Below are positions 1 to 64,000 of a DNA stretch of 64,000 bases, one piece after another; position 1 is the stretch's first letter, and each line of letters begins with the position of its first letter. The notes beneath the pieces were generated by a model that was not told the origin of the DNA, made no database searches, and saw nothing but the letters and a program-made list of their open reading frames with translations. The position numbers were made by a program, and so were the translations under genes. Source of the DNA: a virus (taxonomy: Duplodnaviria > Caudoviricetes); the IMG/VR virus record IMGVR_UViG_2751185783_000001, positions 47,168 through 111,167 of that record; one strand, written 5' to 3'.

Positions 1-7
1 AAACGGG

Positions 8-1660
8 ATGAACGTGTCGCCGTTCTTGCAGATGAAGACGTGGCTGTCGTCGATGCTCGAACTCGACGACGGCATGCTTGACCTTGCCTACCAGCCGAAG
101 CGCCTCGACGACGGCAAGACCGACACCGAAGTGCTGATCAACCACGGGCTGGTGACCCTGTTCGACACCCACCCGCTCGGTGAGGCCGTCAAACACCCCG
201 GCCCGTCGGGCGTGTACACCGACGCGAAGGGCGCCCGGTGGGGGTTCGCCGGCCGGGACCTGCGCGGCAACCCGGTCTACCGGAGCCGGTGGACGCCCGG
301 GCAGGCCGGTGGTGGTGTGCGGGTGGGTGTGACCGGCATGGGCAAGTCGGTGGTGACGCAGGTCGGCGCCTACAACGATCTGCTCCTCGGCATCCTGCCG
401 ATCATCCACGATGCGGGTAAGAACGCCATGGACTTCGTGGACTTCTACGGCATCATCCCGGTGGGTCACACCATCGAACACCGGGAGATCATCCGGGAGT
501 CGTTGTGGCACGAGATGAAACGACGCCAGGCGTGGATCAACACGCAGACCGCCGTCGGTCTGGGTGGCATGGAAGTCACCGCCGACCCCACCTGGGATCC
601 GGTCCGTGGCGGCCCGCCGATCCGGTGCACGTGGGAGGAGTTCCACATGCACATGTCCGACCCGAAGTTCATTCAGTACCTCGGTGCGCAGGTCCGCCTT
701 CAGCGGGCCACCGCCATCATGGCCGAAGGCGCCTCCCAGGGGTCGGGCCTGGCGGACTGGGGTGACCAGCAGATGAAAGAGCAGATGACCGAAATCTCGC
801 TGGAGATGATGCGGGTCTCCGACCACACCGCGAGGCTCGCCGGCTACCAGGGCGGGCTGATGCCGTCCACGCTGCCGTCGCTGCCCGGCATGATGGTCAG
901 CCAGGTACTGAAGGGAGATCCGGTCGCCTACCGGTCGGCGTTCATGCCCCGCGACCCGAGTAACCCCGAGTCGCTGATCTACCGGCTGAAGCGGCCCAAC
1001 GGCACCCCCGAAGGCGAACAGATCGTGTTCGCCCCGCAGCTGCCGCCGGAGACCATCGCCGTGTTCAAGGAGCATGGACTGATGGACCTGTGGGAGAAAG
1101 GCAAGACCAAGTCTGGTCGAGAGCAGCTTCAGTCCGAAGCCGACCCGGTCGAGTCGACGGTCATGCCCGACATGCTCGAGGCGATCCTCGGCGGGCAGCC
1201 CACCCCGAAGCCGCGGCTGCGCGCCGATGAGGTCGTCTTGGGCCTGCTGAAGAACGAGGACGACAACGGGCGCGGCGGACTCACCCAGCAGCAGATGCTC
1301 GCGTCGCCGTGGTGGGCGCAGATCGAGGGGGAGTGGACGAAGAACGCCGGCATCCCCTCACACACCACGATCGGCCGGGCCTGCAAGAACCTGTCCGGGC
1401 TGGAATCCCCGCTGATCGGCTCCGACGAGGGGACCCCCGCCCGCTGGTCGCTGCTGCCCGCAGGGTCGGCACGCGGGGAGCAGGCGTTGACGCTGCTGCG
1501 GTCAGCCGGCGTACTCGGCAAGCAGGCCCAATCCCAGACGCGGGCGTCTGGGATGGACATCGCAGGCCTGGAACGGCAGGCGATGCTCGAGGCCGAACAG
1601 GCAGCCCTGATTCAGGAACTGGTGCGGGAAGCTGCCGGGCTGACAGGACCGGGGCAGTGA
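8..1660 (+). CDS. FtsK/SpoIIIE-family (actinomycete TraB-like) DNA translocase, probably 5'-truncated by the window edge
   Basis: Walker A GVTGMGKS, IIHDAGK strand, EMKRRQ helix, Walker B-like RCTWEEFH, ASQ motif, C-terminal winged-helix-like region; frame is open back to the window start. Confidence 0.75.
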   Translation: MNVSPFLQMKTWLSSMLELDDGMLDLAYQPKRLDDGKTDTEVLINHGLVTLFDTHPLGEAVKHPGPSGVYTDAKGARWGFAGRDLRGNPVYRSRWTPGQAGGGVRVGVTGMGKSVVTQVGAYNDLLLGILPIIHDAGKNAMDFVDFYGIIPVGHTIEHREIIRESLWHEMKRRQAWINTQTAVGLGGMEVTADPTWDPVRGGPPIRCTWEEFHMHMSDPKFIQYLGAQVRLQRATAIMAEGASQGSGLADWGDQQMKEQMTEISLEMMRVSDHTARLAGYQGGLMPSTLPSLPGMMVSQVLKGDPVAYRSAFMPRDPSNPESLIYRLKRPNGTPEGEQIVFAPQLPPETIAVFKEHGLMDLWEKGKTKSGREQLQSEADPVESTVMPDMLEAILGGQPTPKPRLRADEVVLGLLKNEDDNGRGGLTQQQMLASPWWAQIEGEWTKNAGIPSHTTIGRACKNLSGLESPLIGSDEGTPARWSLLPAGSARGEQALTLLRSAGVLGKQAQSQTRASGMDIAGLERQAMLEAEQAALIQELVREAAGLTGPGQ

Positions 1661-1665
1661 CCGTT

Positions 1666-1902
1666 TCAGGAACCGTGGCGCTGTACCCAGATTTCGAGGT
1701 AGGCGCTTTCGGGCTGGAAGTCGCTGTAGACCCAGCGCCGCTTGCGGACAGTGCCCGCAAGGTAGGCCTTCTTGAGGTCGTGATGGTCGTGCGACCTCAA
1801 GAAGATCTCATCGCCGGTGGCCGGCACGCCGAAGGTCGTGTCGAGGGTGTACTTGCCACCGACCGGTTTGCCGTCGGCGTTGTCGATGAGGAATACCTGC
1901 AT
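1666..1902 (-). CDS. hypothetical protein
   Basis: 78-aa ORF with normal protein composition. Confidence 0.55.
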   Translation of the reverse strand: MQVFLIDNADGKPVGGKYTLDTTFGVPATGDEIFLRSHDHHDLKKAYLAGTVRKRRWVYSDFQPESAYLEIWVQRHGS

Positions 1903-1956
1903 GAGCTGAGGGTAGCGGCCGGATCGCTGTATGACGATCTGGCCGCTACCGGAGAA

Positions 1957-2448
1957 TCAGCGGGAGAACCGGGCCCCAACGTCGAGGCGCAGCGCCGTGA
2001 ACCCGCGGTTGATGTGCGCCACGACTTCGGCGAGCGCCTCCACCCGTACCGGTTCGGTCAGCCCGTCCACAACCCGCCGGGCATGTTCCTGCCCGCCGTC
2101 GTTCAGCGCGGCGAACACTGTCCCGGCGCCGGAATGGGCGAACGCCAGCTGGGTGATGACGTCCCGGCTGTTCGGACTGTGGGCGACCGCGGCGACCGCA
2201 ATGGTGTGCGCGGTGAGGATCGGATCGGCGGCGACCTCGGCGAGGTGCTGGCCGTAGCAGTCCTGATTCCACAGGTTCGCGGCCACGGCGCGCCAGATCG
2301 GGGTGGTGTCGCGGTCCCACATGCCGTTACCGGGCAGCCGCCGGTCGTCTCCGTATTCCATGGAGTCGGCCCAGTCGGCGCCGGTGGGTGCCGGGAATGG
2401 GTGGGTAGGGTCGCAGGGCAGGCCGGTGATGGGTTCAAAGTCGGTCAC
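1957..2448 (-). CDS. hypothetical protein
   Basis: 163-aa ORF with normal composition. Confidence 0.55.
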   Translation of the reverse strand: MTDFEPITGLPCDPTHPFPAPTGADWADSMEYGDDRRLPGNGMWDRDTTPIWRAVAANLWNQDCYGQHLAEVAADPILTAHTIAVAAVAHSPNSRDVITQLAFAHSGAGTVFAALNDGGQEHARRVVDGLTEPVRVEALAEVVAHINRGFTALRLDVGARFSR

Positions 2449-2489
2449 GGATCGACGCTACTGGCTGCCTTCTTCGGGTGGGGTGTCCG

Positions 2490-3191
2490 ATGACTGCCAC
2501 GATCCCGCCGCATGCGGATGTGCGGGACTGCCGCCTGTACCGGTTCCGCGTCTACCACCCCGACGACATGGGCCTGCCCGCCGGGCAGCGGCGGATCGTG
2601 CTGGGCTACATCGGCGAGACCGTGCGCATGCCCATCGCGAGGCTGATCGAGCACCTGTATGACCAGCCGTGGGCGGACACGATCGTGGGCTGGGATGTCG
2701 ACCCGCGGGTCTTCGCCGGCAAGGACGCGGTGCTGGCGGCTGAGCGAGTGGCGATCGAGACGGAGCAGCCGCTCTACAACGTTGAGCACAACCGGGGTAA
2801 CCCGTACCGGATTCCGCCGCCGCTGGCGATCCGGCAGCGGCGGCAGCGGGACGCCACCGACCAGGCCCGGCCGCGGTGGGTGCATCCGGACGACCGTGGT
2901 GGTGCGACCCGGGCACCGGCCCGGCCGCGCGCGGCGCAGCCTCCGGTAGTCAAGCCGTGGTCGTCGCGGCGCAAGCACCTGACGGGGCTCGGCGCGGGCT
3001 GGGCGGTGTTGTCGGCCGCGTCGTGGATCGTCCTGGCGACGCAGGGGCTGCTCAACCTGGAGACGTTCGGGGTGGTCACGGTCGTGGCGCTGGTAATGAC
3101 GGTGTGGCTGTGGGCGGGCGTGCCGGTCAGCCGGAAGGGCCGGCGGAAGGCGAAGTCGCGGATCCGGCGCCGGTTGCGGGCCCGGCGGTGA
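2490..3191 (+). CDS. GIY-YIG nuclease domain with two C-terminal transmembrane helices
   Basis: RLYRF...LGYIGET...ARLIEH...AAERVAIETEQPLYNVEHN, then two hydrophobic segments and a basic tail. Confidence 0.75.
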   Translation: MTATIPPHADVRDCRLYRFRVYHPDDMGLPAGQRRIVLGYIGETVRMPIARLIEHLYDQPWADTIVGWDVDPRVFAGKDAVLAAERVAIETEQPLYNVEHNRGNPYRIPPPLAIRQRRQRDATDQARPRWVHPDDRGGATRAPARPRAAQPPVVKPWSSRRKHLTGLGAGWAVLSAASWIVLATQGLLNLETFGVVTVVALVMTVWLWAGVPVSRKGRRKAKSRIRRRLRARR

Positions 3192-3454
3192 CCCACCCGG
3201 GCTGGTGTGAGCAGTGCGAGTCCGGGCCGGGCATGTTGCGGCACCGGTCGCGTCTGGTCCGGGTGGGTGCCCGCACGCAGTTGTCTGACCGCGGTGTGGT
3301 GTCTGTCCGGTTGTCGTCGACGGGGCATGGCCCGACATGGCTGGAGGTGCGGGTGGCGCACCGGATCGTGGCGACCGCTGAACTCGGCCTCGAGGACGCG
3401 GCGGTGCTGCGGGACGGGCTGACCTTCTTGTTGCACGCGGCGGGCCCGTCGTAG
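3188..3454 (+). CDS. small Cys/His protein (HPxWC...HxS type)
   Basis: GTG overlaps the upstream TGA; VTHPGWCEQC...RHRS. Confidence 0.6.
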   Translation: MTHPGWCEQCESGPGMLRHRSRLVRVGARTQLSDRGVVSVRLSSTGHGPTWLEVRVAHRIVATAELGLEDAAVLRDGLTFLLHAAGPS

Positions 3455-3550
3455 CCGCTTTGCCCGTACCTGTCGGGTGTGCGGATGGTGCTGGTCCGGG
3501 CGTCGTGGCGTAGGCCGGGGTACACATGCACCCCGGCCTATCGTCAGGAG

Positions 3551-3781
3551 ATGAACGATCACCGTCCCGCCCCAGGTCAGCCTCGTAGGAGCCCGAACGC
3601 AGGCCACGCTTGGGGCGACCCGGAAAGAGGCGGTGCGGTCACTGGAGGGTCGTCGCCTGACGGATACGTGTGGGTCAACGTGCAGCGGGCCACTGGCCTG
3701 ACGGCGCGGCTCGCCCCCGACCAGGCTGAAGCGCTCGGTGATCAACTGTACGTGTGGGCGCGGCAGGCCCGCGGCCGGTAG
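3551..3781 (+). CDS. hypothetical protein
   Basis: AGGAG directly before the ATG; followed by a terminator-like hairpin. Confidence 0.5.
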   Translation: MNDHRPAPGQPRRSPNAGHAWGDPERGGAVTGGSSPDGYVWVNVQRATGLTARLAPDQAEALGDQLYVWARQARGR

Positions 3782-3798
3782 TCCGAGACGCAGAGATG

Positions 3799-3846
3799 GC
3801 CCCGCCCCGGCCCGAGAGCGAATCTCAGGCAGGGGCGGGGCTTTCT
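3799..3846 (+). terminator. intrinsic terminator
   Basis: GCCCCGCCCCGGCCCGAGA-gcgaa-TCTCAGGCAGGGGCGGGGC followed by TTTCT. Confidence 0.7.
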
Positions 3847-3917
3847 GCTGTTCACGGGGCACCGGAGTCGTAGCCGGGCAACTATGATCGCCGATCAACC
3901 TGATCAGGGGAGGCGGC

Positions 3918-4268
3918 ATGCGCACCACCGTCAAGGAGAACGTGCTTCGCCGGATCCCGGCGTTCGCCCGTGGCCGGCACCCGGACGACATCGGCTGGGC
4001 GCAGATCCTGGCCGCAACCGTGGCCGAGATGCTGTTCGTGGCCGCGCTCAAAGCGGTCGGCCTGGTGGTGCTCGTGTGGATCGTGCACACCCACTGGTGG
4101 CCTGCGGTGCCCGAGCTTGAGTATCCGGTTGCGGTGGCGGTCATGGTGCTGGTCCGGGCGCTCACGTTGCCTGCCTCGTGGCACAGCGAAACGCCCCCGC
4201 CCGCACCTGGCTCCCTGGCGGGGGAGCGCAGACGCGAGCGGGGACACACGGTGCCGGGCGGGGTGTGA
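3918..4268 (+). CDS. small membrane protein
   Basis: GGGGAGG RBS; two or three hydrophobic segments. Confidence 0.65.
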   Translation: MRTTVKENVLRRIPAFARGRHPDDIGWAQILAATVAEMLFVAALKAVGLVVLVWIVHTHWWPAVPELEYPVAVAVMVLVRALTLPASWHSETPPPAPGSLAGERRRERGHTVPGGV

Positions 4269-4314
4269 CTCGCAGAAACCGCGGACCCGCCCGGCGCGAT
4301 CAGGGGGACGGCCG

Positions 4315-4662
4315 TTACTCGTACGGATCCGGCGTGGGGCCGGTTGGTCCGGCCGGGGTGACCTGGGCGCGGGTGAGGAGCATCAGCACCGCCAGCACGA
4401 GTCCGTTGACCGCGCCGACGGTTTCCTGCGAGACGTGCAGGCCGTAGCCGGCGAACAGCGCCGCCGCCGCGGTGACCGCGTACGTGAATGCGGCGGGCGC
4501 GATCGGCCGGACGTGGATGGCGTTGATGACGCCGAGCCCGGCGTTGAACGCGGCGACGATCAGCGCGGCCTGCTCGGCGCTCAGCCAATCGAAACCAAAC
4601 GTGACGATGAGGCCGAGGGCGGCGCTGAGCACGCCGAGGATCAGGGTGGGTTCACGGCGCAT
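4315..4662 (-). CDS. putative holin (4-TM actinophage type)
   Basis: MRREPTLILGVLSAALGLIVTFG...RAQVTP; four hydrophobic helices; same strand as the lysis cassette. Confidence 0.65.
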   Translation of the reverse strand: MRREPTLILGVLSAALGLIVTFGFDWLSAEQAALIVAAFNAGLGVINAIHVRPIAPAAFTYAVTAAAALFAGYGLHVSQETVGAVNGLVLAVLMLLTRAQVTPAGPTGPTPDPYE

Positions 4663-4734
4663 GCGATCTCCAAGGGGTCTGTGTGGGTGGCTGTGTGGCA
4701 GGCGGGTCCGGCACAGGGCGAGTAGGGTCCGCAT

Positions 4735-4968
4735 GTGGCGGAAGATCAAGACGTGGACCCGGTGTGGGAATGGGTCAAAGCCGAAGCCGACGCCCATCAC
4801 GGCGGGGACCGGAAAGCCGCGGTCCGGGCGATCCTGACCGCCGCGTACGAGTCCGAACGGCGGCCCGGGGACCCGTGGGCGTACCTCGAAGCCCGGCAGC
4901 GCGGGCGGCCCGGCTCGGCCCGATTCTCACCGGCCGGTGCTGACCCGGTCGAGGGTGAGCCCTACTGA
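4735..4968 (+). CDS. small putative DNA-binding protein (RHH-like)
   Basis: PVWEWVKAEA...RKAAVRAIL helix pair. Confidence 0.45.
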   Translation: MAEDQDVDPVWEWVKAEADAHHGGDRKAAVRAILTAAYESERRPGDPWAYLEARQRGRPGSARFSPAGADPVEGEPY

Positions 4969-5140
4969 TCGTGGCGGCCGGACAGTGCCAGCACCCGTCA
5001 CAGTTCGTCCAGGTCGATGGCGAGGAACAGGCGCAGCCGCATCCCGCCTCCCGTTCCGGTTACACCCGGCCGGCACTCAATCCGCACCCGCCCGGCACCG
5101 ATCAGGTGGAGGACCGGTCGGTTCGAGTGCGGGAGTTGTC

Positions 5141-5362
5141 ATGCCGAAAGAACTGCTGGCGGGCCTGTTCGTGTACGGGACGCTCGGCGCTCTCGCGCTG
5201 TGGGCGCAGTACCTGTTCATCGCCGCAGCGGTACGCCGGGGGATTCTGACCGCTCAGAAGGTCCTGGATCGGGAGGCGCAGCGACGCCCGGTACCGCCGA
5301 AGACGGCTCCGACCGTACCTGGGGCGCCCGGTCAGGCGTGGCTGCCTCAGCATCAGGGTTGA
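5141..5362 (+). CDS. single-TM membrane protein
   Basis: GGGAG RBS; hydrophobic N-terminus ending AAAVRRGI. Confidence 0.6.
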   Translation: MPKELLAGLFVYGTLGALALWAQYLFIAAAVRRGILTAQKVLDREAQRRPVPPKTAPTVPGAPGQAWLPQHQG

Positions 5363-5365
5363 CCG

Positions 5366-5596
5366 GTGCTGCCGGTTGCGGAAGCCGCCGCGAAAGGGCC
5401 GGGCGTGGCGGGGCTGCTGCTGTGCGGCGTGTTCACGATCCTCGGGGCGCTGCTGTTCTACTGGCTGATCGCGGCGTCCGTATGCCGGGGGATCGAGCTG
5501 GCGCAGCAGCGGGCGAAGATGCGCGCCCGGAAACGGGCGGGTGTGTCTTTGCGGAAACAGTTCGCGGAGGACTGGGAGGAGAGGCGGAAGCGTTGA
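5366..5596 (+). CDS. single-TM membrane protein, similar to the preceding gene
   Basis: TM segment followed by IAASVCRGI and a basic tail. Confidence 0.5.
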   Translation: MLPVAEAAAKGPGVAGLLLCGVFTILGALLFYWLIAASVCRGIELAQQRAKMRARKRAGVSLRKQFAEDWEERRKR

Positions 5597-5634
5597 GCCC
5601 CAGGCTTCTGCGCCCCATGTCACCCTCTCGGAGG

Positions 5635-5677
5635 TGTCTCTAGTCAGCTATAGACATAATCTCTAGCTCGCTATAGA
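5635..5677. promoter_or_regulatory. tandem near-palindromic operator sites
   Basis: TCTCTAG-N3-GCTATAGA at 5637-5654 and 5660-5677, upstream of an HTH gene. Confidence 0.7.
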
Positions 5678-5715
5678 TTTGGTGCATCAGGTTCCCGCCG
5701 ACCACGGAGGACACG

Positions 5716-6117
5716 ATGCCCACCTACACCGTCGTGATCGAAGCCAGCAACAACGACGGCACCATCTGGCAAGCGCTCGCACCCAGCGAAACCGTCGAAG
5801 ACGACGCCACCGCCGAAGACATCGCCCAGTGGACCGCCAGCAACCAGAACATCGCCGAAGGCAACAACTGGCGCGTCCGCGTCTGGAACGGAGCCGACGC
5901 CGACATCCACACCACCCCGAACGCCGAATACGTGGCCGGCGAAGATGACCTGATCGCCGAACTCCGGATGGCCCGGCTTCGGATTGCCGAATTGACCGAC
6001 CAGCGTGACAACCTCATCCAGCAGCTGATGGACACCGGCGTTCCGCGCGCCAGGATCGCGAACGCGGCCGGGCTGAGGGAAGCCCGTCTCTACCAGATCC
6101 GCGACGGCCGCCGGTGA
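5716..6117 (+). CDS. protein with C-terminal HTH
   Basis: GGAGG RBS; GVPRARIANAAGLREARLYQIR. Confidence 0.75.
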   Translation: MPTYTVVIEASNNDGTIWQALAPSETVEDDATAEDIAQWTASNQNIAEGNNWRVRVWNGADADIHTTPNAEYVAGEDDLIAELRMARLRIAELTDQRDNLIQQLMDTGVPRARIANAAGLREARLYQIRDGRR

Positions 6118-6166
6118 GTTCCTGGACCGCAGGCCCCAATCCTCATCTTTCCGGAAGGGCTCTCAA

Positions 6167-6532
6167 ATGATCACGCACATCGTCTACATCGGCACCGCGC
6201 CGGAAGTCCTGTCCGGCAACTGCTACGACCTCACCATCCACCCGGTCACCCCGGTGGTCGTCGGTGTCGACGACGACAACAACGACATCATCCAGTACGA
6301 GCCCGGCGCGGACGTCGTGCTGAACACCGAACTGCCCGTGGCCGTCGGCAACGAACCCGACGAGGAGACGGGTGAGGAGCCGGTGACCCGCGCGATCTAC
6401 GAGGCGGAGCAGCTGGTGCAGAAGGCGGGCTATTCGCTGATCGATTTCGGCGGTACGGAGAGCGTCAACGATGAGGGCATCTGGTATGCGGAGACGAACG
6501 CGTTTTCCGCGTATCTGAGGTTCAACGGGTAA
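6167..6532 (+). CDS. acidic hypothetical protein
   Basis: GGAAGGG RBS, 121-aa ORF. Confidence 0.7.
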   Translation: MITHIVYIGTAPEVLSGNCYDLTIHPVTPVVVGVDDDNNDIIQYEPGADVVLNTELPVAVGNEPDEETGEEPVTRAIYEAEQLVQKAGYSLIDFGGTESVNDEGIWYAETNAFSAYLRFNG

Positions 6533-6549
6533 ACGGTTCGTGGATTGCG

Positions 6550-6574
6550 CGGCCCCCGCTTGGGGGCCGTTTCC
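6550..6574 (+). terminator. intrinsic terminator
   Basis: CGGCCCCC-gctt-GGGGGCCG followed by TTTCC. Confidence 0.6.
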
Positions 6575-6690
6575 ATGTGCGGGTTCGGTGGGGATTGCCG
6601 CAGCTCAGCCCGGGTGTTGGCGGCGGGGTGCGCCCACAAAGATCCACATAGGGCGTGGGAGAATCAGGAGGTCATAAATAGAGATCCCCG

Positions 6691-7479
6691 GTGAGTTCCC
6701 GCGAGGGAACCAACCGCAAGGTGGTGGAACACCAAGCGCACCGGGGCTGGACGCCTTACGAGGAGGCTTCCGATGGTTATTTTGTCATGCCCGCACTCTG
6801 TCCGCGTGCCTACGGGGGCAGCGGCGTGAAGCGGCTGTTCGACCTCGACAACGAAGAGATCCCGTTCATTCGGCGCTGGAACGCGCTCACCGCGGTTCTG
6901 CTGGTCGAGCCTTCCGTCAAGCTCGTCGCCCGCCTCGCCATGGACTTCGCCGACTTCGACGACGGCGCGTCGTGCTTCCCCAGCATCGAGATGATGACCC
7001 GCGAATCCGGGCTCAGTGACCGAACTGTCCGGAATGGCTGGGCCGTTCTTCGGGGACTCGGCATGGCCGTCCGGGTGTCCCGGGGCGGCTCGTATCGCGG
7101 ACATGCCGACGAGTACCAGTTGCAGATTCCCGACAACTGGCGAACATTGCCCCTGCTCGGACCTCACCGCCGCAAGTTCACGTGCCCCGGCTGCGGGAAC
7201 CTGTTCAACCCGGACGCCCACAGCATCCTCGCGGACAGGCTCAAGGGCAGCGCCAAGCCGGACGGCAGGCCGCGCGCGAAGGCGGGCGACGGCGTCGCGT
7301 GGATCATTGGGCGATTGGCGTTCTGCTCGTGGCCGAGCAGCACCGGCCGCAAGGGAAGCCGGGCCTGCACTGACGCGTGGGATGTGAAGCGCCGAGAGAA
7401 GGGCGAAAAGGTCTGGGATCAGACCGACGCCTCGGGGAAGTGGGCAGTGTTCTGGGAGGCGCAAGGTGATCCCTGGTAG
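6691..7479 (+). CDS. winged-HTH replication initiator-like protein with a Cys-rich C-terminal domain (start may be GTG 6826)
   Basis: KLVARLAMDFAD...SCFPSIEMMTRESGLSDRTVRNGWAVLRGLG matches the replisome-organiser HTH pattern; CPGC; iterons follow the stop immediately. Confidence 0.72.
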   Translation: MSSREGTNRKVVEHQAHRGWTPYEEASDGYFVMPALCPRAYGGSGVKRLFDLDNEEIPFIRRWNALTAVLLVEPSVKLVARLAMDFADFDDGASCFPSIEMMTRESGLSDRTVRNGWAVLRGLGMAVRVSRGGSYRGHADEYQLQIPDNWRTLPLLGPHRRKFTCPGCGNLFNPDAHSILADRLKGSAKPDGRPRAKAGDGVAWIIGRLAFCSWPSSTGRKGSRACTDAWDVKRREKGEKVWDQTDASGKWAVFWEAQGDPW

Positions 7480-7481
7480 GG

Positions 7482-7628
7482 CGGTAACGGTTACCGGATG
7501 GTGGTAACGGTTACCGGTAGAGGGTGGTAACGGTTACCGGACCCCCTGGCAACGGTTACCGCACCCGGTGGTAACCGTTGCCGACCACCTACTCATAGAC
7601 CAACTCATAAGACCAAATCATCAAACCG
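7482..7628. repeat. iteron array with adjacent A/C-rich tract (putative replication origin)
   Basis: GGTAACGGTTACC at 7483, 7503 and 7526; GGCAACGGTTACC at 7548; inverted GGTAACCGTTGCC at 7570; then ACTCATAGACCA-ACTCATAAGACCAAATCATCAAACC. Confidence 0.85.
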
Positions 7629-7688
7629 TGTCCCGCGCTGCGCTTCGCTTCGACGCGGGCGCGCACGACCGAAGGAGCGATGGGGGAA

Positions 7689-7711
7689 CTGTCCGGGACA
7701 GTCCCGGACAG
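7689..7711. repeat. perfect 11-bp inverted repeat
   Basis: CTGTCCGGGAC-A-GTCCCGGACAG. Confidence 0.8.
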
Positions 7712-7917
7712 ACTCAGGACAGGTGAGGCATCCAACCCAAACCCGCACCGGGAGTGAGCGATCCGACCGGCCCGTCGACTGCTTGCTCCCGGTGCGCCTT
7801 TGACCTTCAACCACGCACCGACGGAAGGTCAGCGTCCGGCTCGGCTGCCCGTCTACCTCCCGGCGGGCGGTGCGCAGTCTGCGAAGCCCGTGCGATGTCG
7901 GGTGCGAAGCTCGCCCG

Positions 7918-8211
7918 TCAGGTAATCAGCCCCTCCGGCCATGCCGGGGGAGGCGGTGGCTGCCCGTCGGCGATGTGCCGGCGCAGCGCACCGATGTAGT
8001 CGCCCTGGATGCGCTGGGTTCGCCGCAGGTCGGCGACCTCGCCCCGCAGGGCGGCGATCTCTTCTTGATGCTGGTCGATCATCTGCTGCCCGGCGTCCGA
8101 CCGCAGCTTCCGGTTCGACCCGCGATAGGTGAAGTAGGCGGCGGCGACCACACCCAGCAGCGTCAGCGCAGGGCCGAGGAGGCTCAGGAGCGGGTCCACG
8201 ACGGCTTCCAT
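7918..8211 (-). CDS. lysis-cassette TM plus coiled-coil protein
   Basis: N-terminal TM, coiled coil, PPPPPAWP end. Confidence 0.75.
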   Translation of the reverse strand: MEAVVDPLLSLLGPALTLLGVVAAAYFTYRGSNRKLRSDAGQQMIDQHQEEIAALRGEVADLRRTQRIQGDYIGALRRHIADGQPPPPPAWPEGLIT

Positions 8212-8612
8212 CCTCCCGGAATGGGGCGGCGGGCCGCCGGTGGGATCCCTCCCGCCACCAGGTAGACGAACGCGGCGAACGCCAGCCAGATCACCGCCGA
8301 CACGTAGCCGCGGTCAACCTGCCCGGCGATCCACCCGAACAGGGCCAGCAGGCCCCAGGCGACTTTCAAGGCGACGGCGGCCATGAACGCAACCGTGTCG
8401 TAGGTGCGGAACGCGTAGATCAGGCACACCGTCCCGACCGCACCCCACACGGCGGCCCACGCCACCAGGGGCAGGACGGAACCCATGTACTCGTAGAACG
8501 CGACCATGGGCCGGGTGGCGGTGAGGAGCCCGTAGCAGTAGACGGCGTCGAGGACGAAGAAGAAGATCAGGGCTGCGCCGCGCCGGCCGATCCGTTCGGA
8601 CAGGCCGCTCAC
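8184..8612 (-). CDS. 4-TM membrane protein (holin-like)
   Basis: hydrophobic helices; translationally coupled to the endolysin. Confidence 0.7.
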   Translation of the reverse strand: MSGLSERIGRRGAALIFFFVLDAVYCYGLLTATRPMVAFYEYMGSVLPLVAWAAVWGAVGTVCLIYAFRTYDTVAFMAAVALKVAWGLLALFGWIAGQVDRGYVSAVIWLAFAAFVYLVAGGIPPAARRPIPGGWKPSWTRS

Positions 8613-9445
8613 CGGGACGGGGCCGCAAGTTCACGCAGCGCCCCGACGAACGCAGCCTGAAGCTGGGCGGGGGTGACGTTGATGCCGGGCAGCAGCGGAG
8701 TGAGCGCCCGGGCCAGTGCGGTCTCGTCGATCAGGTCTTTCGCGGCGAGTGCCGCCACCCCGGTTTTGGCCTGTCCGGCGCTGTCGCGGCCGGCGACCGC
8801 CGCGTTGAGGATGTTCAGCAGGAACGAGTTGACCGTCCAGTGCGTGTTGGGGGTGCCGTCCGCGTTCTTCGACCCGGCCGGTGCGGGCACCACACCGTCG
8901 GTGCCGAGGACCGCGGTGGCGAGGGCGGCCCGCACATCCTGGTCCTTCAGCAGCGCCAGGAATTCGGCTTTGGTCATGGTGTCCTCCTCGGCGAGGCCCC
9001 ACGGCCTGACGTCGTTTTCTTGGGCGGTGGTGTAGCGGGCGGAGAAGTGCGCGTGTTCGGTGTGCGGGGACGCGCCGCTGTACGCGCGCCACGTCCAGCC
9101 CCACGACCGGGAGGCGATCCGCCGGTCGTAGATGATGTTCTGCAACCGGTCGTCGGCCCCGGCGCGATGCCGGTCGGCGATGGTCTGCACGATCCGGCCC
9201 ATCGACCAGCCGGCAGGCCACGGCCCGCTGGAGTCGACGTCGATCGCATGGACCTCGTCCACCGAGTCCGCATCCTTGCCGCGCAGCTTCGGCGACGACT
9301 CGTCCGGCAGATGATCGGAGGTGCCCGCCGCCTGGTGTGCCAGGTCGCCGATTGCCCCGTCTGACCGTTTGTCCCGGCCCGGCGCCAGGCGGTCGATCTC
9401 AGCGCGCAGGCACACCAGGCACGGCACGAGCACCCAGCCCGCCAT
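8609..9445 (-). CDS. endolysin, M15/LAS-like Zn peptidase
   Basis: SDGAIGDLAH...SDH...VHAIDVD...IIYDRRI...HTEHAHFS; lies between tail and membrane genes. Confidence 0.78.
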   Translation of the reverse strand: MAGWVLVPCLVCLRAEIDRLAPGRDKRSDGAIGDLAHQAAGTSDHLPDESSPKLRGKDADSVDEVHAIDVDSSGPWPAGWSMGRIVQTIADRHRAGADDRLQNIIYDRRIASRSWGWTWRAYSGASPHTEHAHFSARYTTAQENDVRPWGLAEEDTMTKAEFLALLKDQDVRAALATAVLGTDGVVPAPAGSKNADGTPNTHWTVNSFLLNILNAAVAGRDSAGQAKTGVAALAAKDLIDETALARALTPLLPGINVTPAQLQAAFVGALRELAAPSR

Positions 9446-9636
9446 CAGCCCACAGCCCTGTTCGCCTCGATCTGCCGCACCCGCCGCGCCGTCTCGATCG
9501 ACTCTTCGGCGACACTGTGATGCCAGTCGTCGTGGAAGACACGGCCTTTCTCCGGGACCGCCACACCGCACACCATGCACGGGTAGAGCAGTGTTCCGGC
9601 GGGCAGCGGGATCGGCCCGATACAAATCAGACTCAC
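9445..9636 (-). CDS. small Cys/His protein
   Basis: CMVCG...HDDWH; start and stop overlap the neighbouring genes. Confidence 0.6.
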   Translation of the reverse strand: MSLICIGPIPLPAGTLLYPCMVCGVAVPEKGRVFHDDWHHSVAEESIETARRVRQIEANRAVG

Positions 9637-9971
9637 GGCGCCTCCTCCGCGTCCTCGAAGCCGTCGCACGGGTCGCCGGCATGCGCCTCAGGGGAGTCGC
9701 CCAACGACACGACCGGCATCGGATCCGCGTCGAGGGGCAGCCGGTCCCAGTCGATGCGCCGTTCGCCCGTGGTCGGCCCGTGCGGGTAGATCAGGCTGTT
9801 GTCGTGGGACGTGTCGAGCAGCCACGTTCTATCGGGGCCGGGCAGATAACGCCAGGCCAGGCCGTTCAGCTTGTCGACGGCGAGGAACCCGTCCGGGTGG
9901 TCCACCGTCACGAGCTCGCCGCCGAGTGGGCCGCCCACGCAGCGGCGGTCAGGGGATGGAGAGGTCGACAC
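9633..9971 (-). CDS. hypothetical protein
   Basis: CVGGPLGG motif; GAGGAG RBS. Confidence 0.6.
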   Translation of the reverse strand: MSTSPSPDRRCVGGPLGGELVTVDHPDGFLAVDKLNGLAWRYLPGPDRTWLLDTSHDNSLIYPHGPTTGERRIDWDRLPLDADPMPVVSLGDSPEAHAGDPCDGFEDAEEAP

Positions 9972-10155
9972 GTGTCTCCTCCGGATTCCCGAACGCACGG
10001 TACGGCGCCTGCTGTGGGAGTGGTGCGGCGCGGGCGGTCAGCCGCTGGATCTCTTCTTCCTGCCGGGCCACCAGCAGCCTGAGTCTCGCGATCTCAAATT
10101 CGATCGGGTAGTCCGTCTGGATCTGCTTCAGCAGGTCGTCGGCGTCGAGATGCAC
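9949..10155 (-). CDS. small coiled-coil protein
   Basis: GAGGAG RBS before the GTG. Confidence 0.55.
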   Translation of the reverse strand: MHLDADDLLKQIQTDYPIEFEIARLRLLVARQEEEIQRLTARAAPLPQQAPYRAFGNPEETRVDLSIP

Positions 10156-10227
10156 CGCGGCTCCTCTCGTTGCGGAATCGACTAACGTCGTTGGGTGATG
10201 TGCCCCCGCGCCCCGGGAGGACCGGCG

Positions 10228-10686
10228 ATGCCCGACGACACCGACCAGATCACCGTGGACGTCATCCACCACACCGGCACCGGACCCGACAAACGCACGC
10301 AGCAAAAGATCACCCAGAAGCCCGGTGAGCAGGTCACCGGTGACCTGCGCTGCCAGGAATGCGGCCCGGTGCGGACGGTCATCCGGTCCAGCCGCGACCA
10401 TCGCGCCCGCATCTACGCGTACCGCACGCTCGGATACGCGGCTGCCGGATGCGCGGTCCTGGCCGTAGCCGCACCGATCGTGAACCCGCACATGCCGACG
10501 GCCCTGCTGGTCACCTGCCTCGTGCTGGCCGCGGTGTTCGCGGTCTCCGCGATCTGGTGCACGAAAGCCGCCGCGACTGTGCCGCTGTGGGTAGGGCCCC
10601 TGCCGGGGCCACACGACATCAGGCCCGGCCGGGCACCTCAGCAGTGGGGGCCGCGCTTCGAACGCCGGAAACGACCGGGCCGCTGA
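10228..10686 (+). CDS. counter-oriented membrane protein with CxxC (moron-like)
   Basis: GGGAGG RBS; CQEC; two TM helices. Confidence 0.6.
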   Translation: MPDDTDQITVDVIHHTGTGPDKRTQQKITQKPGEQVTGDLRCQECGPVRTVIRSSRDHRARIYAYRTLGYAAAGCAVLAVAAPIVNPHMPTALLVTCLVLAAVFAVSAIWCTKAAATVPLWVGPLPGPHDIRPGRAPQQWGPRFERRKRPGR

Positions 10687-10812
10687 CACCGGCAGGTCAC
10701 CGGTGGCCGGCGGGGATCCGGTCGCAGTGCCGGCAGAAGAACAGCAGCCAACCCGTCGGGGCCTGCCGGGCGTACATGGCGAGCGGGCACCATGCGCACC
10801 TGCGCAGGCGGG

Positions 10813-11247
10813 TCACAGCGGTTTGGCGAGGAACGCGAGCAGGCCGGGCGTGCGGGCCTGGTATTCGGTGATGCTGGCGTCGTAGAACTTCTTCAGCCCG
10901 GTCCGCAGGTCCGCCCCGGGCACGCCCAGCTTCAGCAGGTACAGGCCCTGGTCGTAGAACACCTGCCGGGCGTCGAGGTTGACCCAGCCGCCCGGGCCGG
11001 GGATAGCGTTGACCGCGGCAACGTTCGGATCCACCTGCGGCTGGACCAGCCACTCCAGGCCGGACGATCCCTGCCGCACGTAGCCCCACAGGGTCACACC
11101 CGACACGGTGATCGAGTCGATCGACGTGGGCAGCGGCGTACCAGCCGGAATGGCGATCATCCGCCCGGCGTACTGCTGCTGCCCGGACGGGGTGTTTCCG
11201 TCGACGGCGATCGTCAGCCAGGTCGGATTGCCCAGATTCACAGGCAT
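10813..11247 (-). CDS. hypothetical tail-region protein
   Basis: AAAGGA RBS, 144 aa. Confidence 0.7.
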   Translation of the reverse strand: MPVNLGNPTWLTIAVDGNTPSGQQQYAGRMIAIPAGTPLPTSIDSITVSGVTLWGYVRQGSSGLEWLVQPQVDPNVAAVNAIPGPGGWVNLDARQVFYDQGLYLLKLGVPGADLRTGLKKFYDASITEYQARTPGLLAFLAKPL

Positions 11248-11260
11248 GACGGGGGTCCTT

Positions 11261-13867
11261 TCAGCTCATCCACGGGCCGATGCCGGTGGTGCCATTCCCG
11301 CCGAGGGTGATCCACCGATACTCGTAGTCGACGCCGGACGCCGGCCCCCAGTCGGCGTGGACGGCTGCGGGTGGGGCGCCGGACAGGATCCGCACGCCCG
11401 GGTCGGTGTTGGCTTCGCGGAGGTCCACGTCGTCGACGTAGAACGCATCGCCCACCGCGGGTGTGCCGGTCAGGCCGATGACCGCCGCGGCCCGTGCCGC
11501 CCCGACCACAGACGATGGGTCGCCGGTGTATTCGACGTACATCCACGCGCCCGCGATGGCATTACTGACGGTGGCGCCTTCCTGCGCGAGGTAGGTGCCG
11601 CCAGCGTCGAGCCAGTTGACCTGCACCCGGATCGCCTTGTTGGACGTGTCCGGGCGGATCCACCCGGACACGGTGATACTGCGTCCGCGGGCGATGGTGT
11701 CGGTGATGAGCGGCTGCACCGAGTTGATGACCTGCGAATCCGCCGCGGCGCCAGTGGGTACGAGCCGTGCGGATCCGGCGCCGGAACGGGCCTGGGCGGT
11801 GGAGTAGGACAAGGTGCCGCCCTGGCCGAACCAGCCGGTCACGTTGCCAGCGAAGCCCGGGTTGGTGAGCAGATTCGCTGTGGTTTTCGGCCGCCGGTAG
11901 AGGTCCTGGGTGACGATCGCCGCTTGTGCCCCCACCGCGGCTAGCGAGCTCGAGGTGACGGTGATGGTGCCCGCGGCGGTTGACGGTGTGAACGCGGAGA
12001 TCACCGCTGGTGGTGCGTTGTATTGGACGGTGAATGACCTGGTCGTGTCCGCGCTGGGCAGCTGTTCCAGGTTGTACGTGTTGAGGGTGGCCGTCCAGCC
12101 GGTGACGTTGCCCAGCCGGTACGGGATCGTGTATTCGGTGGCGTCGAAGCCCATCATCGGCCCGGAGTCCCACACGACCAGGCCGCCCGGATTGGTGGCC
12201 AGGCGGATCCGGACCCCGGTCTGTTCGGCAACCGTCCACTGCACGGTGACGGTGTCCGCGGTCAGGACAGCCGCGGCGGCGGGGGAGGTGATGGTCGGGT
12301 TGACCTGCACGCTCGGCACGAGGACCAGGGCGGTGGAGTAGCCGGCCGACGCGGTGCCCGCCGAGTCCCACACTTTGACCCGGTAGGTGTGGTTGGCGTC
12401 CGAGCCGGAACCCCACGCGGTGGCGAGGGTGACGTTCGGGTTGACGGACGCGTTCTGCACCTCGGACGCCTGCCAGGTGCTGTCGGAGGCCCGCCAGTAG
12501 GCGATGGTGCCGGCGCCGATCTGCCGGGACAGGGCGTATGAGCCCTGCGTCTGACCAGGGTCGGCATCAACGAATGACCACACCAGGGGCAGGGCTGCGT
12601 TGACGTTGGCCGGGCCGCCGCTGGTGTACGCCTGCCCGCCGGTCTGGAACTGGGCGATCGACGGCGGGGTCGCATTACTTTGCGCCGTGTGGGTGATCGT
12701 GTACGGGCTTGAGCTGCCGGACACGGTGAACAGATCGAAGCGGGCGTTTCCGCCATTGCCGCCTCTGCGCACACCCCATTCGGTGGCGGACGTGACCGCG
12801 GTGGCGACGGCGATCGACCAGGATCCCCACGTGCCGGTGGCCCGCACGTAGTCGACCTGGTAGAGGACGGCGGTGGAGGTGCCGACCGCGTAGATCCGGA
12901 TGTCTTTGGTGGCCTGGTCGTAGGTGACCGCGCAGTTACGGATCACGCCGGTCGGATGTACCGGCGAATCGAAGGTGGTGGTGACCGTGTTGGCCTTGTT
13001 GCGCTGGTACACGCGCACCACAGTGGTGTCGTCGGGGGAGGGGACCGCCATCAGCCACTGCTGCCCGTCCCACCGCCCGGCCGTGAAGTCCTGCGACGAC
13101 GGCAGGGTGGAGCGGATGACTACCGGGTTCGCCGGGCCTTGCCAGCCGGCGGTGCCGCTCATCCACGCGACTTTGACCATGCGGATTTCGGGGCGGCCCC
13201 ACGTGACCCACACGTTGGGGGTGCTGGTGGTGTAGCCGTCGCCGTTGTGTTCGACCTCGATGGAGATCCCGCTGCGGCCTGGGTTGCCTGCGGACGTCCA
13301 CATGCGGGTGCCGGTGATCAGCCCGTTGTTGAGGTAGATCTCCCCGGCGTTCTTGCGGATGCTGACGCCGTGTAGGTAGACGCCGTGGGTGGACGCGGTT
13401 GTGTCGGTGTACGCGGCGCCGACGATGATGGCGTACGCGCCGTCGGGATGCCGGTAGACGGCGAGGTCGACGCCTTGGAATCGGGCGCCGGGAATGCCGC
13501 CGTTCGCCGGGCTGCCGGACACCTGCAACGGGCTCGACCAGGACGCGTTGGACAAATTCAAACGCCGATACCAGAGGGTGTCGACCCCGCCGCCGCCGGT
13601 CGTGCCGACCCGGTAGGCGAGGTGCAGATATCCGGCCGTCTCGAAGATCGGCGACGACCACTCCTGCAACCCGGTCACCGTGATCGACGCGTACGACGCC
13701 CACGAGCCGCCCTTGTCGACGCTGCGGTAGACGGTCAGGACCGTCGCCGCGGTACGGACCAGCGTGAAGTAGTGGTCCGTGGTGGCGTTGACGTACCGGC
13801 GGGTCATCGTCGGCACCCCGGGCGGGGCCAGACAGTCCGCGACGGTCGACGTGCCCACAGCAGCCAC
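11261..13867 (-). CDS. minor tail / receptor-binding protein
   Basis: beta-rich; BNR-like SVDKGGSW; Ig/FN3-like middle; C-terminal carbohydrate-binding-like domain (NLLTNPGF...FYVDDV). Confidence 0.8.
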   Translation of the reverse strand: MAAVGTSTVADCLAPPGVPTMTRRYVNATTDHYFTLVRTAATVLTVYRSVDKGGSWASYASITVTGLQEWSSPIFETAGYLHLAYRVGTTGGGGVDTLWYRRLNLSNASWSSPLQVSGSPANGGIPGARFQGVDLAVYRHPDGAYAIIVGAAYTDTTASTHGVYLHGVSIRKNAGEIYLNNGLITGTRMWTSAGNPGRSGISIEVEHNGDGYTTSTPNVWVTWGRPEIRMVKVAWMSGTAGWQGPANPVVIRSTLPSSQDFTAGRWDGQQWLMAVPSPDDTTVVRVYQRNKANTVTTTFDSPVHPTGVIRNCAVTYDQATKDIRIYAVGTSTAVLYQVDYVRATGTWGSWSIAVATAVTSATEWGVRRGGNGGNARFDLFTVSGSSSPYTITHTAQSNATPPSIAQFQTGGQAYTSGGPANVNAALPLVWSFVDADPGQTQGSYALSRQIGAGTIAYWRASDSTWQASEVQNASVNPNVTLATAWGSGSDANHTYRVKVWDSAGTASAGYSTALVLVPSVQVNPTITSPAAAAVLTADTVTVQWTVAEQTGVRIRLATNPGGLVVWDSGPMMGFDATEYTIPYRLGNVTGWTATLNTYNLEQLPSADTTRSFTVQYNAPPAVISAFTPSTAAGTITVTSSSLAAVGAQAAIVTQDLYRRPKTTANLLTNPGFAGNVTGWFGQGGTLSYSTAQARSGAGSARLVPTGAAADSQVINSVQPLITDTIARGRSITVSGWIRPDTSNKAIRVQVNWLDAGGTYLAQEGATVSNAIAGAWMYVEYTGDPSSVVGAARAAAVIGLTGTPAVGDAFYVDDVDLREANTDPGVRILSGAPPAAVHADWGPASGVDYEYRWITLGGNGTTGIGPWMS

Positions 13868-13880
13868 AGCGCGCCTCCTT

Positions 13881-14579
13881 CTACAGGACGGGTTGGTTGG
13901 CGCGCACGCCCTCGTCGATCTCCACCTGGAACCAGGCGTTGTGGTCGGCGGTGATCGACCCGGTGCCGGAGATGCGCCGCCACCGCAGTGTCGCCGTGTA
14001 CGTCCCCGCCGGGACGTTGATCAGCCGTCGGGCCCCAGAACCGGCCCCGTACACGCTGGCCTGCGAGAAGTAAATGAACCCGACCGGCACGTCCGTCGGC
14101 GTGTACCCGGCGCCGCCCGCTGTCGGGGTGAGCCGGACCGCCCACCCGGCGCGGGTGAACGTGCCCGAACTCATGGCCATGAACGTGGCCGACAGGCGCA
14201 CATATGTGCCGTCGTACATTTTCGAGAAGGAGAAGGACCCGAACTCGGTGAGATCCACGAACGTTGCGGACGTCATGCCCGCGGTCGTCCCGCTGAGGCC
14301 CTCAACAACCCGGGACGCCTCGCCGAAACCGGGCCCGGCGAACGCCCCGGTGACCACCCAGTCTTTGCCGTATTTGTCGAGCGTGACCCGGTGGCCCTGC
14401 CGCGCGAACACGCTGCCGAGGATCTTCACCGGCATTGCCGTGGCGGCCCCATCGAACAACACGGTCGCGCCCGGTCCGCTGGTGTCGACGTCCACGACGG
14501 TGCCGGTTGCCCGGGTGGTCTGGCCGGCGAGGCTGATGCGCTGATCGACGATGGTGATGAGGTCTTCGGAATACGCCAC
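13881..14579 (-). CDS. minor tail protein
   Basis: N-terminal GTVVDV...GHRV OB-like segment; synteny. Confidence 0.75.
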   Translation of the reverse strand: MAYSEDLITIVDQRISLAGQTTRATGTVVDVDTSGPGATVLFDGAATAMPVKILGSVFARQGHRVTLDKYGKDWVVTGAFAGPGFGEASRVVEGLSGTTAGMTSATFVDLTEFGSFSFSKMYDGTYVRLSATFMAMSSGTFTRAGWAVRLTPTAGGAGYTPTDVPVGFIYFSQASVYGAGSGARRLINVPAGTYTATLRWRRISGTGSITADHNAWFQVEIDEGVRANQPVL

Positions 14580-14592
14580 CAGCAGCCCCCTT

Positions 14593-15726
14593 CTACCGGG
14601 CGATGACCCGCCATTCCTGCGTCATCTCGCCCGCGTCCGGGGGGAGTGGCAACGTCCATGAAGTGACCTGCGCGTCGGCGAGCAGGTCGGCGGTGGCCAC
14701 GTAGATGCGGTCGTAGTGCCAGTGCAGCGGGTTGGGGGCACTGGTGACGGTGACGACGGTGGGGATGTCCATGTCCGCTTGGATGATCTGCTGGGCTTGC
14801 ACGATCAGGGACGCTTGGTCGGCGGTGTCGACCCCGACGACCTTAGGGATGACCAGGCCGCCGCGGGCGTCCACCGACGTTTCGCCCACACTCTGGTTGA
14901 CCCAGGTCCACATGCCGTCGCCGTCGACCGGTGCCGCCGCGTCGATGTTGTTCGACCTGTACACGACCCACTTGTTGGGGGCGGCGAAGTAGTCGTGGAC
15001 GACCTGCCTGTCCACGCCCAGCATCGTCGTGGCCTGGTCGTCGGTGTACGTCCACTCCGCGGCCCGTTCGGCGGGCAGCTGATACGGGTGGCAGCGCAGC
15101 CGGCCGTCCCAGTCGGCCCAGATCCCGGCGTAGCCGATGGACGCGAGCAGGTCGTTGACGATGGACAGCCAGGTGACGGTGTCTTCCATCGCCCACACCC
15201 GCGACGTCGGTGCGACCGTCGAGGCGGAGGTCGGGTCGATGATGTACTGGGTTAAGCCGTGCGCGAGGAGGATCTGCTCGACGACCTCGAGGTAGGAGGC
15301 GCCTGCGGCGATCGCGTAGGTGTCGCCGACGGGCTGTTGAAGCCGCAACAGCAGGTCGTAGCCTTCGATTTCAAACATGGGTGGGCTTTCCGCCGTGGAG
15401 TAGGCGGGCACCGACGTGTGGTAGACGCCCAGGTTGAACCGGGCGGTTACCGTCCCGTCCGCTAGGACGATGTAGGGGCGGACCAGTCCGGCACCCCAGT
15501 CCAGCTCCCGTGACACCTTCAGGCTGGCGGCGCCGTGCAGGTCGGCGTAGCTGTTGCGGCTGACCTGGCCGCCGGCCAGGTGGTCGGAGATGTCCTCGAT
15601 CACGTTCAGGGCCAGGTCGATGATTTCGAGGCCGCCGGAGACGGTGAGCGCCTCCGACTCCTGGAGCAGCGTCCTGACCTGCGCGGTGGCCAGAGCGGCG
15701 CGGGGGCCGTCGGTGGGCGGCTGCAC
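14593..15726 (-). CDS. minor tail / baseplate hub protein
   Basis: GYDLLLRL...IWADWDGRL pattern; synteny after the tape measure gene. Confidence 0.78.
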   Translation of the reverse strand: MQPPTDGPRAALATAQVRTLLQESEALTVSGGLEIIDLALNVIEDISDHLAGGQVSRNSYADLHGAASLKVSRELDWGAGLVRPYIVLADGTVTARFNLGVYHTSVPAYSTAESPPMFEIEGYDLLLRLQQPVGDTYAIAAGASYLEVVEQILLAHGLTQYIIDPTSASTVAPTSRVWAMEDTVTWLSIVNDLLASIGYAGIWADWDGRLRCHPYQLPAERAAEWTYTDDQATTMLGVDRQVVHDYFAAPNKWVVYRSNNIDAAAPVDGDGMWTWVNQSVGETSVDARGGLVIPKVVGVDTADQASLIVQAQQIIQADMDIPTVVTVTSAPNPLHWHYDRIYVATADLLADAQVTSWTLPLPPDAGEMTQEWRVIAR

Positions 15727-15740
15727 AGGATCACCCCCGT

Positions 15741-16115
15741 TCAGACGCCTTCGACGGTGGTCGTCACATGCAGGGTGACCTGCGCCGAGTACATGGTGGC
15801 CGGCATGTACTCGCCTACCGTCACGTCGAAGAACACGCCAAACCACTTGTTACCGCGGTGGTCGCGGAGTTGGACGTGGGCGCCGAGCCACGATTTCAGC
15901 GTGTCTACCTGTGCCGCCGTCAGCATGACGAACGTGCGGGCCACTTCCGCCTTGGTGCCGACGGTGGTGATGGCCCGCCGCCGCCCGGACGCGTAGGTGC
16001 GGACCTCACCGTCGATGCCGTAGCCGGTGGTGCGGTCCCGGGCCGACGGGCCGGAGATGGCTTCTCCGGTGTCGACCCGGTTCAACCACAAAGCGTTGAG
16101 CACGACGGACGCCAC
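15741..16115 (-). CDS. distal tail-type protein
   Basis: directly follows the tape measure gene. Confidence 0.7.
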   Translation of the reverse strand: MASVVLNALWLNRVDTGEAISGPSARDRTTGYGIDGEVRTYASGRRRAITTVGTKAEVARTFVMLTAAQVDTLKSWLGAHVQLRDHRGNKWFGVFFDVTVGEYMPATMYSAQVTLHVTTTVEGV

Positions 16116-16119
16116 CGCA

Positions 16120-19100
16120 TCACCCCCGCGCCATCACCGGTGTCGACCGGGCCGACTGGACCGTGCGGCGGGTGCCCGACAGCATTGCCGCCGCCACGCC
16201 GGGCGCCACGTCTCCGATGGCGGAGATGAGCTTTTCGAGGCGGTCGATGACCTGTTCCATCGTCGGCGCCGGGGTGACGGTTTCGTTGCGGCCGGTCCCG
16301 TTGTAGATGGGCGGGGACCAGCCGGGTTGCAGCCAGCCGCCGGTGTCCATGACGGGGAACTGTGACTGGCCCTTGCCGAATTTCGGCAGGATCGCGCCGA
16401 GGCGGGCCGCCCAGTGGTCGTGGGCGTTGCCGCCCGAAAAATTGTGCTGGTTCCACACTGCCCCGGTGTAGGTGTGCTTCCTGCCGTTGTGCAGGTTGTA
16501 CTGCTGATACGGGGTGATCAGCTCCTTGGTGATGTTGCGGTAGTGGTCGTAGATGTACTTCGCCACGCTCTTGTCCGGCGGCACATCCACGGCCCGGTCT
16601 GTGCCGTGATACGACGGGTTGCCGGACAGGGTGCGGGCGCCCGGCCGGAACCCGGAGATCAGCCGCAGCCCGGGGAACTGCGCGCGCAAGGCCCGCATCA
16701 TTCCCGCGCTGCCGCCGAACGGCGACGACCCGTTACCGGGGCCGGACGTGCCCGATGATCCCGGCGCGGCTACGAATCCGGTCACCTTGTCGACCGCGGC
16801 GTCCAGGAGCTTGCCCGGGACGGCGGTGACGAGTTTGCCCCACGGCAAGTCCTTGCCGGGCACCAGGTTGGTGAGGTTCCCGACGAGGGTTTTGATACCG
16901 CCGGCGGGGTCAGCCAGCAGACCCTTCGCCCCCGTGAGGACGTCCGATGCCTTGCCTCTGATCTTCTTCCACAGGTCCCCCAGGCCGTCACCGCTGCCGA
17001 TGATGCCGCCCGACTTGAACTGGCCAGACATGGCCCGGCGTACGGCAGGGACGCCGCCAGTACGGGCGGCCTGATTCATCGTGTTGACCCAGTCGGTGCC
17101 AACCGCACGCCCAAACTCGGGCCGCATGACCGGCTCGCCGCCGGACAAGTCGAGGGTGCCGCCGGTCGGCGAGTAGAACCGGTGGACGTCACGGCCCGGG
17201 GTGTAGCCGGGCAGAACACCGCCCTTCGCGAAGCCCTTTGGCAGGGAAATCTTGGCGGCTTCCTTGACCCCGAAGAACTTCGCGATCTTGTTGTAGCCGC
17301 CGATCAGTCCGCCGTTCAACACGGTGTTGACCACAAAACGGACTGGCTCTTTCGCCACGTCGGTCAACTTCGACCACGCCGTTTTGATCGCCCCGACGCC
17401 GGTGGTGAAAGCGTTCGGGATTGTCTTCGTGACGAATGTCTGGATCGGGGTGAACACGTTGTTCTTGATGGCCGTCCACACGTCACCCAGGCCGGTACGG
17501 ATCGCCCCGAATGCCGTGGTCACCTTCGTCTTCGCGGTGGCGAACGCGTTTGGGATCGTCTCCATCACAAACGTGCGCATCGGCGTGAACACATTCGTTT
17601 TGATCGACGTCCACGCCGACGACAGGCTGTTACGGATCTCCGTCCAGCGCGCGGACGCCTTCTCCTTGAGCTGCTGGAAGCCGTTCGGGATGGTTACCGT
17701 GACGAAGGTCTTCAGCGGGTTGAACACCTGCTGGACGAGTTGGTTCCAGGCGCCGGTGATGGCCTTGCCCGCGGCGTCGAAGAACCCGCCGATTTTCTTC
17801 GCCCAGCTGATCGCGGTGAGGATCCAGCCCTGGATGAGGGTGACCCACTTCTCCGCGTCGGTGATCAGTTTGCCCATGGCGGGCAGCCACACATTGACCA
17901 GCTTGCCGATGAATTCGCTGGCCATCGCCACCCACAGGCGGATCTTGTTCTGGTTCTCGGGGTCGCGCAGCCAACCCAAAACCCGGGTGAGGACGCCTTC
18001 GACGCCGCCGAGGAACGACCCGGAGGCTTCCTTCGACTGCGGGAACAGGATCGCGATGATCTCGCCGAAGATGCGGAAGACCAGCCCGCCGATCCGGAAG
18101 ATCTGATCCAGCGTCTTCGCGGCCCCGGCCATGAACGAGTCGAGCTTGCCGGACTCGTCCGCGCTCTTCATCCACGCGCCGAACTTGGTGAAGATCCCGC
18201 CGATCAGATCGCCGATGACCTGAAGGACAGGCTTCGCGCTGTCGCCCAGCCGGGCCAGCCCGTCGAACAGGCCCGGCAACCCGGCACCGATCCGGGACAT
18301 CATCTCGCCGAACCCGTCGACTGCGCCCTTCACGTTCTTGATGAATCCGGCCTCGCCGAACTTCTTGAATAGGCCGTCGCCGATGATGTTCAGCCGGTCC
18401 GCGAGCCCACCCAACGACTCCTTCAGGTGCGGAATCCACGTGTCCGCAAGCTTCTGCACCTGCCCGGACACGCCATCGAGGAGCCGGTCCTGCACGAATT
18501 TGCGCAGCTCCCCGAACGGCTCCCGCAAACCGAACAGAGTCTTCACCAGGTCGCGGGCGTTCGGGCTCAGCTCCGCCATCTGCTGGTTGAGTTTCTCCAG
18601 CGCGGACCCGCCGGCGAGCCCGGCCTGAGTGGACGCCTGCCCCAGTGCCCGCTGCGCCGCCGTCACCGCCTGCGACGCCTGCGCCAGCTGGTAGGCACCC
18701 TGACGCTGCTGGTTCTGCCTCGAACGGCGCGCCTCATCCAGCGCACGCTCAGCCGCCTCGACTTTCTGCGCCCCGGCGACCCGGGCATCCTCCGCGGCCT
18801 GCTGCGCCTTACGGACCTCCGCCTCAGCGGCTGCCACACCGCGGCGGGCATCCGCCACACCCTTGTCGGCCTGCGCGATGCGTTCCCGTGCCCGCGTGAC
18901 CTCGTCGGACCCCTCGACGCCCTTCTTGACGGCGTCCTGCTGTTCCGCCGCGAGGCGTTTGCCGCGGACGGCGAGGTCGTTGAGTTGGGCGACCTGCCGT
19001 TCGTAGGTGAGTTGCGCTTGGGCCTTCTGCTCGGCGGTGGCCTTCGGATCCGCGAGGACCTTGTTCAGGGCCTTCTGCGCCTCGGCCACATCCAGTTGGG

Positions 19101-20562
19101 CCTGCCGCTGGTCCAAGCCGTTGTTTTTGACCGCGCTGGCGAGGTCTTCGAGGTTACGTCGCGCGTCCTCCTGCGCCTCGGTCAGATCGCGGCGAACCTG
19201 CAACGCCGCCCGCTCGGCATCCGTCAACGCCAGCTGGGCGTCACGGACCCGTTGCCCGGCGGCGACGATCTGTTCCTGCGCGGCTTTGGCTTGGCGGGCA
19301 GCTTCTTGCCGGGCCTGACCGACCGCCCGTTCGGCGTCGGCGATCTGCTGCGCGGCACGACGGGACGCCTCCGCCAGGGTGGCGCGGGTGTTGGCCTGCG
19401 CCGCGAGCGCCGACTTCACCTGATCACTGGCGTTCGCGACCGCGTTCTGAGCGCCGGCGAACGACGCCGACGACTTCGCCGCCTCGTCCTGCGCCGCGAC
19501 CATCGCCGAGAAAGCGCCGCCGACCCCGCCCAACCCCAGCTTGAGAGTGAGCGCGCCAGCCGCCAGCCCGAACAGTGCCCCGGACGCGGCACCCAGCAGG
19601 CCGCCGACCGTGGCGACCACCGGGGCCAGCGCCAGAAACGCCACACCCAAACCGACTGTCGCCGCAGCACCGGCCAGCAACGCCGTGACAACCGCGCCGA
19701 TGGCCAGATTCAGGCCGCCCGTCGCCGCGGTCAGCGCGGCACCCGACGCCGCGGCCCCCACCATCGCCGTGCTGATCTGCCCGCCCGCCTGCACCGCGGA
19801 CTGGCCCAATGTCGAGAAGAACGTGCCGGCGATCCCGGACACGCCGGAGAACGCCTGCCCGAGCAGCCCGGCGACCGTGCCCGCAAGGGAGGTGACGCCC
19901 TGCTGCGCCCGGCCGGTGTCGACGTCCACATCGACGTCGACGTCCCTGCCGTCGAGCTTGTCGACCTGAGCGGTCAGGGCGGCCAGCTTCGCCACCGCAG
20001 CGGCAACATCGGCCTTGACCTGCACGCTCGGCGACTGCGCCGCGAGAGCCTGCAACTGCTGCTCCAGGTAGCGGACCTCGGCGACCGCCCGCCCGGCGTC
20101 CAGGTCCACGCCGATCGTCTTCGACGCGAGCGCCCCCAGCTGGGCGGACAGGTCCCGCAGCTGCTGCTCGGCCTTGTCTTTCGCCACCCCGACGGTGATC
20201 GGCGGCAGGGCCTTGGCGGCCTGCGTCAGCTGCTTTTTGAAACCGTCGGCGAACGACCCGCCGGACTCCTCACCGGACTTGCGGGTGCGGGTCTTGTCCG
20301 GGCCGACCGGCGCGTCCTTCGTCTTCTCACGCGCCCGGTCGGTGAAGCCCTTCGCGAACTCGTCGGCGACGGCCTTACCGATGTCGGCGCCGGACGCGGC
20401 CATGACCTTCGTCAGAGACTCGGCGAGGGACTTGCCCAGAGTCCGGCCTGCGGTCTTGCCGGCCTTGTCGAGGTCCCCGTCGAGAGCCCGTTCGGTGTCC
20501 TGCCGGAACGACGACGTGTCCGGCCGGATGCGCACGAAGGCGGTAGCGAGCGGGGTACCCAC
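16120..20562 (-). CDS. tape measure protein with C-terminal LAS/M15-like peptidase domain
   Basis: 1480 aa, Ala/Gln coiled coils, periodic W/F repeats, FAKGGVLPGYTPG, ISGFR...SYHGTDRAVD...HDHW. Confidence 0.92.
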   Translation of the reverse strand: MGTPLATAFVRIRPDTSSFRQDTERALDGDLDKAGKTAGRTLGKSLAESLTKVMAASGADIGKAVADEFAKGFTDRAREKTKDAPVGPDKTRTRKSGEESGGSFADGFKKQLTQAAKALPPITVGVAKDKAEQQLRDLSAQLGALASKTIGVDLDAGRAVAEVRYLEQQLQALAAQSPSVQVKADVAAAVAKLAALTAQVDKLDGRDVDVDVDVDTGRAQQGVTSLAGTVAGLLGQAFSGVSGIAGTFFSTLGQSAVQAGGQISTAMVGAAASGAALTAATGGLNLAIGAVVTALLAGAAATVGLGVAFLALAPVVATVGGLLGAASGALFGLAAGALTLKLGLGGVGGAFSAMVAAQDEAAKSSASFAGAQNAVANASDQVKSALAAQANTRATLAEASRRAAQQIADAERAVGQARQEAARQAKAAQEQIVAAGQRVRDAQLALTDAERAALQVRRDLTEAQEDARRNLEDLASAVKNNGLDQRQAQLDVAEAQKALNKVLADPKATAEQKAQAQLTYERQVAQLNDLAVRGKRLAAEQQDAVKKGVEGSDEVTRARERIAQADKGVADARRGVAAAEAEVRKAQQAAEDARVAGAQKVEAAERALDEARRSRQNQQRQGAYQLAQASQAVTAAQRALGQASTQAGLAGGSALEKLNQQMAELSPNARDLVKTLFGLREPFGELRKFVQDRLLDGVSGQVQKLADTWIPHLKESLGGLADRLNIIGDGLFKKFGEAGFIKNVKGAVDGFGEMMSRIGAGLPGLFDGLARLGDSAKPVLQVIGDLIGGIFTKFGAWMKSADESGKLDSFMAGAAKTLDQIFRIGGLVFRIFGEIIAILFPQSKEASGSFLGGVEGVLTRVLGWLRDPENQNKIRLWVAMASEFIGKLVNVWLPAMGKLITDAEKWVTLIQGWILTAISWAKKIGGFFDAAGKAITGAWNQLVQQVFNPLKTFVTVTIPNGFQQLKEKASARWTEIRNSLSSAWTSIKTNVFTPMRTFVMETIPNAFATAKTKVTTAFGAIRTGLGDVWTAIKNNVFTPIQTFVTKTIPNAFTTGVGAIKTAWSKLTDVAKEPVRFVVNTVLNGGLIGGYNKIAKFFGVKEAAKISLPKGFAKGGVLPGYTPGRDVHRFYSPTGGTLDLSGGEPVMRPEFGRAVGTDWVNTMNQAARTGGVPAVRRAMSGQFKSGGIIGSGDGLGDLWKKIRGKASDVLTGAKGLLADPAGGIKTLVGNLTNLVPGKDLPWGKLVTAVPGKLLDAAVDKVTGFVAAPGSSGTSGPGNGSSPFGGSAGMMRALRAQFPGLRLISGFRPGARTLSGNPSYHGTDRAVDVPPDKSVAKYIYDHYRNITKELITPYQQYNLHNGRKHTYTGAVWNQHNFSGGNAHDHWAARLGAILPKFGKGQSQFPVMDTGGWLQPGWSPPIYNGTGRNETVTPAPTMEQVIDRLEKLISAIGDVAPGVAAAMLSGTRRTVQSARSTPVMARG

Positions 20563-20583
20563 GGCACCCCCTCGACGGCTCTC

Positions 20584-20921
20584 TCAGGAGGGAAGGGTGC
20601 GGGAGAATTCGCGGGTCAACGCATCGTCGAGCCGGTCAGCGTGCAACGGCGCGTACAGGTCGTCGTCGAACTGCCGCATGATCCGGGCCCGGTCCTTGCC
20701 GTCCGCCATGACGAGGGCGTCCAGCAGCTGCCGCTTCAGGTAGGTGTAGACCAGGTTGCACAGCCGGCGCGGTGTCAGGCCGTCAAGCGGGCCCGCATCT
20801 GTTCCGCCGTCTCCAGGCTCTCCCCGTACCCCTGCACCAGACGCAAGGTCGAGGACCCCTTCGAGTTCGCCGATGTTGCGGGCGGCCCAGCCGAGGAGAC
20901 GGCGGGCCGCCGGGTAGGGCG
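20584..20921 (-). CDS. tail assembly chaperone, frameshifted C-terminal extension
   Basis: open -1 frame overlapping the chaperone from CGC CCT ACC and running up to the tape measure gene. Confidence 0.6.
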
Positions 20922-21245
20922 GGCGGTCACCAACTCGATGGCCTGCCCCACCACGGCCAGCAGGTCGTCCTCGTCGGCGGCGGTCTCGTCGGCGTGGTCG
21001 CCGAACCGTTCCCAGTCCTCCTCGACGATGCACGCCCTGAGGAGCTTGTACATGGCGGCCAGGGTTTTCATGCCGCCGGTTTCCTCGCCGGAGTCGGCCA
21101 TCGCCGCGAACCGCAGCAACGCCATCTTGCCGATCTTGTCGCGGAGTTTGAAGTGTTCACCCATGAACTCGATGCGCAGGTCGTCGACGAGTTCGATACC
21201 TTCGGCGCGGGCCTGGAGTTCGTGGACGTCGAGGACATCAGCCAC
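20775..21245 (-). CDS. tail assembly chaperone
   Basis: between major tail and tape measure genes; TARPT motif. Confidence 0.8.
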   Translation of the reverse strand: MADVLDVHELQARAEGIELVDDLRIEFMGEHFKLRDKIGKMALLRFAAMADSGEETGGMKTLAAMYKLLRACIVEEDWERFGDHADETAADEDDLLAVVGQAIELVTARPTRRPAVSSAGPPATSANSKGSSTLRLVQGYGESLETAEQMRARLTA

Positions 21246-21819
21246 GGATCGTCCCGGCGGTGTCGTACAGATAGGGGTCACCGTTCGCGTCCGGCTCGAA
21301 CTTGAAGTTGACGGGCAGGCCCGCATTGTCGGCGCCCTTACGGCGGCTGATGGAGATCGAACCGACCTGGAAGGCCTGCTGCGCGACGATCCGCTCGGTG
21401 GAGTCGCTGGACTCCCAGCCGATCATGCAGCGGATTTCCTGCCCGAGTGCCGGCAGTTTGTACGTGGTCCTCAGTGTCGCCCCCGAGCCGGAGGTGGTGA
21501 GGGTGCCGCCGTTGAAGACCCTGCGCATGTTCGTGGCGTGGATCTGCATCATCTCGAATTCCATGCCGACCGTGCGGCCGGTGGTGACGTTGGCGATGGC
21601 TTCCAGGTATTCGGCGGCCTCCACCTCCTCCGAGTCGAGTTCCACGGAGAAGTCGTGGCCCTCCCTCGTCACGCCGAGGAGGTTCCAGCCGACCGGCCAT
21701 GCGTCGGTGAACACCGACCCGGCCACCGTGTACGAGGGGAGGCTGGTGCCGAGGTTGGCGTACAGCAGCCATCCGGCGCCGAACGACAGGGCGTTCTTCG
21801 GCGCGACCATACTGGGCAT
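21238..21819 (-). CDS. major tail protein
   Basis: GWNLLGVTREG motif; GAAAGG RBS; synteny. Confidence 0.85.
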   Translation of the reverse strand: MPSMVAPKNALSFGAGWLLYANLGTSLPSYTVAGSVFTDAWPVGWNLLGVTREGHDFSVELDSEEVEAAEYLEAIANVTTGRTVGMEFEMMQIHATNMRRVFNGGTLTTSGSGATLRTTYKLPALGQEIRCMIGWESSDSTERIVAQQAFQVGSISISRRKGADNAGLPVNFKFEPDANGDPYLYDTAGTIRG

Positions 21820-21825
21820 GAAGAT

Positions 21826-21896
21826 CCTTTCCGGGGCGCTGCGCCCTGAAGCGAGGCATGACGAAGACCGCCGTGGCGTCACGCCAGGCGGTGAGG
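21826..21896 (-). promoter_or_regulatory. hairpin leader upstream of the major tail gene
   Basis: CCTC-ACCGCC-TGGCG tga CGCCA c GGCGGT-CTTCGTCATGCC...GAAAGG. Confidence 0.55.
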
Positions 21897-21919
21897 AGAA
21901 GTGCGAGAAAGGGGCGCGG

Positions 21920-22333
21920 TCAGGTCGCGCGCAGGAACAGATCCGCTGACACCACGTAGCGGGGGACCGGGCCGTCCGGCGACCAGAACGGGGCCGTCAC
22001 GTTGTCCGCCACCAGCACCGCCCCCGCGCCGGCCCGGCCGTCGAGGGCTTCGAGTTCGTTGGCGACCGCCGTCGCGGCGAGTGATGCGGCTTCACGGGTG
22101 CGGGCGTAGACGAGCCACGACAGCAGTGCCCTCATGTCGGGGTTCTCCGCCGACAACGCGGCCGAGCCGCCGACGAGCTGGATTTCCGCCCACGGCTGGT
22201 TGTCGCCCCGTAGCTGTCCTCGAATCGCGCCTTTGGCGAGCGGGTTGCCCGGCCCGACGAGGGTGGAGGTGAGGGAGTTCGTCCAGTCCCGGGCGACTTG
22301 TTCGGCGTCGGCGAACACCGGCAACGGGATCAC
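21920..22333 (-). CDS. tail terminator / tail completion protein
   Basis: FADAEQV...PRYVVS; synteny. Confidence 0.75.
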   Translation of the reverse strand: MIPLPVFADAEQVARDWTNSLTSTLVGPGNPLAKGAIRGQLRGDNQPWAEIQLVGGSAALSAENPDMRALLSWLVYARTREAASLAATAVANELEALDGRAGAGAVLVADNVTAPFWSPDGPVPRYVVSADLFLRAT

Positions 22334-22759
22334 CTACCTGTCCCGGGCGGCCTCGATGCTGGGGCGGATGAACGGTTGAGCTTCGGTGCCGGGGTGCTGG
22401 ACTTCTCGGCCGAAGACGCGCCCGTCGGCGGCGCGCAGCGGGTAGTCGCCCTTCGGCCGGATGACGTGCGGTGCCGTACCGAACTCGACGTCCACCGGGT
22501 AGGGATGCCCATCGGGGGTTTCCGCGGTCGGCCCGACGTCGGCGTAGATCCCTTCGGCGTCACGGCCGTTTCGGACGGTGATGCTGTCGCGCATGTACCC
22601 GGGCTCCCGGCCGTGGGAGCCGTCCGCCGACACCGGTGCGAGGCGTTCCTGTTCGGCCTCGACCCGGGCAGCCCGGGCCGCGAGGTCCTCCCCGACCGGG
22701 CCGCGCGCCGACCGCAGCAGCCGGTCCTCTTCGCGCCGGTTCCAGCGGATGCGGGCCAT
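22334..22759 (-). CDS. HK97 gp10-like neck protein
   Basis: LAPV...GYMRDSI...VEFGT...HPGTEAQPFIRP. Confidence 0.85.
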   Translation of the reverse strand: MARIRWNRREEDRLLRSARGPVGEDLAARAARVEAEQERLAPVSADGSHGREPGYMRDSITVRNGRDAEGIYADVGPTAETPDGHPYPVDVEFGTAPHVIRPKGDYPLRAADGRVFGREVQHPGTEAQPFIRPSIEAARDR

Positions 22760-23262
22760 CAGAGGTTGTCGTAGTCGAAGTCCTGGAGCTGGGCGACGGT
22801 CGAGTCCTTCGCAGTCTGCTCATTCATGCCGCGGGCGATCGCGTACTTCACCCATTCCGGCTTCTTCGCGTCCTGGGTCGGCGGCTCCGGCGTGTTGGCC
22901 TGCTCCGCTGCCTGTTCGGCGACCGCGTCGGGCAGCGGCTCGTCGACGACCTGTACACCCTCGACTACGGTCGGGTCCACGTCGAAGACCGGCTGGCGGT
23001 CGGCCATCTGGTCGCGGGTCATGTCGTCGATCTCCGCCTGGTCGAGGCCCTGACCGAGCCAGTACGCCTCCCACTCGTGGCGGCGGGCGTTACCTGCTGG
23101 CCGGGGGATGACGTTGACGTTGGCGGGCAGGACCTCGCGGCCTACGACGAGGCCGAGGTTCTGCACGGCGTCGGCGGTGACGTCGTCGCCGGGGTTGTAG
23201 GCGCGGACCCCGTTCGGGCCCTGGATGGCGGTGACGGCGGTGTATTCGGCGTTCGGTCGCAT
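22759..23262 (-). CDS. hypothetical virion-region protein
   Basis: two repeats of a P-x5-K/R-xEW-x2-Y motif. Confidence 0.7.
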   Translation of the reverse strand: MRPNAEYTAVTAIQGPNGVRAYNPGDDVTADAVQNLGLVVGREVLPANVNVIPRPAGNARRHEWEAYWLGQGLDQAEIDDMTRDQMADRQPVFDVDPTVVEGVQVVDEPLPDAVAEQAAEQANTPEPPTQDAKKPEWVKYAIARGMNEQTAKDSTVAQLQDFDYDNL

Positions 23263-23264
23263 GA

Positions 23265-23600
23265 TCAGGCCCCAATCACCCAGTATTTGATCTCGGTGGC
23301 GGTTCCGTCGATGGTCAGACCGACCCTGCCGTTGGCATCTCCGTAGTTAGCCGGCACCCGCACCAGCTGGTATGTGCTCGCCGCGATCGCATAGCGGCGC
23401 TTACCTGGCGTTGCCGCGCTGCCCACCGGCAGGCCGTCGAAGAGGTAGCCGATCGCCAGGTCCACGTTGTGAACTCCGGCGCCGGAGTTGAACACCAGCA
23501 GGGTGCATCCGGCAGGAACCGTGTCGGCGGACGCGGTTCCGTTGCGCTGGACGATGGCGACGCCCGCGCTGCTGGGGGCGTCGGCGGCGTAGTCAGCCAC
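23265..23600 (-). CDS. hypothetical virion-region protein
   Basis: AAGGAG RBS; beta-rich 111 aa. Confidence 0.7.
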   Translation of the reverse strand: MADYAADAPSSAGVAIVQRNGTASADTVPAGCTLLVFNSGAGVHNVDLAIGYLFDGLPVGSAATPGKRRYAIAASTYQLVRVPANYGDANGRVGLTIDGTATEIKYWVIGA

Positions 23601-23615
23601 GGATTCTCCTTCGGG

Positions 23616-24374
23616 TTAGTAGAGGTAGCGGTCGCCCCACGGCACCGCGGCGGGGAACGAATAAATCGGGAGAACCTCGAAGGATCCGTCGGCGTCGCCG
23701 TCCTCGAGGTCACGGATCGCGGCTTGGAGCCGGTCGAGGTCTTTGTCCGCGCGCGCCTCGAGGGCGGCGGCGGTGGCGAGGCTGTCTTGACCGGTGCGGT
23801 CGTCGCCGTACGCGCGCAGGATCATCGCCGCGGCCCGGCGGGCGGCGATCGCCGACGCGAGGGGGTGCAGGCTGTCGGGGACCGTTCCGGCGAGGGCTTG
23901 GACTTCGGCGACCGCATCGTTGATGTGGCGCTGGGCGACGTCGCCGGTCGGGTTGGTGCGTTGATCGAACGTGCCCAATTCGATCGCGCTGCCGGGTGTG
24001 GTCTGGTCGACGGTCAGCCGCGGCACATAGGCGGCGACCCGGGACAGGCCTGGCGACCAGGTTGGGCCTCCCGCTGCCGGGGGTGCGGTGACCCACACCT
24101 CGACGTCTTCGGTGCCCTCACCGGTGCCGGTGGTCTGCCAGTGCAGGACGGTCCGGCCGGGCAGCGGGTAGACGATCGGGTCGACGGCCTGCCAGCGCTG
24201 CGTGTACTCGGCCGGGCTGGAGCCGGGAACCTGCACGAGTGGGCCCGCGGCGACCGGCACCGGCACGGCTGGGGCGCCGGGGAACACGGCGGTCAGCGTG
24301 ACCACGGTGTCGATCGCGGCCGGGGCGACGACGATCCACGGCTGGTCGGCGTCACCGACACCAAGATCCGACAT
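23616..24374 (-). CDS. head-tail adaptor with an extra N-terminal beta domain
   Basis: helical C-terminal half (WSP...VAAYVP...TNPT...AAMIL) of connector type; beta-rich N-terminal ~100 aa. Confidence 0.65.
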   Translation of the reverse strand: MSDLGVGDADQPWIVVAPAAIDTVVTLTAVFPGAPAVPVPVAAGPLVQVPGSSPAEYTQRWQAVDPIVYPLPGRTVLHWQTTGTGEGTEDVEVWVTAPPAAGGPTWSPGLSRVAAYVPRLTVDQTTPGSAIELGTFDQRTNPTGDVAQRHINDAVAEVQALAGTVPDSLHPLASAIAARRAAAMILRAYGDDRTGQDSLATAAALEARADKDLDRLQAAIRDLEDGDADGSFEVLPIYSFPAAVPWGDRYLY

Positions 24375-26488
24375 CACACCCCCGTTCCGAGGCCGCGGCT
24401 GCTGCCGGTCGTGTACGTGGGCCGGACGGCACCGGTAGTGAAGGCGCCCGGGCGGCGGGGCAGGATCGGGGTGTCGTTGCCGAACCCGGTCAGGGCGGGC
24501 AGGCTCGCGGCGAGGGCACCGGTAGCGGTCGCGGATCCTGTCGCGGCGCCGGCGAGCGCGGGTAGGACGGCGGCGGCCTGCCCGGGTGTGGTGAGTGCTG
24601 CGGCGATCGTGGCGGTGAGCTGCGGTAGCCCCGCCGACAGGATGGCGGCGACGGTGACGGTTCCGGCGGCGGAACCTGTGACGGTGGGCAGGACGGTCGT
24701 GCCGACGCCCGCGGTGGTGGCCGTGCCTGAGGCGGCGGCTTGGACGGCGGGTAGTGCCGGGGCAGCTGTTCCGGCGGCCCGCGCAGAACCCGCCCCGGAG
24801 GCGGCGAGGGCCGGGAGTAGTGCCGCAGCGGCGCCGGACGTGCTTGCGGATCCGGCCCCGGCCCCGGTGAGGGCGGGCAGCGACGCGCCGATCTGCCCTG
24901 ATGCCCCACCGCCGGTGGCGGCGCCGCGGAAGGCAGCGGCGAGCAGATACCGGTCGTAGGCGGGCCCGGTCCACGACACCGACGGCGTTTCAGCGGCAGG
25001 CCCGGCCGGGGTTTTCGCGGCGACGGCACCGTACGCGCCGGTCGTGCCGCTGCCGGACGACCCGGATGTCAGCCCGGTGTACCCGGACGACCAGGCGGGT
25101 GCGGCCGGGGCGGTAGTGAAGTTGTGGACGGCGGCGAACGCGATCACCAGGTCGTTGCCGTCGACCAGCGCACCGGTGGACGGGGCGGGGCTGGCGCTCG
25201 CGGCGAGGAACGGGGCCTGTTCGGCGACGCTCACGTCCAGGCCTGCGGTGTTCGCCACCCGCACCCACAAGGCGGACGTGTTGGAGGCGACCCCGCCACC
25301 CAAGTCGATGGTGGCGGTGCCGGTGCCGCCAGCACGGGTGTACAGGTAGGCGCCCTGGAAACCGACGGACGAGACGACCAGGTCCCAGCCGGGCACGCTC
25401 ACGGTGTTGTCGGAGTTGATGGCCAGGACATCCAGCACGCCGGGGCCGGTGGTGCCGCCGCCCGTGTACGTGACCACAGTGCCTGAGGTCGTGAACGCGA
25501 ACGCCTGCGGTGTGCCGGTGACGGTCGGCGCCACTGGTGTTCCGGTTACGTTGCCCGCTGCTTGGCCGGCCAGCGGGGGCAGGGCGGGGGTGCCTGTTGC
25601 TGACGCCCGCCCGGCACCGGTGGCCGTGCCGGTGAGTGTGGGCAGTGCGGCAGCCGAGGTTCCCGTGGCCCGGCTCGTGCCGGTCCCGGCCGCGGTGAGT
25701 GCCGGCAGGGTGGGCCCGGCTGTTCCGGAGTTCCGCACCGTTCCGGCCGCCGCGCCGGTGACCGCGGGAAGGACCGGGGTGGCCGTGCCCGTGCTGCGTG
25801 CCGTTCCGGATCCGGCCGCGGTCAGGGCGGGCAGCGCCGGGGTTGCGGTGCCGGAAGCCTGCGCCGAACCGGTCCCTGCACCGGTCACGGCGGGCAGTGA
25901 CACCGCGGCGGTACCGGTGGCACTCGGCACCGTGTTGACGTTGTCGGCCTCGGCGACGTTCGCCGTGCCGCTGTCGCGGTGCGCCTCGACGTTCAGACTG
26001 AGGTCTGCCGCGGCGGCCAGCCACGCCGGGGTGGTGAGCGTCCGCAGCGTCGTCCACGCCGACGCGTCCGGGCTCGTCTCGAACAGGGTGTTGCCGCCGG
26101 AGACCCGGATCCGCACCCACCGGTGGGAGGTCGCGCTGTACGCGACCGTTGACGGTGCCGGATCGTAGTAACCCGACCTGCTCTTGGCCTGGATATTGCC
26201 GGTGACCGTGTCGATGTGGATGCTGACGTCGGTGCCGCCGGGCTGACCCGGCGAGTAGAGCAGCACATCGACGTAGCACTCAGTCGCGCCGTTCGCCGCG
26301 GGCGCCCACACCTGGAGGTACACGCTGTCGAGGGTGTGGACGTACCCGGACTGGAGGGCGGCGTAGCCGGTACCGCACGGAATCTGGACCCGGCCGCCGC
26401 TTTCGGTGATGCCGCCGTACGAATTCGGCCACTTCGACGACAGGGTCCCGTCGTCGAAGTCGTCGACGAGGGTGGAGGTGGCGGGCAT
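24374..26488 (-). CDS. repeat-rich fibre-like virion protein
   Basis: N-terminal LamG-like domain and two blocks of 21-aa LPAL repeats flanking a second globular domain. Confidence 0.75.
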   Translation of the reverse strand: MPATSTLVDDFDDGTLSSKWPNSYGGITESGGRVQIPCGTGYAALQSGYVHTLDSVYLQVWAPAANGATECYVDVLLYSPGQPGGTDVSIHIDTVTGNIQAKSRSGYYDPAPSTVAYSATSHRWVRIRVSGGNTLFETSPDASAWTTLRTLTTPAWLAAAADLSLNVEAHRDSGTANVAEADNVNTVPSATGTAAVSLPAVTGAGTGSAQASGTATPALPALTAAGSGTARSTGTATPVLPAVTGAAAGTVRNSGTAGPTLPALTAAGTGTSRATGTSAAALPTLTGTATGAGRASATGTPALPPLAGQAAGNVTGTPVAPTVTGTPQAFAFTTSGTVVTYTGGGTTGPGVLDVLAINSDNTVSVPGWDLVVSSVGFQGAYLYTRAGGTGTATIDLGGGVASNTSALWVRVANTAGLDVSVAEQAPFLAASASPAPSTGALVDGNDLVIAFAAVHNFTTAPAAPAWSSGYTGLTSGSSGSGTTGAYGAVAAKTPAGPAAETPSVSWTGPAYDRYLLAAAFRGAATGGGASGQIGASLPALTGAGAGSASTSGAAAALLPALAASGAGSARAAGTAAPALPAVQAAASGTATTAGVGTTVLPTVTGSAAGTVTVAAILSAGLPQLTATIAAALTTPGQAAAVLPALAGAATGSATATGALAASLPALTGFGNDTPILPRRPGAFTTGAVRPTYTTGSSRGLGTGV

Positions 26489-26514
26489 CCGCGCACCCCC
26501 TCACCCCGTGCCGG

Positions 26515-26946
26515 TCAGGCTGCGGGCATCGTCAGGGTCAGCGAGGTCACCGCGACGGTCAGGCCGATCGAGATGGTGGTGGTGTTCAGCTGAAGATCGC
26601 CGCCGCCGCCGGTGGCGGTGACCGACCCGTCGACCATGCCCAGGCCGGTCGTGCCCGCTTCGGTGGAGTCGACGAGCCGCCACCACCCGGCGGTGCCCGC
26701 GGCGACACCGGTGCCGGACAGGGCCGGTGACTGCGCCGCGGTGATCACACCGGCGGAGGCGGCCCCGAAGCTGGGATCGTTGAGGGTGATCTCGGCCAGC
26801 AGGGTGCCCGACGCGGTAGTTCCCGGCCCGGCAGGCTGAGTACCGGTGTAGATGCGCAGCCTGCCCGCGGCGGGACCGCCGTCAACGAGGTCACGGACCG
26901 CCCCGGCAAGGGCGTTACGGGCGGCGGTGGAGATTCGGATGGCCAT
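26515..26946 (-). CDS. small beta-rich virion/fibre-associated protein
   Basis: RLRIYTGTQPA...GTAGWWRL...DGSV; GGGAGGG RBS. Confidence 0.75.
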   Translation of the reverse strand: MAIRISTAARNALAGAVRDLVDGGPAAGRLRIYTGTQPAGPGTTASGTLLAEITLNDPSFGAASAGVITAAQSPALSGTGVAAGTAGWWRLVDSTEAGTTGLGMVDGSVTATGGGGDLQLNTTTISIGLTVAVTSLTLTMPAA

Positions 26947-26989
26947 CGGTGCCGCCCTCCCAGACGGTCAACACGCAGTGGAAGTTGGG

Positions 26990-27029
26990 TCCTGCGGGGC
27001 CGGGCCCGTCCAAGCCCGGCCCCGCAGGA
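26990..27029. terminator. 16-bp stem-loop after the capsid genes
   Basis: TCCTGCGGGGCCGGGC-ccgtccaa-GCCCGGCCCCGCAGGA. Confidence 0.7.
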
Positions 27030-27032
27030 AGA

Positions 27033-27575
27033 TCAGGACTGCTGCTTTGCCAGCTTGATCAGGTCGGCCTTGTCGGCGTCCTTGACCGCGTCGTAGTCCT
27101 GGCCGCGGCCCACCAGGTACTCCACCCACACGGCCTGACCGGCGCGCCCGTCCGGCTCCGCACCGCCGTCGGGCAGCTTCGCCCGCGCCGCGGCCCGCTT
27201 CTCGGCGAGTTCCTGATCGGCCTTCGACGGTTCGGTGGCCTTGTCGATCGCGCCCTGATCCGTCACCGTCTCCCGGATGCGGTCGGCGGCGCCGAGAGCC
27301 GGATCGGTGCGGGGCTCCTCCGGTTTGCCGCCGCGCAGCACGTCCACGGTCACCGCGTCGAGCCCTCGCGCCGGATCCTGCTGTACTGCGGCATTCGGTG
27401 CGATCGGCGTGGCGCCCATCTCGGCGATCAGCCCGTTGTCCAGCAGATGCTTCAGCCGGTCCGCCGACACGCCCGCGGGGACCGGCGCGCCCTTGTACAG
27501 CATCTGCATCGACCGGGTACCGCCCAGTTCCTGCACTTCGACGTGGGCGCATTCGCCCACCACCTGATATGTCAT
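27033..27575 (-). CDS. capsid-adjacent hypothetical protein
   Basis: follows the capsid gene; C-terminal WVEYL...KADLI helical motif. Confidence 0.75.
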   Translation of the reverse strand: MTYQVVGECAHVEVQELGGTRSMQMLYKGAPVPAGVSADRLKHLLDNGLIAEMGATPIAPNAAVQQDPARGLDAVTVDVLRGGKPEEPRTDPALGAADRIRETVTDQGAIDKATEPSKADQELAEKRAAARAKLPDGGAEPDGRAGQAVWVEYLVGRGQDYDAVKDADKADLIKLAKQQS

Positions 27576-27576
27576 G

Positions 27577-28518
27577 TCAGGTGCCCGAGATCTGCCGGGC
27601 AGCGAGGGGGTCGGTGACGACCGGGACGGTGAGCCGGCGCGCCCACACGTTCCACGCGTCCCGGTTCTTGATCCGGTCGGTCTGGACCTGGATGCCGTTC
27701 TCCGCGGACGCGTAGCCGGGGTCGAGGTCCGTTTCGTCGGCGAGGCCGCCGAGGGCGTGGGAGTCGAGGACCCACACACTGTCGGTGCCGCCGGGCATGT
27801 TCGCCACCGGCGTCTTGATGACCTTCAGGTCGGCGATCGTCTCGATCGTCCCGCCGTAGATCGGGTTGTCGGTCGTCTCCCGCTTGCGGAGCTGGGCGAC
27901 CTTGTCGTCGGACACCATGTACGCGTACTTGGTGTTCGTCATCAGGATCGTGTCGGCCTTGTAGCCCATCTCCTGGCCGTCGATCGCCGCCTTGGTCAGC
28001 TCGATGTCGCGCAGGATCGTGGCGGTGGCCAGGTTCGACCAGGCGGCGGTCGCGGTGATCGGGGTGGCGTTGACCGCCGACACGATCGCGGCGATGGTCA
28101 GCCGGTCGATCTTCTGGATGAGGGTGTTGATGACGATCCGTAGCGCCCAGTCGATCGCGCTGCCCATCGGCACCGACCGCTTGATGCGCTCGTCGGTGAG
28201 TTCGGTGGCCTGGCCCCACTTCTTCACCTGCGCCAGCGCGGCCGTGCCGGACAGCGGCAGGGCCCGCGGGTACTCACTGCCGGGCGCGACGGCGGTGATG
28301 CTGCGGTTGGTGAAGAGGGGCTGGTCGTTGATCTCGTACGCGACCGCGCCGCCGCTCGACCGGTACTTGGCCAGCAGTAGCTGGTCCGCGACGAACTGGA
28401 TGTCGGTCAGCTCCCGCAGACGGCGCGAGATGGCCGTCGGGCTGGCAAGCATCCGGTTGATCGTGAGGAGATCACCGGACAGGCTCGCCGGAGCGGGCGG
28501 ATATGCCTGAAGCGGCAT
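27577..28518 (-). CDS. major capsid protein
   Basis: VAPGSEYP, VKKWG, PVVTDPLAA; 313 aa; synteny. Confidence 0.88.
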   Translation of the reverse strand: MPLQAYPPAPASLSGDLLTINRMLASPTAISRRLRELTDIQFVADQLLLAKYRSSGGAVAYEINDQPLFTNRSITAVAPGSEYPRALPLSGTAALAQVKKWGQATELTDERIKRSVPMGSAIDWALRIVINTLIQKIDRLTIAAIVSAVNATPITATAAWSNLATATILRDIELTKAAIDGQEMGYKADTILMTNTKYAYMVSDDKVAQLRKRETTDNPIYGGTIETIADLKVIKTPVANMPGGTDSVWVLDSHALGGLADETDLDPGYASAENGIQVQTDRIKNRDAWNVWARRLTVPVVTDPLAARQISGT

Positions 28519-28527
28519 CGGGTCCTG

Positions 28528-28584
28528 CCTTTCGCCCTGCGTCTGGGCATGAAAAAGCCCCGCACGCAGGGCGCCGGGGTGAGG
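28528..28584 (-). promoter_or_regulatory. terminator-like hairpin with a competing helix upstream of the capsid gene
   Basis: CCTCACCCCGGCGCCCTGCGTGCGGGGCTTTTTCATGCCCAGACGCAGGGCGAAAGG. Confidence 0.6.
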
Positions 28585-28625
28585 TCTGGTCCGAGGGGCT
28601 ATTCAGTTGTGTGGGGCTGGAGCGG

Positions 28626-29015
28626 TCAGCACTCCATCCACGTCACCAGCGCCGTGTCCGCGGCAGTGGTGAGGGCGACGCCGAGGGCCGCGCGGGCATT
28701 GTTGATGTCCCCGGCGGTCGCACCCGACGCGGCAGCGAGCGAGGCGACGTTCCCGGACGCGGCGGCGTACACGTTGTCCCCGGCGGTGATCGCACCGGCG
28801 GCGGTGGTGATGTGGACCTGGCCGCGGCCGTGCATCGGGCCTTCCGCGCCGGATGCGATGTCGCAGCCCGCCACTCCGATGACCTTCGACCCTGCGGTGG
28901 CGGTCGCGACGGTGCCGTTACCGGACACCATGAGCGTCTTGCCGCCGACGACGGCGCCGGAGGTGGTGACGGTGATGACGTCACCGGGCATGTACAGCGG
29001 GGCGTAGTCGGGCAT
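28626..29015 (-). CDS. capsid decoration/cement protein (DUF2190-like)
   Basis: VIGVAGCD...AGAITAGD...LGVALT. Confidence 0.8.
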   Translation of the reverse strand: MPDYAPLYMPGDVITVTTSGAVVGGKTLMVSGNGTVATATAGSKVIGVAGCDIASGAEGPMHGRGQVHITTAAGAITAGDNVYAAASGNVASLAAASGATAGDINNARAALGVALTTAADTALVTWMEC

Positions 29016-30124
29016 CAGGCACCGGCCTTCTGCGCGCCGAACACGCGCTCGTAGTCGGCTTCGAACGCGGTGTCCGCGCCGGACGGCTCGGGGGCGCCGG
29101 TGACACCGGACGCCATGACCGGCACGGCGTAGCCGACGGCGATCCGGCCGAGGGTGCGGGTGGTGACGCCCGGCGCCTCGTCGTAGTCCGTCTCCCACTG
29201 CTCACGCTCGTGTGGCTTGAACTTGCCCTCACGCTGCGCGGTGTCGAGAACGGATGCTTTGACGGTCTTCGCGGTGTCGGCGTCCTGCGCGGCGATCCGC
29301 GCGGACATCGTCTCGACCTGAGAGGCGAGAACGGTCACCTCCTTGCGGAGCTCGTCCTTCTCCGCTTCGGCCTTCTCCGCCTTCTCGGTGGCCGCGGCAC
29401 TCGCGGCGACCATTTCCGGTGTCGGCGCGGGTTCCGGAATAGGCTGGTCGGCCTTGGCCTTCAGCGCGTCGATCGCCGCGAGCGCGGCCGTCTCGTCGGC
29501 GTCAGCGTCGAGGCCGAGCCGCGAGCGCATCTCGTCGCTCAGGGACATCTTGTCCTCCAGGGTTGTGTTGGGGTCCGGCTCGGCGGCCGGTAAGGGTGTC
29601 GGCGCGGAGGCGTACACGACGGCGTGCACCCGCTCGCCGCAGTCGGGTGTGCCGGCGGTGGCGGCAACACCGAGCAGGCCGGGAAGGTCCTGCACGGATT
29701 TGAGGGTGGCGACGGCGGGCGGGGTGACACCGAGCAACGCGACCGCAGTCAGGGCGAACGGGTGTTCGTGGCCGAGCCCGCACCGGTACCGGTAGGCGCC
29801 CTCGATGCTGCGGTCGGGGTAGGCGGCGGCCTGCACCTGCGACAGCCAGGGCAGGGCCACCTGGTCGCCGATGAGGGCATGCCCGTCGTCGGACAGCCGC
29901 AGGTCTTCGAACCAGCCCAGGGCGGGTTCGCCGTCGCCGCCGTTGTTGAACCGCTCGTCGGTGTGCCCCAGCTTGAGCCGCGGCCGGCGGACGGCCGCGC
30001 ATTGTTGGGCTTCGACGGCGGCGGCCAGGTCGGCGGGGGTGGGGGACCAGGCGCCGGTGGAAGCGCCCCAGGTGCCGGTGCGGATGAGTTCGATGCCGGT
30101 GCGGCGCGCAAGGCCGGTGGGCAC
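29015..30124 (-). CDS. capsid maturation protease/scaffold (Mu I-like)
   Basis: LKLGH, PALGWF, YPDRSIE, LTAVALLGVTPPAV, then a coiled-coil scaffold region. Confidence 0.82.
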   Translation of the reverse strand: MPTGLARRTGIELIRTGTWGASTGAWSPTPADLAAAVEAQQCAAVRRPRLKLGHTDERFNNGGDGEPALGWFEDLRLSDDGHALIGDQVALPWLSQVQAAAYPDRSIEGAYRYRCGLGHEHPFALTAVALLGVTPPAVATLKSVQDLPGLLGVAATAGTPDCGERVHAVVYASAPTPLPAAEPDPNTTLEDKMSLSDEMRSRLGLDADADETAALAAIDALKAKADQPIPEPAPTPEMVAASAAATEKAEKAEAEKDELRKEVTVLASQVETMSARIAAQDADTAKTVKASVLDTAQREGKFKPHEREQWETDYDEAPGVTTRTLGRIAVGYAVPVMASGVTGAPEPSGADTAFEADYERVFGAQKAGA

Positions 30125-30160
30125 TGCCGCCTCCTTTCGGGGTCGGCGGTGCCGGGTGTG

Positions 30161-30298
30161 TTACTGGTCCGTAGTGACGCTCTTGCGGGTAGGGGATGCG
30201 GGACGGTACTGCCCGATCAGGTCTTGCAGTTGGGCGGAGAGGAGATCGTCCACGGAGGCCGGGGCCGCTGCGGCGGCGAGCATCTGCTGCCGGTTCAT
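30161..30298 (-). CDS. 45-aa hypothetical peptide
   Basis: ATGA overlap with the upstream ORF; GGAG RBS. Confidence 0.45.
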   Translation of the reverse strand: MNRQQMLAAAAAPASVDDLLSAQLQDLIGQYRPASPTRKSVTTDQ

Positions 30299-30477
30299 CT
30301 CTGCTCTCCGCCGGTGCTGCCAGGGACCGGGCCAGCCGCCGGTTCGGCGAGGACCGGCGGCTGGTAGCCGCCGTCCATCCGGTCTACGAGTGAGCTGGCA
30401 GGTGGAACAGCGGTGACAGTGGCCGGCACCTCGTCGGTTGCCCACCTCTGGGCAAGGGAAGCCGGTTTCGCTTTCAT
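30295..30477 (-). CDS. 60-aa peptide coupled to the ART gene (candidate inhibitor)
   Basis: ATGA overlap with the ART stop; GAGGTG RBS. Confidence 0.6.
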   Translation of the reverse strand: MKAKPASLAQRWATDEVPATVTAVPPASSLVDRMDGGYQPPVLAEPAAGPVPGSTGGEQR

Positions 30478-33400
30478 GCGATCACCTCGATGTCTAGGAC
30501 CCGGATACCGTTTTCGTCGACTCCGCGGTCGGCTACCACGCGACGACGCTGGCCGCGGGCGGTCAGGATTTCGGCTTCGTGCTGGAAATCAAGCCATACC
30601 TCGTCGGGACGCCCCATCGGGGATACCTGGACGCCGGGAGAGCCCTTGGGCAGCAAGATCCTCATCATGACCGGCGGCATGTCGGGTTCTTCCATCTGGG
30701 CGACTTGGGCGAACTGGCTGGCGACTCGGACGTCGGCGGTGGTGGAGGCGAAAGCCGAATCCTCCCACTCCATCCCGGTGACGTCGGGCCCCCAGGCGTC
30801 ACCGAAGATTTTCCCCGGGTCTTTGATCGTCCGGTAGACCAGTACGTCTTTCGGTAGCGGCGAGGCAGCCATCGCATCGTCGATCTTCTTCACCACATCG
30901 GTGATCTCAGGACCGCCATCAGCGGTACCACGCAGGTAGGAGTTGATCTCGGAGAACGCCTCGCCCTGGTATGTGGCCAGTGCATCCCCGATTACAGCGC
31001 TCTGGGATTCCGACCAGCCGGAAGGCACAGAAATGGGGATCCCGGACCCGAACCTGACGGGAACAGAATCAAGGCCGCCCTGACCTTGTGCAGCCTTCTT
31101 CGCTGCGGCATCCCAACCAGAGGCTGTCATCCCACCGGACACAACGCCACCCGGCGCTGGGCCGGCAGCGGGAGTTTCCTGCCCGGCGGGTACCGCGGTA
31201 CCGTTTCCACCAGCCCGGGCAGGGGCGGGCGCGGCTTCCTGTTTGCCCGCCTGCTGTCCAGCGCCGGCCTTCGGCAACACGCGGACGTCGATCTGGCGGA
31301 TCCCGTCGACCACACCGCGGTCGGTTACGACCTCGATCTCGTGGCCGCGGTCGATGAGGATCTCGGCCTCGGACGGATCACGTGGGTCGTAGAGGTCGAT
31401 CGCCTTGGTGCCGGCAGGGACGGCCACCCGCATCTGGACGGGGTCTTCGCCGCGGGAGAACGGGGCGATCGCGCCGGTGTCGGTGGACGTCGACAGGAAG
31501 CCGTCCTCGCGCCAGCGCATGCCGGTCAGGTCGCCGTCGAGGCGGTCGCCGAACATGGCCCGGGACTGCCGGATCCCGCGCAGGACGGTGATGTCAGCGT
31601 TCAATTCCGAGCCGGTCATCGCGTCGTCGATCCCGGCGATCGCCTTCTGGGTCTGGGCGTTGCCGGGGCCGCCGGTCCGCAGCGCGCCGTTGATCCGTTT
31701 GAAGTCGGTGCCGTTGCGGGAGTCCTGGTAGCCCTCGAGGCCTGCGCGCTGGGTGTCGGTCAGATCGTTGCCGGGCCGGTGCGGGCCTTTCGGGATGGCT
31801 GCGGAGACTGCGGCCCGGTCGATCTCGGCGGAAGCCGGCGCCGGGACGGCCGGTTGCGCCGGGGTGGGCAGACCGGTACCCGCCGTCGTCTCGCTGGGCG
31901 CAGGCCCGGACGGGGTCTGTGGCGCCGTCTGCGGGGCGGCCCCCTCCCCGGCGGACAGGCCCTGCTGGCGCTTGTCGCGGATGACGTCCGGTTTGAGGTC
32001 GTCGCGCCGGTCCGGGTCCGCGTACTGGGCCTCGAGGTCCGCGACCGCACGGGCGACCGCCGTGTCGATCTCCAGTTTGCCTTCGCGGGACTCGTGCCGC
32101 CGGTTGTGGGCCTTCTGCCTGACCTGATCGGCCAGACGACGGCCGGACATCCCGCCCTTGTCCCATTTGGCCAGAGCCTGCGACAGGGCGTCGGTCTCCA
32201 TGCCGTCACGGCGGACCAGGGGGATCGCCCACAGCTGGTCCATCAGCTTGCGCAGGGCGTCCGGGGTCGAGTCCGGGACCTCCGGTGCCGGGCCGTCGGG
32301 CGCGTCGAGACCGATGACCGCCAGTTGCACGGCCCGCTTACCGGGCCCGTCTGGCAGCCGGCCGGCGAGCATCTTGAGCTGGTCGAGCTGGGCCTGGGCG
32401 GGCAGACGTCCCATGACGGTGTCGGTTGCCATCCGGCCAAGGTGTTCGGCCAGCGGGAGGCCGTCGACGTCGAGCATCCGGTCGGCGCCGAGCATGCCGA
32501 CGGCCTGGCCGATCTCGCCGTCGGCGTGGAACGCGACCGGGCTGTCGGGGTCGGCGCCCCATTTGTTGTCCGACAGCGGCTGGGTGCTCATGACCCGCGG
32601 CAGCGGGCCACCCGGCTGGGCCGTCGGCGCGTCGGGCACGTTTGCGGTTGTCGGGGTCTCGGGTGCGAGGGCGGAGGAGGGCGGCGCCGCGGGGAGCTGG
32701 TTCTCCGGGTTTTCGCTATTCTGCACGGCGGCCGGTTCAGCGGCTGGTTCGGCCGCTGGACCGGAGGTGTCCCCGCCGTTGCCGCGCCGGTCCGGTTCGT
32801 TGGTGGAGATCAGGTGCTTGGGCTCAGGGCCGATGACGATCGCCGCGTCGAGTTCGGCCTGCGACAACTCGCCGCGGGCGGGGTCCGGCTCGAGGCGGAT
32901 CCGGCGTGCCCGGTCGAGGCGGCGCAGCTCGGCGTCGGCGTCTTCGCGGGACATGCCGGGCAGCTGGTCGCGGACCTTCGCCAACAGGACCAGGTCGCCG
33001 GGCTTGCGGCCGTCGGCGGTCAGGGCATCGTGGATGGCGTCCATGATCTGGTCGGCGGGCGTGGCGGGCTCGGCCCCACCAGCCGGGCCAGGGACAGAGA
33101 CGTCCCTACGGTTCTCGTCAGCGACGCCGGACGGCTTCGACACCGGGTCGGCCTTGGCGGCGCCGGATCCCTGGGAATCCGCACCGCGGTCCAGGCCTGG
33201 TGCCTGAGGGGTGCCCGCTTCCCGGTCGTTGTTGCCTTCGGTACCCATCTCGTCGGCGACCAGCGCATCCACGAGCTGGGACTTACGCAGCCTGCCCGGC
33301 CTGAGCCCACGCTCACGCATCATGGCCTGCAACTCGGGCACCCGGTTCTTCATCAGATCCGCACGGACCTGATCGGCGCCTTCCGGCTGCTCGCTACTGG

Positions 33401-34169
33401 CGTCGTCCGCTGCGGGCGCCTTCTCCGCGGGCGGGGGAGCCGTCTTCGCCGGCGCGGAAGGCCGCGCCGTGGGCGGAGCCTGCTCGGCCGGTGCGTCAGC
33501 GGACGGGCCGTCCAGCGCCTTCTCGTCGCCCTTGCCTGCCTCCGCGCCCTTCTTCGACAGCACGGCTACGTGCATGTCGTAGCCGCCCGCACTGTTCGCC
33601 TCGACTTTGGTGACGACCATGTCCAAGTCCCGGCCGAGGATCACTTCGCCGGTCTCCGGGTTCACCGCGGCGCGCGTACCGGCCGGGGCAGAAATACGCA
33701 TCCGCACGTCGCCTTTGGTGGCGCGGACCGTACCGACGGAGGTGGGCGCGTAGGCGGCGTCACGAACCCGCATGCCGACCAGGCCGTCCGGACCGGCCGG
33801 ACCGAACGCGGCGACCGGCACCCGCCGGGACAGCATCACGTCGTCGGGCAGATCCACCATCGCGGCGTCCATGGCCGTGACCGACGGGTCGCCGGTTTTG
33901 CCCGCACGCAGCGCCTTGTGGGTGTCGACGTACCCGCCCGCGACATACGAGGCGACGGCCTGGCGGTGGGCGGCGGGGGCGATCGGCTCGAGGTAGGCGG
34001 GTGCCTTGGTCCCGACGATGCCCTTCTTCGGCCGCAGCCCGGAGGTGATCTGTTCGGCCAGGCCGATCTCGGCCCGGCTGGCGGGCGCGGACCGGGACCG
34101 GGTGAACCGGCCGTTCTTGTCCCGCGGGTGCAGCGACGGGATCCACTTCTTGACGGCCACGATCACCAC
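30474..34169 (-). CDS. multidomain protein with three VIP2/C2-like ADP-ribosyltransferase domains
   Basis: LHPRDKNGRF N-terminal motif; ART2 VLRG/FLSTST/EAE; ART3 VYRT/FASTTA/EAE; degenerate ART1 LSRR/YAPTS/TGE. Confidence 0.88.
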   Translation of the reverse strand: MVIVAVKKWIPSLHPRDKNGRFTRSRSAPASRAEIGLAEQITSGLRPKKGIVGTKAPAYLEPIAPAAHRQAVASYVAGGYVDTHKALRAGKTGDPSVTAMDAAMVDLPDDVMLSRRVPVAAFGPAGPDGLVGMRVRDAAYAPTSVGTVRATKGDVRMRISAPAGTRAAVNPETGEVILGRDLDMVVTKVEANSAGGYDMHVAVLSKKGAEAGKGDEKALDGPSADAPAEQAPPTARPSAPAKTAPPPAEKAPAADDASSEQPEGADQVRADLMKNRVPELQAMMRERGLRPGRLRKSQLVDALVADEMGTEGNNDREAGTPQAPGLDRGADSQGSGAAKADPVSKPSGVADENRRDVSVPGPAGGAEPATPADQIMDAIHDALTADGRKPGDLVLLAKVRDQLPGMSREDADAELRRLDRARRIRLEPDPARGELSQAELDAAIVIGPEPKHLISTNEPDRRGNGGDTSGPAAEPAAEPAAVQNSENPENQLPAAPPSSALAPETPTTANVPDAPTAQPGGPLPRVMSTQPLSDNKWGADPDSPVAFHADGEIGQAVGMLGADRMLDVDGLPLAEHLGRMATDTVMGRLPAQAQLDQLKMLAGRLPDGPGKRAVQLAVIGLDAPDGPAPEVPDSTPDALRKLMDQLWAIPLVRRDGMETDALSQALAKWDKGGMSGRRLADQVRQKAHNRRHESREGKLEIDTAVARAVADLEAQYADPDRRDDLKPDVIRDKRQQGLSAGEGAAPQTAPQTPSGPAPSETTAGTGLPTPAQPAVPAPASAEIDRAAVSAAIPKGPHRPGNDLTDTQRAGLEGYQDSRNGTDFKRINGALRTGGPGNAQTQKAIAGIDDAMTGSELNADITVLRGIRQSRAMFGDRLDGDLTGMRWREDGFLSTSTDTGAIAPFSRGEDPVQMRVAVPAGTKAIDLYDPRDPSEAEILIDRGHEIEVVTDRGVVDGIRQIDVRVLPKAGAGQQAGKQEAAPAPARAGGNGTAVPAGQETPAAGPAPGGVVSGGMTASGWDAAAKKAAQGQGGLDSVPVRFGSGIPISVPSGWSESQSAVIGDALATYQGEAFSEINSYLRGTADGGPEITDVVKKIDDAMAASPLPKDVLVYRTIKDPGKIFGDAWGPDVTGMEWEDSAFASTTADVRVASQFAQVAQMEEPDMPPVMMRILLPKGSPGVQVSPMGRPDEVWLDFQHEAEILTARGQRRRVVADRGVDENGIRVLDIEVIA

Positions 34170-34178
34170 CCCGTCCTG

Positions 34179-36371
34179 TCACCACATGGGGGCGATGAAC
34201 CCTCGGCACCGTCCGCGGCCAGCGCATGACCGGAATCCGTTGTGCGGGTAGTCGCCGATCGCGGCCCGCAGGGTGGTGTACACCCGGCCGGACACGTCGG
34301 CGCAGGCCTCACACCTGCTGCGGTCGTTGATCTCGTTCGCTTGGAAGCGGGTGCCCTGCGGGGCCTGCTCAAGGACTGACAGGCGCCCGGCGTGCTGGGC
34401 GGCCGACAGCAGCGCACCGAGATGGTCGGCGACCATGCCCTTCTCGGTGGCCGACAGCCCGTTGAGGTGTTCACCGACCGCGTCGGCGATCTCACCCGGC
34501 GGGCTCCCGGCCAGTTGCAGCGCGGCCCGTCCGGCACCGGACGCATACCCGGCGGCGATGATGTGCGCGACTGCGGTTGCCGTGTCCCGGACCGTGTCCG
34601 CGGTGACGTTCCCGTCCAGGTTCAGGCCGTGCCCGGCGGCCTCGGCGACCACGTCGGCGGCGGCGGTCCTGGCGAGTTTGCTGCCCGCGGTGTCGAGGAC
34701 CGTGGCCTGCGCGGCGATCACCCCCGCCGACACGGCCAGTTGGCCGAGCAGGCTCACATCGCCGTGTTCGGCGGCGTCACGGGCTTGTTCGGTGAGTTCG
34801 TCGACCATCGGCCCGGCGATGGCGGGCCACCGTTTGAGGAGTCCGGCCTTGGCGTCTTCCCACTGCTGTTGCAGGTTCTCGGCCGCGGTATCGGCCTTCG
34901 CCGCCTGGACGGTGACGGGCTCGCCGGCGGGCTCCTGGCCGCCGTCGGTTTTCCCGCCGAACAGGCCCCAGTCCAGGTCGGCCTGCCGTGCGGCGACGTC
35001 GGGCGGGATGTCGATGGCGTCCGGTTCATCAGGGACGCCCGGCGCGGTGGCAGGGACCGGAACAGCGTTCAAGTCCGGAACCTCACCCGGCGTCTGGCCC
35101 GGTGTCTGCGGCGTGGGCAGGTCTACGCCCGGGGCCACGACCGGCTGCGCCGGCTGTTCCCGCTCGGGGAGCCGGTATTCGCGGCGTACCCACGCCTCGA
35201 GGCCGGGGTCGGCGGACATGGCGCCGGACGACAGGAGCAGTTGCAGCGACTCGGCGGTCACCTCACGCCGGGACCCGACACCGGACACGACCACGCGGGG
35301 GACCGGCTCGTCCTCGCCGTAGTTCCAGTCAACGATCCGGGCAGCAATCTGACGAGTGGCGACGTCCGCGATCAGCTCAGCCTCGGACTCGAGGGCCAGG
35401 TGCAGGGCGTCCATAAACGCGGTGCCGAGTGCGCGGCTCCCGTTCGGGGTTTCACCGAGTTCAAACGCATTCATCAGCGCGGACGCAGCACACTGCTGAT
35501 CGAGCCAGCGCAGGAACTCCTGCGACTGCGGTAGCCCGCCACTGATCCCAAGGATCTTCATGACGAACCCGGGCGGGGTCGCCGCACCCGCGGAGATTCC
35601 GGCACGGGCCGCCTGAGCCACCTGGGCGGCTTCGGCCATCTGCGCTTGGGTCGGGTTCGTGCCGGGGATCGGCTCGAGGACGGGTACGCCGGCGGACCAG
35701 CGGACGTTGGCGACGGCGTAGGCCCGCCGCACCTCCTCCTTGATCAGCCAGGAGGCGTAGGAGGGACGCAGAAGGGACGTGCCCGCCCAGTTCGAGCCTT
35801 CGCGGTCGCGGGCGTACCAAACCAGGTTCTTCGCCCGCATCTGCGGATTCTTCAGGTCCGACGCCTGATCCTGGGTGGCGCCGGTCAGTAGCCCGGTCTT
35901 GCCGTCGGTGTGGATGTGGCTGATGGTCCACTGCGGGCGATCCCACAATCCGGCCAGCCGTGCCTTACCGCCGACGATCTCGGCTTCCAACTCGAACGCG
36001 GAGAACCCGAACGACACCATGCGGGTCACCGCACGTAGGTGATCGCCCCACGACACACCGCGCAGCCGGGCCGCGCCAGGCTTGTCCTTGCCCTTGATCG
36101 CCAGGCCCATGCCGTCGGCCACGTGTTTGACGACCGCAGGCCGGCACCCTTCCGGGTCGAGCTGCCACTGGGCGCGGGTCAGGTTCAGCACCCAACCCGA
36201 GATGATCGAGCTGAGTTTCGGGTCGCGGCGCATCTTCGCGAACACCGGAATCGACATGGGGAACGTCAGATCCGGCACGTGTTCGAGGACGTCGAGGTAG
36301 ATGCCGGCGAAAGTGTCGTTGCCGAGCCGGTACGGGTCGACATAGCCGGACACTTTTGTGGGGGCGGTCAT
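34179..36371 (-). CDS. portal protein (Mu gp29/DUF935-like) with fused MuF-like C-terminal domain
   Basis: GTSLLRPSY, GSRALG, WVRREYRLP; C-terminal EINDRSRCEAC...CAGRGRCRG. Confidence 0.85.
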   Translation of the reverse strand: MTAPTKVSGYVDPYRLGNDTFAGIYLDVLEHVPDLTFPMSIPVFAKMRRDPKLSSIISGWVLNLTRAQWQLDPEGCRPAVVKHVADGMGLAIKGKDKPGAARLRGVSWGDHLRAVTRMVSFGFSAFELEAEIVGGKARLAGLWDRPQWTISHIHTDGKTGLLTGATQDQASDLKNPQMRAKNLVWYARDREGSNWAGTSLLRPSYASWLIKEEVRRAYAVANVRWSAGVPVLEPIPGTNPTQAQMAEAAQVAQAARAGISAGAATPPGFVMKILGISGGLPQSQEFLRWLDQQCAASALMNAFELGETPNGSRALGTAFMDALHLALESEAELIADVATRQIAARIVDWNYGEDEPVPRVVVSGVGSRREVTAESLQLLLSSGAMSADPGLEAWVRREYRLPEREQPAQPVVAPGVDLPTPQTPGQTPGEVPDLNAVPVPATAPGVPDEPDAIDIPPDVAARQADLDWGLFGGKTDGGQEPAGEPVTVQAAKADTAAENLQQQWEDAKAGLLKRWPAIAGPMVDELTEQARDAAEHGDVSLLGQLAVSAGVIAAQATVLDTAGSKLARTAAADVVAEAAGHGLNLDGNVTADTVRDTATAVAHIIAAGYASGAGRAALQLAGSPPGEIADAVGEHLNGLSATEKGMVADHLGALLSAAQHAGRLSVLEQAPQGTRFQANEINDRSRCEACADVSGRVYTTLRAAIGDYPHNGFRSCAGRGRCRGFIAPMW

Positions 36372-36387
36372 GATGCCACCGCCTCGG

Positions 36388-37695
36388 TCACATAGCTGCG
36401 CTCATCAGGTCGACCTCGCCCGCAACGGCCGGGCGGTGCGGGTACTGGATGCCGTTCGGCCGTCGCCAGGTGCCCTCGGTGGTTTTCACTCCGTAGCGGA
36501 CCGCGTCGAGCCCGTGGTCATCGACCTTGATCGGGGCGTCCTCGCCCTTCCGGGCCTTCTTCTCGTCCCACGAGTAGCCGGGGAACTCATCAATCAGGTG
36601 CTTGCAGGAGCGGTGCACCTTCAGCTTGTCGTGGCCGAGAAGACCGGCCACCGTCCGGATGCCGTCGGCGACACCGTTGTCCGCGGGGGTCGGCGTGACG
36701 CCGTCGCGGTACAGCTGCTGAATGAACGACGCGGCTGACGGGTCTACGACCGTCGACTCAGGAACTACGCCGGGCAGATCCGCTGGGATGCGCTTGTATC
36801 CGCGTTGCCAGTTCAGTAAGGCCGTGGAGTACTCGGCATCGGTCATCGACCGCCGGGTCTCCCGGGCGGCGTGGCGCCACTCGGACGCCACGTACACCGT
36901 CTGCGAGGCGTCGATGCCGAGCAGTAGGCCGTGAAATGGGTTGGATGTCCCGTAGTCGATCGAGGTGCAGATCCACCGCCAGATCGGCGGGATCAGGTCG
37001 ATGACGTGCCGTTCCGGGTCCCACATGTCGTAGACGGCGCCCTCGGCTACCACCCATGCCCCGTCGATGAACCGCTTGTACCAGAGCCCGACGTATTCCT
37101 TTTTTAAGGACGCGACGTATGCCGGGTCAAGCGATTCGTTGTCCTCGAGCTGGAACTGCCACCAGCGTAGGTCCAGTTCCCCGACGCGGAGCATGAACTT
37201 CTTCCGAAGCCAGTGTGCGGGGTTGTCGGGGTTGGTGGTGGCGAACAGCTTCGCGCCGGGCACCGACAGGCGGGCAAGGAGTTGGTTCCAGTACGCCTCA
37301 GGTACGAGGGTGGCTTCGTCGATGTATGCGCCGGCGCAGGTCATGCCGCGGAGGCGTTCTTCGGCACGGGCGTCATTCGCGGTGATCACTTCGACGGTGC
37401 GGCCGAGGATGTTGGCGGTGGGGGCACCACGTGTGTAGTGGATCCGCTTGGCCCAGTCGCCGGTGATGGCGGGATCCATGAGCGGGCCGAACACGTTCCG
37501 GGCACAAGTGTCGAGAGTCTTGGCGCCGACCATCAACTGTCCGCCTCGGGGCGCGTTGGACACGTAGATGAGCCAGCGCAGCAGCGATGCGATCGTCTTG
37601 CCCGATCGCACGGCACCTGTCCAGATGTTGATGCGCGCGTTTGCATGCGCGATCGACATCGCTTGCTTGGTCGACAGTGCGGCCTCAGGCGTCAC
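36388..37695 (-). CDS. terminase large subunit (PBSX-like)
   Basis: GAVRSGKT, AYIDEA, TTNPD, IDYGTSNP, VDPSAASF, DDHGLDAVRY. Confidence 0.95.
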   Translation of the reverse strand: MTPEAALSTKQAMSIAHANARINIWTGAVRSGKTIASLLRWLIYVSNAPRGGQLMVGAKTLDTCARNVFGPLMDPAITGDWAKRIHYTRGAPTANILGRTVEVITANDARAEERLRGMTCAGAYIDEATLVPEAYWNQLLARLSVPGAKLFATTNPDNPAHWLRKKFMLRVGELDLRWWQFQLEDNESLDPAYVASLKKEYVGLWYKRFIDGAWVVAEGAVYDMWDPERHVIDLIPPIWRWICTSIDYGTSNPFHGLLLGIDASQTVYVASEWRHAARETRRSMTDAEYSTALLNWQRGYKRIPADLPGVVPESTVVDPSAASFIQQLYRDGVTPTPADNGVADGIRTVAGLLGHDKLKVHRSCKHLIDEFPGYSWDEKKARKGEDAPIKVDDHGLDAVRYGVKTTEGTWRRPNGIQYPHRPAVAGEVDLMSAAM

Positions 37696-38185
37696 CGGTG
37701 CCGTGTTTCTCCTGGAGCCCGGCGAGGAGAGCGCTGAGTAGAGAGCCAGCCGTGGCGGGGTCGCTGACATCGTGGCGCTCGAGCACCAGGTGCTTGTCGA
37801 TCGCGGTGGCCGCGGAGACGAGTAGGTTCTTCAGGTCGCCAGTGGGCGGGCGTTGAAGAAGGTGTTCCTCGTAGGTGTTGTCCTTGCCGCCGAAGTTGAA
37901 TACCAGGTGCGGTTGGTCCATCTGATCGAGGAGTTCGTTGGCTTTATTGAGGAACCGCCGCGCGGTCTTCACTCGCAGGGCCTTGTTGTCGAGCGCCGCC
38001 GCCTCAGTAGCTTTTTTCGTATGTGTCCGCTCAAATGCGTCGCTCACACCGGCTTGGCGGGCGATGTTGGTGACGGTGCCGGAGGAGACGCCGTGTTTCG
38101 TGGCGATCTTTCGGTTACCGAGCACCCCGGAACGGATGTCGTCAAGGATCGCGGCGCGTACGTCGTCGGGGATGCGGGGCGGCAT
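37685..38185 (-). CDS. terminase small subunit
   Basis: N-terminal HTH; overlaps the large-subunit start. Confidence 0.8.
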   Translation of the reverse strand: MPPRIPDDVRAAILDDIRSGVLGNRKIATKHGVSSGTVTNIARQAGVSDAFERTHTKKATEAAALDNKALRVKTARRFLNKANELLDQMDQPHLVFNFGGKDNTYEEHLLQRPPTGDLKNLLVSAATAIDKHLVLERHDVSDPATAGSLLSALLAGLQEKHGTGDA

Positions 38186-38201
38186 GTCACCCCGTTCTGG
38201 G

Positions 38202-38381
38202 TCAGTGTGGTTCGGCGATGCGGCAGTACAGGGCTTGGTCCCGGAATTTCACGGGCTTCCAGCAGGTGTTGCCGCGGACTTTGAGGTGGCCTCGCGGACA
38301 GATCGCGATCTCGGGGTTGCGGCCGATGTGTTCGGCGAGCCAGGCGAGGGAGAAGGGGATCTCGTCGGGGTCGTCGGTCAC
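38202..38381 (-). CDS. small Cys-containing protein
   Basis: GTGA coupling; CPRGH. Confidence 0.5.
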   Translation of the reverse strand: MTDDPDEIPFSLAWLAEHIGRNPEIAICPRGHLKVRGNTCWKPVKFRDQALYCRIAEPH

Positions 38382-38623
38382 GCGGCGGCCCTCGTTCGTC
38401 CGCGTCGCCGGGTGGCGCGCTCGGCGGCCATGACGTCGCCGTACCTGTAGAGGTGCCGGCCCCACGGGTCGGTGCCGCGGCGTTCAAGTTTGTGCCGGTC
38501 GCCGGTGTCGGGGTCGCGCCAGCCGCGGGACACCCAGGAGGTGATCGAGCTGGGGGAGACGCGTGCGGCGTGGGCGGCGGTGTCGCGGTCGATGAGGGCG
38601 TCGAAGTCGGGGGTCACGTTCAC
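38378..38623 (-). CDS. MerR/excisionase-like HTH protein
   Basis: AAHAARVSPSSITSWVSRG...LYRYGDV. Confidence 0.8.
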   Translation of the reverse strand: MNVTPDFDALIDRDTAAHAARVSPSSITSWVSRGWRDPDTGDRHKLERRGTDPWGRHLYRYGDVMAAERATRRRGRTRAAA

Positions 38624-38628
38624 CCCCC

Positions 38629-38672
38629 GGAAATGCGAAAAGCTCCGGCAACCTGGTGGGGTTGTCGGAGCT
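38629..38672 (-). terminator. intrinsic terminator at the head of the late operon
   Basis: AGCTCCGACAACC-ccacca-GGTTGCCGGAGCT followed by TTTCGCATTT. Confidence 0.7.
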
Positions 38673-38716
38673 GTGTGCCCCTGTGTGGATGCAATGCACC
38701 TAGGGGTGTACGCAAT

Positions 38717-39583
38717 CTAGCGCGTGGCGGCGGGTTCGCCAAGGTCCGTAACCCGGGTGTGTCGCTGTTCGGCGACGAGGGTTTTCAGCCAGTCGCCGTA
38801 TTCGTCGTCGTGGAGGACGGCCTGGCAGTCGGGGTTGACGCAGGTGATGTTGCCGCCGGGCTGCCGGTAGAGGGTGATGAGGTCGCAGCGTTTGCAGGCG
38901 ACGCCGGCACAGTGTTCGGGTCGGGGTTCGGTTTGTCCGGTGGCTGCGCGGAGTGCGCCGCGGAGGTTGCGGACGGCGGTGGCGAAGTCGGCGAGTTGTT
39001 CGTAGTGGTCGCAGATGCGGTTGATGCGGGCGCGGAGCCACGTCAGGAGTTCGGGGACGGTGGGTGCGGGGAGCTGGTCTGCGCCGTACACGTTGTCGCG
39101 GATGTGCCGGGCCCAGCCGTCGAGGATGGTGGGTGCGGACAGGTGCCCGCTCTGGTCTTCCGGGATGGCCTGGTCGGTGAGGCCGGGGACGCGTGCCGGC
39201 TGTTTGAGGTCGAACGCGGCGGCGCTGATCGGGATCGGTCGTTCTCGTGATCCGGTGACGTGGGGTGCGCGGCTGCGGGAGTTGATGGGTGCGACGCCGC
39301 CGAGCGGGGCGAGGGGGTCGGCCCATGCGGTGCCGAGGCTGACGGTGCGCCGCTGGTTGTTCTTCAGGTATTCGACGCCGCTGCGCTGGTAGGTGCGCTG
39401 GTCGACGATGACTGGTTCCTCGTTGAGGAGGTCGGCCCAGAGGTGGCCGATCTCGGTGAGCCACCGGCCGAGGAGTGCCCGGTCGCTGTCGCAGACGGGC
39501 GGGTCGTGGGGTGTGCGGGGGGTGCGGTCGGGGCGGGTCAGGGGGCAGAGGGTGCAGGTGTCGGCGTGGCTCGAATCGCTCAT
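38717..39583 (-). CDS. Zn-finger protein preceding the packaging genes (candidate late regulator)
   Basis: N-terminal CxxC and C-terminal CKRC...CVNPDC; AGGAGG RBS. Confidence 0.75.
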   Translation of the reverse strand: MSDSSHADTCTLCPLTRPDRTPRTPHDPPVCDSDRALLGRWLTEIGHLWADLLNEEPVIVDQRTYQRSGVEYLKNNQRRTVSLGTAWADPLAPLGGVAPINSRSRAPHVTGSRERPIPISAAAFDLKQPARVPGLTDQAIPEDQSGHLSAPTILDGWARHIRDNVYGADQLPAPTVPELLTWLRARINRICDHYEQLADFATAVRNLRGALRAATGQTEPRPEHCAGVACKRCDLITLYRQPGGNITCVNPDCQAVLHDDEYGDWLKTLVAEQRHTRVTDLGEPAATR

Positions 39584-39934
39584 CAGGGTGATCGCCTCCT
39601 GGCCGTGGAGCGGCTACGGTTCCGGGAGGCCACCGGGGGACGCTGGGGGTCTGCGGTTGGTGATGGCGGCGCCGGGTTGAGGTTGGACTCCCCGGCGCCG
39701 TTTCGCGGTTCAGTTCCAGATGCCGGCCCACGGGTCGTCGAGTGGCGGGGCTGGTCGTTTTCGGCCAGGCCAGGGGCGACAGGTGGGTGTGCGGGTCACG
39801 CGGGAATCTTGCCACCGCGTGCCGGTCTGCGGCCGGGTCGTGCAGCTTGTGAGTGAATCAAGGGCTGAGCGGGCGCAGGACTTGATCGATACGAGCTACC
39901 CATAGTCGGGTATACAAAGCGGAGTCCCGTTGCC

Positions 39935-40150
39935 TCACGCGCCCGCTGAACCGGTCTCCTGGCGTTGCTCCGCGAGAGCGTCGAACAGGTCCGGCCCGTC
40001 CTGCCCGGTATCCGGCGCCGACCCGATCAGACCCAGGAACGTCGCACAGTCCCGGCCGAACCCCTTCACCAGCCGTTCCGCCCGCGTCTTCTTGCCACAC
40101 CGCGCGCACCGCACCCAGCGGGATCCGGCCGCCGGGTGGGTGATGACCAT
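39935..40150 (-). CDS. DUF6011-like zinc-finger protein (may start at TTG 40195)
   Basis: CARCGK...GFGRDCA. Confidence 0.7.
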   Translation of the reverse strand: MVITHPAAGSRWVRCARCGKKTRAERLVKGFGRDCATFLGLIGSAPDTGQDGPDLFDALAEQRQETGSAGA

Positions 40151-40191
40151 CAGGGACCCATGGCTTCCGGCGGCCGGCGGTTCCGTCCGCC

Positions 40192-40779
40192 TCAACGATC
40201 GGCCGCCGCCCACGGCAGTTGAGCATCCGCCGGGGCCGGGTTGAGGACCATGTCGTCGCGCCACTTCCCTGCCGCCTGGAGCGCCTTCACGCAGTGGGCG
40301 GTGCCGGACTTCGGCCGGACCGGGCCGAGTACCACGAAGTCGTCCGCACCCGGAAACGACCGGCACCCGTCGACCATGAACAGGTTCCGCCACACGTTGG
40401 CGTGCAGCCCGTCCAACGTGAGCGCGGACGTCCCGTGGACCTGCTCCATCACGAAGGTGGTCCGCTCCGCGTAGTCGGCGATCACAGCGAACTCGGCCGT
40501 CCGGTCCCGGCCAAGCTGCGACGCCCGGCCCCAGTAATGCCGGGCGTAGCCCTTGTTCGGCAGGGCCAGCCACAGGCGGACCTGCAAGCGCATCGCCGCC
40601 CGGGCCAGGCACTCGTCCATCCCCTCGGCGCCGCCGGACATGACAACCAGCCGGGACCCGTGTTCCAGCACCCGGGCGGCGATGCGCTCCAGGACCAGGT
40701 CCAGCACGCGCAGCCGCGTCTCCTTCGGCGCAATCACCAAGCTGCGGGACCCGGTACCCGCCAACACGGCGTCGGTCAT
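40192..40779 (-). CDS. SLOG-family (YspA-like) protein
   Basis: AGTGSR, VMSGGAEGMD, RNLFMVD, SGTAHCV. Confidence 0.8.
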   Translation of the reverse strand: MTDAVLAGTGSRSLVIAPKETRLRVLDLVLERIAARVLEHGSRLVVMSGGAEGMDECLARAAMRLQVRLWLALPNKGYARHYWGRASQLGRDRTAEFAVIADYAERTTFVMEQVHGTSALTLDGLHANVWRNLFMVDGCRSFPGADDFVVLGPVRPKSGTAHCVKALQAAGKWRDDMVLNPAPADAQLPWAAADR

Positions 40780-41267
40780 GACGACACCCGCTCGTCCCAG
40801 TCCAGCCCGTACTCGCAGCCGCCCACCGGCGGACCCCAGGTGCCGGGCCCGTGCACATCCACCAGGGCCGGTCGCCCTTCCGTGTCGACGTCGACCCAGA
40901 TCCGCACGCCGCCCACATCCAGCGTCCACCGGGCGGGGCCGGTCTTCTCGACGTGCAGCCACCCGCCGATGACCACCTCGTCCTGCTCACGACCCTGCTC
41001 CTGAGCAGGATCACGGTGGGCGTCACGCAGGCTCGCCACCGGGCACGGGTGCAGGTGCGCCCGCAACTCCAGGTCCGGATGCCCGCAGTCGCACACCCGT
41101 TCCACGACGGTGAGGAGTTCGGCGATCCGGCGGGCTAACAGGTCACGGTCGCCGTTGACGACGAACGCCACAGACTCGTCATCCGGGCGCCGGCCATCCT
41201 CGTCCGCGGGCCCGGCGCCCTCACGGACGACCGTGATGCCCTGGTTGCCGCCGGTCCGGTAGGTCAT
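40776..41267 (-). CDS. hypothetical protein
   Basis: GAGGAG RBS; coupled to the downstream gene. Confidence 0.65.
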   Translation of the reverse strand: MTYRTGGNQGITVVREGAGPADEDGRRPDDESVAFVVNGDRDLLARRIAELLTVVERVCDCGHPDLELRAHLHPCPVASLRDAHRDPAQEQGREQDEVVIGGWLHVEKTGPARWTLDVGGVRIWVDVDTEGRPALVDVHGPGTWGPPVGGCEYGLDWDERVSS

Positions 41268-41306
41268 GCGGGTCTCCTCGTCTCGGGTGGGGCAGGATGG
41301 GCGGCA

Positions 41307-41339
41307 GGGGAGCTGAGCGATACCAGCGTTCAGCTCCCC
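41307..41339. terminator. stem-loop after dnaB
   Basis: GGGGAGCTGAGCG-ataccag-CGTTCAGCTCCCC. Confidence 0.55.
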
Positions 41340-41356
41340 GCCAACGTCAGAGCAGG

Positions 41357-42685
41357 TCAGATGGCCATGTCCACAAATCTGGACAGGTGCAACTGCGCGG
41401 CCACCGTAACGGTGTCCGTCGCCCCGTTCCGGTGCTTGGCCACGATGAAGTCCGCCTCGCCCGCCCGCGGCGACTCCTTGTCGTAGTAGTCGTCACGGTG
41501 CAGCAGGATCACCACATCGGCGTCCTGCTCGATCGAGCCGGACTCACGCAGGTCCGACAGCTGGGGGCGCTTGTCCTGGCGCTGCTCAGGGCCGCGGCTC
41601 AGCTGACTCACCGCGATCACCGGGCACTCGATCTCCTTCGCCAGCAGCTTCAGGCCACGGGACAGCTCGGAAACCTCCTGCTGTCGGGACTCGGTGCGTT
41701 TCGGCGATGACATCAACTGGAGGTAGTCGACGACCAGCAGCCGCAGATTGTGCTTCTTCTTCAAGCTGCGGGCCTTCGACCGGATCTGCGCCAATCCCAT
41801 GTTCGGGGTGTCGTCCACGAAGATCGGTGCCTCGGAGATCTCACCCATCCTGCGGGCCATCCGCGACCAGTCGTCATCCGACAACTGCCCCGACCGGAGC
41901 ACGTGCAGCGGCACCCGCGCTTCGGCCGACAGCATCCGGGTCACCATCTCGACCTTCGACATCTCCAGCGTGAAGAACGCCGATGCCATCCCCGCCTGGA
42001 TCGCCGCATGCCGGGCGATGTCCAGGCCGGCCGTCGACTTCCCCAGCCCGGGGCGGGCGCCGACGATGATGAGCTGCCCGGGCTGCAACCCGTTGAGGAG
42101 CCGGTCCAGGTCTTTGAACCCGGTCGGCACCCCCAGCAGCGCACTGTCCTTCGAGCCCGCGGCCTCGATGTCGTCCATGACGGGGGTGAACACCTCACCG
42201 GCCCGGACAGTCTCCCCGGCACCGCGTTCCACGGTGATGTCGTAGACGGCCTGCTGCGCCAGGTCCACCACGTCGGCGAGTTCGACTCCGGCCGCGTTCG
42301 CTGACCCGTAGCCGAGCTGCGCGATCCGGACACCGGCTTCGACCAGGCGCCGCGAGACGGCCCGCTGCTGCACGATCCGCGCATACCAGCCGGCGTTTCC
42401 CGCCGTGGGCACCTGCTCGATCAGGGTGTTCAGGTACAGCACCCCACCGGTCCGTTCGAGTTCTCCGGCATCGAACAGGGCGCCCGCCAGTGTCCGTGCG
42501 TCTGCGGGCTCACCGCGCCCGTGCAGGGCGACGATCGCCCCGAACAGGGTGGCGTGGACCGGCCGGTAGAAGTCGGCGGCGGTGACGATCTCCGTCACGT
42601 CGTCGATGACCCCAGCGGACAGGAGCATCCCGCCGAGGGTGGCCTGCTCTGCCTCGATGTCGTGCGGTGGCGTCCGGTCGCTCAT
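41357..42685 (-). CDS. dnaB: replicative DNA helicase
   Basis: PPHDIEAEQ, GARPGLGKS, VVDYLQLM, SDLRESGSIEQDAD, AKHRNG. Confidence 0.97.
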   Translation of the reverse strand: MSDRTPPHDIEAEQATLGGMLLSAGVIDDVTEIVTAADFYRPVHATLFGAIVALHGRGEPADARTLAGALFDAGELERTGGVLYLNTLIEQVPTAGNAGWYARIVQQRAVSRRLVEAGVRIAQLGYGSANAAGVELADVVDLAQQAVYDITVERGAGETVRAGEVFTPVMDDIEAAGSKDSALLGVPTGFKDLDRLLNGLQPGQLIIVGARPGLGKSTAGLDIARHAAIQAGMASAFFTLEMSKVEMVTRMLSAEARVPLHVLRSGQLSDDDWSRMARRMGEISEAPIFVDDTPNMGLAQIRSKARSLKKKHNLRLLVVDYLQLMSSPKRTESRQQEVSELSRGLKLLAKEIECPVIAVSQLSRGPEQRQDKRPQLSDLRESGSIEQDADVVILLHRDDYYDKESPRAGEADFIVAKHRNGATDTVTVAAQLHLSRFVDMAI

Positions 42686-43116
42686 CGTCCGGCCTCCTCG
42701 TCCCAGTCGGGCCCTGCGGTGATCGCCCGCAGTTGGTCCATCGCCGACACCGGCGGCGGGGACTGCGATTCCAGGTGCGCGCCGATCGCCGCCAGCACCT
42801 CCCGGACCGTGGCGGCACCGGCCGACATGCGGACCTGCCGGTTCATGTCGTCCTCGAACTTCGACGGCAGTGCCCGGGCGTCCGACGGCTCCAGACGGCG
42901 GCGCTCGGCACGGATCGCTTTCACGCCCTGGCGGACGTCGGCGGGCATCAGCCGTTCCCGGGATTCCCGGTAGTGCCGCACCACGGCGGCCTTCGCGTCG
43001 TCGAGCGGGATGTCGTCGAGGGCCAGATGCCACGCCTCGACGTCGGCATCACCGACCTTGCGGTAGTCGAAGGTGCCGGCCAGCGTCAGCAGCAGCACCA
43101 CCTCAGCTCTGTCCAC
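42682..43116 (-). CDS. helicase loader/inhibitor (G39P-like)
   Basis: DVEAWHLAL...AVVRHY...LMPADV; lies between initiator and dnaB. Confidence 0.75.
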   Translation of the reverse strand: MDRAEVVLLLTLAGTFDYRKVGDADVEAWHLALDDIPLDDAKAAVVRHYRESRERLMPADVRQGVKAIRAERRRLEPSDARALPSKFEDDMNRQVRMSAGAATVREVLAAIGAHLESQSPPPVSAMDQLRAITAGPDWDEEAGR

Positions 43117-44137
43117 GTTGTGCCTCCTCAAGGCGTCGGTACTTCTCGTACAGGGATTGGTTGTCGGCGACTCGTTGGTCAGCGGGGGACCGGACTTCGT
43201 TGCGCCGTCCGTTGTCGTCGATTCGGGCTAGGGCGTTGCCGGGCTCGTTGATGGGCATGGAGCCGCGGACCCCGGTGCGCTCTTCGAAGCGTTCCTGGTC
43301 TGAGCGCATCCAGTTGCGCCACGCCTTGTCCCAGTCCTTCTTGAGTTCCTTGCCTTTTTGGCCGTCAGCGAAGTACTCGATGAACTTGTCCGTGGCGAAG
43401 CGCCCGACATTCGGGGTTTCTTTTCTGGCCCACGCCATCATTTCTTCGGATACCTGCCAGCCGGCGGGGAGGGGCAGGTTCTCTTTGGTGATGATGCGAC
43501 TGAGGCGCTTCCGACCCCTGGTGGCTCCGCCCGCTGGTTTGTTTTCGGAGTCAGGCTGCCGCTGTTCCGGTACCACAAACAGCGCATCACCGGTGTCGAC
43601 ACCATCGCGCGCGCTCTCCTCCGAAGGAGGAGAAGGTTCAGGTTGGTACACATGGTTCAGTTCTTTGTGTCCCGCTGTGGCACTAGCCTGGTCCCGCTCT
43701 GGCACTAGCCCTAGTCCCGCTGTGGCACTAGTCCCGCTCTGGGACCAGTCCTCAAGTTGGTCCCGCTCCGGGACTAGTCCCGCTGTGGCACTAGCCTCAG
43801 GCTCGTTCTCGGCGGCGCTGGGCGACTCTTCTGTGGCGACCGAAGAGGGGATGGTGAGCAGATAGCAGGTCTTCTCCTTGTTCTTTTGCGCCGCCTTCTT
43901 GGTCGGCACCGTTCGTTTTATCCAGCCATTACTCTCGGCCGAATTGAGAGAGCGGACAACGGTTGAACGGCCCAGCCCCGTGAAATTTGCCAGCTCGGTC
44001 AGGCTGGGTTGAAAACGGTCCGGAATGAGTCCCGTTTCCGGCTCCACCAACGTCACCAAGGTCAGAAGGGTGTGCCGCTCTGGAGCGGGGAGGCCCGACC
44101 TGCGGATCGCCCGCATAAGAGTCCAGATATCGGGCAC
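43103..44137 (-). CDS. phage replication initiator (replisome organiser)
   Basis: PSLTELANFTGLGRSTVVRSL HTH, internal iterons, KDWDKAWRNW C-terminal motif; GGAGG RBS. Confidence 0.88.
   Translation of the reverse strand: MPDIWTLMRAIRRSGLPAPERHTLLTLVTLVEPETGLIPDRFQPSLTELANFTGLGRSTVVRSLNSAESNGWIKRTVPTKKAAQKNKEKTCYLLTIPSSVATEESPSAAENEPEASATAGLVPERDQLEDWSQSGTSATAGLGLVPERDQASATAGHKELNHVYQPEPSPPSEESARDGVDTGDALFVVPEQRQPDSENKPAGGATRGRKRLSRIITKENLPLPAGWQVSEEMMAWARKETPNVGRFATDKFIEYFADGQKGKELKKDWDKAWRNWMRSDQERFEERTGVRGSMPINEPGNALARIDDNGRRNEVRSPADQRVADNQSLYEKYRRLEEAQRGQS
43669..43794. repeat. intragenic iterons (phage origin)
   Basis: GTCCCGCTSTGGSACYAG-type unit at 43669, 43691, 43714, 43731, 43760 and 43777. 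Confidence 0.85.
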
Positions 44138-44180
44138 GAAACCTCCTCGGGCAGTTGGGGTAGGGGTGGTGGCCGGCGCG

Positions 44181-44456
44181 TCAGGACCCAAGCGGGTACT
44201 GGTCGTTGCCGTAGATCGCATCCAGCAGGTGCGGCGGGCAGTGGAACTGGTAGGTCACGAACGGCTCGTCCCCGTCGATCACCTCCCACCAGCGCTTGTC
44301 CGTCCGTGGATCGAAACCGTGCTTGGCGGCGATCTCTGCGGCGAACTCATCCGGCCGGTCGCCCTCGTAGAAGATGTCCCGACCGCTGGGGAACAGTTCG
44401 GCCCAGGTGGTCGCGCCGGTGGACGCGGGCGAATCGGGAGTTGCGTGAGTGCTCAT
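44181..44456 (-). CDS. hypothetical protein
   Basis: ATGA coupling. Confidence 0.65.
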   Translation of the reverse strand: MSTHATPDSPASTGATTWAELFPSGRDIFYEGDRPDEFAAEIAAKHGFDPRTDKRWWEVIDGDEPFVTYQFHCPPHLLDAIYGNDQYPLGS

Positions 44457-44662
44457 GCGGCATCCGCTGCGAACGTGACCCACTCGTCGGTGCCCTGTTC
44501 CTGTCGCTGCTGTTCCAGGGTCTCGGCAACGCTGCGAAGGTGGAGCCTGAGGGCTTCCCCGACGATGCGGCTGAGGCTGATGTCTGTCTGGTCGGAGACA
44601 CGCTGTGCGGCTTCCCAGAGTGTCTGGTCTTTCGGGCGGACGTAGAGGGTCTTGTGGGGCAT
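44453..44662 (-). CDS. ribbon-helix-helix protein
   Basis: KTLYVR...LWEAAQ...SLSRIVGEALR. Confidence 0.8.
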   Translation of the reverse strand: MPHKTLYVRPKDQTLWEAAQRVSDQTDISLSRIVGEALRLHLRSVAETLEQQRQEQGTDEWVTFAADAA

Positions 44663-44699
44663 GGCGTTGCTCCCTTCTGAACTGCGGAAAGTCCAATCC

Positions 44700-44782
44700 T
44701 GTGTACGTACATCAACCAGTGAAGCCTATCGCGATGTGTACGTACACACCAGTGAAAGCCGATCTCTTTCGTGTACGGACAC
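44700..44782. promoter_or_regulatory. three palindromic operators at 35-bp spacing
   Basis: GTGTACGTACAT at 44701, GTGTACGTACAC at 44736, GTGTACGGACAC at 44771. Confidence 0.8.
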
Positions 44783-44798
44783 GCCGTACCTTTGACCA

Positions 44799-44993
44799 GT
44801 GACTACCGCCAACGAACGCCGCAAGACGGTGCGCCGGCAGATAGCCCTCGCCGATGCGCTCTGGGAACGCCTCGGCCGTCTGGTCGGCGACCGAGGGCGT
44901 TCCGAGGTCATCCGTGCGCTCGTGGCCTGGTATCTGCGCGAGCCCGGCGCGAAGCTCCCGGAGCGCCCGCCGCGTCAGGATCCGCCCGCCTGA
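44799..44993 (+). CDS. ribbon-helix-helix protein (divergent)
   Basis: RRQIAL...LWERL...RSEVIRALVAWY. Confidence 0.8.
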   Translation: MTTANERRKTVRRQIALADALWERLGRLVGDRGRSEVIRALVAWYLREPGAKLPERPPRQDPPA

Positions 44994-45225
44994 GCCCGCC
45001 CCGGCTGGTCACCACCCGCGTTCCGTCGGCGAACTCGAGCACCGCGGACCCGGACATCCGCTTGTTCCCGTCCGGGTCTTTGCCGCCCTGGTCGCGCACC
45101 ACCACCTGGCAGCGCTGGCCCGTCCGGTCGATGCCGTCGCCGAACCACGGCGTCTTCACCGCGCCCGTGCCCGGGAACTCCCAGGTGCGCCACCGCCACG
45201 TCCACACGTACGGGAAGTCGATCAC
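44908..45225 (-). CDS. hypothetical protein
   Basis: GTGA coupling; SAVLEFADG...VTSR; 3' end overlaps the convergent RHH gene. Confidence 0.6.
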   Translation of the reverse strand: MIDFPYVWTWRWRTWEFPGTGAVKTPWFGDGIDRTGQRCQVVVRDQGGKDPDGNKRMSGSAVLEFADGTRVVTSRGGLRRADPDAAGAPGASRRARADTRPRAHG

Positions 45226-45548
45226 GGCAGCCACTTCCGCAGTTCGTTGATCGACCTCCGGGCAACCTTCTGGGCTACGTACTCCCGGCCAACACGCTCC
45301 CACTCCCGCCGGTCGTCATCCTGTCCGTGAAGGCCGCGATCGATCCGTAGGTTTTCGAGTACCTCGCCGCATTCGATCAGCGCAGCCCGTGCCGCGCAGA
45401 GGGCACCGAAGGCAACCACGTTGAACGCTGGGTCCTCCGGCTCGGTCATGTGACTGCCGGCGAGCCGCAGGGCGTCTTCGATGTCCTGCTCGGTGATCAG
45501 TCCAACGGGCAGCGGCTCCCGAGCCGGACCCGGCCAGCGTCCGGTCAC
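45222..45548 (-). CDS. hypothetical protein
   Basis: GTGA coupling. Confidence 0.6.
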   Translation of the reverse strand: MTGRWPGPAREPLPVGLITEQDIEDALRLAGSHMTEPEDPAFNVVAFGALCAARAALIECGEVLENLRIDRGLHGQDDDRREWERVGREYVAQKVARRSINELRKWLP

Positions 45549-45775
45549 CGGATCACCCCGGCGCGGATGCCGACCGCTACCGCGTGGGCCCGGTTGCACG
45601 CGCCGAGCGTGTCGTAGATGCGCTTCGTCTGGTGGTCGACGGTGTTGGCGCTGATGCGGAGCCGCCCGGCGATGGCCTGGTTGGACAGGCCGTCCGCGAT
45701 CAGCACGAGGATCTGCTGCTGCCGGTCTGACAGAGTGATAGCGGCAGGTAGGCCGGGGGCGAAGAAGTCGGTCAC
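45545..45775 (-). CDS. stand-alone LuxR-type HTH protein
   Basis: LSDRQQQILVLIADGLSNQAIAGRLRISANTV...NRAHAV. Confidence 0.9.
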   Translation of the reverse strand: MTDFFAPGLPAAITLSDRQQQILVLIADGLSNQAIAGRLRISANTVDHQTKRIYDTLGACNRAHAVAVGIRAGVIR

Positions 45776-46047
45776 CGGTGGGCCGCCTGGTCGATGTCGT
45801 GGAGGGTGATCTGCCTGCTGCGCAGGGCGATGATCACGGCGTGGGCGCGGTTACGGGCACCGAGGGTGCGGTAGGCCCGCCGGAGGGACGTTTTGACGGA
45901 TGACCCCTGGATGCCGATGCGGGCCCCGATACGCGTGTCGGGGAGCCCGCACGCGACGTACGCGAGGATCTGCCGCTGGCGTGGGGTGAGGTGCCCGGGG
46001 CGCCCGGCCCCCGCGGTGGGGGCCGGGACGGTGGCGGGTGCGGTCAT
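45772..46047 (-). CDS. stand-alone LuxR-type HTH protein
   Basis: LTPRQRQILAYVACG...LGARNRAHAV. Confidence 0.88.
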   Translation of the reverse strand: MTAPATVPAPTAGAGRPGHLTPRQRQILAYVACGLPDTRIGARIGIQGSSVKTSLRRAYRTLGARNRAHAVIIALRSRQITLHDIDQAAHR

Positions 46048-46307
46048 GCGGGAGTCTCCTGGGGAGCGGATTCGGCGGGACGGGGTTCAGGTGCCGGGGT
46101 GCGCCAGGCCCGGAAGTTGCGCGTGTACACCCACGTGTAGGCGGCCACCGAAACCAGGAACCCCCACTGGCGGGTGGCCAGCGCGTACGCCAGCCACAGG
46201 GCTTGGGCGCCGATTCCAACAGCCCAGCCCCATGGGGAGCGGCGGCCGGCGAGCCAGATGCCGAATACGCCGACTGCGGTGAGCGCCCACGACCACAGCT
46301 GACTCAC
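46044..46307 (-). CDS. PnuC-like 3-TM membrane protein
   Basis: GIWLAGRRSPWGW...QALW...QWGF...NFRAW. Confidence 0.7.
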   Translation of the reverse strand: MSQLWSWALTAVGVFGIWLAGRRSPWGWAVGIGAQALWLAYALATRQWGFLVSVAAYTWVYTRNFRAWRTPAPEPRPAESAPQETPA

Positions 46308-46699
46308 GAGGCGCCACCCGACGGATTCGAACCAGCAACCAGCACGGACAGCTCAGCGAGATGGTCTCCACCGCACCAGCCGCACCCATCGGCCCGCAGC
46401 ACCGTGTGCCGCTCGCTGGGGTAAAGCCGCTCGGCGCAAGCGACCAGGCTGATGATCTGGCCGTGCGCCTCGTCCAGCGCGGTGAGCAACGCGGCCACGT
46501 CCTGGTGGGCGTGTGCGATGAACGCGGCGTCGTTCCGGCCGTTGCGATGCTCGTCGAGCTGGAGCGGCGGCAGACTGCCGGAGATGACCGCGATCGACGA
46601 TCCGAGCGAGCCGCTGCCGAACCGGTCGCCCGTCTTCCACGTGCCCGGCGTGGCCGCTTCGAGGCGGCGCCGGATCGCGGCGATGTTGGGCCTACGCAC
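46304..46699 (-). CDS. Ead/Ea22-like protein
   Basis: EAATPGTW...NDAAFIAHAHQDVAALL. Confidence 0.7.
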   Translation of the reverse strand: MRRPNIAAIRRRLEAATPGTWKTGDRFGSGSLGSSIAVISGSLPPLQLDEHRNGRNDAAFIAHAHQDVAALLTALDEAHGQIISLVACAERLYPSERHTVLRADGCGWCGGDHLAELSVLVAGSNPSGGAS

Positions 46700-46976
46700 T
46701 GGGCACCTCCGTGGAATACGGCGCGTAATCCGTCGCCAGCAGGCCCGCCTCGTGCAGTTCCGCAGCGATGCGTTCCGCCGCGGGCCAGTTAAACGTGCAG
46801 TGGAGCAGGTTCGCGGCGGCCTCCTGCGACGGCAGCTGGATGGTGCTCTGCTGGCCGACGAGCAGGTTGCTATGCGCCAGGTTCTCCGCGGTGCCCAGGG
46901 CGCGCTGGCGGAGTTTGAAGTTGCTGCCGATGTGGGGCTCGACGATGTCGGCAACACGGTTGAGGATGTCGATCAC
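46692..46976 (-). CDS. hypothetical protein
   Basis: coupled ORF in the early operon. Confidence 0.6.
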   Translation of the reverse strand: MIDILNRVADIVEPHIGSNFKLRQRALGTAENLAHSNLLVGQQSTIQLPSQEAAANLLHCTFNWPAAERIAAELHEAGLLATDYAPYSTEVPSA

Positions 46977-47164
46977 GGCAGATCACCGCCCGACGAATTC
47001 GGACGGGTAGCCACGCTCGCGTGGATGGACGCGATGGTCTCCAGGCACTGCTCGTGGTCGTGCCCCGGGTCGTCCCGGTGGCTGCACTGCGACTCGGGCA
47101 CGTCGAGGGGGTTCTGGTTGAGGATCCGCCGGGCGTGCCGGGCGGCAAGGTCAGAATTACGCAC
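46973..47164 (-). CDS. hypothetical protein
   Basis: AGGAGG RBS. Confidence 0.55.
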   Translation of the reverse strand: MRNSDLAARHARRILNQNPLDVPESQCSHRDDPGHDHEQCLETIASIHASVATRPNSSGGDLP

Positions 47165-47167
47165 GGG

Positions 47168-47551
47168 TCAGCCTCCTTGGCTGGTCGGGGAAGCTTCGCC
47201 GGGGTACATCCGCTTGCGAGTGATGCGCCGGCGCCGGCCCTCACACGCCTCACCCAGGTAGGGGTAGAGGTCGCTGGTGGAGTCGCAGTGCTGGATCACC
47301 CGTCGGACGATGTCGATGTCGCCGGGGATCGGGTCGTCGTTGTCGAGCGGCCCGCCCTTGCCCATCACGCCGTCGGCCTGCCCGGCCCGGTAGCCGAGGA
47401 CGTAGCCCATGACGGCGGCCTCGCGGGTGACCCGGCGCTCGAACTTCGTGAGGGTGCGCCACGCGGTGTCGGCCCGCTTGTCGCGTTGTTGCTGTCGGGC
47501 GGCGAAGTAGTCGAGGAGACCGGGCGGGAACTCCGACATCGGGGCGCTCAT
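47168..47551 (-). CDS. hypothetical protein
   Basis: REAAVMGYVLG; coupled. Confidence 0.7.
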   Translation of the reverse strand: MSAPMSEFPPGLLDYFAARQQQRDKRADTAWRTLTKFERRVTREAAVMGYVLGYRAGQADGVMGKGGPLDNDDPIPGDIDIVRRVIQHCDSTSDLYPYLGEACEGRRRRITRKRMYPGEASPTSQGG

Positions 47552-47787
47552 CGGGTCGCCGCCTTGCCGGGCAGGTATTCGAGTCCGTCGGATGTGGGCC
47601 AGATCAGGACGTAGTCGTCCCGCCGCGCGCTGTCGGGCAGGACTGCCAGGTAGGCGTTTGAGGTGCCGATGATGGTGCCGTGCTGGGCGTGCCCGTGGTC
47701 GGTGTATCGAACGCGGCCGTGGAGGCTGGCGGGCACGTTGTAGCGCTCACGGATGTAGGCGAGGGCCGCGTTCGTCTCGGCGGTCAT
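47548..47787 (-). CDS. hypothetical protein
   Basis: YIRERYNVPA...GRV...GTI motif seen in phage early regions. Confidence 0.65.
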   Translation of the reverse strand: MTAETNAALAYIRERYNVPASLHGRVRYTDHGHAQHGTIIGTSNAYLAVLPDSARRDDYVLIWPTSDGLEYLPGKAATR

Positions 47788-47836
47788 CGGGTCACGTCTT
47801 CTTCGCGGGTGGGGTACGGGGCGAGGTCCTTGGTGG

Positions 47837-48028
47837 TCACCACGGGATCTCCTCGGAGCGGGGCGGCAGTTCACCGGTCTGGTTGTGCACGTTGCGCATC
47901 TCGTCTACCTCGAACCCGGCCTCGGTCAGCGCCTTCCGGGCAACCGTCAACGCGTGCGCGGTGTAGCGGAGGTCGGAGTCGTCATCGATGCGGATGGCGG
48001 CGATCAAGGTGCGGAAGTGGTGGGCCAT
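47837..48028 (-). CDS. hypothetical protein
   Basis: coupled ORF. Confidence 0.55.
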   Translation of the reverse strand: MAHHFRTLIAAIRIDDDSDLRYTAHALTVARKALTEAGFEVDEMRNVHNQTGELPPRSEEIPW

Positions 48029-48246
48029 CACATGCCTTCCCACACGATGCCGTTGCCGCCGCGGCGGATGTCGTCCTTGTGGTCCTTGTGCCACTGCTGG
48101 CGCTGGGCGCGGTTTTTGATGAGCGGCGAGTAGGTGCCGCACTCGCACAGCGCCATGCCGGGTCCGGCGGCGTCACGGGCCCGGACCTTCGGCATGGAGA
48201 AGGCCGCGCCTTCGTGGCGCAGGCCGTGGCCGGCGAGGCGGGTCAT
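48028..48246 (-). CDS. small Zn-binding protein
   Basis: CECG...WHKDHK. Confidence 0.65.
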   Translation of the reverse strand: MTRLAGHGLRHEGAAFSMPKVRARDAAGPGMALCECGTYSPLIKNRAQRQQWHKDHKDDIRRGGNGIVWEGM

Positions 48247-48554
48247 CGGGCGGCCTCCATGGCGGCGCGGAGTTCGATGCGGGCGGTGTCGGCGTCGTGC
48301 GGGTCGTCGGCGGACTCAATCGCCCGGACCGCGGTTTCGACACGGCGCAGGCGGTCGCGCTCGTCCTGAAGGTCCGCGAGCCCGTCCGCAAGTCGTCCGG
48401 CCCACGCGTGCAGGCGCTCGATCTCGGCGATCAGGGCGGGGGCGTCGCTGTTGAAGTGCTCGCGGACGGCGGCGGGGACGGCCAGGGACTGGTAGTCCGC
48501 CCACCGGTACGCCTCAGCGGCCCGGGCTTGGACGGCGACGAGGTCGAGAGTCAT
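48243..48554 (-). CDS. coiled-coil hypothetical protein
   Basis: DAPALIAEIERL; coupled. Confidence 0.65.
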   Translation of the reverse strand: MTLDLVAVQARAAEAYRWADYQSLAVPAAVREHFNSDAPALIAEIERLHAWAGRLADGLADLQDERDRLRRVETAVRAIESADDPHDADTARIELRAAMEAAR

Positions 48555-49039
48555 CGGGCGGCCTCCTCGGCAGCCACGATGCGCGCGTTCTGCTCGACGA
48601 GGCGCTTCAGATGGTTCGAGCGGGACTCAGCACGTTCAGCGGTGACGCCCTCCGGCCACGGGTTGCAGTACTCGGCGTCGCAGGACCAGTTCACGGTGCG
48701 GGCCTCGGCGACGGCCAGACGAATCTCGTCGGTCAGGGAACCCCAGAACTCGGCCGAGCCCTCGGCCGTGATGGACGCCCAGTCAACCTCGGTAGCGAGG
48801 AGCGCCTTACCTGCCGAGCGGCAGCACTCGATGCAACCAGGACCGTCGGAGACGTGCAGGCCGGTGGCCCGGTGGGTGATGACGAAGTTTCCGCTGAGGA
48901 AGGCGCGGAAGTCTTCGGTCATGCCGAAGGCGGGGGCGATGGCGAGGTGCTCGCCGATCGGTTCGCAGGGCACGGTGACCGGGCCTTGAATCGTGGTGAT
49001 CGTGCAGGTCGGGAACGGCGGGATGGTGGCTTCGGCCAT
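48551..49039 (-). CDS. hypothetical protein
   Basis: AAAGGA RBS; VITHRATGL. Confidence 0.7.
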   Translation of the reverse strand: MAEATIPPFPTCTITTIQGPVTVPCEPIGEHLAIAPAFGMTEDFRAFLSGNFVITHRATGLHVSDGPGCIECCRSAGKALLATEVDWASITAEGSAEFWGSLTDEIRLAVAEARTVNWSCDAEYCNPWPEGVTAERAESRSNHLKRLVEQNARIVAAEEAAR

Positions 49040-49069
49040 TGGGATGTGTCCTTTCGTAGATGCGGATCG

Positions 49070-49105
49070 CTTGTACAAGTTGTACATTACAACTTGTACA
49101 AGTTG
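49070..49105. promoter_or_regulatory. nested perfect palindromic operator
   Basis: CTTGTACAAGTTGTA-CAT-TACAACTTGTACAAG; CAACTTGTACAAGTTG (49090-49105) is itself palindromic. Confidence 0.85.
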
Positions 49106-49126
49106 CAACCCTCGTACTCTTTGACC

Positions 49127-49318
49127 ATGGAGGCCAAGGTGCTCGGTATCGGCGAATTCAGGAAGCTGCTCAGCGACAGGGTCGAAGCCGCCTACATGCG
49201 CGGCGAACCCACCGTCATCAAGCACGGATCAAGAAACATCGCTCGTGCCGTACTCGTGTCGCCCGAGTGGTTCGAGAGAGCGCAGGCAGCGTTGGGCGAG
49301 ACTCCGGGCAAGGCGTAG
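49127..49318 (+). CDS. Phd/YefM-family antitoxin-like protein (orphan)
   Basis: LGIGEFRKLLSDRVE...GEPTVIKHG...AVLVSPEWF. Confidence 0.8.
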   Translation: MEAKVLGIGEFRKLLSDRVEAAYMRGEPTVIKHGSRNIARAVLVSPEWFERAQAALGETPGKA

Positions 49319-49322
49319 CGGC

Positions 49323-49628
49323 TCACCGCCCGCCCACCGGCATGTTCACTCCCGGACAGCCACCGTGCGCGCTCACCCTGCCGTCCACGACCGGCACCGG
49401 CTCACCGCACACCGGACACCCCCGGCCGCGACGCGGCGGCAACTCGACCGTGCCCGCGTCCAGCAGCTCCCGGCACCGCCCGTGCAGCACCTCATCCGGC
49501 GGACGGCCCATCGGCACGGCCGGAACAAACCCGACCCGCCTGCCGCACAGCATCCGGTCCGCGCCCGGCAGCCGCGCACACCTCTGCACCTGATGATCCC
49601 GGGCCCAGCCGAACTCCACCTCGATCAC
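49323..49628 (-). CDS. Cys-rich protein
   Basis: CPVCG...H...CPG. Confidence 0.6.
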   Translation of the reverse strand: MIEVEFGWARDHQVQRCARLPGADRMLCGRRVGFVPAVPMGRPPDEVLHGRCRELLDAGTVELPPRRGRGCPVCGEPVPVVDGRVSAHGGCPGVNMPVGGR

Positions 49629-49915
49629 GGCCGGGCCACCGCACGCCGGCCAACCCAGATCCGCAACTCCACCGCGGGCATCCTGCGCAGCCGCTGCCCG
49701 GACCCGCCGCACCGCACCGTCCAGCCGTTTTTCCGGCGGCCGTGCGGCTGGATTTCGAACCCGACCACCTCGACGCGGAACCCGCACCCCGGACACCGGT
49801 CCCGGCGGATCTCCTCCGGCGTGCACACCCCGCAGATCTGGCCGTGCGCAGCATGCGTGCGGCGCCGCGACTCCGACGGGCACGCCTCCACCTGGTTCGG
49901 GGACAGCCGGGTCAC
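49625..49915 (-). CDS. Cys-rich protein
   Basis: CPGCG...HG...CGGSG. Confidence 0.6.
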   Translation of the reverse strand: MTRLSPNQVEACPSESRRRTHAAHGQICGVCTPEEIRRDRCPGCGFRVEVVGFEIQPHGRRKNGWTVRCGGSGQRLRRMPAVELRIWVGRRAVARP

Positions 49916-50151
49916 GGGGCCGCCACCGGGTCGGCGAGGAACAGACCGCGGGCCACGCCGGGCTGACGGTGCAGATACCCCTTCGCGACGAGCTGATCCA
50001 GATTCCAGGTTGTGGTCGACGCGGACCGGCCCACCGCCGCGGCGACCTCCCGGACCGTCGGCGGGATCCGATGCTCGGCCATGTGGGCGTGGATGGCGTC
50101 GAGGACACGCTGCTGCGCGGCAGGGAGCCGGGAAAGGCTTGGTGCAGACAT
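49912..50151 (-). CDS. LexA N-terminal DNA-binding-domain-only protein
   Basis: QQRVLDAI...PPTVREVAAAVG...LVAKGYLHRQPGVARG. Confidence 0.85.
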   Translation of the reverse strand: MSAPSLSRLPAAQQRVLDAIHAHMAEHRIPPTVREVAAAVGRSASTTTWNLDQLVAKGYLHRQPGVARGLFLADPVAAP

Positions 50152-50228
50152 GAAAGGAACCTCCGGGGAGAGGAAGGGAGAGGTGGCCGGGCGCGGCGCT
50201 GCGGCAGCACCCGGCCACCGAATCAAGA

Positions 50229-50741
50229 TCAGAAAGGCGGTTCGTCGTCGAACGACGGCTTGCCACCACCGGCCCGGCCACCGCCCGAAGCAGACGGGCC
50301 CGACGCCCACGGGTCGTTGAAGTCGCCACCCGCACCGCCGCCGCCCGACTGCTGACGACCGCCGCCCCCGCCGCCGGACCGCTGCGCCTTCTGCACCGCG
50401 GCGGTGGCGTACCGCAACGACGGGCCGATCTCGTCCACTTCCAACTCATAAACGGTGCGCTTCTCGCCGTCCTTCTCGTAAGACCGCTGACGCAGCCGGC
50501 CCTGCACGATCACCCGGGAGCCGCGGGACAGCGACTCGGCGACATGCTCAGCGGCGTCGCGCCAGATGTTGCACGCCAGGAACAGCGGGTCGCCGTCCTT
50601 CCACTCCCCGGACTGCTTGTCGAGGGTGCGCGGGGTCGATGCGATCCGGAAGTTCGCCACCGCCTGACCTGACGCGGTGAATTTCAAGGTCGGATCGTCG
50701 GTGAGGTTGCCTACTACGGTGATGACGGTGTCTCCGGCCAT
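50229..50741 (-). CDS. ssb: single-stranded DNA-binding protein
   Basis: [11 protein letters not shown]...[10 protein letters not shown]...[12 protein letters not shown]...DDEPPF. Confidence 0.96.
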
Positions 50742-50998
50742 TACGCGGCCTCCTTCTTGATGGGGATGGGTGTCCGTTCGATGACGTGCGCCTCGCACAT
50801 GACGGCCCTCGAGGCGCCGAACGCCTCCTGCTGCCGCGGGTCGAGGCGCACCACGTGCATGCGGGGTGTGTCGACGACGGTGACCTGTTGTTTCTCGGGG
50901 TGGTGGGGCCAGTCGATCCAGGCGTCGGCGATGGCCTCGTCGTCGTACATGGCGTCGTCGTGGATGGGCCAGACGACGCGCAGGATGTGAGTGCTCAC
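50741..50998 (-). CDS. hypothetical protein
   Basis: coupled ORF. Confidence 0.6.
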
Positions 50999-51198
50999 GC
51001 CGCCCCCTGGGCTGGCGCGGGCAGGCGGAGGTGGGCGGTCTGCGGGTCGTGGCCGGGGCAGCGCCATCCCTCGGCGTACAGGCGGGTGTCGCGGCGCCCA
51101 CACGGGGCTGACACGCCGCCGGGGACGGTGCCGGACCCGCACGGCTGCGCACCCACCGGGCGCGGCACCCGGAACAGCGGGATCACCTTCGCGGTCAC
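50995..51198 (-). CDS. small Cys protein
   Basis: CG...[12 protein letters not shown]. Confidence 0.6.
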
Positions 51199-51587
51199 GG
51201 TTCCACCACGATCCGCAGCTCGATCTCTCCGCCGACCTTCAGTGGCCCGGCCGGAACCTTGTCGCCCTCGGTGATTGCCGTCCACAGCAGATGCTCACGC
51301 CGGTCATCCGGGATCAGCCCGTAGTCGACCAGGCCGTCGATGCAGCACTTCACGACCGCCATGTAGTTGTGGGCGTCTCGCCGCCGGGCATCGGTGAAGT
51401 GGATGGTCGCGTACACCGACACCCGGTTCAGGCCTCTCGGTAGATGCGCGGCCCGGGCGTGCAGTGCCGCAGCCTGGCGCCAGGCCCGGATCGCGACATC
51501 AGGCCGTCGCTTGTACCGCTTGTTCGCCGACAGCCACTCGGCCGGCGCGGTGAACCTCAGCCGCATTTCCTCCAACACGGCGGTCAC
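51195..51587 (-). CDS. RusA-like Holliday junction resolvase
   Basis: LSAN...RRRDAHNY...KCCIDGLVDYGLIPDD. Confidence 0.8.
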   Translation of the reverse strand: MTAVLEEMRLRFTAPAEWLSANKRYKRRPDVAIRAWRQAAALHARAAHLPRGLNRVSVYATIHFTDARRRDAHNYMAVVKCCIDGLVDYGLIPDDRREHLLWTAITEGDKVPAGPLKVGGEIELRIVVEP

Positions 51588-51718
51588 TGCTCGTCCCGCC
51601 GCTCGTCCTCGTCGCCCTCGTAGGCGGGCCGGTCGGCGTCGAGCAGCGTCTCGGTGAGGATCGTGGCGGCGTCGCTGTCGACGTGCCAAACGTCTTCGGG
51701 GCTGTACAGGTCGGTCAT
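51584..51718 (-). CDS. acidic 44-aa peptide
   Basis: GAGGAGG RBS; stop overlaps the next start. Confidence 0.55.
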   Translation of the reverse strand: MTDLYSPEDVWHVDSDAATILTETLLDADRPAYEGDEDERRDEQ

Positions 51719-51796
51719 GTCGCCTCCTCAGGCAAATGGGGGAGCAGGGTTCGTGTCCCGGGGCCGTTCTGTGAGCGCACCCCGGGACGGATCAGG

Positions 51797-52105
51797 TCAG
51801 TGGTCGTTGGCCGCGTCGGCAGGAACCGGCTCGTACGTGTCGGCAAGGACCGACGCCCTGATCGGGTAGAACTCGCCCTGCACGCCCTCGACGATCGAAT
51901 CGCCGATGTAGACGAGCACCCACGTCGAGTGCAGGACGTCGAGCACCTGGGCGGTCGCCTCGGGGTCGGCGCATTCCGCCCGGTCTTGCGGATCGAGAAC
52001 TCCGAACCGGTTGCCTGTGAACTGGACGAGCTCGTCGGCGTTGTCGCCGGTCCACTGGACGGTGCGGACTTCGACGGGCTTCTTGCGGTAGACGGTGACG
52101 GTCAT
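51797..52105 (-). CDS. conserved phage protein (RKKPV...GEFYP type)
   Basis: YRKKPVEV...QWTG...GEFYP...TYE. Confidence 0.8.
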   Translation of the reverse strand: MTVTVYRKKPVEVRTVQWTGDNADELVQFTGNRFGVLDPQDRAECADPEATAQVLDVLHSTWVLVYIGDSIVEGVQGEFYPIRASVLADTYEPVPADAANDH

Positions 52106-52176
52106 GGGGGTCTCCTCACGTTGAGGGTTCAGTTCTGGGGTGTCCGGGCCGCCGCGGTGACCGCCCCGGACAGGAG

Positions 52177-52425
52177 TCAGCGGTCGAGGTTCATTCCGGC
52201 CAGGTCCTGCATGCCGGCCCACAACGGCTCGGGTACTTCGAGGACCCGGGCGAGCCGGTTGCCGTGCTCGGCGAGAGTGACGAGCCGGCCGCGCAGCCAC
52301 GCCCGCTGGTAGGCGGTGTCCGCCGTGGACGGCAGGGCGGACAGCTTCCGGCAGGCATCGAAGTAGTCCTCGGCGACCGGTGACAGCAGCTCGTCGTACA
52401 GGCGGTCGTTCGGGCTCGCGCTCAT
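52177..52425 (-). CDS. hypothetical protein
   Basis: coupled ORF. Confidence 0.6.
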   Translation of the reverse strand: MSASPNDRLYDELLSPVAEDYFDACRKLSALPSTADTAYQRAWLRGRLVTLAEHGNRLARVLEVPEPLWAGMQDLAGMNLDR

Positions 52426-52823
52426 CGGGCACCTACCACCGCGTACGTCTGCTGCACGTTCTTTGCCAGCGCGGAGAGCACCACCGACTGCGAGTTCAAG
52501 GTGCGCAAGTGATCCTGCGCAGCCTCCTTCGCGGCGGTCGCAAGCTCGTACGTCTCGCGATGCTCGGCAGTCTCACGCTCGATGAACGCATCCCGGTCCG
52601 CGACGGTGAACCCGCCACGCGCCGGCTTCGGGCAGTCGTCGTGGAAGAACGCCCGCCGTTTCGCCGACTCGTATACGTGCTTCGCCGCGACCTCAGCATC
52701 CCGGGCCTCGGCGAGGCCGCGCTGGGCGGCGAGCATGGCCCGCAACACCCAGCGCAACGCCTTCTCCGCATCGTTCGGCGTCCACGACTCGAACTCGACG
52801 TCCGCCCACGGTTCGGCGCTCAC
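52422..52823 (-). CDS. coiled-coil protein next to the recombination genes
   Basis: TVADRDA helical pattern. Confidence 0.7.
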   Translation of the reverse strand: MSAEPWADVEFESWTPNDAEKALRWVLRAMLAAQRGLAEARDAEVAAKHVYESAKRRAFFHDDCPKPARGGFTVADRDAFIERETAEHRETYELATAAKEAAQDHLRTLNSQSVVLSALAKNVQQTYAVVGAR

Positions 52824-53017
52824 GACAGGCCGTCCAGCAGGAACGCGGCGATCCGGCGCCGGGAGTCTTCGTCGAGGGAGATGGAGAACGTCTCCCGGTC
52901 GTGGCGGTCCAACGACCACGACGACACCCTGCCGTCCTCCCACCGCTCGAACACCAGGTTGTTGCCGCGCGTATCGGTGATGGTCATGCCATCAGCGCAG
53001 GTCAGGTGCTGCGTCAC
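52820..53017 (-). CDS. hypothetical protein
   Basis: coupled ORF. Confidence 0.6.
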   Translation of the reverse strand: MTQHLTCADGMTITDTRGNNLVFERWEDGRVSSWSLDRHDRETFSISLDEDSRRRIAAFLLDGLS

Positions 53018-53805
53018 TGCGCACCGCCAGCGGGCTGGACGACGTCCACGTCATCCCACGCGCTGTCGTCATCCCAACCCGCTACCGGATGCTGCTCCGG
53101 CTCGGCGGGCACGTCCTGCTGCGCCTGCTGGGCGGGCGGCCCACTGATCGGCTTCGCCTGTTCCCGCGCCGCGGCGGCATTCGCCAGCACCTCGGACGCG
53201 TTCACCCGGGCCATCGCCCGGACCGGAGCCGTGTCCATGCCGTCGTCGCCCAGCTCCTCCGACGCGTACGGCATCGCGTACAGCACGTCCGAGGCGATCA
53301 GCCGGCAGATCGCACCCGTGCACCGGGCGATCAGCATGTTCTTCGGCTGCTTTTTCCACTGGTCCTTCGACAGCAGCCCGAGTTGTTGGGCCTGCTCGAT
53401 CGTCCAGGTGACCTCCTGCCACTCGTCCTCACCTTTGCGCCGGCCGCGGATGGTGCACGATTTGTCGGTGGAGTCGACGAGCTGGATCGAGTGACCCTGC
53501 GCCTGGACGAGACCGCGCATGGCGTGCGCCCGCAGCGCAGGGGTGCCCTGGATGACGTCGAGGGACCGCAGGGTGGCCATCGGCTGCAACCCGAGTTCCT
53601 GCCCGGCGAGGATCGCCGCGGTGATGTCCTGCGGCTTACCCCGCAGGGATGCCGGAACGAATGAGGTCGTCGACAGCGACTGGGCGATTTGGTGGGCCTG
53701 CTTTGCCTCGTACGCCCACTGCACCAGCGGCGACGCCTGGTAGACGGGCTGGGCGGGCTGCTGCTGGGCGGGGGCGTTGTCGTCGCGGACAGCAACATCA
53801 GTCAT
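53014..53805 (-). CDS. RecT/Bet-like single-strand annealing protein
   Basis: FVP..LRGKP...GQELGLQPM...VIQGTP...WKKQPKNMLIAR. Confidence 0.82.
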   Translation of the reverse strand: MTDVAVRDDNAPAQQQPAQPVYQASPLVQWAYEAKQAHQIAQSLSTTSFVPASLRGKPQDITAAILAGQELGLQPMATLRSLDVIQGTPALRAHAMRGLVQAQGHSIQLVDSTDKSCTIRGRRKGEDEWQEVTWTIEQAQQLGLLSKDQWKKQPKNMLIARCTGAICRLIASDVLYAMPYASEELGDDGMDTAPVRAMARVNASEVLANAAAAREQAKPISGPPAQQAQQDVPAEPEQHPVAGWDDDSAWDDVDVVQPAGGAQ

Positions 53806-54703
53806 CGGTGGGCTCCTCGTGGAAGTCGTTGTCGTGCTGGTGGACGGCGTAGCCAGGGAGGCTGATCTCGGTGATGTCGAGGCCGGTGTAGTCGGGCCAG
53901 TAGCCGGACTCCTGGCAGCGGGCGAACAGCCTGCGGGCGCGGGTGTTGCGTTCGGCGCCGACCCGCAGGGCCTGCTCGTCGAGGCGGATCAGCGAGACGA
54001 GGTAGGGCGGGGTTTTCATCTGGACGACGAACACGAAGTCGGGGTCGTCGTCGAGGCCGAGCGCCTTGATGCCGTCGAGGTACCAGGCGTTCTGCATGGC
54101 GTAGCCGTACGTGTAGGCGGCCCGGCGGAAGTCCTCCGGGTTCGCCGTGACGGCCGTCTTGTAATCACCCAAGATCAGGCGGTTGCCGACCCGGTTGGGC
54201 ATCCAGTCGACGAGCGCCCGCAGCGTGATCCCCGTCTCCGGGTCCTGCCAGATCAGCGTCTGCTCCGGCTTGCCGCCCTCCGGGGTGAGCAGCGCGGAGG
54301 CGATCGGATGCTCGCGCAGCTTCCGGGCCATCGCCTGTACCTGCGCGTACTCGGACGGCTTCAGCGGGATCGCGCCCGACTGCCGGATCCGGGCGACGTC
54401 GGCCTTGTCGTCGTCCTTCTGCCACGCCTCCGGGTTCTTGCCCGTGCCGGCGAACTCCACCAGCTCCGGTCCGGCACCGAGAACGAGCTGGTGCGCGGCC
54501 GACCCGATGTCGAACGCCTTCTTGAACGGCTGCCCGTGGTTGCGCTCGTAGGCGAACAAGGCCGGGCACGACGGCGGCAGGAGCTTCTTCGCACCGGAGC
54601 AGGACAGCGAACCGCCGACAACCGGATCCGCGTGGTAGACGGCCTCGGGCAGGTCGTAGACGCCGGGGGCGGTGATGTGCGTGCCCGCAAGTGTGGAGGT
54701 CAT
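53798..54703 (-). CDS. RecE/exonuclease VIII-like PD-(D/E)xK nuclease
   Basis: LSCSGAK, IGSAAH, RALVDW, DYKT, YGYAMQNAWY. Confidence 0.88.
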   Translation of the reverse strand: MTSTLAGTHITAPGVYDLPEAVYHADPVVGGSLSCSGAKKLLPPSCPALFAYERNHGQPFKKAFDIGSAAHQLVLGAGPELVEFAGTGKNPEAWQKDDDKADVARIRQSGAIPLKPSEYAQVQAMARKLREHPIASALLTPEGGKPEQTLIWQDPETGITLRALVDWMPNRVGNRLILGDYKTAVTANPEDFRRAAYTYGYAMQNAWYLDGIKALGLDDDPDFVFVVQMKTPPYLVSLIRLDEQALRVGAERNTRARRLFARCQESGYWPDYTGLDITEISLPGYAVHQHDNDFHEEPTDD

Positions 54704-55281
54704 CGCGGCATCCACACAGGCCACGGGTGGGCCTCATCGTGCCGCGACCACGGCCAAACCCATGCCTTCTGGAATGCCTCGTGTTCGGTGATCGTGAAGT
54801 ACTCGAACACGTCCGTGAGATGATCGGCCTCGTTGTCGTGACCGCACCAGGGGTCGCAGGCATCCTGGACGGTTCGCGACGACCAGTAGTTCCCCTCGTG
54901 GTCGAGGTGGAGATAGCCGCGCGTGTCTCGGTTCTTGTAGTGCTCGACGATCGCGCCGTTCCATGTCGAACGGGACATCCACATCCAGCCGTCGAGCTGG
55001 TCGGCGGGCAGCAGCTTCTCCATCGGACCCCAGTGCGACTGATCCGGGCCGAGTTCGGCCGGAGGCGTGCACCTGTAGGCGTGTCCGCTGACGAACGTCA
55101 TGAACTCGGCGAACTGGCCCAGCTCGAATGTCCGGATGCCCTTGCGGCGGGTCTTGGTCTCCCCGTACTCGGCCACTACCAGGTCCTCGGCCGGGGTGTC
55201 GGGGCAGTTGCCGACGCAGACCAAGATGACGCCTTGCCCGTCGCCAGCGAGCCACGTACGCGGGGCGGTCAGTTCAGTCAT
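54700..55281 (-). CDS. hypothetical protein
   Basis: WMWM...HYKNRDTRGYLHLD. Confidence 0.65.
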   Translation of the reverse strand: MTELTAPRTWLAGDGQGVILVCVGNCPDTPAEDLVVAEYGETKTRRKGIRTFELGQFAEFMTFVSGHAYRCTPPAELGPDQSHWGPMEKLLPADQLDGWMWMSRSTWNGAIVEHYKNRDTRGYLHLDHEGNYWSSRTVQDACDPWCGHDNEADHLTDVFEYFTITEHEAFQKAWVWPWSRHDEAHPWPVWMPR

Positions 55282-55619
55282 CGGCGGGCCTCGGCGAGCA
55301 TGTGTTTCGACACCACGTTGCGGTGCCGAATGATCTGGCAGCCGGTGCACATGCACGTGTCCTGCTCGTGAGAGCCACAGATCTCCTCGGCGGCCCGGCG
55401 CCAGATCGACTCCTCGATCTTGTATTCGAGGATTTCTTCACGCAGGTCGGCCTCTCGGCAGTCGCAGCCGACACGGTGTTCAGTGCAGTTCACGGCCCGC
55501 GGGTCGACGGTCATCAGCGGCGGCGTGTAGTCGACGGTCGAACCGTCGGCGAACTTCGCCTTGTCGGTGCGGATGCGCTGGTGGTGCAGCGGGAAACGGT
55601 CCACGGTCAGTTCAGTCAT
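55278..55619 (-). CDS. Cys-rich hypothetical protein
   Basis: CTEHRVGCDCRE...CMCTGC. Confidence 0.65.
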   Translation of the reverse strand: MTELTVDRFPLHHQRIRTDKAKFADGSTVDYTPPLMTVDPRAVNCTEHRVGCDCREADLREEILEYKIEESIWRRAAEEICGSHEQDTCMCTGCQIIRHRNVVSKHMLAEARR

Positions 55620-55956
55620 CGGTCTTTTCCTCCCACTTGTCGCAGTGCACGATCGGTCCGGCCTTGACCTCCTGGCCCGCACCCCGGCAGGACTTGCACT
55701 CGTTCCACGGGTCCGCGGTGACGCCGCCGCAGTCGGGGCAGGCGGGAGTGCCGGCGAGGTTGACCCCGGCCGCGCAGTCCTCTTCACCCATGGCCTGCCA
55801 CGGGTCGATGTGGTGTCGGCAGGTGAGGCAGCCGCGGTTGTCCGGGTTCTTCCAGCAGCGGCCCATGTGCTCGACCGCACGCCGCCGGGACGAGTGGGTG
55901 CGCCCGCACCACGGGTCCTGGTAGCGGGTCACCCGCACCGGGATCGGGGCGGTCAC
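55612..55956 (-). CDS. Cys-rich protein
   Basis: HMGRCWKNP..RGCLTC. Confidence 0.65.
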   Translation of the reverse strand: MTAPIPVRVTRYQDPWCGRTHSSRRRAVEHMGRCWKNPDNRGCLTCRHHIDPWQAMGEEDCAAGVNLAGTPACPDCGGVTADPWNECKSCRGAGQEVKAGPIVHCDKWEEKTDD

Positions 55957-56267
55957 GACTGAACCCCGGCCTTCTCCAGCAGGTCTCGCGCCCGCTCCAG
56001 AACCTCGCAGCGGTGACAGGTGCGCATGTCGACCGGATGGAGCGTCGGCCCGGTGCAGTGGTCGAACTGGCAGCCGACGTGTTCCAGGCTGTCGACGACA
56101 TCCACCAGAAGTGCTCGTGTCTGGCGGGCCTCACGGACGAGGTCGAGCATCACCGGCCGGTAGTCGCGCTGCGAGCAGGTGCAGGCGGAGGGGAGGCCCG
56201 CATCGCAGGACCCGCACGTGTTCAGGAACTCGGCACTGATCTCGTCCAGGTTTTGAGCGGTCACCAT
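55953..56267 (-). CDS. Cys-rich protein
   Basis: CGSCDAGLPSACTC. Confidence 0.6.
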   Translation of the reverse strand: MVTAQNLDEISAEFLNTCGSCDAGLPSACTCSQRDYRPVMLDLVREARQTRALLVDVVDSLEHVGCQFDHCTGPTLHPVDMRTCHRCEVLERARDLLEKAGVQS

Positions 56268-56992
56268 GACCCGCCTTCGCCGCCGCGCAGCCCGGCCCCG
56301 ACTGCGAACCGTTCCAGGTCGCACGGCTCGCAGCCCACGGTTACGCCCGGCTGCTCACCGCAGATCAGGCACCGGCCGGACTCGGCCCGGGCCACCCGCT
56401 CGGCAATCTCCGCGTCCGTCAGCCGTTTGATGATGAGCCGGTGCTGGTCGTACACCTTCCAGCCGAAGCCGGTCAGCTTCATGTTCCGGCCGTAGCCGTC
56501 CTCAGAATCGGCGACCGCCTCGACGATGCCCTTCGATTCCAGGGCGTTGACCGTGGCCCGGTGCAGAGCATCACCGTGGAAGTGGACGGTCGACACCCAG
56601 CCGTGGCCGCCCCGCAGCACGTACCGTTCGATCTCCTCGGCCTGCGTCTCGGACAGCCGCACGCCCTTCGGGGTGAGCGGCTTCGCGGCAGGGGCCGGCG
56701 CGGCAGCCGCCTCAAACTTCGACCAGTCGACGGCCGCCCGCTGCTCCCACGAGGCGCGCAGCACCGACTTGACCAGGCGTCCGGCCTCGGCGGCGAACTC
56801 CTCCGGCCATCCGGACACCCGGTTCTCGCGGGCCTTGTGGGTCGCCACGAACGCCCGGTTGCCGCCGCCCGTCGACTCACACTCGTGACCGGGGCGGGCG
56901 TTGCACTTCGGGCAGGTCACGGCGAGAGGGGCGCGCAGGACGTCGATCAGGTCGAAACTCTCGACGGGCGCAGCCAGGGCGAGGGCGGTCAT
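56261..56992 (-). CDS. Zn-finger plus winged-helix-like protein
   Basis: CPKCNARPGHEC...H..R; ATVNALESKGIV. Confidence 0.7.
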   Translation of the reverse strand: MTALALAAPVESFDLIDVLRAPLAVTCPKCNARPGHECESTGGGNRAFVATHKARENRVSGWPEEFAAEAGRLVKSVLRASWEQRAAVDWSKFEAAAAPAPAAKPLTPKGVRLSETQAEEIERYVLRGGHGWVSTVHFHGDALHRATVNALESKGIVEAVADSEDGYGRNMKLTGFGWKVYDQHRLIIKRLTDAEIAERVARAESGRCLICGEQPGVTVGCEPCDLERFAVGAGLRGGEGGSW

Positions 56993-57228
56993 GCGGTAGC
57001 TCCTTCGATGGCCTCGACGTGGGTGAGCGCGATGCAGGCCGCGTAGCCGTCGACCCACACGACGGCCGTGTGGTCGGAAAGAATCTGAGCCTCGGTGCGG
57101 GTGGTCGAGAAGCGCGGGCCGTCCGTACGGAGTCCGGGCCAGAACCGGACGGGCGTGCCGACCGGGTAGCGGGCGTTGAAGGTGTCAACCTCACGGTTGA
57201 GGGCGGCCTCGGTGGCGGCGGCGTTCAT
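56989..57228 (-). CDS. conserved small phage protein
   Basis: FNARYPVGTPV...TRTEA...VVWVDG. Confidence 0.75.
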   Translation of the reverse strand: MNAAATEAALNREVDTFNARYPVGTPVRFWPGLRTDGPRFSTTRTEAQILSDHTAVVWVDGYAACIALTHVEAIEGATA

Positions 57229-57593
57229 ACCTCACTGCCCAACTCGGCGCGGAGAGCGTTGAGGTCGCGGGCCGACACCGGTGCGTCGAGAGCCTTGCGC
57301 CACAACTGCTCGACGAGCGCCCGGGCCCTGTCGATCTGCGCGGTCGGGGTCAGCGACTCCATCGCGCCCTCGGCTCCACCCCAGTAGACGGCGTGGAACG
57401 CGCCGGGGGTGCCGCAGATCTCCGCGTGGTGCGTGTTGATCGCGCCCTTGACGATTTCGGTCTCCCCGTCGCGGCGGTGCAGCTCGTTCAGCACGTCGGC
57501 GGCGAGCATCAGCAGGCCGTCGGTGGTGAGCGCACGGACCAGGCCGCGGGCGAGGGTGTCGGCGGTGAACTCCGGGCGGGCGAAGCCGGTCAT
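57225..57593 (-). CDS. hypothetical protein
   Basis: coupled ORF. Confidence 0.65.
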   Translation of the reverse strand: MTGFARPEFTADTLARGLVRALTTDGLLMLAADVLNELHRRDGETEIVKGAINTHHAEICGTPGAFHAVYWGGAEGAMESLTPTAQIDRARALVEQLWRKALDAPVSARDLNALRAELGSEV

Positions 57594-58414
57594 GCGGTCG
57601 CTCCTTCAAGCTCGGGCTGGCCGGCGTCGAGGCGGCCGAGCATGCGGGCGATGCCGACCTTCCCGGCAGGGGTGACGTAGAGGGTGGTGCGCATCTGGCC
57701 GTTGAACAGGCGCGGCGCGTTCGGGTGGTCGCCCTCGCGGAACCAGTCCATGTACTTGGTTGCGGGCTCGTACCGGTACTCGGTGATGACTTTCTGCTTG
57801 GACTCGGAGAACCGGTTCCCGACAGGCGTCCTGAAGATGACCTTGCGGGTTAGGAGTTCGGCGCGTAGATCCTTCTCGGCCATGCCGATGCGCTTTGCGA
57901 GCTGCCGGACCAGGCACGAATCGCTGGACCGCAGGAAGTTGTCGACGTAGGCGACCTTCGGGGCGGCGGCTTCGAGTTCGGCGGCCTGCCGTACGGCCAC
58001 GGCTTCAGCTGCGTCCGCGCGGTCCGCCTCGGCGATAACCAGCATGGCGAGTTCGCGGTTGGTGAGCTGCCGTGGAATGACTGCGCCGGTGTCGTACCGC
58101 CCGGTGCGGCGAATCGCGGGGATGACCTCGTGGGTGATCCAGCGTTTGAAGCGTTTGGCCTCGGGCTTGCGGCTGCGAAGGATCAGCGAGTACATGCCCG
58201 GCTCATTGACGACGGCGAGTTCTTGCTGGCCGCCGGGGGTCTCCATACTGTGGACCCCCTTTTCGTCCTCGTCGAGGAGGGCGAGGGAGCTGTGCCGGTT
58301 GGACAGTTCGAGGACGGTGCAGATGTCGGCCGCGACGAACCAGGGGTTGCCGTCGATAACGGCGGTCCGGATGTCGGTGCCGTTGAAATCGAAGATCTGG
58401 GCGAGGGTGCTCAA
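57590..58414 (-). CDS. Bro-N / KilA-C antirepressor
   Basis: PWFVAADIC, NEPGMYSLILRSRKPEAKRFKRWITHEVIPAIRRTG, APKV, VTPAG; TTG start with AAGGAGAGG RBS. Confidence 0.92.
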   Translation of the reverse strand: MSTLAQIFDFNGTDIRTAVIDGNPWFVAADICTVLELSNRHSSLALLDEDEKGVHSMETPGGQQELAVVNEPGMYSLILRSRKPEAKRFKRWITHEVIPAIRRTGRYDTGAVIPRQLTNRELAMLVIAEADRADAAEAVAVRQAAELEAAAPKVAYVDNFLRSSDSCLVRQLAKRIGMAEKDLRAELLTRKVIFRTPVGNRFSESKQKVITEYRYEPATKYMDWFREGDHPNAPRLFNGQMRTTLYVTPAGKVGIARMLGRLDAGQPELEGATA

Positions 58415-58490
58415 GCGCCTCTCCTTGAAGGTGATGAAGGCTTGGATTCGGCGGGAGCGTTGCTCACCTGCCACTAAGACCGTACCGTAA

Positions 58491-58589
58491 AAGTTACAGA
58501 ACTAGTAGCAGAAGAAGTGTCAGTATCCGAGAGGGTGAACCCATGACGATCACAACCGCCGCACCAAGTGACAGAACTACGCACAGAAG
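58491..58589. promoter_or_regulatory. 24-bp imperfect direct repeats between divergent genes
   Basis: AAGTTACAGAACTAGTAGCAGAAG at 58491 and AAGTGACAGAACTACGCACAGAAG at 58566. Confidence 0.65.
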
Positions 58590-58605
58590 CCCGTACGATC
58601 CGGAC

Positions 58606-58821
58606 ATGGCGAAGCGCGAACCGGTCGGCATCCAGGCCCTACGACTCCAGATCAAGGCCGTCATCGCGAAAGTCACCGGGGGCAAGCTCACCGACGGCAC
58701 CGAGGAGCCGGGCGGAACGCACGTCGTCTTCACCCGCCACGGCAAGCACATCGCCGTCCTCGTGCCGATGGACTGGTACCGGGAGGCCGCCGAGAAGATG
58801 GGCGACCCCACCGAGTACTGA
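58606..58821 (+). CDS. Phd/YefM-family antitoxin-like protein (orphan)
   Basis: VGIQALR...HVVFTRHGKHIAVLVPMDWY. Confidence 0.78.
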   Translation: MAKREPVGIQALRLQIKAVIAKVTGGKLTDGTEEPGGTHVVFTRHGKHIAVLVPMDWYREAAEKMGDPTEY

Positions 58822-58825
58822 GACC

Positions 58826-59125
58826 TCATGGCTGACTCCGCCACGACCACGGCACCTCAGCCCGCACCGTCCGCGCGTTCACGCACGCCACGTGCCGGCA
58901 CCCGGCCATCCGCACACACGACAGGCAGTCCCGCAGCCCGGCCAGCACCGCGCGCTCAGCCGGGGCGGCACCACGCCACTCCCACCCGGCCCACGGCGTC
59001 TGCGAACACACCGCGGCCGCCGCATCCGGGCCGGGAAGCAGATGCCGGACAGCCCCGCCGTCGAGATACCGCCACACCTGCTCGCCAGAAAGGTCGGCGA
59101 CGGGTGCGACCTGGACGGCGCTCAC
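58826..59125 (-). CDS. Cys-containing hypothetical protein
   Basis: HLL...AVC...CLSC. Confidence 0.6.
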   Translation of the reverse strand: MSAVQVAPVADLSGEQVWRYLDGGAVRHLLPGPDAAAAVCSQTPWAGWEWRGAAPAERAVLAGLRDCLSCVRMAGCRHVACVNARTVRAEVPWSWRSQP

Positions 59126-59349
59126 TGCTCGCCCCGCCGCTGCACCGGGATGACCGCAGACTCGGGCGACTCACGCTGCTCGGGCACCAGGTCCCGAAGG
59201 TGCCGGGCCGTCTCCGCCTGTGCGGCAGCCAGCACCCGGGCACGGGCGCGGCGCTCCCAGCACCGGTGCCACACCTCCATCACCCACATGACCACCCAGC
59301 CCGACACGGCGGCCAACGGCACCAGCGCACCCAACACCGCGCGCTTCAC
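59122..59349 (-). CDS. small membrane protein
   Basis: N-terminal TM; coupled. Confidence 0.5.
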   Translation of the reverse strand: MKRAVLGALVPLAAVSGWVVMWVMEVWHRCWERRARARVLAAAQAETARHLRDLVPEQRESPESAVIPVQRRGEQ

Positions 59350-59576
59350 GACCCGCCCTCCGCCCGGCCCTCGCCAGTGCGTTCCAGACGGGTAGCCAGC
59401 GGCACCGTCCGCACGATCTGCTCGTCGTAGCCGGCCTGGCGACGGGCCAGCGCCCGCTGCCGGTCGTTCCACCACCAGATCAGCTCGGTGGTCAGCTTCG
59501 AAACGGCGGCGGCAACCGACCCGATGACGATCAGCGCCATCAGCGTGTAGCCGAGACCGGCCAGGAACGCGCTCAC
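59346..59576 (-). CDS. small membrane protein
   Basis: N-terminal TM; coupled. Confidence 0.6.
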   Translation of the reverse strand: MSAFLAGLGYTLMALIVIGSVAAAVSKLTTELIWWWNDRQRALARRQAGYDEQIVRTVPLATRLERTGEGRAEGGS

Positions 59577-60052
59577 TCGCCCGGCTCCCCGGACGTCCAG
59601 CCCTCAGCGCGGGCCTGACGCTGCCGTTCCTGCCGGGCGGCCTCCGCGGCGAGTAGTTGTTCGAACCCGGTGACGACGGCCTGCGCCGCATCCTGCTGAC
59701 GCTTCCCGCTGATCCACCGAGCGTTGCCCTGGTTCGCTTCCCGCGACAGGCGCACGTACCGGTCCGCCGGCGGGCTGTAGTCCAGGCGGACCCACCACTC
59801 GCCGTGAGGGTCATTCACCGGCAGGACGTCCTCCGCAACCGCGTCCGCCACGTCCATCAGGTCGTCGTCCTCGCACAACACACACCCGCGGCACCCCGGG
59901 TCGTCGGTGCACGGCGGCCCGTCCATCCACCGCAGCGTCGCCGCGACGACCAGCGCCACGGCCGCCGTCGAGATGACCGCCATCGCGGACGGGATGAGGA
60001 TCAGGGCCGGGTACACCTCGGCCACCGCAGACACCGGGAAGTCGCCGATCAC
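59573..60052 (-). CDS. membrane protein with Cys cluster
   Basis: TM followed by C...CRGCVLC. Confidence 0.55.
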   Translation of the reverse strand: MIGDFPVSAVAEVYPALILIPSAMAVISTAAVALVVAATLRWMDGPPCTDDPGCRGCVLCEDDDLMDVADAVAEDVLPVNDPHGEWWVRLDYSPPADRYVRLSREANQGNARWISGKRQQDAAQAVVTGFEQLLAAEAARQERQRQARAEGWTSGEPGE

Positions 60053-60231
60053 CGGGCCACCGCCGCAACCCCGCGCACCGGACGGACGGCCGGGTACAGC
60101 TTCGTCGGCTCCGACACCCATGCGGGCTCAGGATCGGTCACCGGCTGCGCCTCGACGACCGGGCCGAGCACCTCCGGCTCACGGTGTCGGCCGCGGTAAG
60201 GCTTCGACCAGCTGAAAACAGGCATGTTCAT
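60049..60231 (-). CDS. hypothetical protein
   Basis: YRGRHR motif; GGAG RBS. Confidence 0.5.
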   Translation of the reverse strand: MNMPVFSWSKPYRGRHREPEVLGPVVEAQPVTDPEPAWVSEPTKLYPAVRPVRGVAAVAR

Positions 60232-60291
60232 GAAGGCTCCAGAGAAGGGGAGCGGGCAAGGAAAGAGCGAGGGGTGGGGTGGTGCGAGGGG

Positions 60292-60561
60292 TCAGTCGTG
60301 GAAGACAGGCCGGGGAAGGGGCTCCGGCTGCTTCTCCTGCTTGCGATCCGAAACACGCCGGCGCGGCCTGGGCGGGCCATTGAACAGCCGCGGGTCGGTG
60401 TCCGGCTCGTGGACGGTGTGCGTCAGATCGGACTGCCACTGACCGGCCAGCACGCCCCGCCGGTACTCGCGGGACCTGCGCAGCCGGAACCATGCCTCGC
60501 CGGCCAGCACACCGACAACCACCGCAACCAGAACGGCGGCGGCCAGGACGACGGCGGTCAT
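60292..60561 (-). CDS. small membrane protein
   Basis: N-terminal TM; GGAGGG RBS. Confidence 0.55.
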   Translation of the reverse strand: MTAVVLAAAVLVAVVVGVLAGEAWFRLRRSREYRRGVLAGQWQSDLTHTVHEPDTDPRLFNGPPRPRRRVSDRKQEKQPEPLPRPVFHD

Positions 60562-60685
60562 CGGTCGGCCCTCCGTACGGGACGGCGCACCTCGGCGATC
60601 AGATCCGCCAGATCAGCCGGGCTGAACGGGGCAGTGTGACGGCGCCGCCGGGCGGCCAGCCACAGGCGCCACCACCGCGGGGCCC

Positions 60686-61552
60686 TCACGCTGCCACCTC
60701 GACATTCCGATGGAGCTTGTTCACCAGACCGGATTGCCGAGCACGCTGGAGCCGACCCCGGATTGCACCCGGGGTTGTGTTCAGTCGCTCAGCGATTTGC
60801 TGCCGGTTCAGGCCGAGTCCCTCGGCGTCGTGGTAGTTGGCCAGCCAGGTCTCGGCTTCCGTCAGGTCGTCGCTGAGGCCTGACGCAGAGGCAGCGGCCG
60901 GGTCGTCGATAGTCTCGTCATCCCACGCCAGCGGCGGCAGCCAGCCCTTACCGGCCGCAAACCGGCGGGTTCTCGTCCCACCGATCTCATCCTTGGCCGA
61001 CCGCATAGACAAGTCCTCGTACAGGTCAGCGACCGAGCGGGCGGTTTTCGCAACCACGGGTCCCGGCTTGACCAGAGCGGCGAAGTTACTCACCGTCCAC
61101 CCGATCAATTCGGCTTGGACGGTGAGCGACCAGCCCATGCAACACATAGCTTGGATGCGCCGGGCAGTACCGGTGCCGTCAATGACGGCCGCATCCGCTG
61201 CCTGCCGCCCGCCATCGACCGGAATCGCCAGGATCTTCTCGGCGGTCTCCGTGCGCACACGATCGGACGGCGGGTTACCGCGGCGCCCCTTGAGTAGCGC
61301 CGTAATCGCTGACCTGCTCACACCCGTCAGAGCTTCAATCCGGCGAGCGCCGATTCCCGCGCCGCTCAACGCGGCCAGGTGGTCACGGACAGGCTGGGCG
61401 GCGACGAAGGGCCGCCACGTTCCGGCGGTGATCTTCTTGGTGCGGTTCTCGTCGTACTGTGACCGCGCCCAGCCGCACGTGTAGCAGCGGCAACCGTCAA
61501 GCCGGTAGCGGGCGTATCCGTGAGGCCGGGAAGAGGTAGCGGCACCCATCAT
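60686..61552 (-). CDS. Zn-binding multi-HTH DNA-binding protein
   Basis: HG..RY...GCRC..C, IEALTGVSRSAI, RRIQAM...GW, PPLAWDD, C-terminal HTH. Confidence 0.8.
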   Translation of the reverse strand: MMGAATSSRPHGYARYRLDGCRCYTCGWARSQYDENRTKKITAGTWRPFVAAQPVRDHLAALSGAGIGARRIEALTGVSRSAITALLKGRRGNPPSDRVRTETAEKILAIPVDGGRQAADAAVIDGTGTARRIQAMCCMGWSLTVQAELIGWTVSNFAALVKPGPVVAKTARSVADLYEDLSMRSAKDEIGGTRTRRFAAGKGWLPPLAWDDETIDDPAAASASGLSDDLTEAETWLANYHDAEGLGLNRQQIAERLNTTPGAIRGRLQRARQSGLVNKLHRNVEVAA

Positions 61553-61932
61553 CGAACTCCTGCCGCGAGGTCGAACAGCGACATCTGGCCGGACAGTTCG
61601 TCACGCCCGCCGGGGGTAGTGCTCGAAACCTGCTGTTCCGGATCGGGGCAGGAGCATGGGCAGCGCCACGCGCATCGCTTCCCCTTTGCCGGCCACACCG
61701 CGACCCCGGCCAGGTAAGCGGCAGGCTGCTCCGGGCCGCGACCGGTTGCTGACCGTCGGGTCATGCACCGGTCATGACGGTTCCGGTTGGTGCAGTTGCC
61801 GCACGTACCCCACTGGCAAGCGCAGGTGCGGGCCGCTGCGGTGCCGTTGTGTCCGGCTCCGATACCGCTCGGGTATCGCTCGGTGAGCACGTCATGGAAG
61901 ATGCGATCGGCGATACCCGCGGGGAAGGTCAT
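61549..61932 (-). CDS. Cys-rich protein (DUF6248-like)
   Basis: CACQWGTCGNC...H..C...CAWRCPC. Confidence 0.7.
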   Translation of the reverse strand: MTFPAGIADRIFHDVLTERYPSGIGAGHNGTAAARTCACQWGTCGNCTNRNRHDRCMTRRSATGRGPEQPAAYLAGVAVWPAKGKRCAWRCPCSCPDPEQQVSSTTPGGRDELSGQMSLFDLAAGVR

Positions 61933-62129
61933 CAGGCCACCGCCCGGTCGCCGGGGAGCCCCCAGTTGACGCGCCGGGAGGCGATCTGGCGCCAGCCGGT
62001 TTCGGACGACGCCCACTCGCGCCGGCACTCATCGGGGGTGGTGCAGTTGGTGTGGCCCTCGCGGCAGGTCGTGCCAGGTTCGACGGCCGGGCTGGGCGGG
62101 TTGGCGACGGCGGTACTACTCTGCGACAT
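61932..62129 (-). CDS. hypothetical protein
   Basis: GAAGGG RBS. Confidence 0.5.
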   Translation of the reverse strand: MSQSSTAVANPPSPAVEPGTTCREGHTNCTTPDECRREWASSETGWRQIASRRVNWGLPGDRAVA

Positions 62130-62207
62130 AGATGTGCCCTTCTGGTGTGGGGGCGATCGGTGCAAGCAGGGGCGGCCCTCGTTCACGGCGGGGGCCGCTT
62201 TCGTGTC

Positions 62208-62387
62208 TCAGGTGGTGCGGGGCGCCAGGTCGAGCGGCGGTGACGGGAACCGGTCCAGCTGCCACGGGCGGTGCTGCGCGTCGCATTCGGCGGCGGCCTC
62301 AACCCAGGACGGGAACGGAATGTCCAGGCCGTCGAGGGCGCAGACCGCGGTGCCGCCGGGAAGCGGGCGGATCACAGCGGGGCTCAT
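62208..62387 (-). CDS. 59-aa hypothetical protein
   Basis: ATGA coupling with the upstream nuclease gene. Confidence 0.5.
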   Translation of the reverse strand: MSPAVIRPLPGGTAVCALDGLDIPFPSWVEAAAECDAQHRPWQLDRFPSPPLDLAPRTT

Positions 62388-62755
62388 GCGGTCGGCCGGA
62401 CGGGCTCGGAAGCGTACGCGTCGGTCGGGTCCATTTCGACCAGCAGCGTTTGCAGTAGCTCGCGGTCAAGGTTGAAAAACCATTCCTTGGTCAACCGCTT
62501 CGACTCAGCAGTCATCGATTGCTCGGCAGCCCGAATCGCCAGGTCTTCAGTGGCTGAGTACGAGTCATGGGTGCGGGTGAAGTAGAAGTCGATCAGCCGG
62601 ACACCGAAAGTCTTGAGCTGAAAATTAACGATGCTCTTGAACCTCTGGGCAAGGTGCCCGGTCTTGCCGACTTTGACCGTGCCATCGGAGAACGCCAGCA
62701 TGTACACGCAGCCGCCGAACGGAACCTTTTCCCAAATCAGGGCCTGGCTGGTCAT
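62384..62755 (-). CDS. GIY-YIG (T5orf172-like) protein
   Basis: CVYML...VKVGKT...QRF...E...EWF; visibly lower GC. Confidence 0.78.
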   Translation of the reverse strand: MTSQALIWEKVPFGGCVYMLAFSDGTVKVGKTGHLAQRFKSIVNFQLKTFGVRLIDFYFTRTHDSYSATEDLAIRAAEQSMTAESKRLTKEWFFNLDRELLQTLLVEMDPTDAYASEPVRPTA

Positions 62756-63108
62756 GCGGCTGGCCTCGACCGTGTTGCCCGGCCGGCTGCTTTGAGCGAC
62801 GCCTGACGTGCCGCTTCGAGGTCGTCGTCGGCGACAGCACGCAGCGTGCCGGCCTTCTCGACGGTGGCGGCTTTGAGCGCTTCGGCGAGCATGGTGGGCG
62901 TCATGCCGAGCGTGTTGCCGTACTTGGTGTGGGTGAATTTCCGAGACCGGCAGTCGCGGGCGAGGCTGACTGGCGACCAGCCGGTCAGCTCGGCAACCTT
63001 CTCCAGCGGGTAGGAGGCGACCTCAATGGCACCGGCGTGACGGAACCCGCTGACGACAGCCTGGAGTAGGGCGCTGACCTGTTCGTCGGTGTATTGCTCG
63101 GCGGTCAT
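62752..63108 (-). CDS. excisionase-like HTH protein
   Basis: YPLEKVAELTGWS...HTKYG; follows cro. Confidence 0.65.
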   Translation of the reverse strand: MTAEQYTDEQVSALLQAVVSGFRHAGAIEVASYPLEKVAELTGWSPVSLARDCRSRKFTHTKYGNTLGMTPTMLAEALKAATVEKAGTLRAVADDDLEAARQASLKAAGRATRSRPAA

Positions 63109-63350
63109 GCGGCGGCCTCGAGGCGCGGCGTGCGGGGCTGGTGCGGCACGTTGTGGGTGATGACGTCGAGTTCCACGCCGAGGGCGTGAGCGAGGGAGAG
63201 CCGCGTGCGGGGGGAGCCGCTTTTCTCGCCGCTTTCGATGCGCGACATGACGCTGAGGTGGATGCCCGCCCGCTGGGCGAGCTGGGTGAGGGTGAGCCCT
63301 TCCCGTTCGCGGAGGCGCCGGATGGCCGGACCGTTGGACTTCGTTGGCAT
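63105..63350 (-). CDS. Cro-like XRE regulator
   Basis: IRRLREREGLTLTQLAQRAGIHLSVMSRIESG; divergent from the repressor. Confidence 0.88.
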   Translation of the reverse strand: MPTKSNGPAIRRLREREGLTLTQLAQRAGIHLSVMSRIESGEKSGSPRTRLSLAHALGVELDVITHNVPHQPRTPRLEAAA

Positions 63351-63541
63351 GTCGGCAAATTTAGGCGAGAACAGGCAAGTACGCAAGCATAAACAGGCAA
63401 GTTCGTGCCGAGTTTGCTCGTACGTGCCGGTCTAGCTGCCGATATCGACTAGCGTCGACTCACTGCCGTATCACCGGGGAGGGTGAAGACGTGACACAAC
63501 CCTTGCTTCGTATTGCCGAAACTTGCCGGTTTAATGAGGGG
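63351..63541. promoter_or_regulatory. lysis/lysogeny switch region with operator repeats
   Basis: AACAGGCAAGT at 63370 and 63392; inverted half-site ACTTGCC at 63521. Confidence 0.7.
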
Positions 63542-64000
63542 GTGACACCACCCTGGGAACGCCTCGCCGCCGCCGTCACCGCCCGACGCATCGAACTCGG
63601 CCACCCCACCATGCAAGCCCTCGTCGACAACAGCGACCTCAAACTACGCACCCTCGGCGACATCGAAAACGCGCGCAAACCCAGCTACAGCCGCGGCACC
63701 CTCGCCACCCTCGAACGCGCCCTCGGCTGGGCCACCGGCAGCGTCGACGCCGTCCTCGAAGGCCACGAACCAACCTTGACCGCCGCAACGCCTGCCACGC
63801 TGCCCGCCCTGACCGGACAAGGGGCAGGCAACATCGACCACGAACTCCCTCAAGACGCCCTGATCAAAGTCATCGACAGCGACCTGCCCAGTGAGGTCAA
63901 AGCCGAGATCGTCAGAACGCTGCTCGCCGAACAACGACGCTACGCGCAACGGCGCGTCGACGAACTGTTGCGCGATGCCGTGGCCGTGCAGCCCGAGTAG
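63542..64000 (+). CDS. immunity repressor (XRE HTH)
   Basis: WERLAAAVTARRIELG...RTLGDIEN...LERALGWATGS. Confidence 0.85.
   Translation: MTPPWERLAAAVTARRIELGHPTMQALVDNSDLKLRTLGDIENARKPSYSRGTLATLERALGWATGSVDAVLEGHEPTLTAATPATLPALTGQGAGNIDHELPQDALIKVIDSDLPSEVKAEIVRTLLAEQRRYAQRRVDELLRDAVAVQPE

Follow-up and report, generated by a model that had tools for sequence, protein, structure and literature searches.

The left end of the analyzed window (64,000 nt of viral DNA, with coordinates counted from its first letter) encodes a DNA-translocase-like protein, a membrane-anchored nuclease, small membrane proteins, and a second replication initiator beside the genes of a siphovirus. Two questions are raised by this locus, namely, whether the transfer-like region and the phage belong together and what the region does. 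The window was found to be part of a single 115,090-bp element integrated in an actinomycete chromosome (contig C269). The element is bounded by a perfect 97-bp direct repeat with copies 115,090 bp apart, attL at C269:103408 and attR at C269:218594 (window coordinates -49,639 and +65,451); an HD-like gene of the host runs on into the left copy, and a tyrosine integrase, located at the right end of the element, precedes the right copy. Two relatives (G305 and G314) have the empty site, with both flanks contiguous and about 100 bp apart. Since there is one integrase and one att pair, the site is empty in two relatives, no internal att copy was found within the 115,090 bp, and the G+C content is homogeneous (0.68-0.69 across all blocks), the view that the transfer-like region and the siphovirus form one element, an integrated temperate siphophage, is supported. 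The initial annotation had proposed such a union, and neither a host gene nor an att site was found between the features at the left of the window and the phage late genes. Positions 1-7800 constitute the right half of a plus-strand block of ~14 kb (C269:146730-160630). We consider this anatomy of the element and the block very probably correct (Table 1).

Table 1. Features of the window discussed in the text (window coordinates).
Position	Strand	Feature	Basis or remark
1..1660	+	Translocase, C-terminal 552 codons	Motor and C-terminal winged helix
1666..1902	-	78-aa ORF, convergent on the translocase	No family match
1957..2448	-	163-aa conserved cassette gene	No family match
2478..3191	+	GIY-YIG-like nuclease, C-terminal TM helix (199-217)	PHROG, visible motifs
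3918..4268	+	116-aa membrane protein, 2-3 TM	Variable region
4315..4800	-	Holin-like gene, 3 TM helices	phrog_9752 holin, E 3e-24; likely start gives 4315-4662
5366..5596	+	76-aa membrane protein	Variable region
5716..6117	+	133-aa protein, C-terminal HTH	phrog_686, E 5e-8
6691..7479	+	Second initiator-like protein, wHTH	HTH_36; PHROG replication initiator/O-like/DnaD-like
7480..7621		Origin-like site	Five 17-nt iterons (7480-7583), then A/C-rich 13-nt repeat (7587-7621)
7918..9682	-	End of late operon, converging on the plus-strand block	"Lysis end" by position and TM content
16120..37770	-	Siphovirus structural genes	
16120..20562	-	Tape measure	
27577..28518	-	Major capsid	
29015..30124	-	Mu-like protease	
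30474..34169	-	MuF-ADP-ribosyltransferase	
34179..36371	-	Portal	
36388..37770	-	TerL	
41357..44221	-	First replication module	O-like initiator 43103-44221, then DnaB helicase 41357-43033

The element had initially been described as a candidate phage-plasmid with its own plasmid-like replicon. The first designation was rejected, as the element is integrated into the chromosome by a tyrosine integrase between attL and attR, relatives carry the empty site, and no ParB was found in it (a ParB_N search returned two places in the genome, neither of them on C269). The replicon fared better in its parts than in its name, since both the second initiator and its iterons are present. The initiator matches HTH_36 just below the Pfam cut-off of 25 bits (24.8 bits, E 1.9e-5), and the iterons, which begin right after its stop codon, are spaced by 20-23 bp and share the palindromic core GGTAAC-G-GTTACC. 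Its wHTH matches 26 phage records (primosomal or hypothetical proteins) against 1 Micromonospora plasmid, all at <37% identity and over about a third of the protein. Given relatives that are mostly phage O or primosomal proteins, the initiator and iterons, which occupy the variable part of the ~14-kb block, are best read as a probable extra origin of phage type rather than a plasmid maintenance replicon.

The first O-like initiator has iterons within its own gene (43669-43800), and the element as a whole contains three iteron-type arrays, two DnaB-like helicases, a D5-type primase-helicase, and PolA. This surplus would fit a composite of two nearly equal halves, a packaged phage of ~57.6 kb from the lysis end to attR and a non-packaged partner of ~57.6 kb from attL to the iterons, the latter carrying replisome genes, the cassette described below, and its own origin, so that only the right half would enter virions. 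The sizes of the phages with the closest TerL, capsid, and portal relatives (36-71 kb) point in the same direction. Such a composite is nevertheless very unlikely in view of the single integrase, the single att pair, and the lack of any internal att-like sequence; moreover, the order of left block, cassette, late genes, and early genes is common to a 127.7-kb Catenuloplanes provirus (rated 98% complete), and contigs bearing relatives of the cassette span 103-131 kb. At the end of the late operon, genes for a 97-aa TM protein, a 142-aa protein with four TM helices, and a 357-aa protein are found; the sole PHROG name for the second is "minor tail protein" (phrog_4026, E 6e-15), and the third has no informative family.

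The translocase ORF (2-1660, plus strand) is incomplete in the window; its start lies a further 1,264 bp to the left, and the complete gene (C269:151783-154707, window -1264 to 1660) encodes 974 aa. Its domains are, in order, a Zn-ribbon, TM helices (hydrophobic helices predicted at residues ~160-290 by a Kyte-Doolittle scan and the long helices of the structural model), a coiled coil, an FtsK-type motor, and a C-terminal winged helix. The protein has a single motor domain with a single Walker A motif (GVTGMGKS, residue 531, window ~326-349). Walker A, Walker B, and an ATQ-type motif are invariant across 25 sequences of the family, as are the motifs WEEFH and RLQR..(A/S)TQG. In the AlphaFold model (pLDDT 80.6), residues ~350-780 correspond to an FtsK-type motor, matching TcpA (Z 25.8), EccC (Z 24.1), and FtsK (Z 23.3) at 14-17% sequence identity, with a Foldseek E-value of about 1e-10; a winged helix spans residues ~818-925 (Z 10-10.8, rmsd 2.8-3.0 against winged-helix proteins). 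The ATPase of FtsK/SpoIIIE type with a winged-helix-like C-terminus, as initially annotated, is thus recovered in the model, which supports a domain order shared with TraB and FtsK, i.e., membrane anchor, FtsK motor (a dsDNA motor of hexameric type), and C-terminal winged helix.

Sequence comparisons gave a different picture. No match was obtained for the translocase among Pfam, NCBIfam, PHROG, and PADLOC models or PDB sequences. Membership in the FtsK_SpoIIIE/TraB family at the sequence level was ruled out, since PF01580 misses the gene even at E 10, yet finds 27 other places in a six-frame search of the same genome. The "TraB-type" label therefore holds for domain order and fold but not for family membership; against pIJ101 Tra, which itself has a weak FtsK_SpoIIIE match (9e-10) and a C-terminal MarR-type wHTH, the translocase profile reached an hhalign probability of only 22%. 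A connection was obtained by way of a 787-aa Micromonosporaceae homolog (G238), which passes PF01580 at 28 bits and is matched by the translocase-family profile over motor and wHTH (hhalign 99.2%, E 1e-19). The ATPase of the distant L055 type matches the translocase (E 3e-13) and, weakly, pIJ101 Tra (E 2e-4, for a search space of just 37 proteins), and chromosomal FtsK (G062) matches the family profile only in its low-complexity N-terminal region. The nearest language-model neighbors (0.93-0.94) are actinomycete clusters automatically named as conjugative DNA transfer proteins, which we treat as a lead only. In a set of 1.84 billion proteins, the profile picked up no more than 85 representatives, and tblastn searches found no match in 50,697 sequenced phage records (E 1e-5) or in 72,556 plasmid records. 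As judged from these searches, the translocase family is unannotated, with no Pfam model and very few members.

The translocase belongs to a conserved membrane cassette, the core of which encodes a DUF2637-like membrane/coiled-coil protein (523 aa), a 175-aa TM protein, a 297-aa protein with six TM helices, a 286-aa TM protein, a 150-aa helical protein, and the translocase. Four membrane proteins are thus encoded upstream of the translocase, and the gene directly preceding it is that of the small helical protein. The cassette is completed by the convergent 163-aa gene, which is 66% identical in G239 and adjoins the translocase there as well, and often by the membrane-anchored nuclease. At E <= 0.01, the only Pfam matches of the cassette proteins were coiled-coil noise in the 523-aa protein. 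This composition, in which the ATPase gene stands next to that of a small helical protein and is accompanied by genes for a polytopic membrane protein and single-pass ones, resembles that of a type VII-like protein secretion system, in which the translocase would correspond to EccC, the membrane proteins to EccD/EccB, and the 150-aa protein to a WXG100-type substrate; EccC is also among the top fold matches, with a lower rmsd (3.1 over 269 residues). However, EccC has three P-loop domains and the translocase one, the winged helix and Zn-ribbon are indicative of nucleic acid, Ecc and WXG100 families are lacking among the Pfam matches, and the polytopic 297-aa partner gave no informative fold match. 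Protein secretion is accordingly rated as highly improbable.

The cassette recurs in about ten further large prophages or viral contigs of actinomycetes, which differ in their other genes. Colinear copies were found in G001/G015, G003, G239, L004, L053, and L056-L059, and more distant ones in L054/L055. In 8 of 11 contexts, recognizable genes for holin, endolysin, tail, or tape measure lie on the other strand at a distance of <=15 kb, which supports a layout, the cassette converging on lysis genes, that recurs across many related prophages; the module does not co-occur with the TerL/portal clade of the present phage, co-occurrence with its terL/capsid clade having been suggested for examination. 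Among the distant cassettes, either a GntR regulator in divergent orientation or a NUDIX gene is present; each is typical of actinomycete conjugative elements.

The remaining genes initially noted at the left end, i.e., several small membrane proteins, a holin-like gene of phage type, and a GIY-YIG nuclease with a membrane anchor, are all borne out (Table 1). The nuclease matches PHROG endonuclease families (E 1.5e-5 and 2e-5), and GIY-YIG-like motifs are visible in its translation; it has no Pfam match, and a PDB sequence search gave chance-level hits only (E 0.27 or worse, unrelated proteins). In the distant cassette L054, the gene immediately following that of the translocase shows 59% identity to it, and in G003 the nuclease is colinear. 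As a conserved neighbor of the translocase, the tethered nuclease could instead serve exclusion or defence during lysogeny, the two proteins capturing and cutting foreign dsDNA that enters (from superinfecting phages or conjugating AICEs) at the envelope. Such a role would agree with the strand of the cassette, opposite to nearly all phage genes, and with its divergence from a small HTH regulator, both common in lysogeny-expressed accessory modules; FtsK/HerA-fold ATPases are also known in defence systems, and HerA-SIR2 and DndH are among the fold matches. We nonetheless regard it as unlikely: PADLOC models detected nothing in the cassette beyond coiled-coil noise, a YdjM-type hydrolase takes the place of the nuclease in L055, and a membrane apparatus of six to eight genes with a sequence-reading winged helix exceeds the known exclusion systems in complexity. 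If it is an exclusion system, the cassette would represent a new type of membrane-based defence.

The strand of the cassette also bears on other roles in the phage life cycle, such as delivering replicating phage DNA to the various hyphal compartments or into sporangiospores while the phage grows lytically or is carried, or disturbing FtsK-dependent septation and sporulation of the host. FtsK-like genes have been reported in many Streptomyces phages and discussed with regard to host development (10.1101/2024.02.16.580700; PMC13587820), and the cassette is old and stable in this phage architecture, not recently inserted. Its opposite orientation speaks against its being simply expressed together with the genes of early or late lytic growth, and the translocase, having no tblastn match in the phage records, is not the common phage FtsK-like gene. 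We regard a role of this kind as quite unlikely.

The reading that we prefer, at a probability of roughly 40%, is that the cassette mediates conjugative or intramycelial transfer of the element DNA. By analogy with TraB systems, its products may form a membrane apparatus for dsDNA translocation that would move the element's own dsDNA across septa or between hyphae; substrate, direction, and role are all suggested by this analogy. The outcome would be a TraB/Spd-like spread without virions, in addition to the virion route. A more specific version can be put forward only tentatively and is on the doubtful side, namely, that large (100-130 kb) temperate actinomycete phages use two routes, virions and a TraB-like pump that would transfer the phage genome straight from one hyphal compartment or hypha to the next, with the membrane GIY-YIG nuclease opening circular DNA for threading and element-specific 8-mer arrays in the first cassette gene acting as the cis-acting transfer site, a putative counterpart of the clt locus of TraB systems with its repeated 8-bp recognition sequences. 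These arrays have one orientation and mixed codon phases and beat all 300 synonymous-codon shuffles in 7 of 11 elements. The array of the present element is marginal (7 copies in one codon phase, equalled by 16 of 300 shuffles), and no repeat array was found at the 3' end of the translocase gene. The array motif does not covary with the translocase winged helix, L054 and L055 having the same motif at 22% identity in that domain. Given the small genomes of the phages with related head genes, packaging of the whole 115 kb, and with it the use of both routes by one genome, is less than certain. The fold match to the protein-secreting EccC, the lack of tblastn matches in the plasmid records, and the missing similarity to PF01580 and to SpdB of pIJ101 also weigh against transfer.

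If the cassette does move phage DNA between hyphae, temperate phages of mycelial actinomycetes could spread, or enter lysogeny, with no phase outside the cell; prophages and AICEs would then be less sharply separated, with a bearing on gene flow in antibiotic-producing actinomycetes. How circular dsDNA gets into the pore is a puzzle of TraB conjugation, and a conserved membrane nuclease beside a TraB-like pump bears on it. The confident FtsK-type model and the conserved neighborhood make the family directly testable.

Among known systems, the motor is structurally closest to TcpA of the Clostridium plasmid pCW3, EccC, and chromosomal FtsK, although TcpA works with a VirB4/VirB6-type set, which is absent here, and EccC differs in its number of ATPase domains. 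With the FtsK-like proteins of Streptomyces phages, the translocase shares its superfamily, its location in a phage, and a mycelial host, but it is membrane-anchored, has a winged helix, and belongs to a conserved multi-gene membrane cassette. It has the domain plan of pSVH1 TraB and pIJ101 Tra, with a motor of FtsK type set between a membrane anchor and a C-terminal winged helix. Several membrane proteins, some small and some polytopic, are encoded with it in a mycelial actinomycete host, which is likewise the case for the TraB systems of Streptomyces plasmids and AICEs; the GntR regulator of a distant cassette is divergent, as in pIJ101. In contrast to TraB/Tra, which it exceeds in length by about 200-300 aa, the translocase carries an N-terminal Zn-ribbon and a coiled coil, and it departs from pIJ101 Tra in PF01580 and hhalign scores. 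No similarity of the cassette partners to SpdB of pIJ101 was detected (BLASTP of the 297-aa protein, E > 3, a weak test as Spd proteins are poorly conserved), and the cassette resides in a 115-kb prophage rather than in a plasmid or AICE of 9-30 kb. The Streptomyces plasmid-phage pZL12 is reportedly ~90 kb in size. It is an autonomous, ParAB-carrying plasmid, unlike the integrated element studied here, the ATPase of which lacks tblastn matches in plasmid and phage collections. Both pZL12, for which PMC3583192 cites a requirement for tra, and pSLE1, with its synteny and phage-particle genes (PMC4487206), are actinomycete elements that resemble the present one in joining phage structural genes to a tra-type conjugal transfer locus, a putative one in the present case. 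pZL12 is a precedent for the combination of phage and conjugation.

The transfer-like region and the siphovirus, which the initial annotation had proposed to be one element, indeed lie within a single integrated unit of a 10.3-Mb Micromonosporaceae genome (~69% G+C). This unit is bounded by one att pair, a 97-bp perfect direct repeat with copies 115,090 bp apart, contains no third att-like copy, and is uniform in G+C (0.68-0.69). The window corresponds to positions G000:C269:153048-217047. Two congeneric genomes (G305 and G314) show the empty site: in both, the flanking sequences adjoin each other at a distance of about 100 bp. An att site that would have refuted the initial proposal is absent from the stretch separating 3.8 kb and the phage genes; window positions 1-7800 lie mid-element. 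The sole tyrosine integrase of the element-bearing contig C269 is encoded just past the right window end, with the right repeat copy directly outside it; no large serine recombinase was detected on this contig and no tRNA genes near the element. Past the 97-bp core, the copies retain ~70% similarity for about 90 bp further. A host HD-like gene runs on into the left copy, with element DNA in place of its 3' end, and the right copy carries the original end of this gene; the target site is the 3' end of the HD-like gene, for which the element brings a diverged substitute (~70% identity).

The minus strand of the window encodes TerL, a Mu-type portal, a MuF-ADP-ribosyltransferase fusion, a Mu-like protease, the major capsid protein, and a 1480-aa tape measure protein, and the end of this late operon, with its membrane proteins, was taken as the lysis end. 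An O-like initiator gene with iterons within it is followed by the gene for DnaB. On the minus strand to the left of the plus-strand block are found an HTH gene, about 60 small genes, and the genes for a D5-type primase-helicase, PolA, and a second DnaB-like helicase. The nearest sequenced relatives, all phages of 36-71 kb, share 56% (TerL), 40-42% (capsid), and 33-36% (portal) identity; for these three proteins they are Gordonia, Arthrobacter, and Streptomyces phages, though the element is 115 kb long. A 1231-aa protein of the head operon strongly matches ADPrib_exo_Tox in two stretches and lies between portal and protease, the usual MuF-type position. Three plus-strand genes of the left block, encoding an HTH_31-DUF5753 protein, a 435-aa HTH_31 protein, and an alpha/beta hydrolase, are candidate repressor and moron genes expressed in lysogeny. 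The repeats in the gap separating the PolA gene from the D5 primase-helicase gene form a possible operator, and the third iteron-type array of the element, adjoining the 3' end of the second DnaB-like helicase gene, might be an origin, centromere, or transfer site. A promoter and terminator scan yielded nothing informative in DNA of 69% G+C.

Coordinates of features in the element and in compared loci (C269, element-bearing contig)
Feature	Position	Detail
Left repeat copy (attL)	C269:103408-103504	window -49639
Right repeat copy (attR)	C269:218498-218594	window 65451
Third iteron-type array	C269:116351-116531 (L024:351-531)	GTGATTGC, 10 copies in 180 bp
HTH_31 and hydrolase genes	C269:135763-139639	plus strand
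Possible operator repeats	C269:144408-144495	AACTGTCCA, 4 copies
8-mer array, first cassette gene	C269:147620-147880 (window about -5430 to -5170)	CCTCACCG, 7 copies
ATPase gene	C269:151783-154707	974 aa
Variable part of the block	window 2.4-7.8 kb	
Late operon end	window 7.9-9.7 kb	
Capsid	window 27577-28518	minus strand
ADP-ribosyltransferase protein	window 30474-34169	1231 aa
Portal	window 34179-36371	minus strand
TerL	window 36388-37770	minus strand
O-like initiator, iterons, DnaB	window 41.4-44.2 kb	
AICE-like locus, same genome	G000:C11:7093-11336	
Frame with homing-endonuclease domain	G288:C1:1195808-1199266	L031, distant ATPase relative

The first ORF of the window, as delimited by GC3-based gene calling, extends beyond the left edge; the contig supplies the remainder of the full ATPase gene, and further plus-strand genes are located 5' of it. 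Searches of the ATPase against Pfam (also at E 10), NCBIfam, PHROGs, PADLOC, and PDB sequences and profiles returned only coiled-coil noise, and no match emerged by tblastn from 50,697 phage and 72,556 plasmid records. Of 1.84 billion representatives searched exhaustively with the profile, just 85 proteins matched at E < 0.001. About 30 homologs, none of them annotated, are from Actinoplanes, Catenuloplanes, Pseudosporangium, and metagenomes, and only 3 of 300 genomes of the family encode a full-length homolog. In the alignment, the motifs GxTGxGKS, WEEFH, RLQR, and (A/S)TQG are invariant, as are four Cys/His residues close to the N-terminus. Exclusion or defence, another function that may be considered for the cassette, is regarded as unlikely.

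In the AlphaFold model (pLDDT 80.6), an N-terminal beta/Zn-ribbon-like domain is followed by long hydrophobic helices, a coiled coil, an FtsK alpha/beta motor, a disordered linker, and a winged helix. Foldseek and an independent VIA search concordantly matched the motor to TcpA (Z 25.8), EccC (Z 24.1), and FtsK (Z 23.3), and the C-terminal winged helix has a fold match of Z ~10. The initial assignment to FtsK/SpoIIIE ATPases with a C-terminal winged helix is therefore upheld at the fold level and not at the sequence level, where the Pfam FtsK_SpoIIIE model hits 27 places in the host genome, the ATPase gene not among them. Protein secretion is kept as an alternative because the EccC fold match is strong; however, DNA as the substrate is favoured by the presence of only one ATPase domain and of a winged helix, and we consider secretion very improbable.

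Across the family, the winged helix (residues 818-925) diverges far faster than the motor (residues 470-760), with 46 vs. 82% identity between the ATPase and its relative at locus L004; a P-x-x-S-T-x-x-R-A-C helix is conserved despite this divergence. The 1410-aa family member P0016 and the G288 frame contain LAGLIDADG/Hom_end homing-endonuclease domains, which suggest an intein; two other proteins of similarly excessive length, P0047 (1353 aa) and P0048 (1241 aa), both have two stretches that match the profile. Contig C11 carries an ordinary AICE-like locus, with a tyrosine integrase and a PF01580-positive 472-aa frame 3.5 kb away. This locus, included in the 27 FtsK_SpoIIIE places, offers a same-genome contrast to the prophage cassette.

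Comparison of all element proteins with the related loci by tblastn showed the following set to be conserved and colinear: a 175-aa TM protein, a 297-aa six-TM protein (up to 77% identity), a 286-aa TM protein, a 150-aa protein, the ATPase, and a convergent 163-aa gene. The 523-aa first gene product is related over its full length (23% identity, E 4e-7) to a DUF2637 protein that opens distant cassettes, and the GIY-YIG/TM protein shares 59% identity with the product of the gene directly 3' of the ATPase in L054 and is colinear in G003. A DUF2637 search of the host genome gave one weak, uninformative match, outside the cassette, and a literature search on DUF2637 turned up two passing mentions. 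The 297-aa protein model (pLDDT 79.5) had no Foldseek match at E <= 0.001, a best VIA score (Z 8.8) within helical-bundle noise, and noise-level ESM Atlas scores (0.79-0.81). The remaining cassette proteins had no match in PHROGs.

Opposite-strand holin, endolysin, Sipho_Gp37, Dit, or tape-measure genes are located within 15 kb of the cassette in 8 of 11 contexts, and its relatives reside on IMG/VR viral contigs that measure 103-131 kb. One of them, a 127.7-kb Catenuloplanes provirus with a completeness rating of 98%, has the same order of left block, cassette, late, and early genes as the element. That the cassette serves some other phage function is considered rather improbable. Co-occurrence of the translocase gene with the TerL/portal clade was not found outside this element: its TerL and portal were not detected in four IMG/VR records and three genomes with the ATPase (the host genome served as positive control of the genome search). 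The cassette is part of a mosaic phage lineage, not of the element's head-gene clade.

The likeliest mechanism is TraB-like translocation of the element as double-stranded DNA, to which we assign a probability of roughly 0.4; the observation underlying the original proposal was confirmed and its interpretation supported in part. The ATPase family profile matches a 787-aa PF01580-positive protein with 99.2% probability, and an L055-type ATPase bridges the ATPase of the element (E 3e-13) and the pIJ101 transfer protein Tra (E 2e-4 in a 37-protein database). Directly compared with Tra, the family profile reached 22% probability, through the ATQ motif alone, and the 297-aa polytopic protein has no similarity to the pIJ101 spread protein SpdB. 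The chain of homology from the ATPase to TraB-type proteins is real, though thin.

No repeat array was found at the 3' end of the ATPase gene. In all related elements (G001, G003, G239, L004, L054-L059, and the one studied here), the DUF2637-like first cassette gene contains 6-14 copies of an element-specific 8-mer in one orientation, often in mixed codon phases. These arrays are a real feature of the cassette family; 7 of 11 elements have more copies than any of 300 synonymous-codon shuffles. The array of this element, in one codon phase, is marginal (16 of 300 shuffles reach its count). In G001, ACCGGACA occurs 13 times over three codon phases, and TGACGCAG is common to G239 and L004. Elements sharing a motif are not closer to each other in the winged helix, and the arrays are no more than candidates for clt, the cis-acting transfer locus.

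The variable part of the block includes the holin-like gene noted initially (phrog_9752, E 3e-24) and an HTH protein supported by a PHROG match. A second initiator followed by five palindromic 17-nt iterons is also present, as described, and has no homolog in the related cassettes. Its wHTH resembles mainly phage O/primosomal proteins (26 records) vs. plasmid proteins (1 record), and no ParB was found on C269; together with integration, this argues against the suggested plasmid-like replicon and phage-plasmid.

Transfer by TraB, clt, and Spd proteins is known in Streptomyces (PMC9513070, PMC3583192), and in the Streptomyces plasmid-phage pZL12 phage genes occur together with a tra locus (PMC3583192, PMC4487206). 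FtsK-like genes are present in many Streptomyces phages, reported without functional tests (10.1101/2024.02.16.580700; PMC13587820). New here is a divergent variant, an unannotated translocase family whose genes lie in a conserved membrane cassette carried by large integrative prophages.

Follow-up and report, generated by a model that had tools for sequence, protein, structure and literature searches.

What does a phage gain from encoding a large protein with three ADP-ribosyltransferase (ART) domains directly behind its portal gene? The question is raised by the 64,000-nucleotide stretch of viral DNA analysed here (hereafter the window), which belongs to a prophage whose host is a high-GC actinobacterium. 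The gene and its neighbours are as follows.

34179..36371 (-): portal gene, Mu-type, 730 aa, with a C-terminal extension (Portal_Mu, E 2.8e-39)
30474..34169 (-): the whole triple-ART gene, 1231 aa (ORF call, GC3 0.847)
30295..30477 (-): putative 60-aa ORF overlapping the ART stop codon (ATGA), 100% identical in locus L001
29015..30124 (-): downstream head maturation protease/scaffold gene (phrog_3894, E 1.4e-70)

The reading frame at 30474-34169 (-) is a genuine gene, its GC3 being taken as the mark of the coding strand. Its true start may lie a few codons 3' of the first GTG; the database copy of the protein (P0004) begins at residue 2. An antisense ORF of 1047 aa at 31086-34229 (+), with a GC1 of 0.865, was discarded as a high-GC artefact. 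Terminase and major head protein genes are also present in the operon, and the triple-ART gene sits between portal and protease, as the earlier note on this DNA had placed it, with terminase and portal on one side and the genes for head protease and capsid on the other. The same note had described the upstream gene as portal-MuF. The portal is indeed of the Mu type and its last ~50 residues resemble the MuF C-terminus (tblastn, MuF-like proteins of Arthrobacter phages, E 2e-7), but the designation does not extend to the rest, the C-terminal half of the portal giving no MuF match in Pfam and PHROGs at E <= 0.09 and none to the MuF protein of L001 by BLASTP. Profile searches found no MuF domain (PF04233/PF06152 or MuF3/4) in the window protein itself (P0001), and in L001 and L002 MuF is a separate gene located downstream. 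In all three related loci examined, the homologous gene comes directly after the portal gene, within the order terminase, portal, family gene, small ORFs, MuF, protease and capsid.

Both the list of domains and their order given in the earlier note for the 1231-aa protein proved correct. Seven modules can be distinguished, joined as described by Pro/Ala linkers (27-47% Ala+Pro), the final one being rich in Ala and Gly.

34104..34130 (-): HPRDKNGRF motif, aa 14-22, carried by 144 of 168 family representatives
33552..34007 (-): ART1, aa 55-206, the constant family module (BLASTP to ART2, phmmer cross-matches)
33234..33386 (-): SAP/Rho_N-like helix-extended loop-helix motif, aa 262-312 (profiles, AF2 model)
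32805..33068 (-): predicted winged-helix domain, aa 368-455 (AF2 model, VIA-align Z 8.7)
32016..32612 (-): HEL, a conserved all-alpha domain, aa 520-718 (pLDDT 89.8)
31275..31787 (-): ART2, aa 795-965, canonical VIP2/Alt type (R864, STS 893-895, EAE 934-936)
30477..31037 (-): ART3, aa 1045-1231, canonical VIP2/Alt type (R1113, STT 1142-1144, EAE 1198-1200)

The two C-terminal domains are the most readily classified. ART2 and ART3 match PF03496 well above its 23.4-bit cut-off (E 7.4e-18, 65.0 bits, and E 2.4e-15, 56.8 bits, respectively), bearing out the description of two complete R-STS-ExE ARTs, and a weak PHROG match links the protein to Alt-like ARTs (phrog_802, E 3e-8). Their closest solved relative is VIP2 (E 4e-10 for ART2 and 4e-8 for ART3). 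With 32% identity between them, the two domains fall into separate sub-lineages of a quick and weakly supported tree, each of which is found alone in other proteins, and the DNA coding for ART3 has a lower GC content (0.63). A local tandem duplication is ruled out by this identity and these different sub-lineages, and ART2 and ART3 are, on the same comparison, apparently shuffled cassettes.

Some ARTs with the R-S-E signature, those of the pierisin group, modify guanine, and the presence of two modules of nucleic-acid-binding type in the same chain makes it conceivable that the ARTs described here act on the bases or ends of DNA or RNA, guided by the SAP motif and the winged helix, in the manner of pierisin, ScARP, Scabin or DarT. 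Nevertheless, when ART2 and ART3 were compared by sequence with solved structures in the PDB, the matches were confined to VIP2, CdtA, iota Ia and Lmo0066, no chain of pierisin, Scabin or ScARP appearing at E <= 0.01, and the ExE (rather than QxE) motif, together with the affinity to VIP2 and Alt, favours arginine. We thus regard a nucleic acid substrate as highly improbable.

ART1 presents a different picture. It contains R115, PTS at 142-144 and TGE at 173-175, so that the catalytic signature is only partly preserved: Pro replaces the first Ser and Thr the first Glu, while the Arg and Glu175 are kept. On its own, the domain scores below the PF03496 cut-off of 23.4 bits (E 0.0023, 17.7 bits) and matches phrog_3895 at E 3e-5. 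Its homology to the ART2/ART3-type domains is nevertheless clear, because BLASTP aligns it with ART2 at E 3e-7, phmmer yields ART cross-matches throughout the family, and the corresponding domains of relatives match PF03496 at E 1e-11 to 1e-19 (40-69 bits). The degenerate ART with TGE in place of ExE is hence present as described, but the proposal of an adaptor like that of VIP2, a copy arisen by tandem duplication, does not fit the family: ART1 is its constant founding module, and the canonical R-STS-ExE signature is found in its short solo members. Since the Arg and the catalytic Glu are retained, it is only possible that ART1 is a pseudo-enzyme. In favour of this, canonical ARTs are appended to 34 of 48 proteins with an R-P-E ART1 and to 18 of 69 with an R-S-E ART1, counts that are not phylogenetically independent. 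The association between ART1 erosion and additional ARTs emerges only when the Ser-to-Pro change is scored; when erosion was scored by Arg and Glu alone, it was unsupported.

Preceding ART1, the LHPRDKNGRF motif pointed out in the earlier note lies at aa 13-22. Its family consensus is [HQ]PR[DG]xxG[RK][FW], it is mostly found at residues 10-19 of the family representatives, and a motif of the HPRDxxGRF type occurs as a single in-frame instance across a 10.3-Mb genome. Full-text literature searches with variants of the HPRD motif gave no relevant paper. Together, the HPRDxxGRF motif and ART1 form a module present in at least 233 protein clusters and N-terminal in 163 of the 168 family representatives. 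In four of the five remaining cases it lies behind a Phage_portal domain, once also with MuF and NUDIX. The cargo behind this module comprises zero to two extra ARTs, the winged helix, HEL and PI3/4-kinase-like domains, in 30 different architectures among the 168 relatives. Three ARTs were counted in 15 of the 168 representatives, and the window protein is therefore not unique in this respect. A 2.45-kb cassette shares 97.4% identity with a segment of a different Actinoplanes prophage, the N-terminal part being diverged, and this shows that modules are exchanged. Among 50,697 isolated-phage records, tblastn with the whole window protein found nothing at E 1e-5, and the N-terminal module alone gave only weak matches (best E 1e-4, to VIP2-like ART/MuF genes from SEA-PHAGES); none of these phages thus carries a close relative. 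ART1 is the ancestral, constant module on which a large family is founded, and what is new here is the recognition of HPRDxxGRF plus ART1 as the constant head of this family with shuffled cargo.

The modules between the ARTs were approached mainly through profiles and structure prediction. The SAP/Rho_N-like segment, with its motif at aa ~270-307, gives weak matches in the window protein (E 0.005-0.03; FANC_SAP 17.3, SAP 15.5 and Rho_N 14.7 bits, none reaching its cut-off), but it is modelled as helices with pLDDT > 90, it is kept in 15 of 15 close homologues and the orthologous segment of P0010 reaches 29.5 bits against Rho_N, for which the Pfam cut-off is 24.9; these observations favour the assignment made in the earlier note, which we keep as a putative one. 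For the winged helix, which we define by the H1-B1-H2-H3-B2-B3 topology and structural likeness to known winged-helix domains, the AF2 model (pLDDT 85-91) has the secondary structure H-E-H-H-E-(H)-E-E. VIA-align relates the model to the winged-helix domains of ORC1, Cdc6, MCM and SAMD1 (Z 8.0-8.7; best alignment ORC/Cdc6/MCM, rmsd 3.8 over 75 residues), with 48 of the best 50 rows being of the winged-helix type, and Foldseek gives probabilities up to 1.00 at an E of only 0.06. The structure prediction thus agrees with the winged-helix-like domain seen in the sequence. HEL is likewise predicted to be confidently folded, carries an invariant motif of the RRHESxEGKxExD type and is C-terminal in most large homologues. 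It has no match in Pfam, a sole PHROG match at E 0.064 and no structural match by Foldseek (best E 0.79 in PDB and 0.46 in BFVD); VIA-align across a wide set gave Z <= 6.9 to a generic four-helix bundle only (residues 123-215), and ESM Atlas nothing usable. This missing structural match does not amount to a new fold.

Neither HEL nor the N-terminal module has a known enzymatic signature, yet both are conserved, and this is one reason to consider that the protein acts only in the producing cell, either like ModA and ModB of T4 or as an assembly accessory, with ARTs active late, the N-terminal module and HEL serving head assembly, and no ejection. The position of the gene in a late operon would suit such a role, and T4 does possess ART paralogues that are not packaged (PMC5512222). 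Yet the four portal-module fusions, and a gene placed directly behind that of the portal, speak for a protein located in the head, and the extreme variability of the cargo typifies conflict effectors rather than assembly factors, so that we consider this alternative unlikely. The same context makes it reasonably probable that the window protein is phage head cargo, an effector of the polyvalent or polymorphic kind that is packaged and injected. The proposal of a packaged, injected effector in the earlier note consequently stands as the best-supported reading of the gene neighbourhood, although packaging and injection remain deductions from it.

The small ORFs downstream bear on the direction in which such an effector might be aimed. 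If the protein were a prophage-borne polymorphic toxin directed against competing bacteria or superinfected kin, the C-terminal ARTs would be its toxic tips and the 60-aa ORF an immunity protein guarding the lysogen or producer. The 60-aa ORF does accompany the HEL-ART2-ART3 cassette, with which it seems to have been shuffled: the homology to L001 stops at 30263, ~30 bp beyond the ORF, and in the other loci the small genes that come next vary with the C-terminal domain. Moreover, only temperate phages carry MuF toxins, behind which small ORFs usually lie (Jamet et al. 2017, PMC5576092). A coupled small ORF could be an immunity gene, which would fit a toxin used in another way. Against this, the 60-aa ORF is only a putative gene, Pro/Ala-rich and identical at the DNA level in its only other copy, and neither it nor the 45-aa ORF downstream has a family match in Pfam or PHROGs. 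A late head operon would be silent in the lysogen, and delivery would still proceed through the virion, hence overlapping with the packaged-effector explanation. As a distinct account, the toxin is in our view rather improbable.

The identities of the domains, the intactness of their motifs, the place of the gene, the modular build of the family, the portal fusions of relatives and the exchange of cassettes are read directly from the sequences; for the packaged and injected effector, we infer how it would be loaded and ejected, that it would be enzymatically active, which residue it would modify and what the non-catalytic modules would do. The protein would be made late, alongside the portal, protease and capsid proteins, and would enter the prohead by means of its constant N-terminal module, possibly aided by DNA binding of the SAP motif. 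Ejected into the next host cell together with the genome, it would use NAD+ to mono-ADP-ribosylate host proteins through ART2 and ART3, most likely on arginine, with the transcription machinery or defence proteins as candidate targets, while the SAP-like and winged-helix modules might hold it on nucleic acid. The partly eroded ART1 may have changed its substrate or may serve mainly as the packaging and anchor module.

A more specific reading, which we put forward tentatively, is that HPRDxxGRF and ART1 constitute a previously undescribed head-targeting address module, docking to the portal or core and possibly processed by the protease. An ancestral solo packaged ART would thus have become the carrier for grafted ARTs, kinases, winged-helix and helical domains, in a cargo family of actinobacterial phages parallel to MuF. 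If true, an N-terminal tag would define its own polymorphic cargo family alongside MuF. The first minutes of infection are decided by injected phage proteins, which have scarcely been studied for actinobacterial phages; the conserved tag offers a testable candidate signal for capsid loading, and the natural swaps of cargo would reveal the activities sent ahead of the DNA, be they ARTs, kinase-like domains or an uncharacterised helical domain.

Head-packaged ART effectors encoded beside the portal gene are already an established concept, and the gain in this regard is incremental: comparative genomics had established head-packaged ARTs, portal-adjacent ARTs and Alt/VIP2-MuF fusions (PMC5512222, PMC9503650, PMC5576092). 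The polyvalent proteins of phages and conjugative elements (Iyer, Burroughs, Anand, de Souza and Aravind 2017, PMC5512222) are likewise large, multidomain products of genes lying among head genes, with several linker-joined effector domains, including multiple ARTs, that are shuffled between relatives, and with predicted packaging and injection. The window protein shares the coupling of at least two effector-type domains with variation among relatives, as well as a place among virion genes, adjacent to the portal here and in the three other loci, a setting that would imply delivery along with the DNA. Relatives carry PI3/4-kinase-like domains and, in the distant P0092 alone, a sub-threshold match to ART-PolyVal (PF18760, 22.5 bits against a cut-off of 31.2). 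The window protein differs in lacking the polyvalent hub domains (MPTase, ArdC, SNF2, methylase) and in having three ARTs that all belong to the R-S-E VIP2/Alt type; it has only PF03496-type ARTs, with none of the Tox-ART-HYD2 kind (ART-PolyVal, PF18760). VIP2/Alt-type ARTs are absent from polyvalent proteins according to the founding paper (PMC5512222), and the polyvalent idea would here be extended to them. The constant module of HPRDxxGRF and ART1 was not found in the polyvalent-protein and related literature searched.

With the MuF toxins, the window protein shares a gene directly behind the portal of a temperate siphophage, followed by small ORFs, and a constant N-terminus with variable toxic C-terminal domains, among which VIP2-type ARTs are common; actinophage MuF-VIP2 fusions, annotated as 'ADP-ribosyltransferase domain and MuF-like fusion protein', have been predicted to belong to the virion (PMC7302621). 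Unlike in these toxins, the constant N-terminal part is not MuF and the chain carries several effector domains, not a single one. T4 Alt, cited as an injected protein in PMC5512222, is a similarly late-made R-S-E ART, and early action on host proteins is proposed for both, but Alt is a single ART of a myovirus, encoded near baseplate genes and devoid of SAP, winged-helix and HEL modules; its packaging has been demonstrated, whereas that of the window protein is predicted. Finally, VIP2, iota Ia, C2I and CdtA also join ART folds in tandem within a single chain, with one fold degenerate. None of the motifs is left in the degenerate N-terminal domain of these toxins, a domain that docks onto a pore-forming B component, whereas ART1 of the window protein keeps its Arg and catalytic Glu, lies ~600 residues from the other ARTs and is the ancestral constant module of a protein encoded in a phage head operon, with no B component.

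The frame at 30474-34169(-), previously read as a single gene within the head operon, is borne out as one, since it runs for 1231 codons without interruption and has a GC3 of 0.847. Long ORFs are common on both strands of DNA with 70% GC, and here an antisense ORF of 1047 codons, 31086-34229(+), overlaps the ADP-ribosyltransferase (ART) gene. Because the GC content of the antisense frame peaks at codon position 1 (0.865) and that of the ART gene gives the above GC3, the minus strand was taken as the coding one, and 31086-34229(+) was rejected as a gene, being a shadow frame of the high-GC ART gene. The latter starts 10 bp after the end of the gene for a 730-aa portal protein (Portal_Mu, E 2.8e-39; phrog_113, E 9e-51). 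The large terminase is encoded upstream; downstream, the head maturation protease (E 1.4e-70 to phrog_3894) follows at ~350 bp, and there are also genes for the major head protein and for a structural protein of the virion. The window lies on a 237-kb contig, and the genome as a whole (10.3 Mb) has no PF03496 matches other than those of the window protein. The portal protein itself presents an extension of ~330 aa, encoded by 34179-35180(-), in which likeness to the MuF C-terminus is confined to the last ~50 residues (CxxC ... PHN ... CRG; E 2e-7 to MuF-like proteins of Arthrobacter phages), and the portal-protease interval of the window, unlike that of related loci, harbors no separate MuF gene. 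Downstream of the capsid gene, 24374-26488(-) encodes a 704-aa protein whose sole match is that of its first 318 residues to phrog_14065 (unknown function, E 1.8e-34).

The module boundaries proposed in the earlier note proved right throughout, to within a few codons.

Modules of the window protein, encoded by 30474-34169(-)
aa 14-22: HPRDKNGRF motif, by direct reading
aa 55-206: ART1; PF03496 E 0.0023, 17.7 bits, under cut-off; phrog_3895 E 3e-5
aa ~270-307: SAP/Rho_N-like segment; E 0.005-0.03 in the window protein
aa ~368-455: winged helix; AF2 pLDDT 85-91; VIA Z 7-8.7
aa 520-718, nt 32016-32612(-): HEL, an all-alpha domain; AF2 pLDDT 89.8; no structural match
aa 795-965: ART2; PF03496 E 7.4e-18
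aa 1045-1231: ART3; PF03496 E 2.4e-15

ART2 (R864, STS 893-895, EAE 934-936) and ART3 (R1113, STT 1142-1144, EAE 1198-1200) share only 32% identity; for both, VIP2 is the best solved relative, followed by CdtA and iota Ia, and ART3 also touches an Alt-like PHROG. Although ART1 is weak against the libraries, it aligns with ART2 at E 3e-7, and in phmmer it cross-matches ART2 and ART3 across the whole family of proteins that share the N-terminal module, that is, the HPRDxxGRF motif and ART1. The SAP/Rho_N-like segment is sub-threshold in the window protein, but its pattern is invariant in 15 homologues, it exceeds the Rho_N cut-off in family member P0010 and its predicted fold presents confident helices. 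The winged-helix domain is predicted to fold as H-E-H-H-E-E plus one extra helix, and nearly all of its top 50 VIA-align rows are winged-helix domains (ORC1, Cdc6, MCM, SAMD1, histone H5, MarR, Fur) covering the whole domain; Foldseek agrees in kind, but not in E-value. HEL, which is the C-terminal domain of many relatives of 1300-2100 aa, is marked by several invariant positions, some of which form an RRHESxEGKxExD-type motif (the H-E-S-x-E-G-K run), and has no match in PDB, BFVD, Pfam or PHROGs beyond a generic four-helix-bundle likeness (Z <= 6.9). Ala, Pro and Gly abound in the linkers between domains.

Among 5.8 billion proteins searched, 35 relatives of similar length were recovered, and an exhaustive HMMER scan of residues 1-215 against 1.84 billion cluster representatives located the N-terminal module in 233 clusters at E <= 1e-3 and in 64 at E <= 1e-30. 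Architectures were surveyed in the 168 retrievable sequences using five profiles (ART1, SAP, winged helix, HEL and the C-terminal ART type) derived from the window protein together with the relatives found first. All 168 sequences carry the N-terminal module, 163 of them at the N-terminus, and they fall into 30 kinds of architecture, the smallest being solo proteins of 166 aa and the largest reaching 3393 aa. The cargo is variable, comprising zero to two extra VIP2-type ARTs, zero to two winged helices and HEL (often C-terminal), together with Pfam matches to PI3/PI4-kinase-like domains and one sub-threshold ART-PolyVal match. Counting ART copies, as had been suggested, revealed three ART-type domains in 15/168 sequences, two in 51/168 and one in 102/168. 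The window protein is therefore not alone in its triple-ART build, which recurs in the family. The motif [HQ]PR[DG]xxG[RK][FW] is found in 144/168 members, starting nearly always at residue 10-19, with H, P, R, G, R and F almost invariant, and the HPRD-type motif occurs once, in frame, in the 10.3-Mb genome. By eye, a segment with a G-x-G-[IV]-Y-[LT]-S pattern, at residues ~1090-1250 of family member P0005 and at the C-termini of members P0010 and P0018, resembles a PARP/H-Y-E-type ART; Pfam at E <= 0.001 gives no match for P0005 or P0010.

This survey bears on the earlier reading of ART1 as a VIP2-like pseudo-enzyme. In the window protein (R115, P-T-S 142-144, T-G-E 173-175) the first Ser and first Glu are substituted, and the Arg and the second, catalytic Glu are retained, so that both residues most critical for NAD+ chemistry are still present. 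Across the family the Arg is retained in 160/168 sequences and the catalytic Glu in 132/168, and the triad 115/142/175 reads R-S-E in 69, R-P-E (the window type) in 48 and is otherwise degenerate in ~50. Extra canonical ARTs accompany the R-P-E form in 34/48 cases and the R-S-E form in 18/69, and loss of the Ser goes with less frequent retention of the Glu (48/63 versus 73/75), neither pair of counts being phylogenetically independent. These counts, with that same reservation, fit a gradual loss of ART1 catalysis once other ARTs had been appended. A pseudo-enzyme status is congruent with stepwise decay in the family as a whole, but sits less well with the Arg and Glu kept in the window ART1. 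A VIP2-like origin, on the other hand, does not hold. Of the nine members no longer than 320 aa, six have a fully canonical R-ST[STA]-ExE in ART1, from which it follows that the family began with a normal ART behind an HPRD leader, unlike the N-domain of VIP2, which is duplicated, motif-less and docks to a partner.

The closest relative of the window protein is P0005, a 1930-aa protein of an Actinoplanes sp. NBRC 101535 prophage. A 2447-bp cassette containing HEL, ART2, ART3 and a 60-aa ORF is 97.4% identical between the two loci (window 30263-32707; L001, the Actinoplanes contig, 11566-14004), and the winged-helix segment is 92% identical (window 32774-33059; L001 9384-9669). P0005 has ~700 extra residues inserted, its N-terminal module has diverged much further (E 1.8e-32; self-match 9e-96), and the N-terminal third of the gene and its flanks differ between window and L001. 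This contrast between a near-identical cassette and diverged surroundings points to recent module exchange. ART3 and its preceding linker, 30477-31290(-), have a GC of 0.63 and a GC3 of 0.61-0.75 (0.70-0.77 and 0.85-0.96 in the rest), suggesting that this tip cassette stems from a lower-GC source, and in a quick, weakly supported tree ART2 and ART3 each group with solo ARTs of other proteins, but not with the same ones. Taken together, the cassette identity with P0005, the low-GC ART3 and the tree placements show cassette exchange as in polymorphic toxins. Two small ORFs, of 60 aa at 30295-30477(-) and of 45 aa at ~30161-30298(-), are chained to the ART stop by ATGA overlaps and have no family match; L001 has an identical copy of the former, ~30 bp past which the shared cassette stops. 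The 60-aa ORF may encode an immunity protein or a chaperone, or may be no gene at all.

Gene order was compared in three independent loci: L001, a Phytohabitans chromosome (L002) and a 58-kb metagenome contig. All three present terminase, portal, ART-family gene, one or two small ORFs, a further gene, protease/scaffold, decoration protein and capsid, the further gene being MuF in L001 and L002 and an unannotated 288-aa gene in the metagenome contig. The five members that carry the module elsewhere than at the N-terminus include three Phage_portal-ART fusions and one portal-MuF-ART-NUDIX protein; the portal-fused members are the metagenome proteins P0137, P0103, P0104 and P0156, three of which keep the HPRD-type motif at the junction. 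Head packaging is the interpretation that has been given to ARTs adjoining portal/terminase genes and to fusions of Alt/VIP2 ARTs with MuF (PMC9503650); MuF-VIP2 fusions of actinophages are predicted to be part of the virion (PMC7302621), injection has been proposed for MuF toxins (PMC5576092), and T4 Alt is the case established by experiment (PMC5512222). On the basis of synteny, portal fusions and these analogues, packaging and ejection of the window protein is the best inference and seems reasonably probable.

The constant N-terminal module, in which a conserved motif leads an ancestral ART, was not found in the literature searched, the coverage of which is incomplete and does not prove novelty. 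The window protein works like the polyvalent proteins (Iyer et al. 2017) and like the MuF polymorphic toxins, but formally belongs to neither group and, unlike the latter, lacks a MuF domain.
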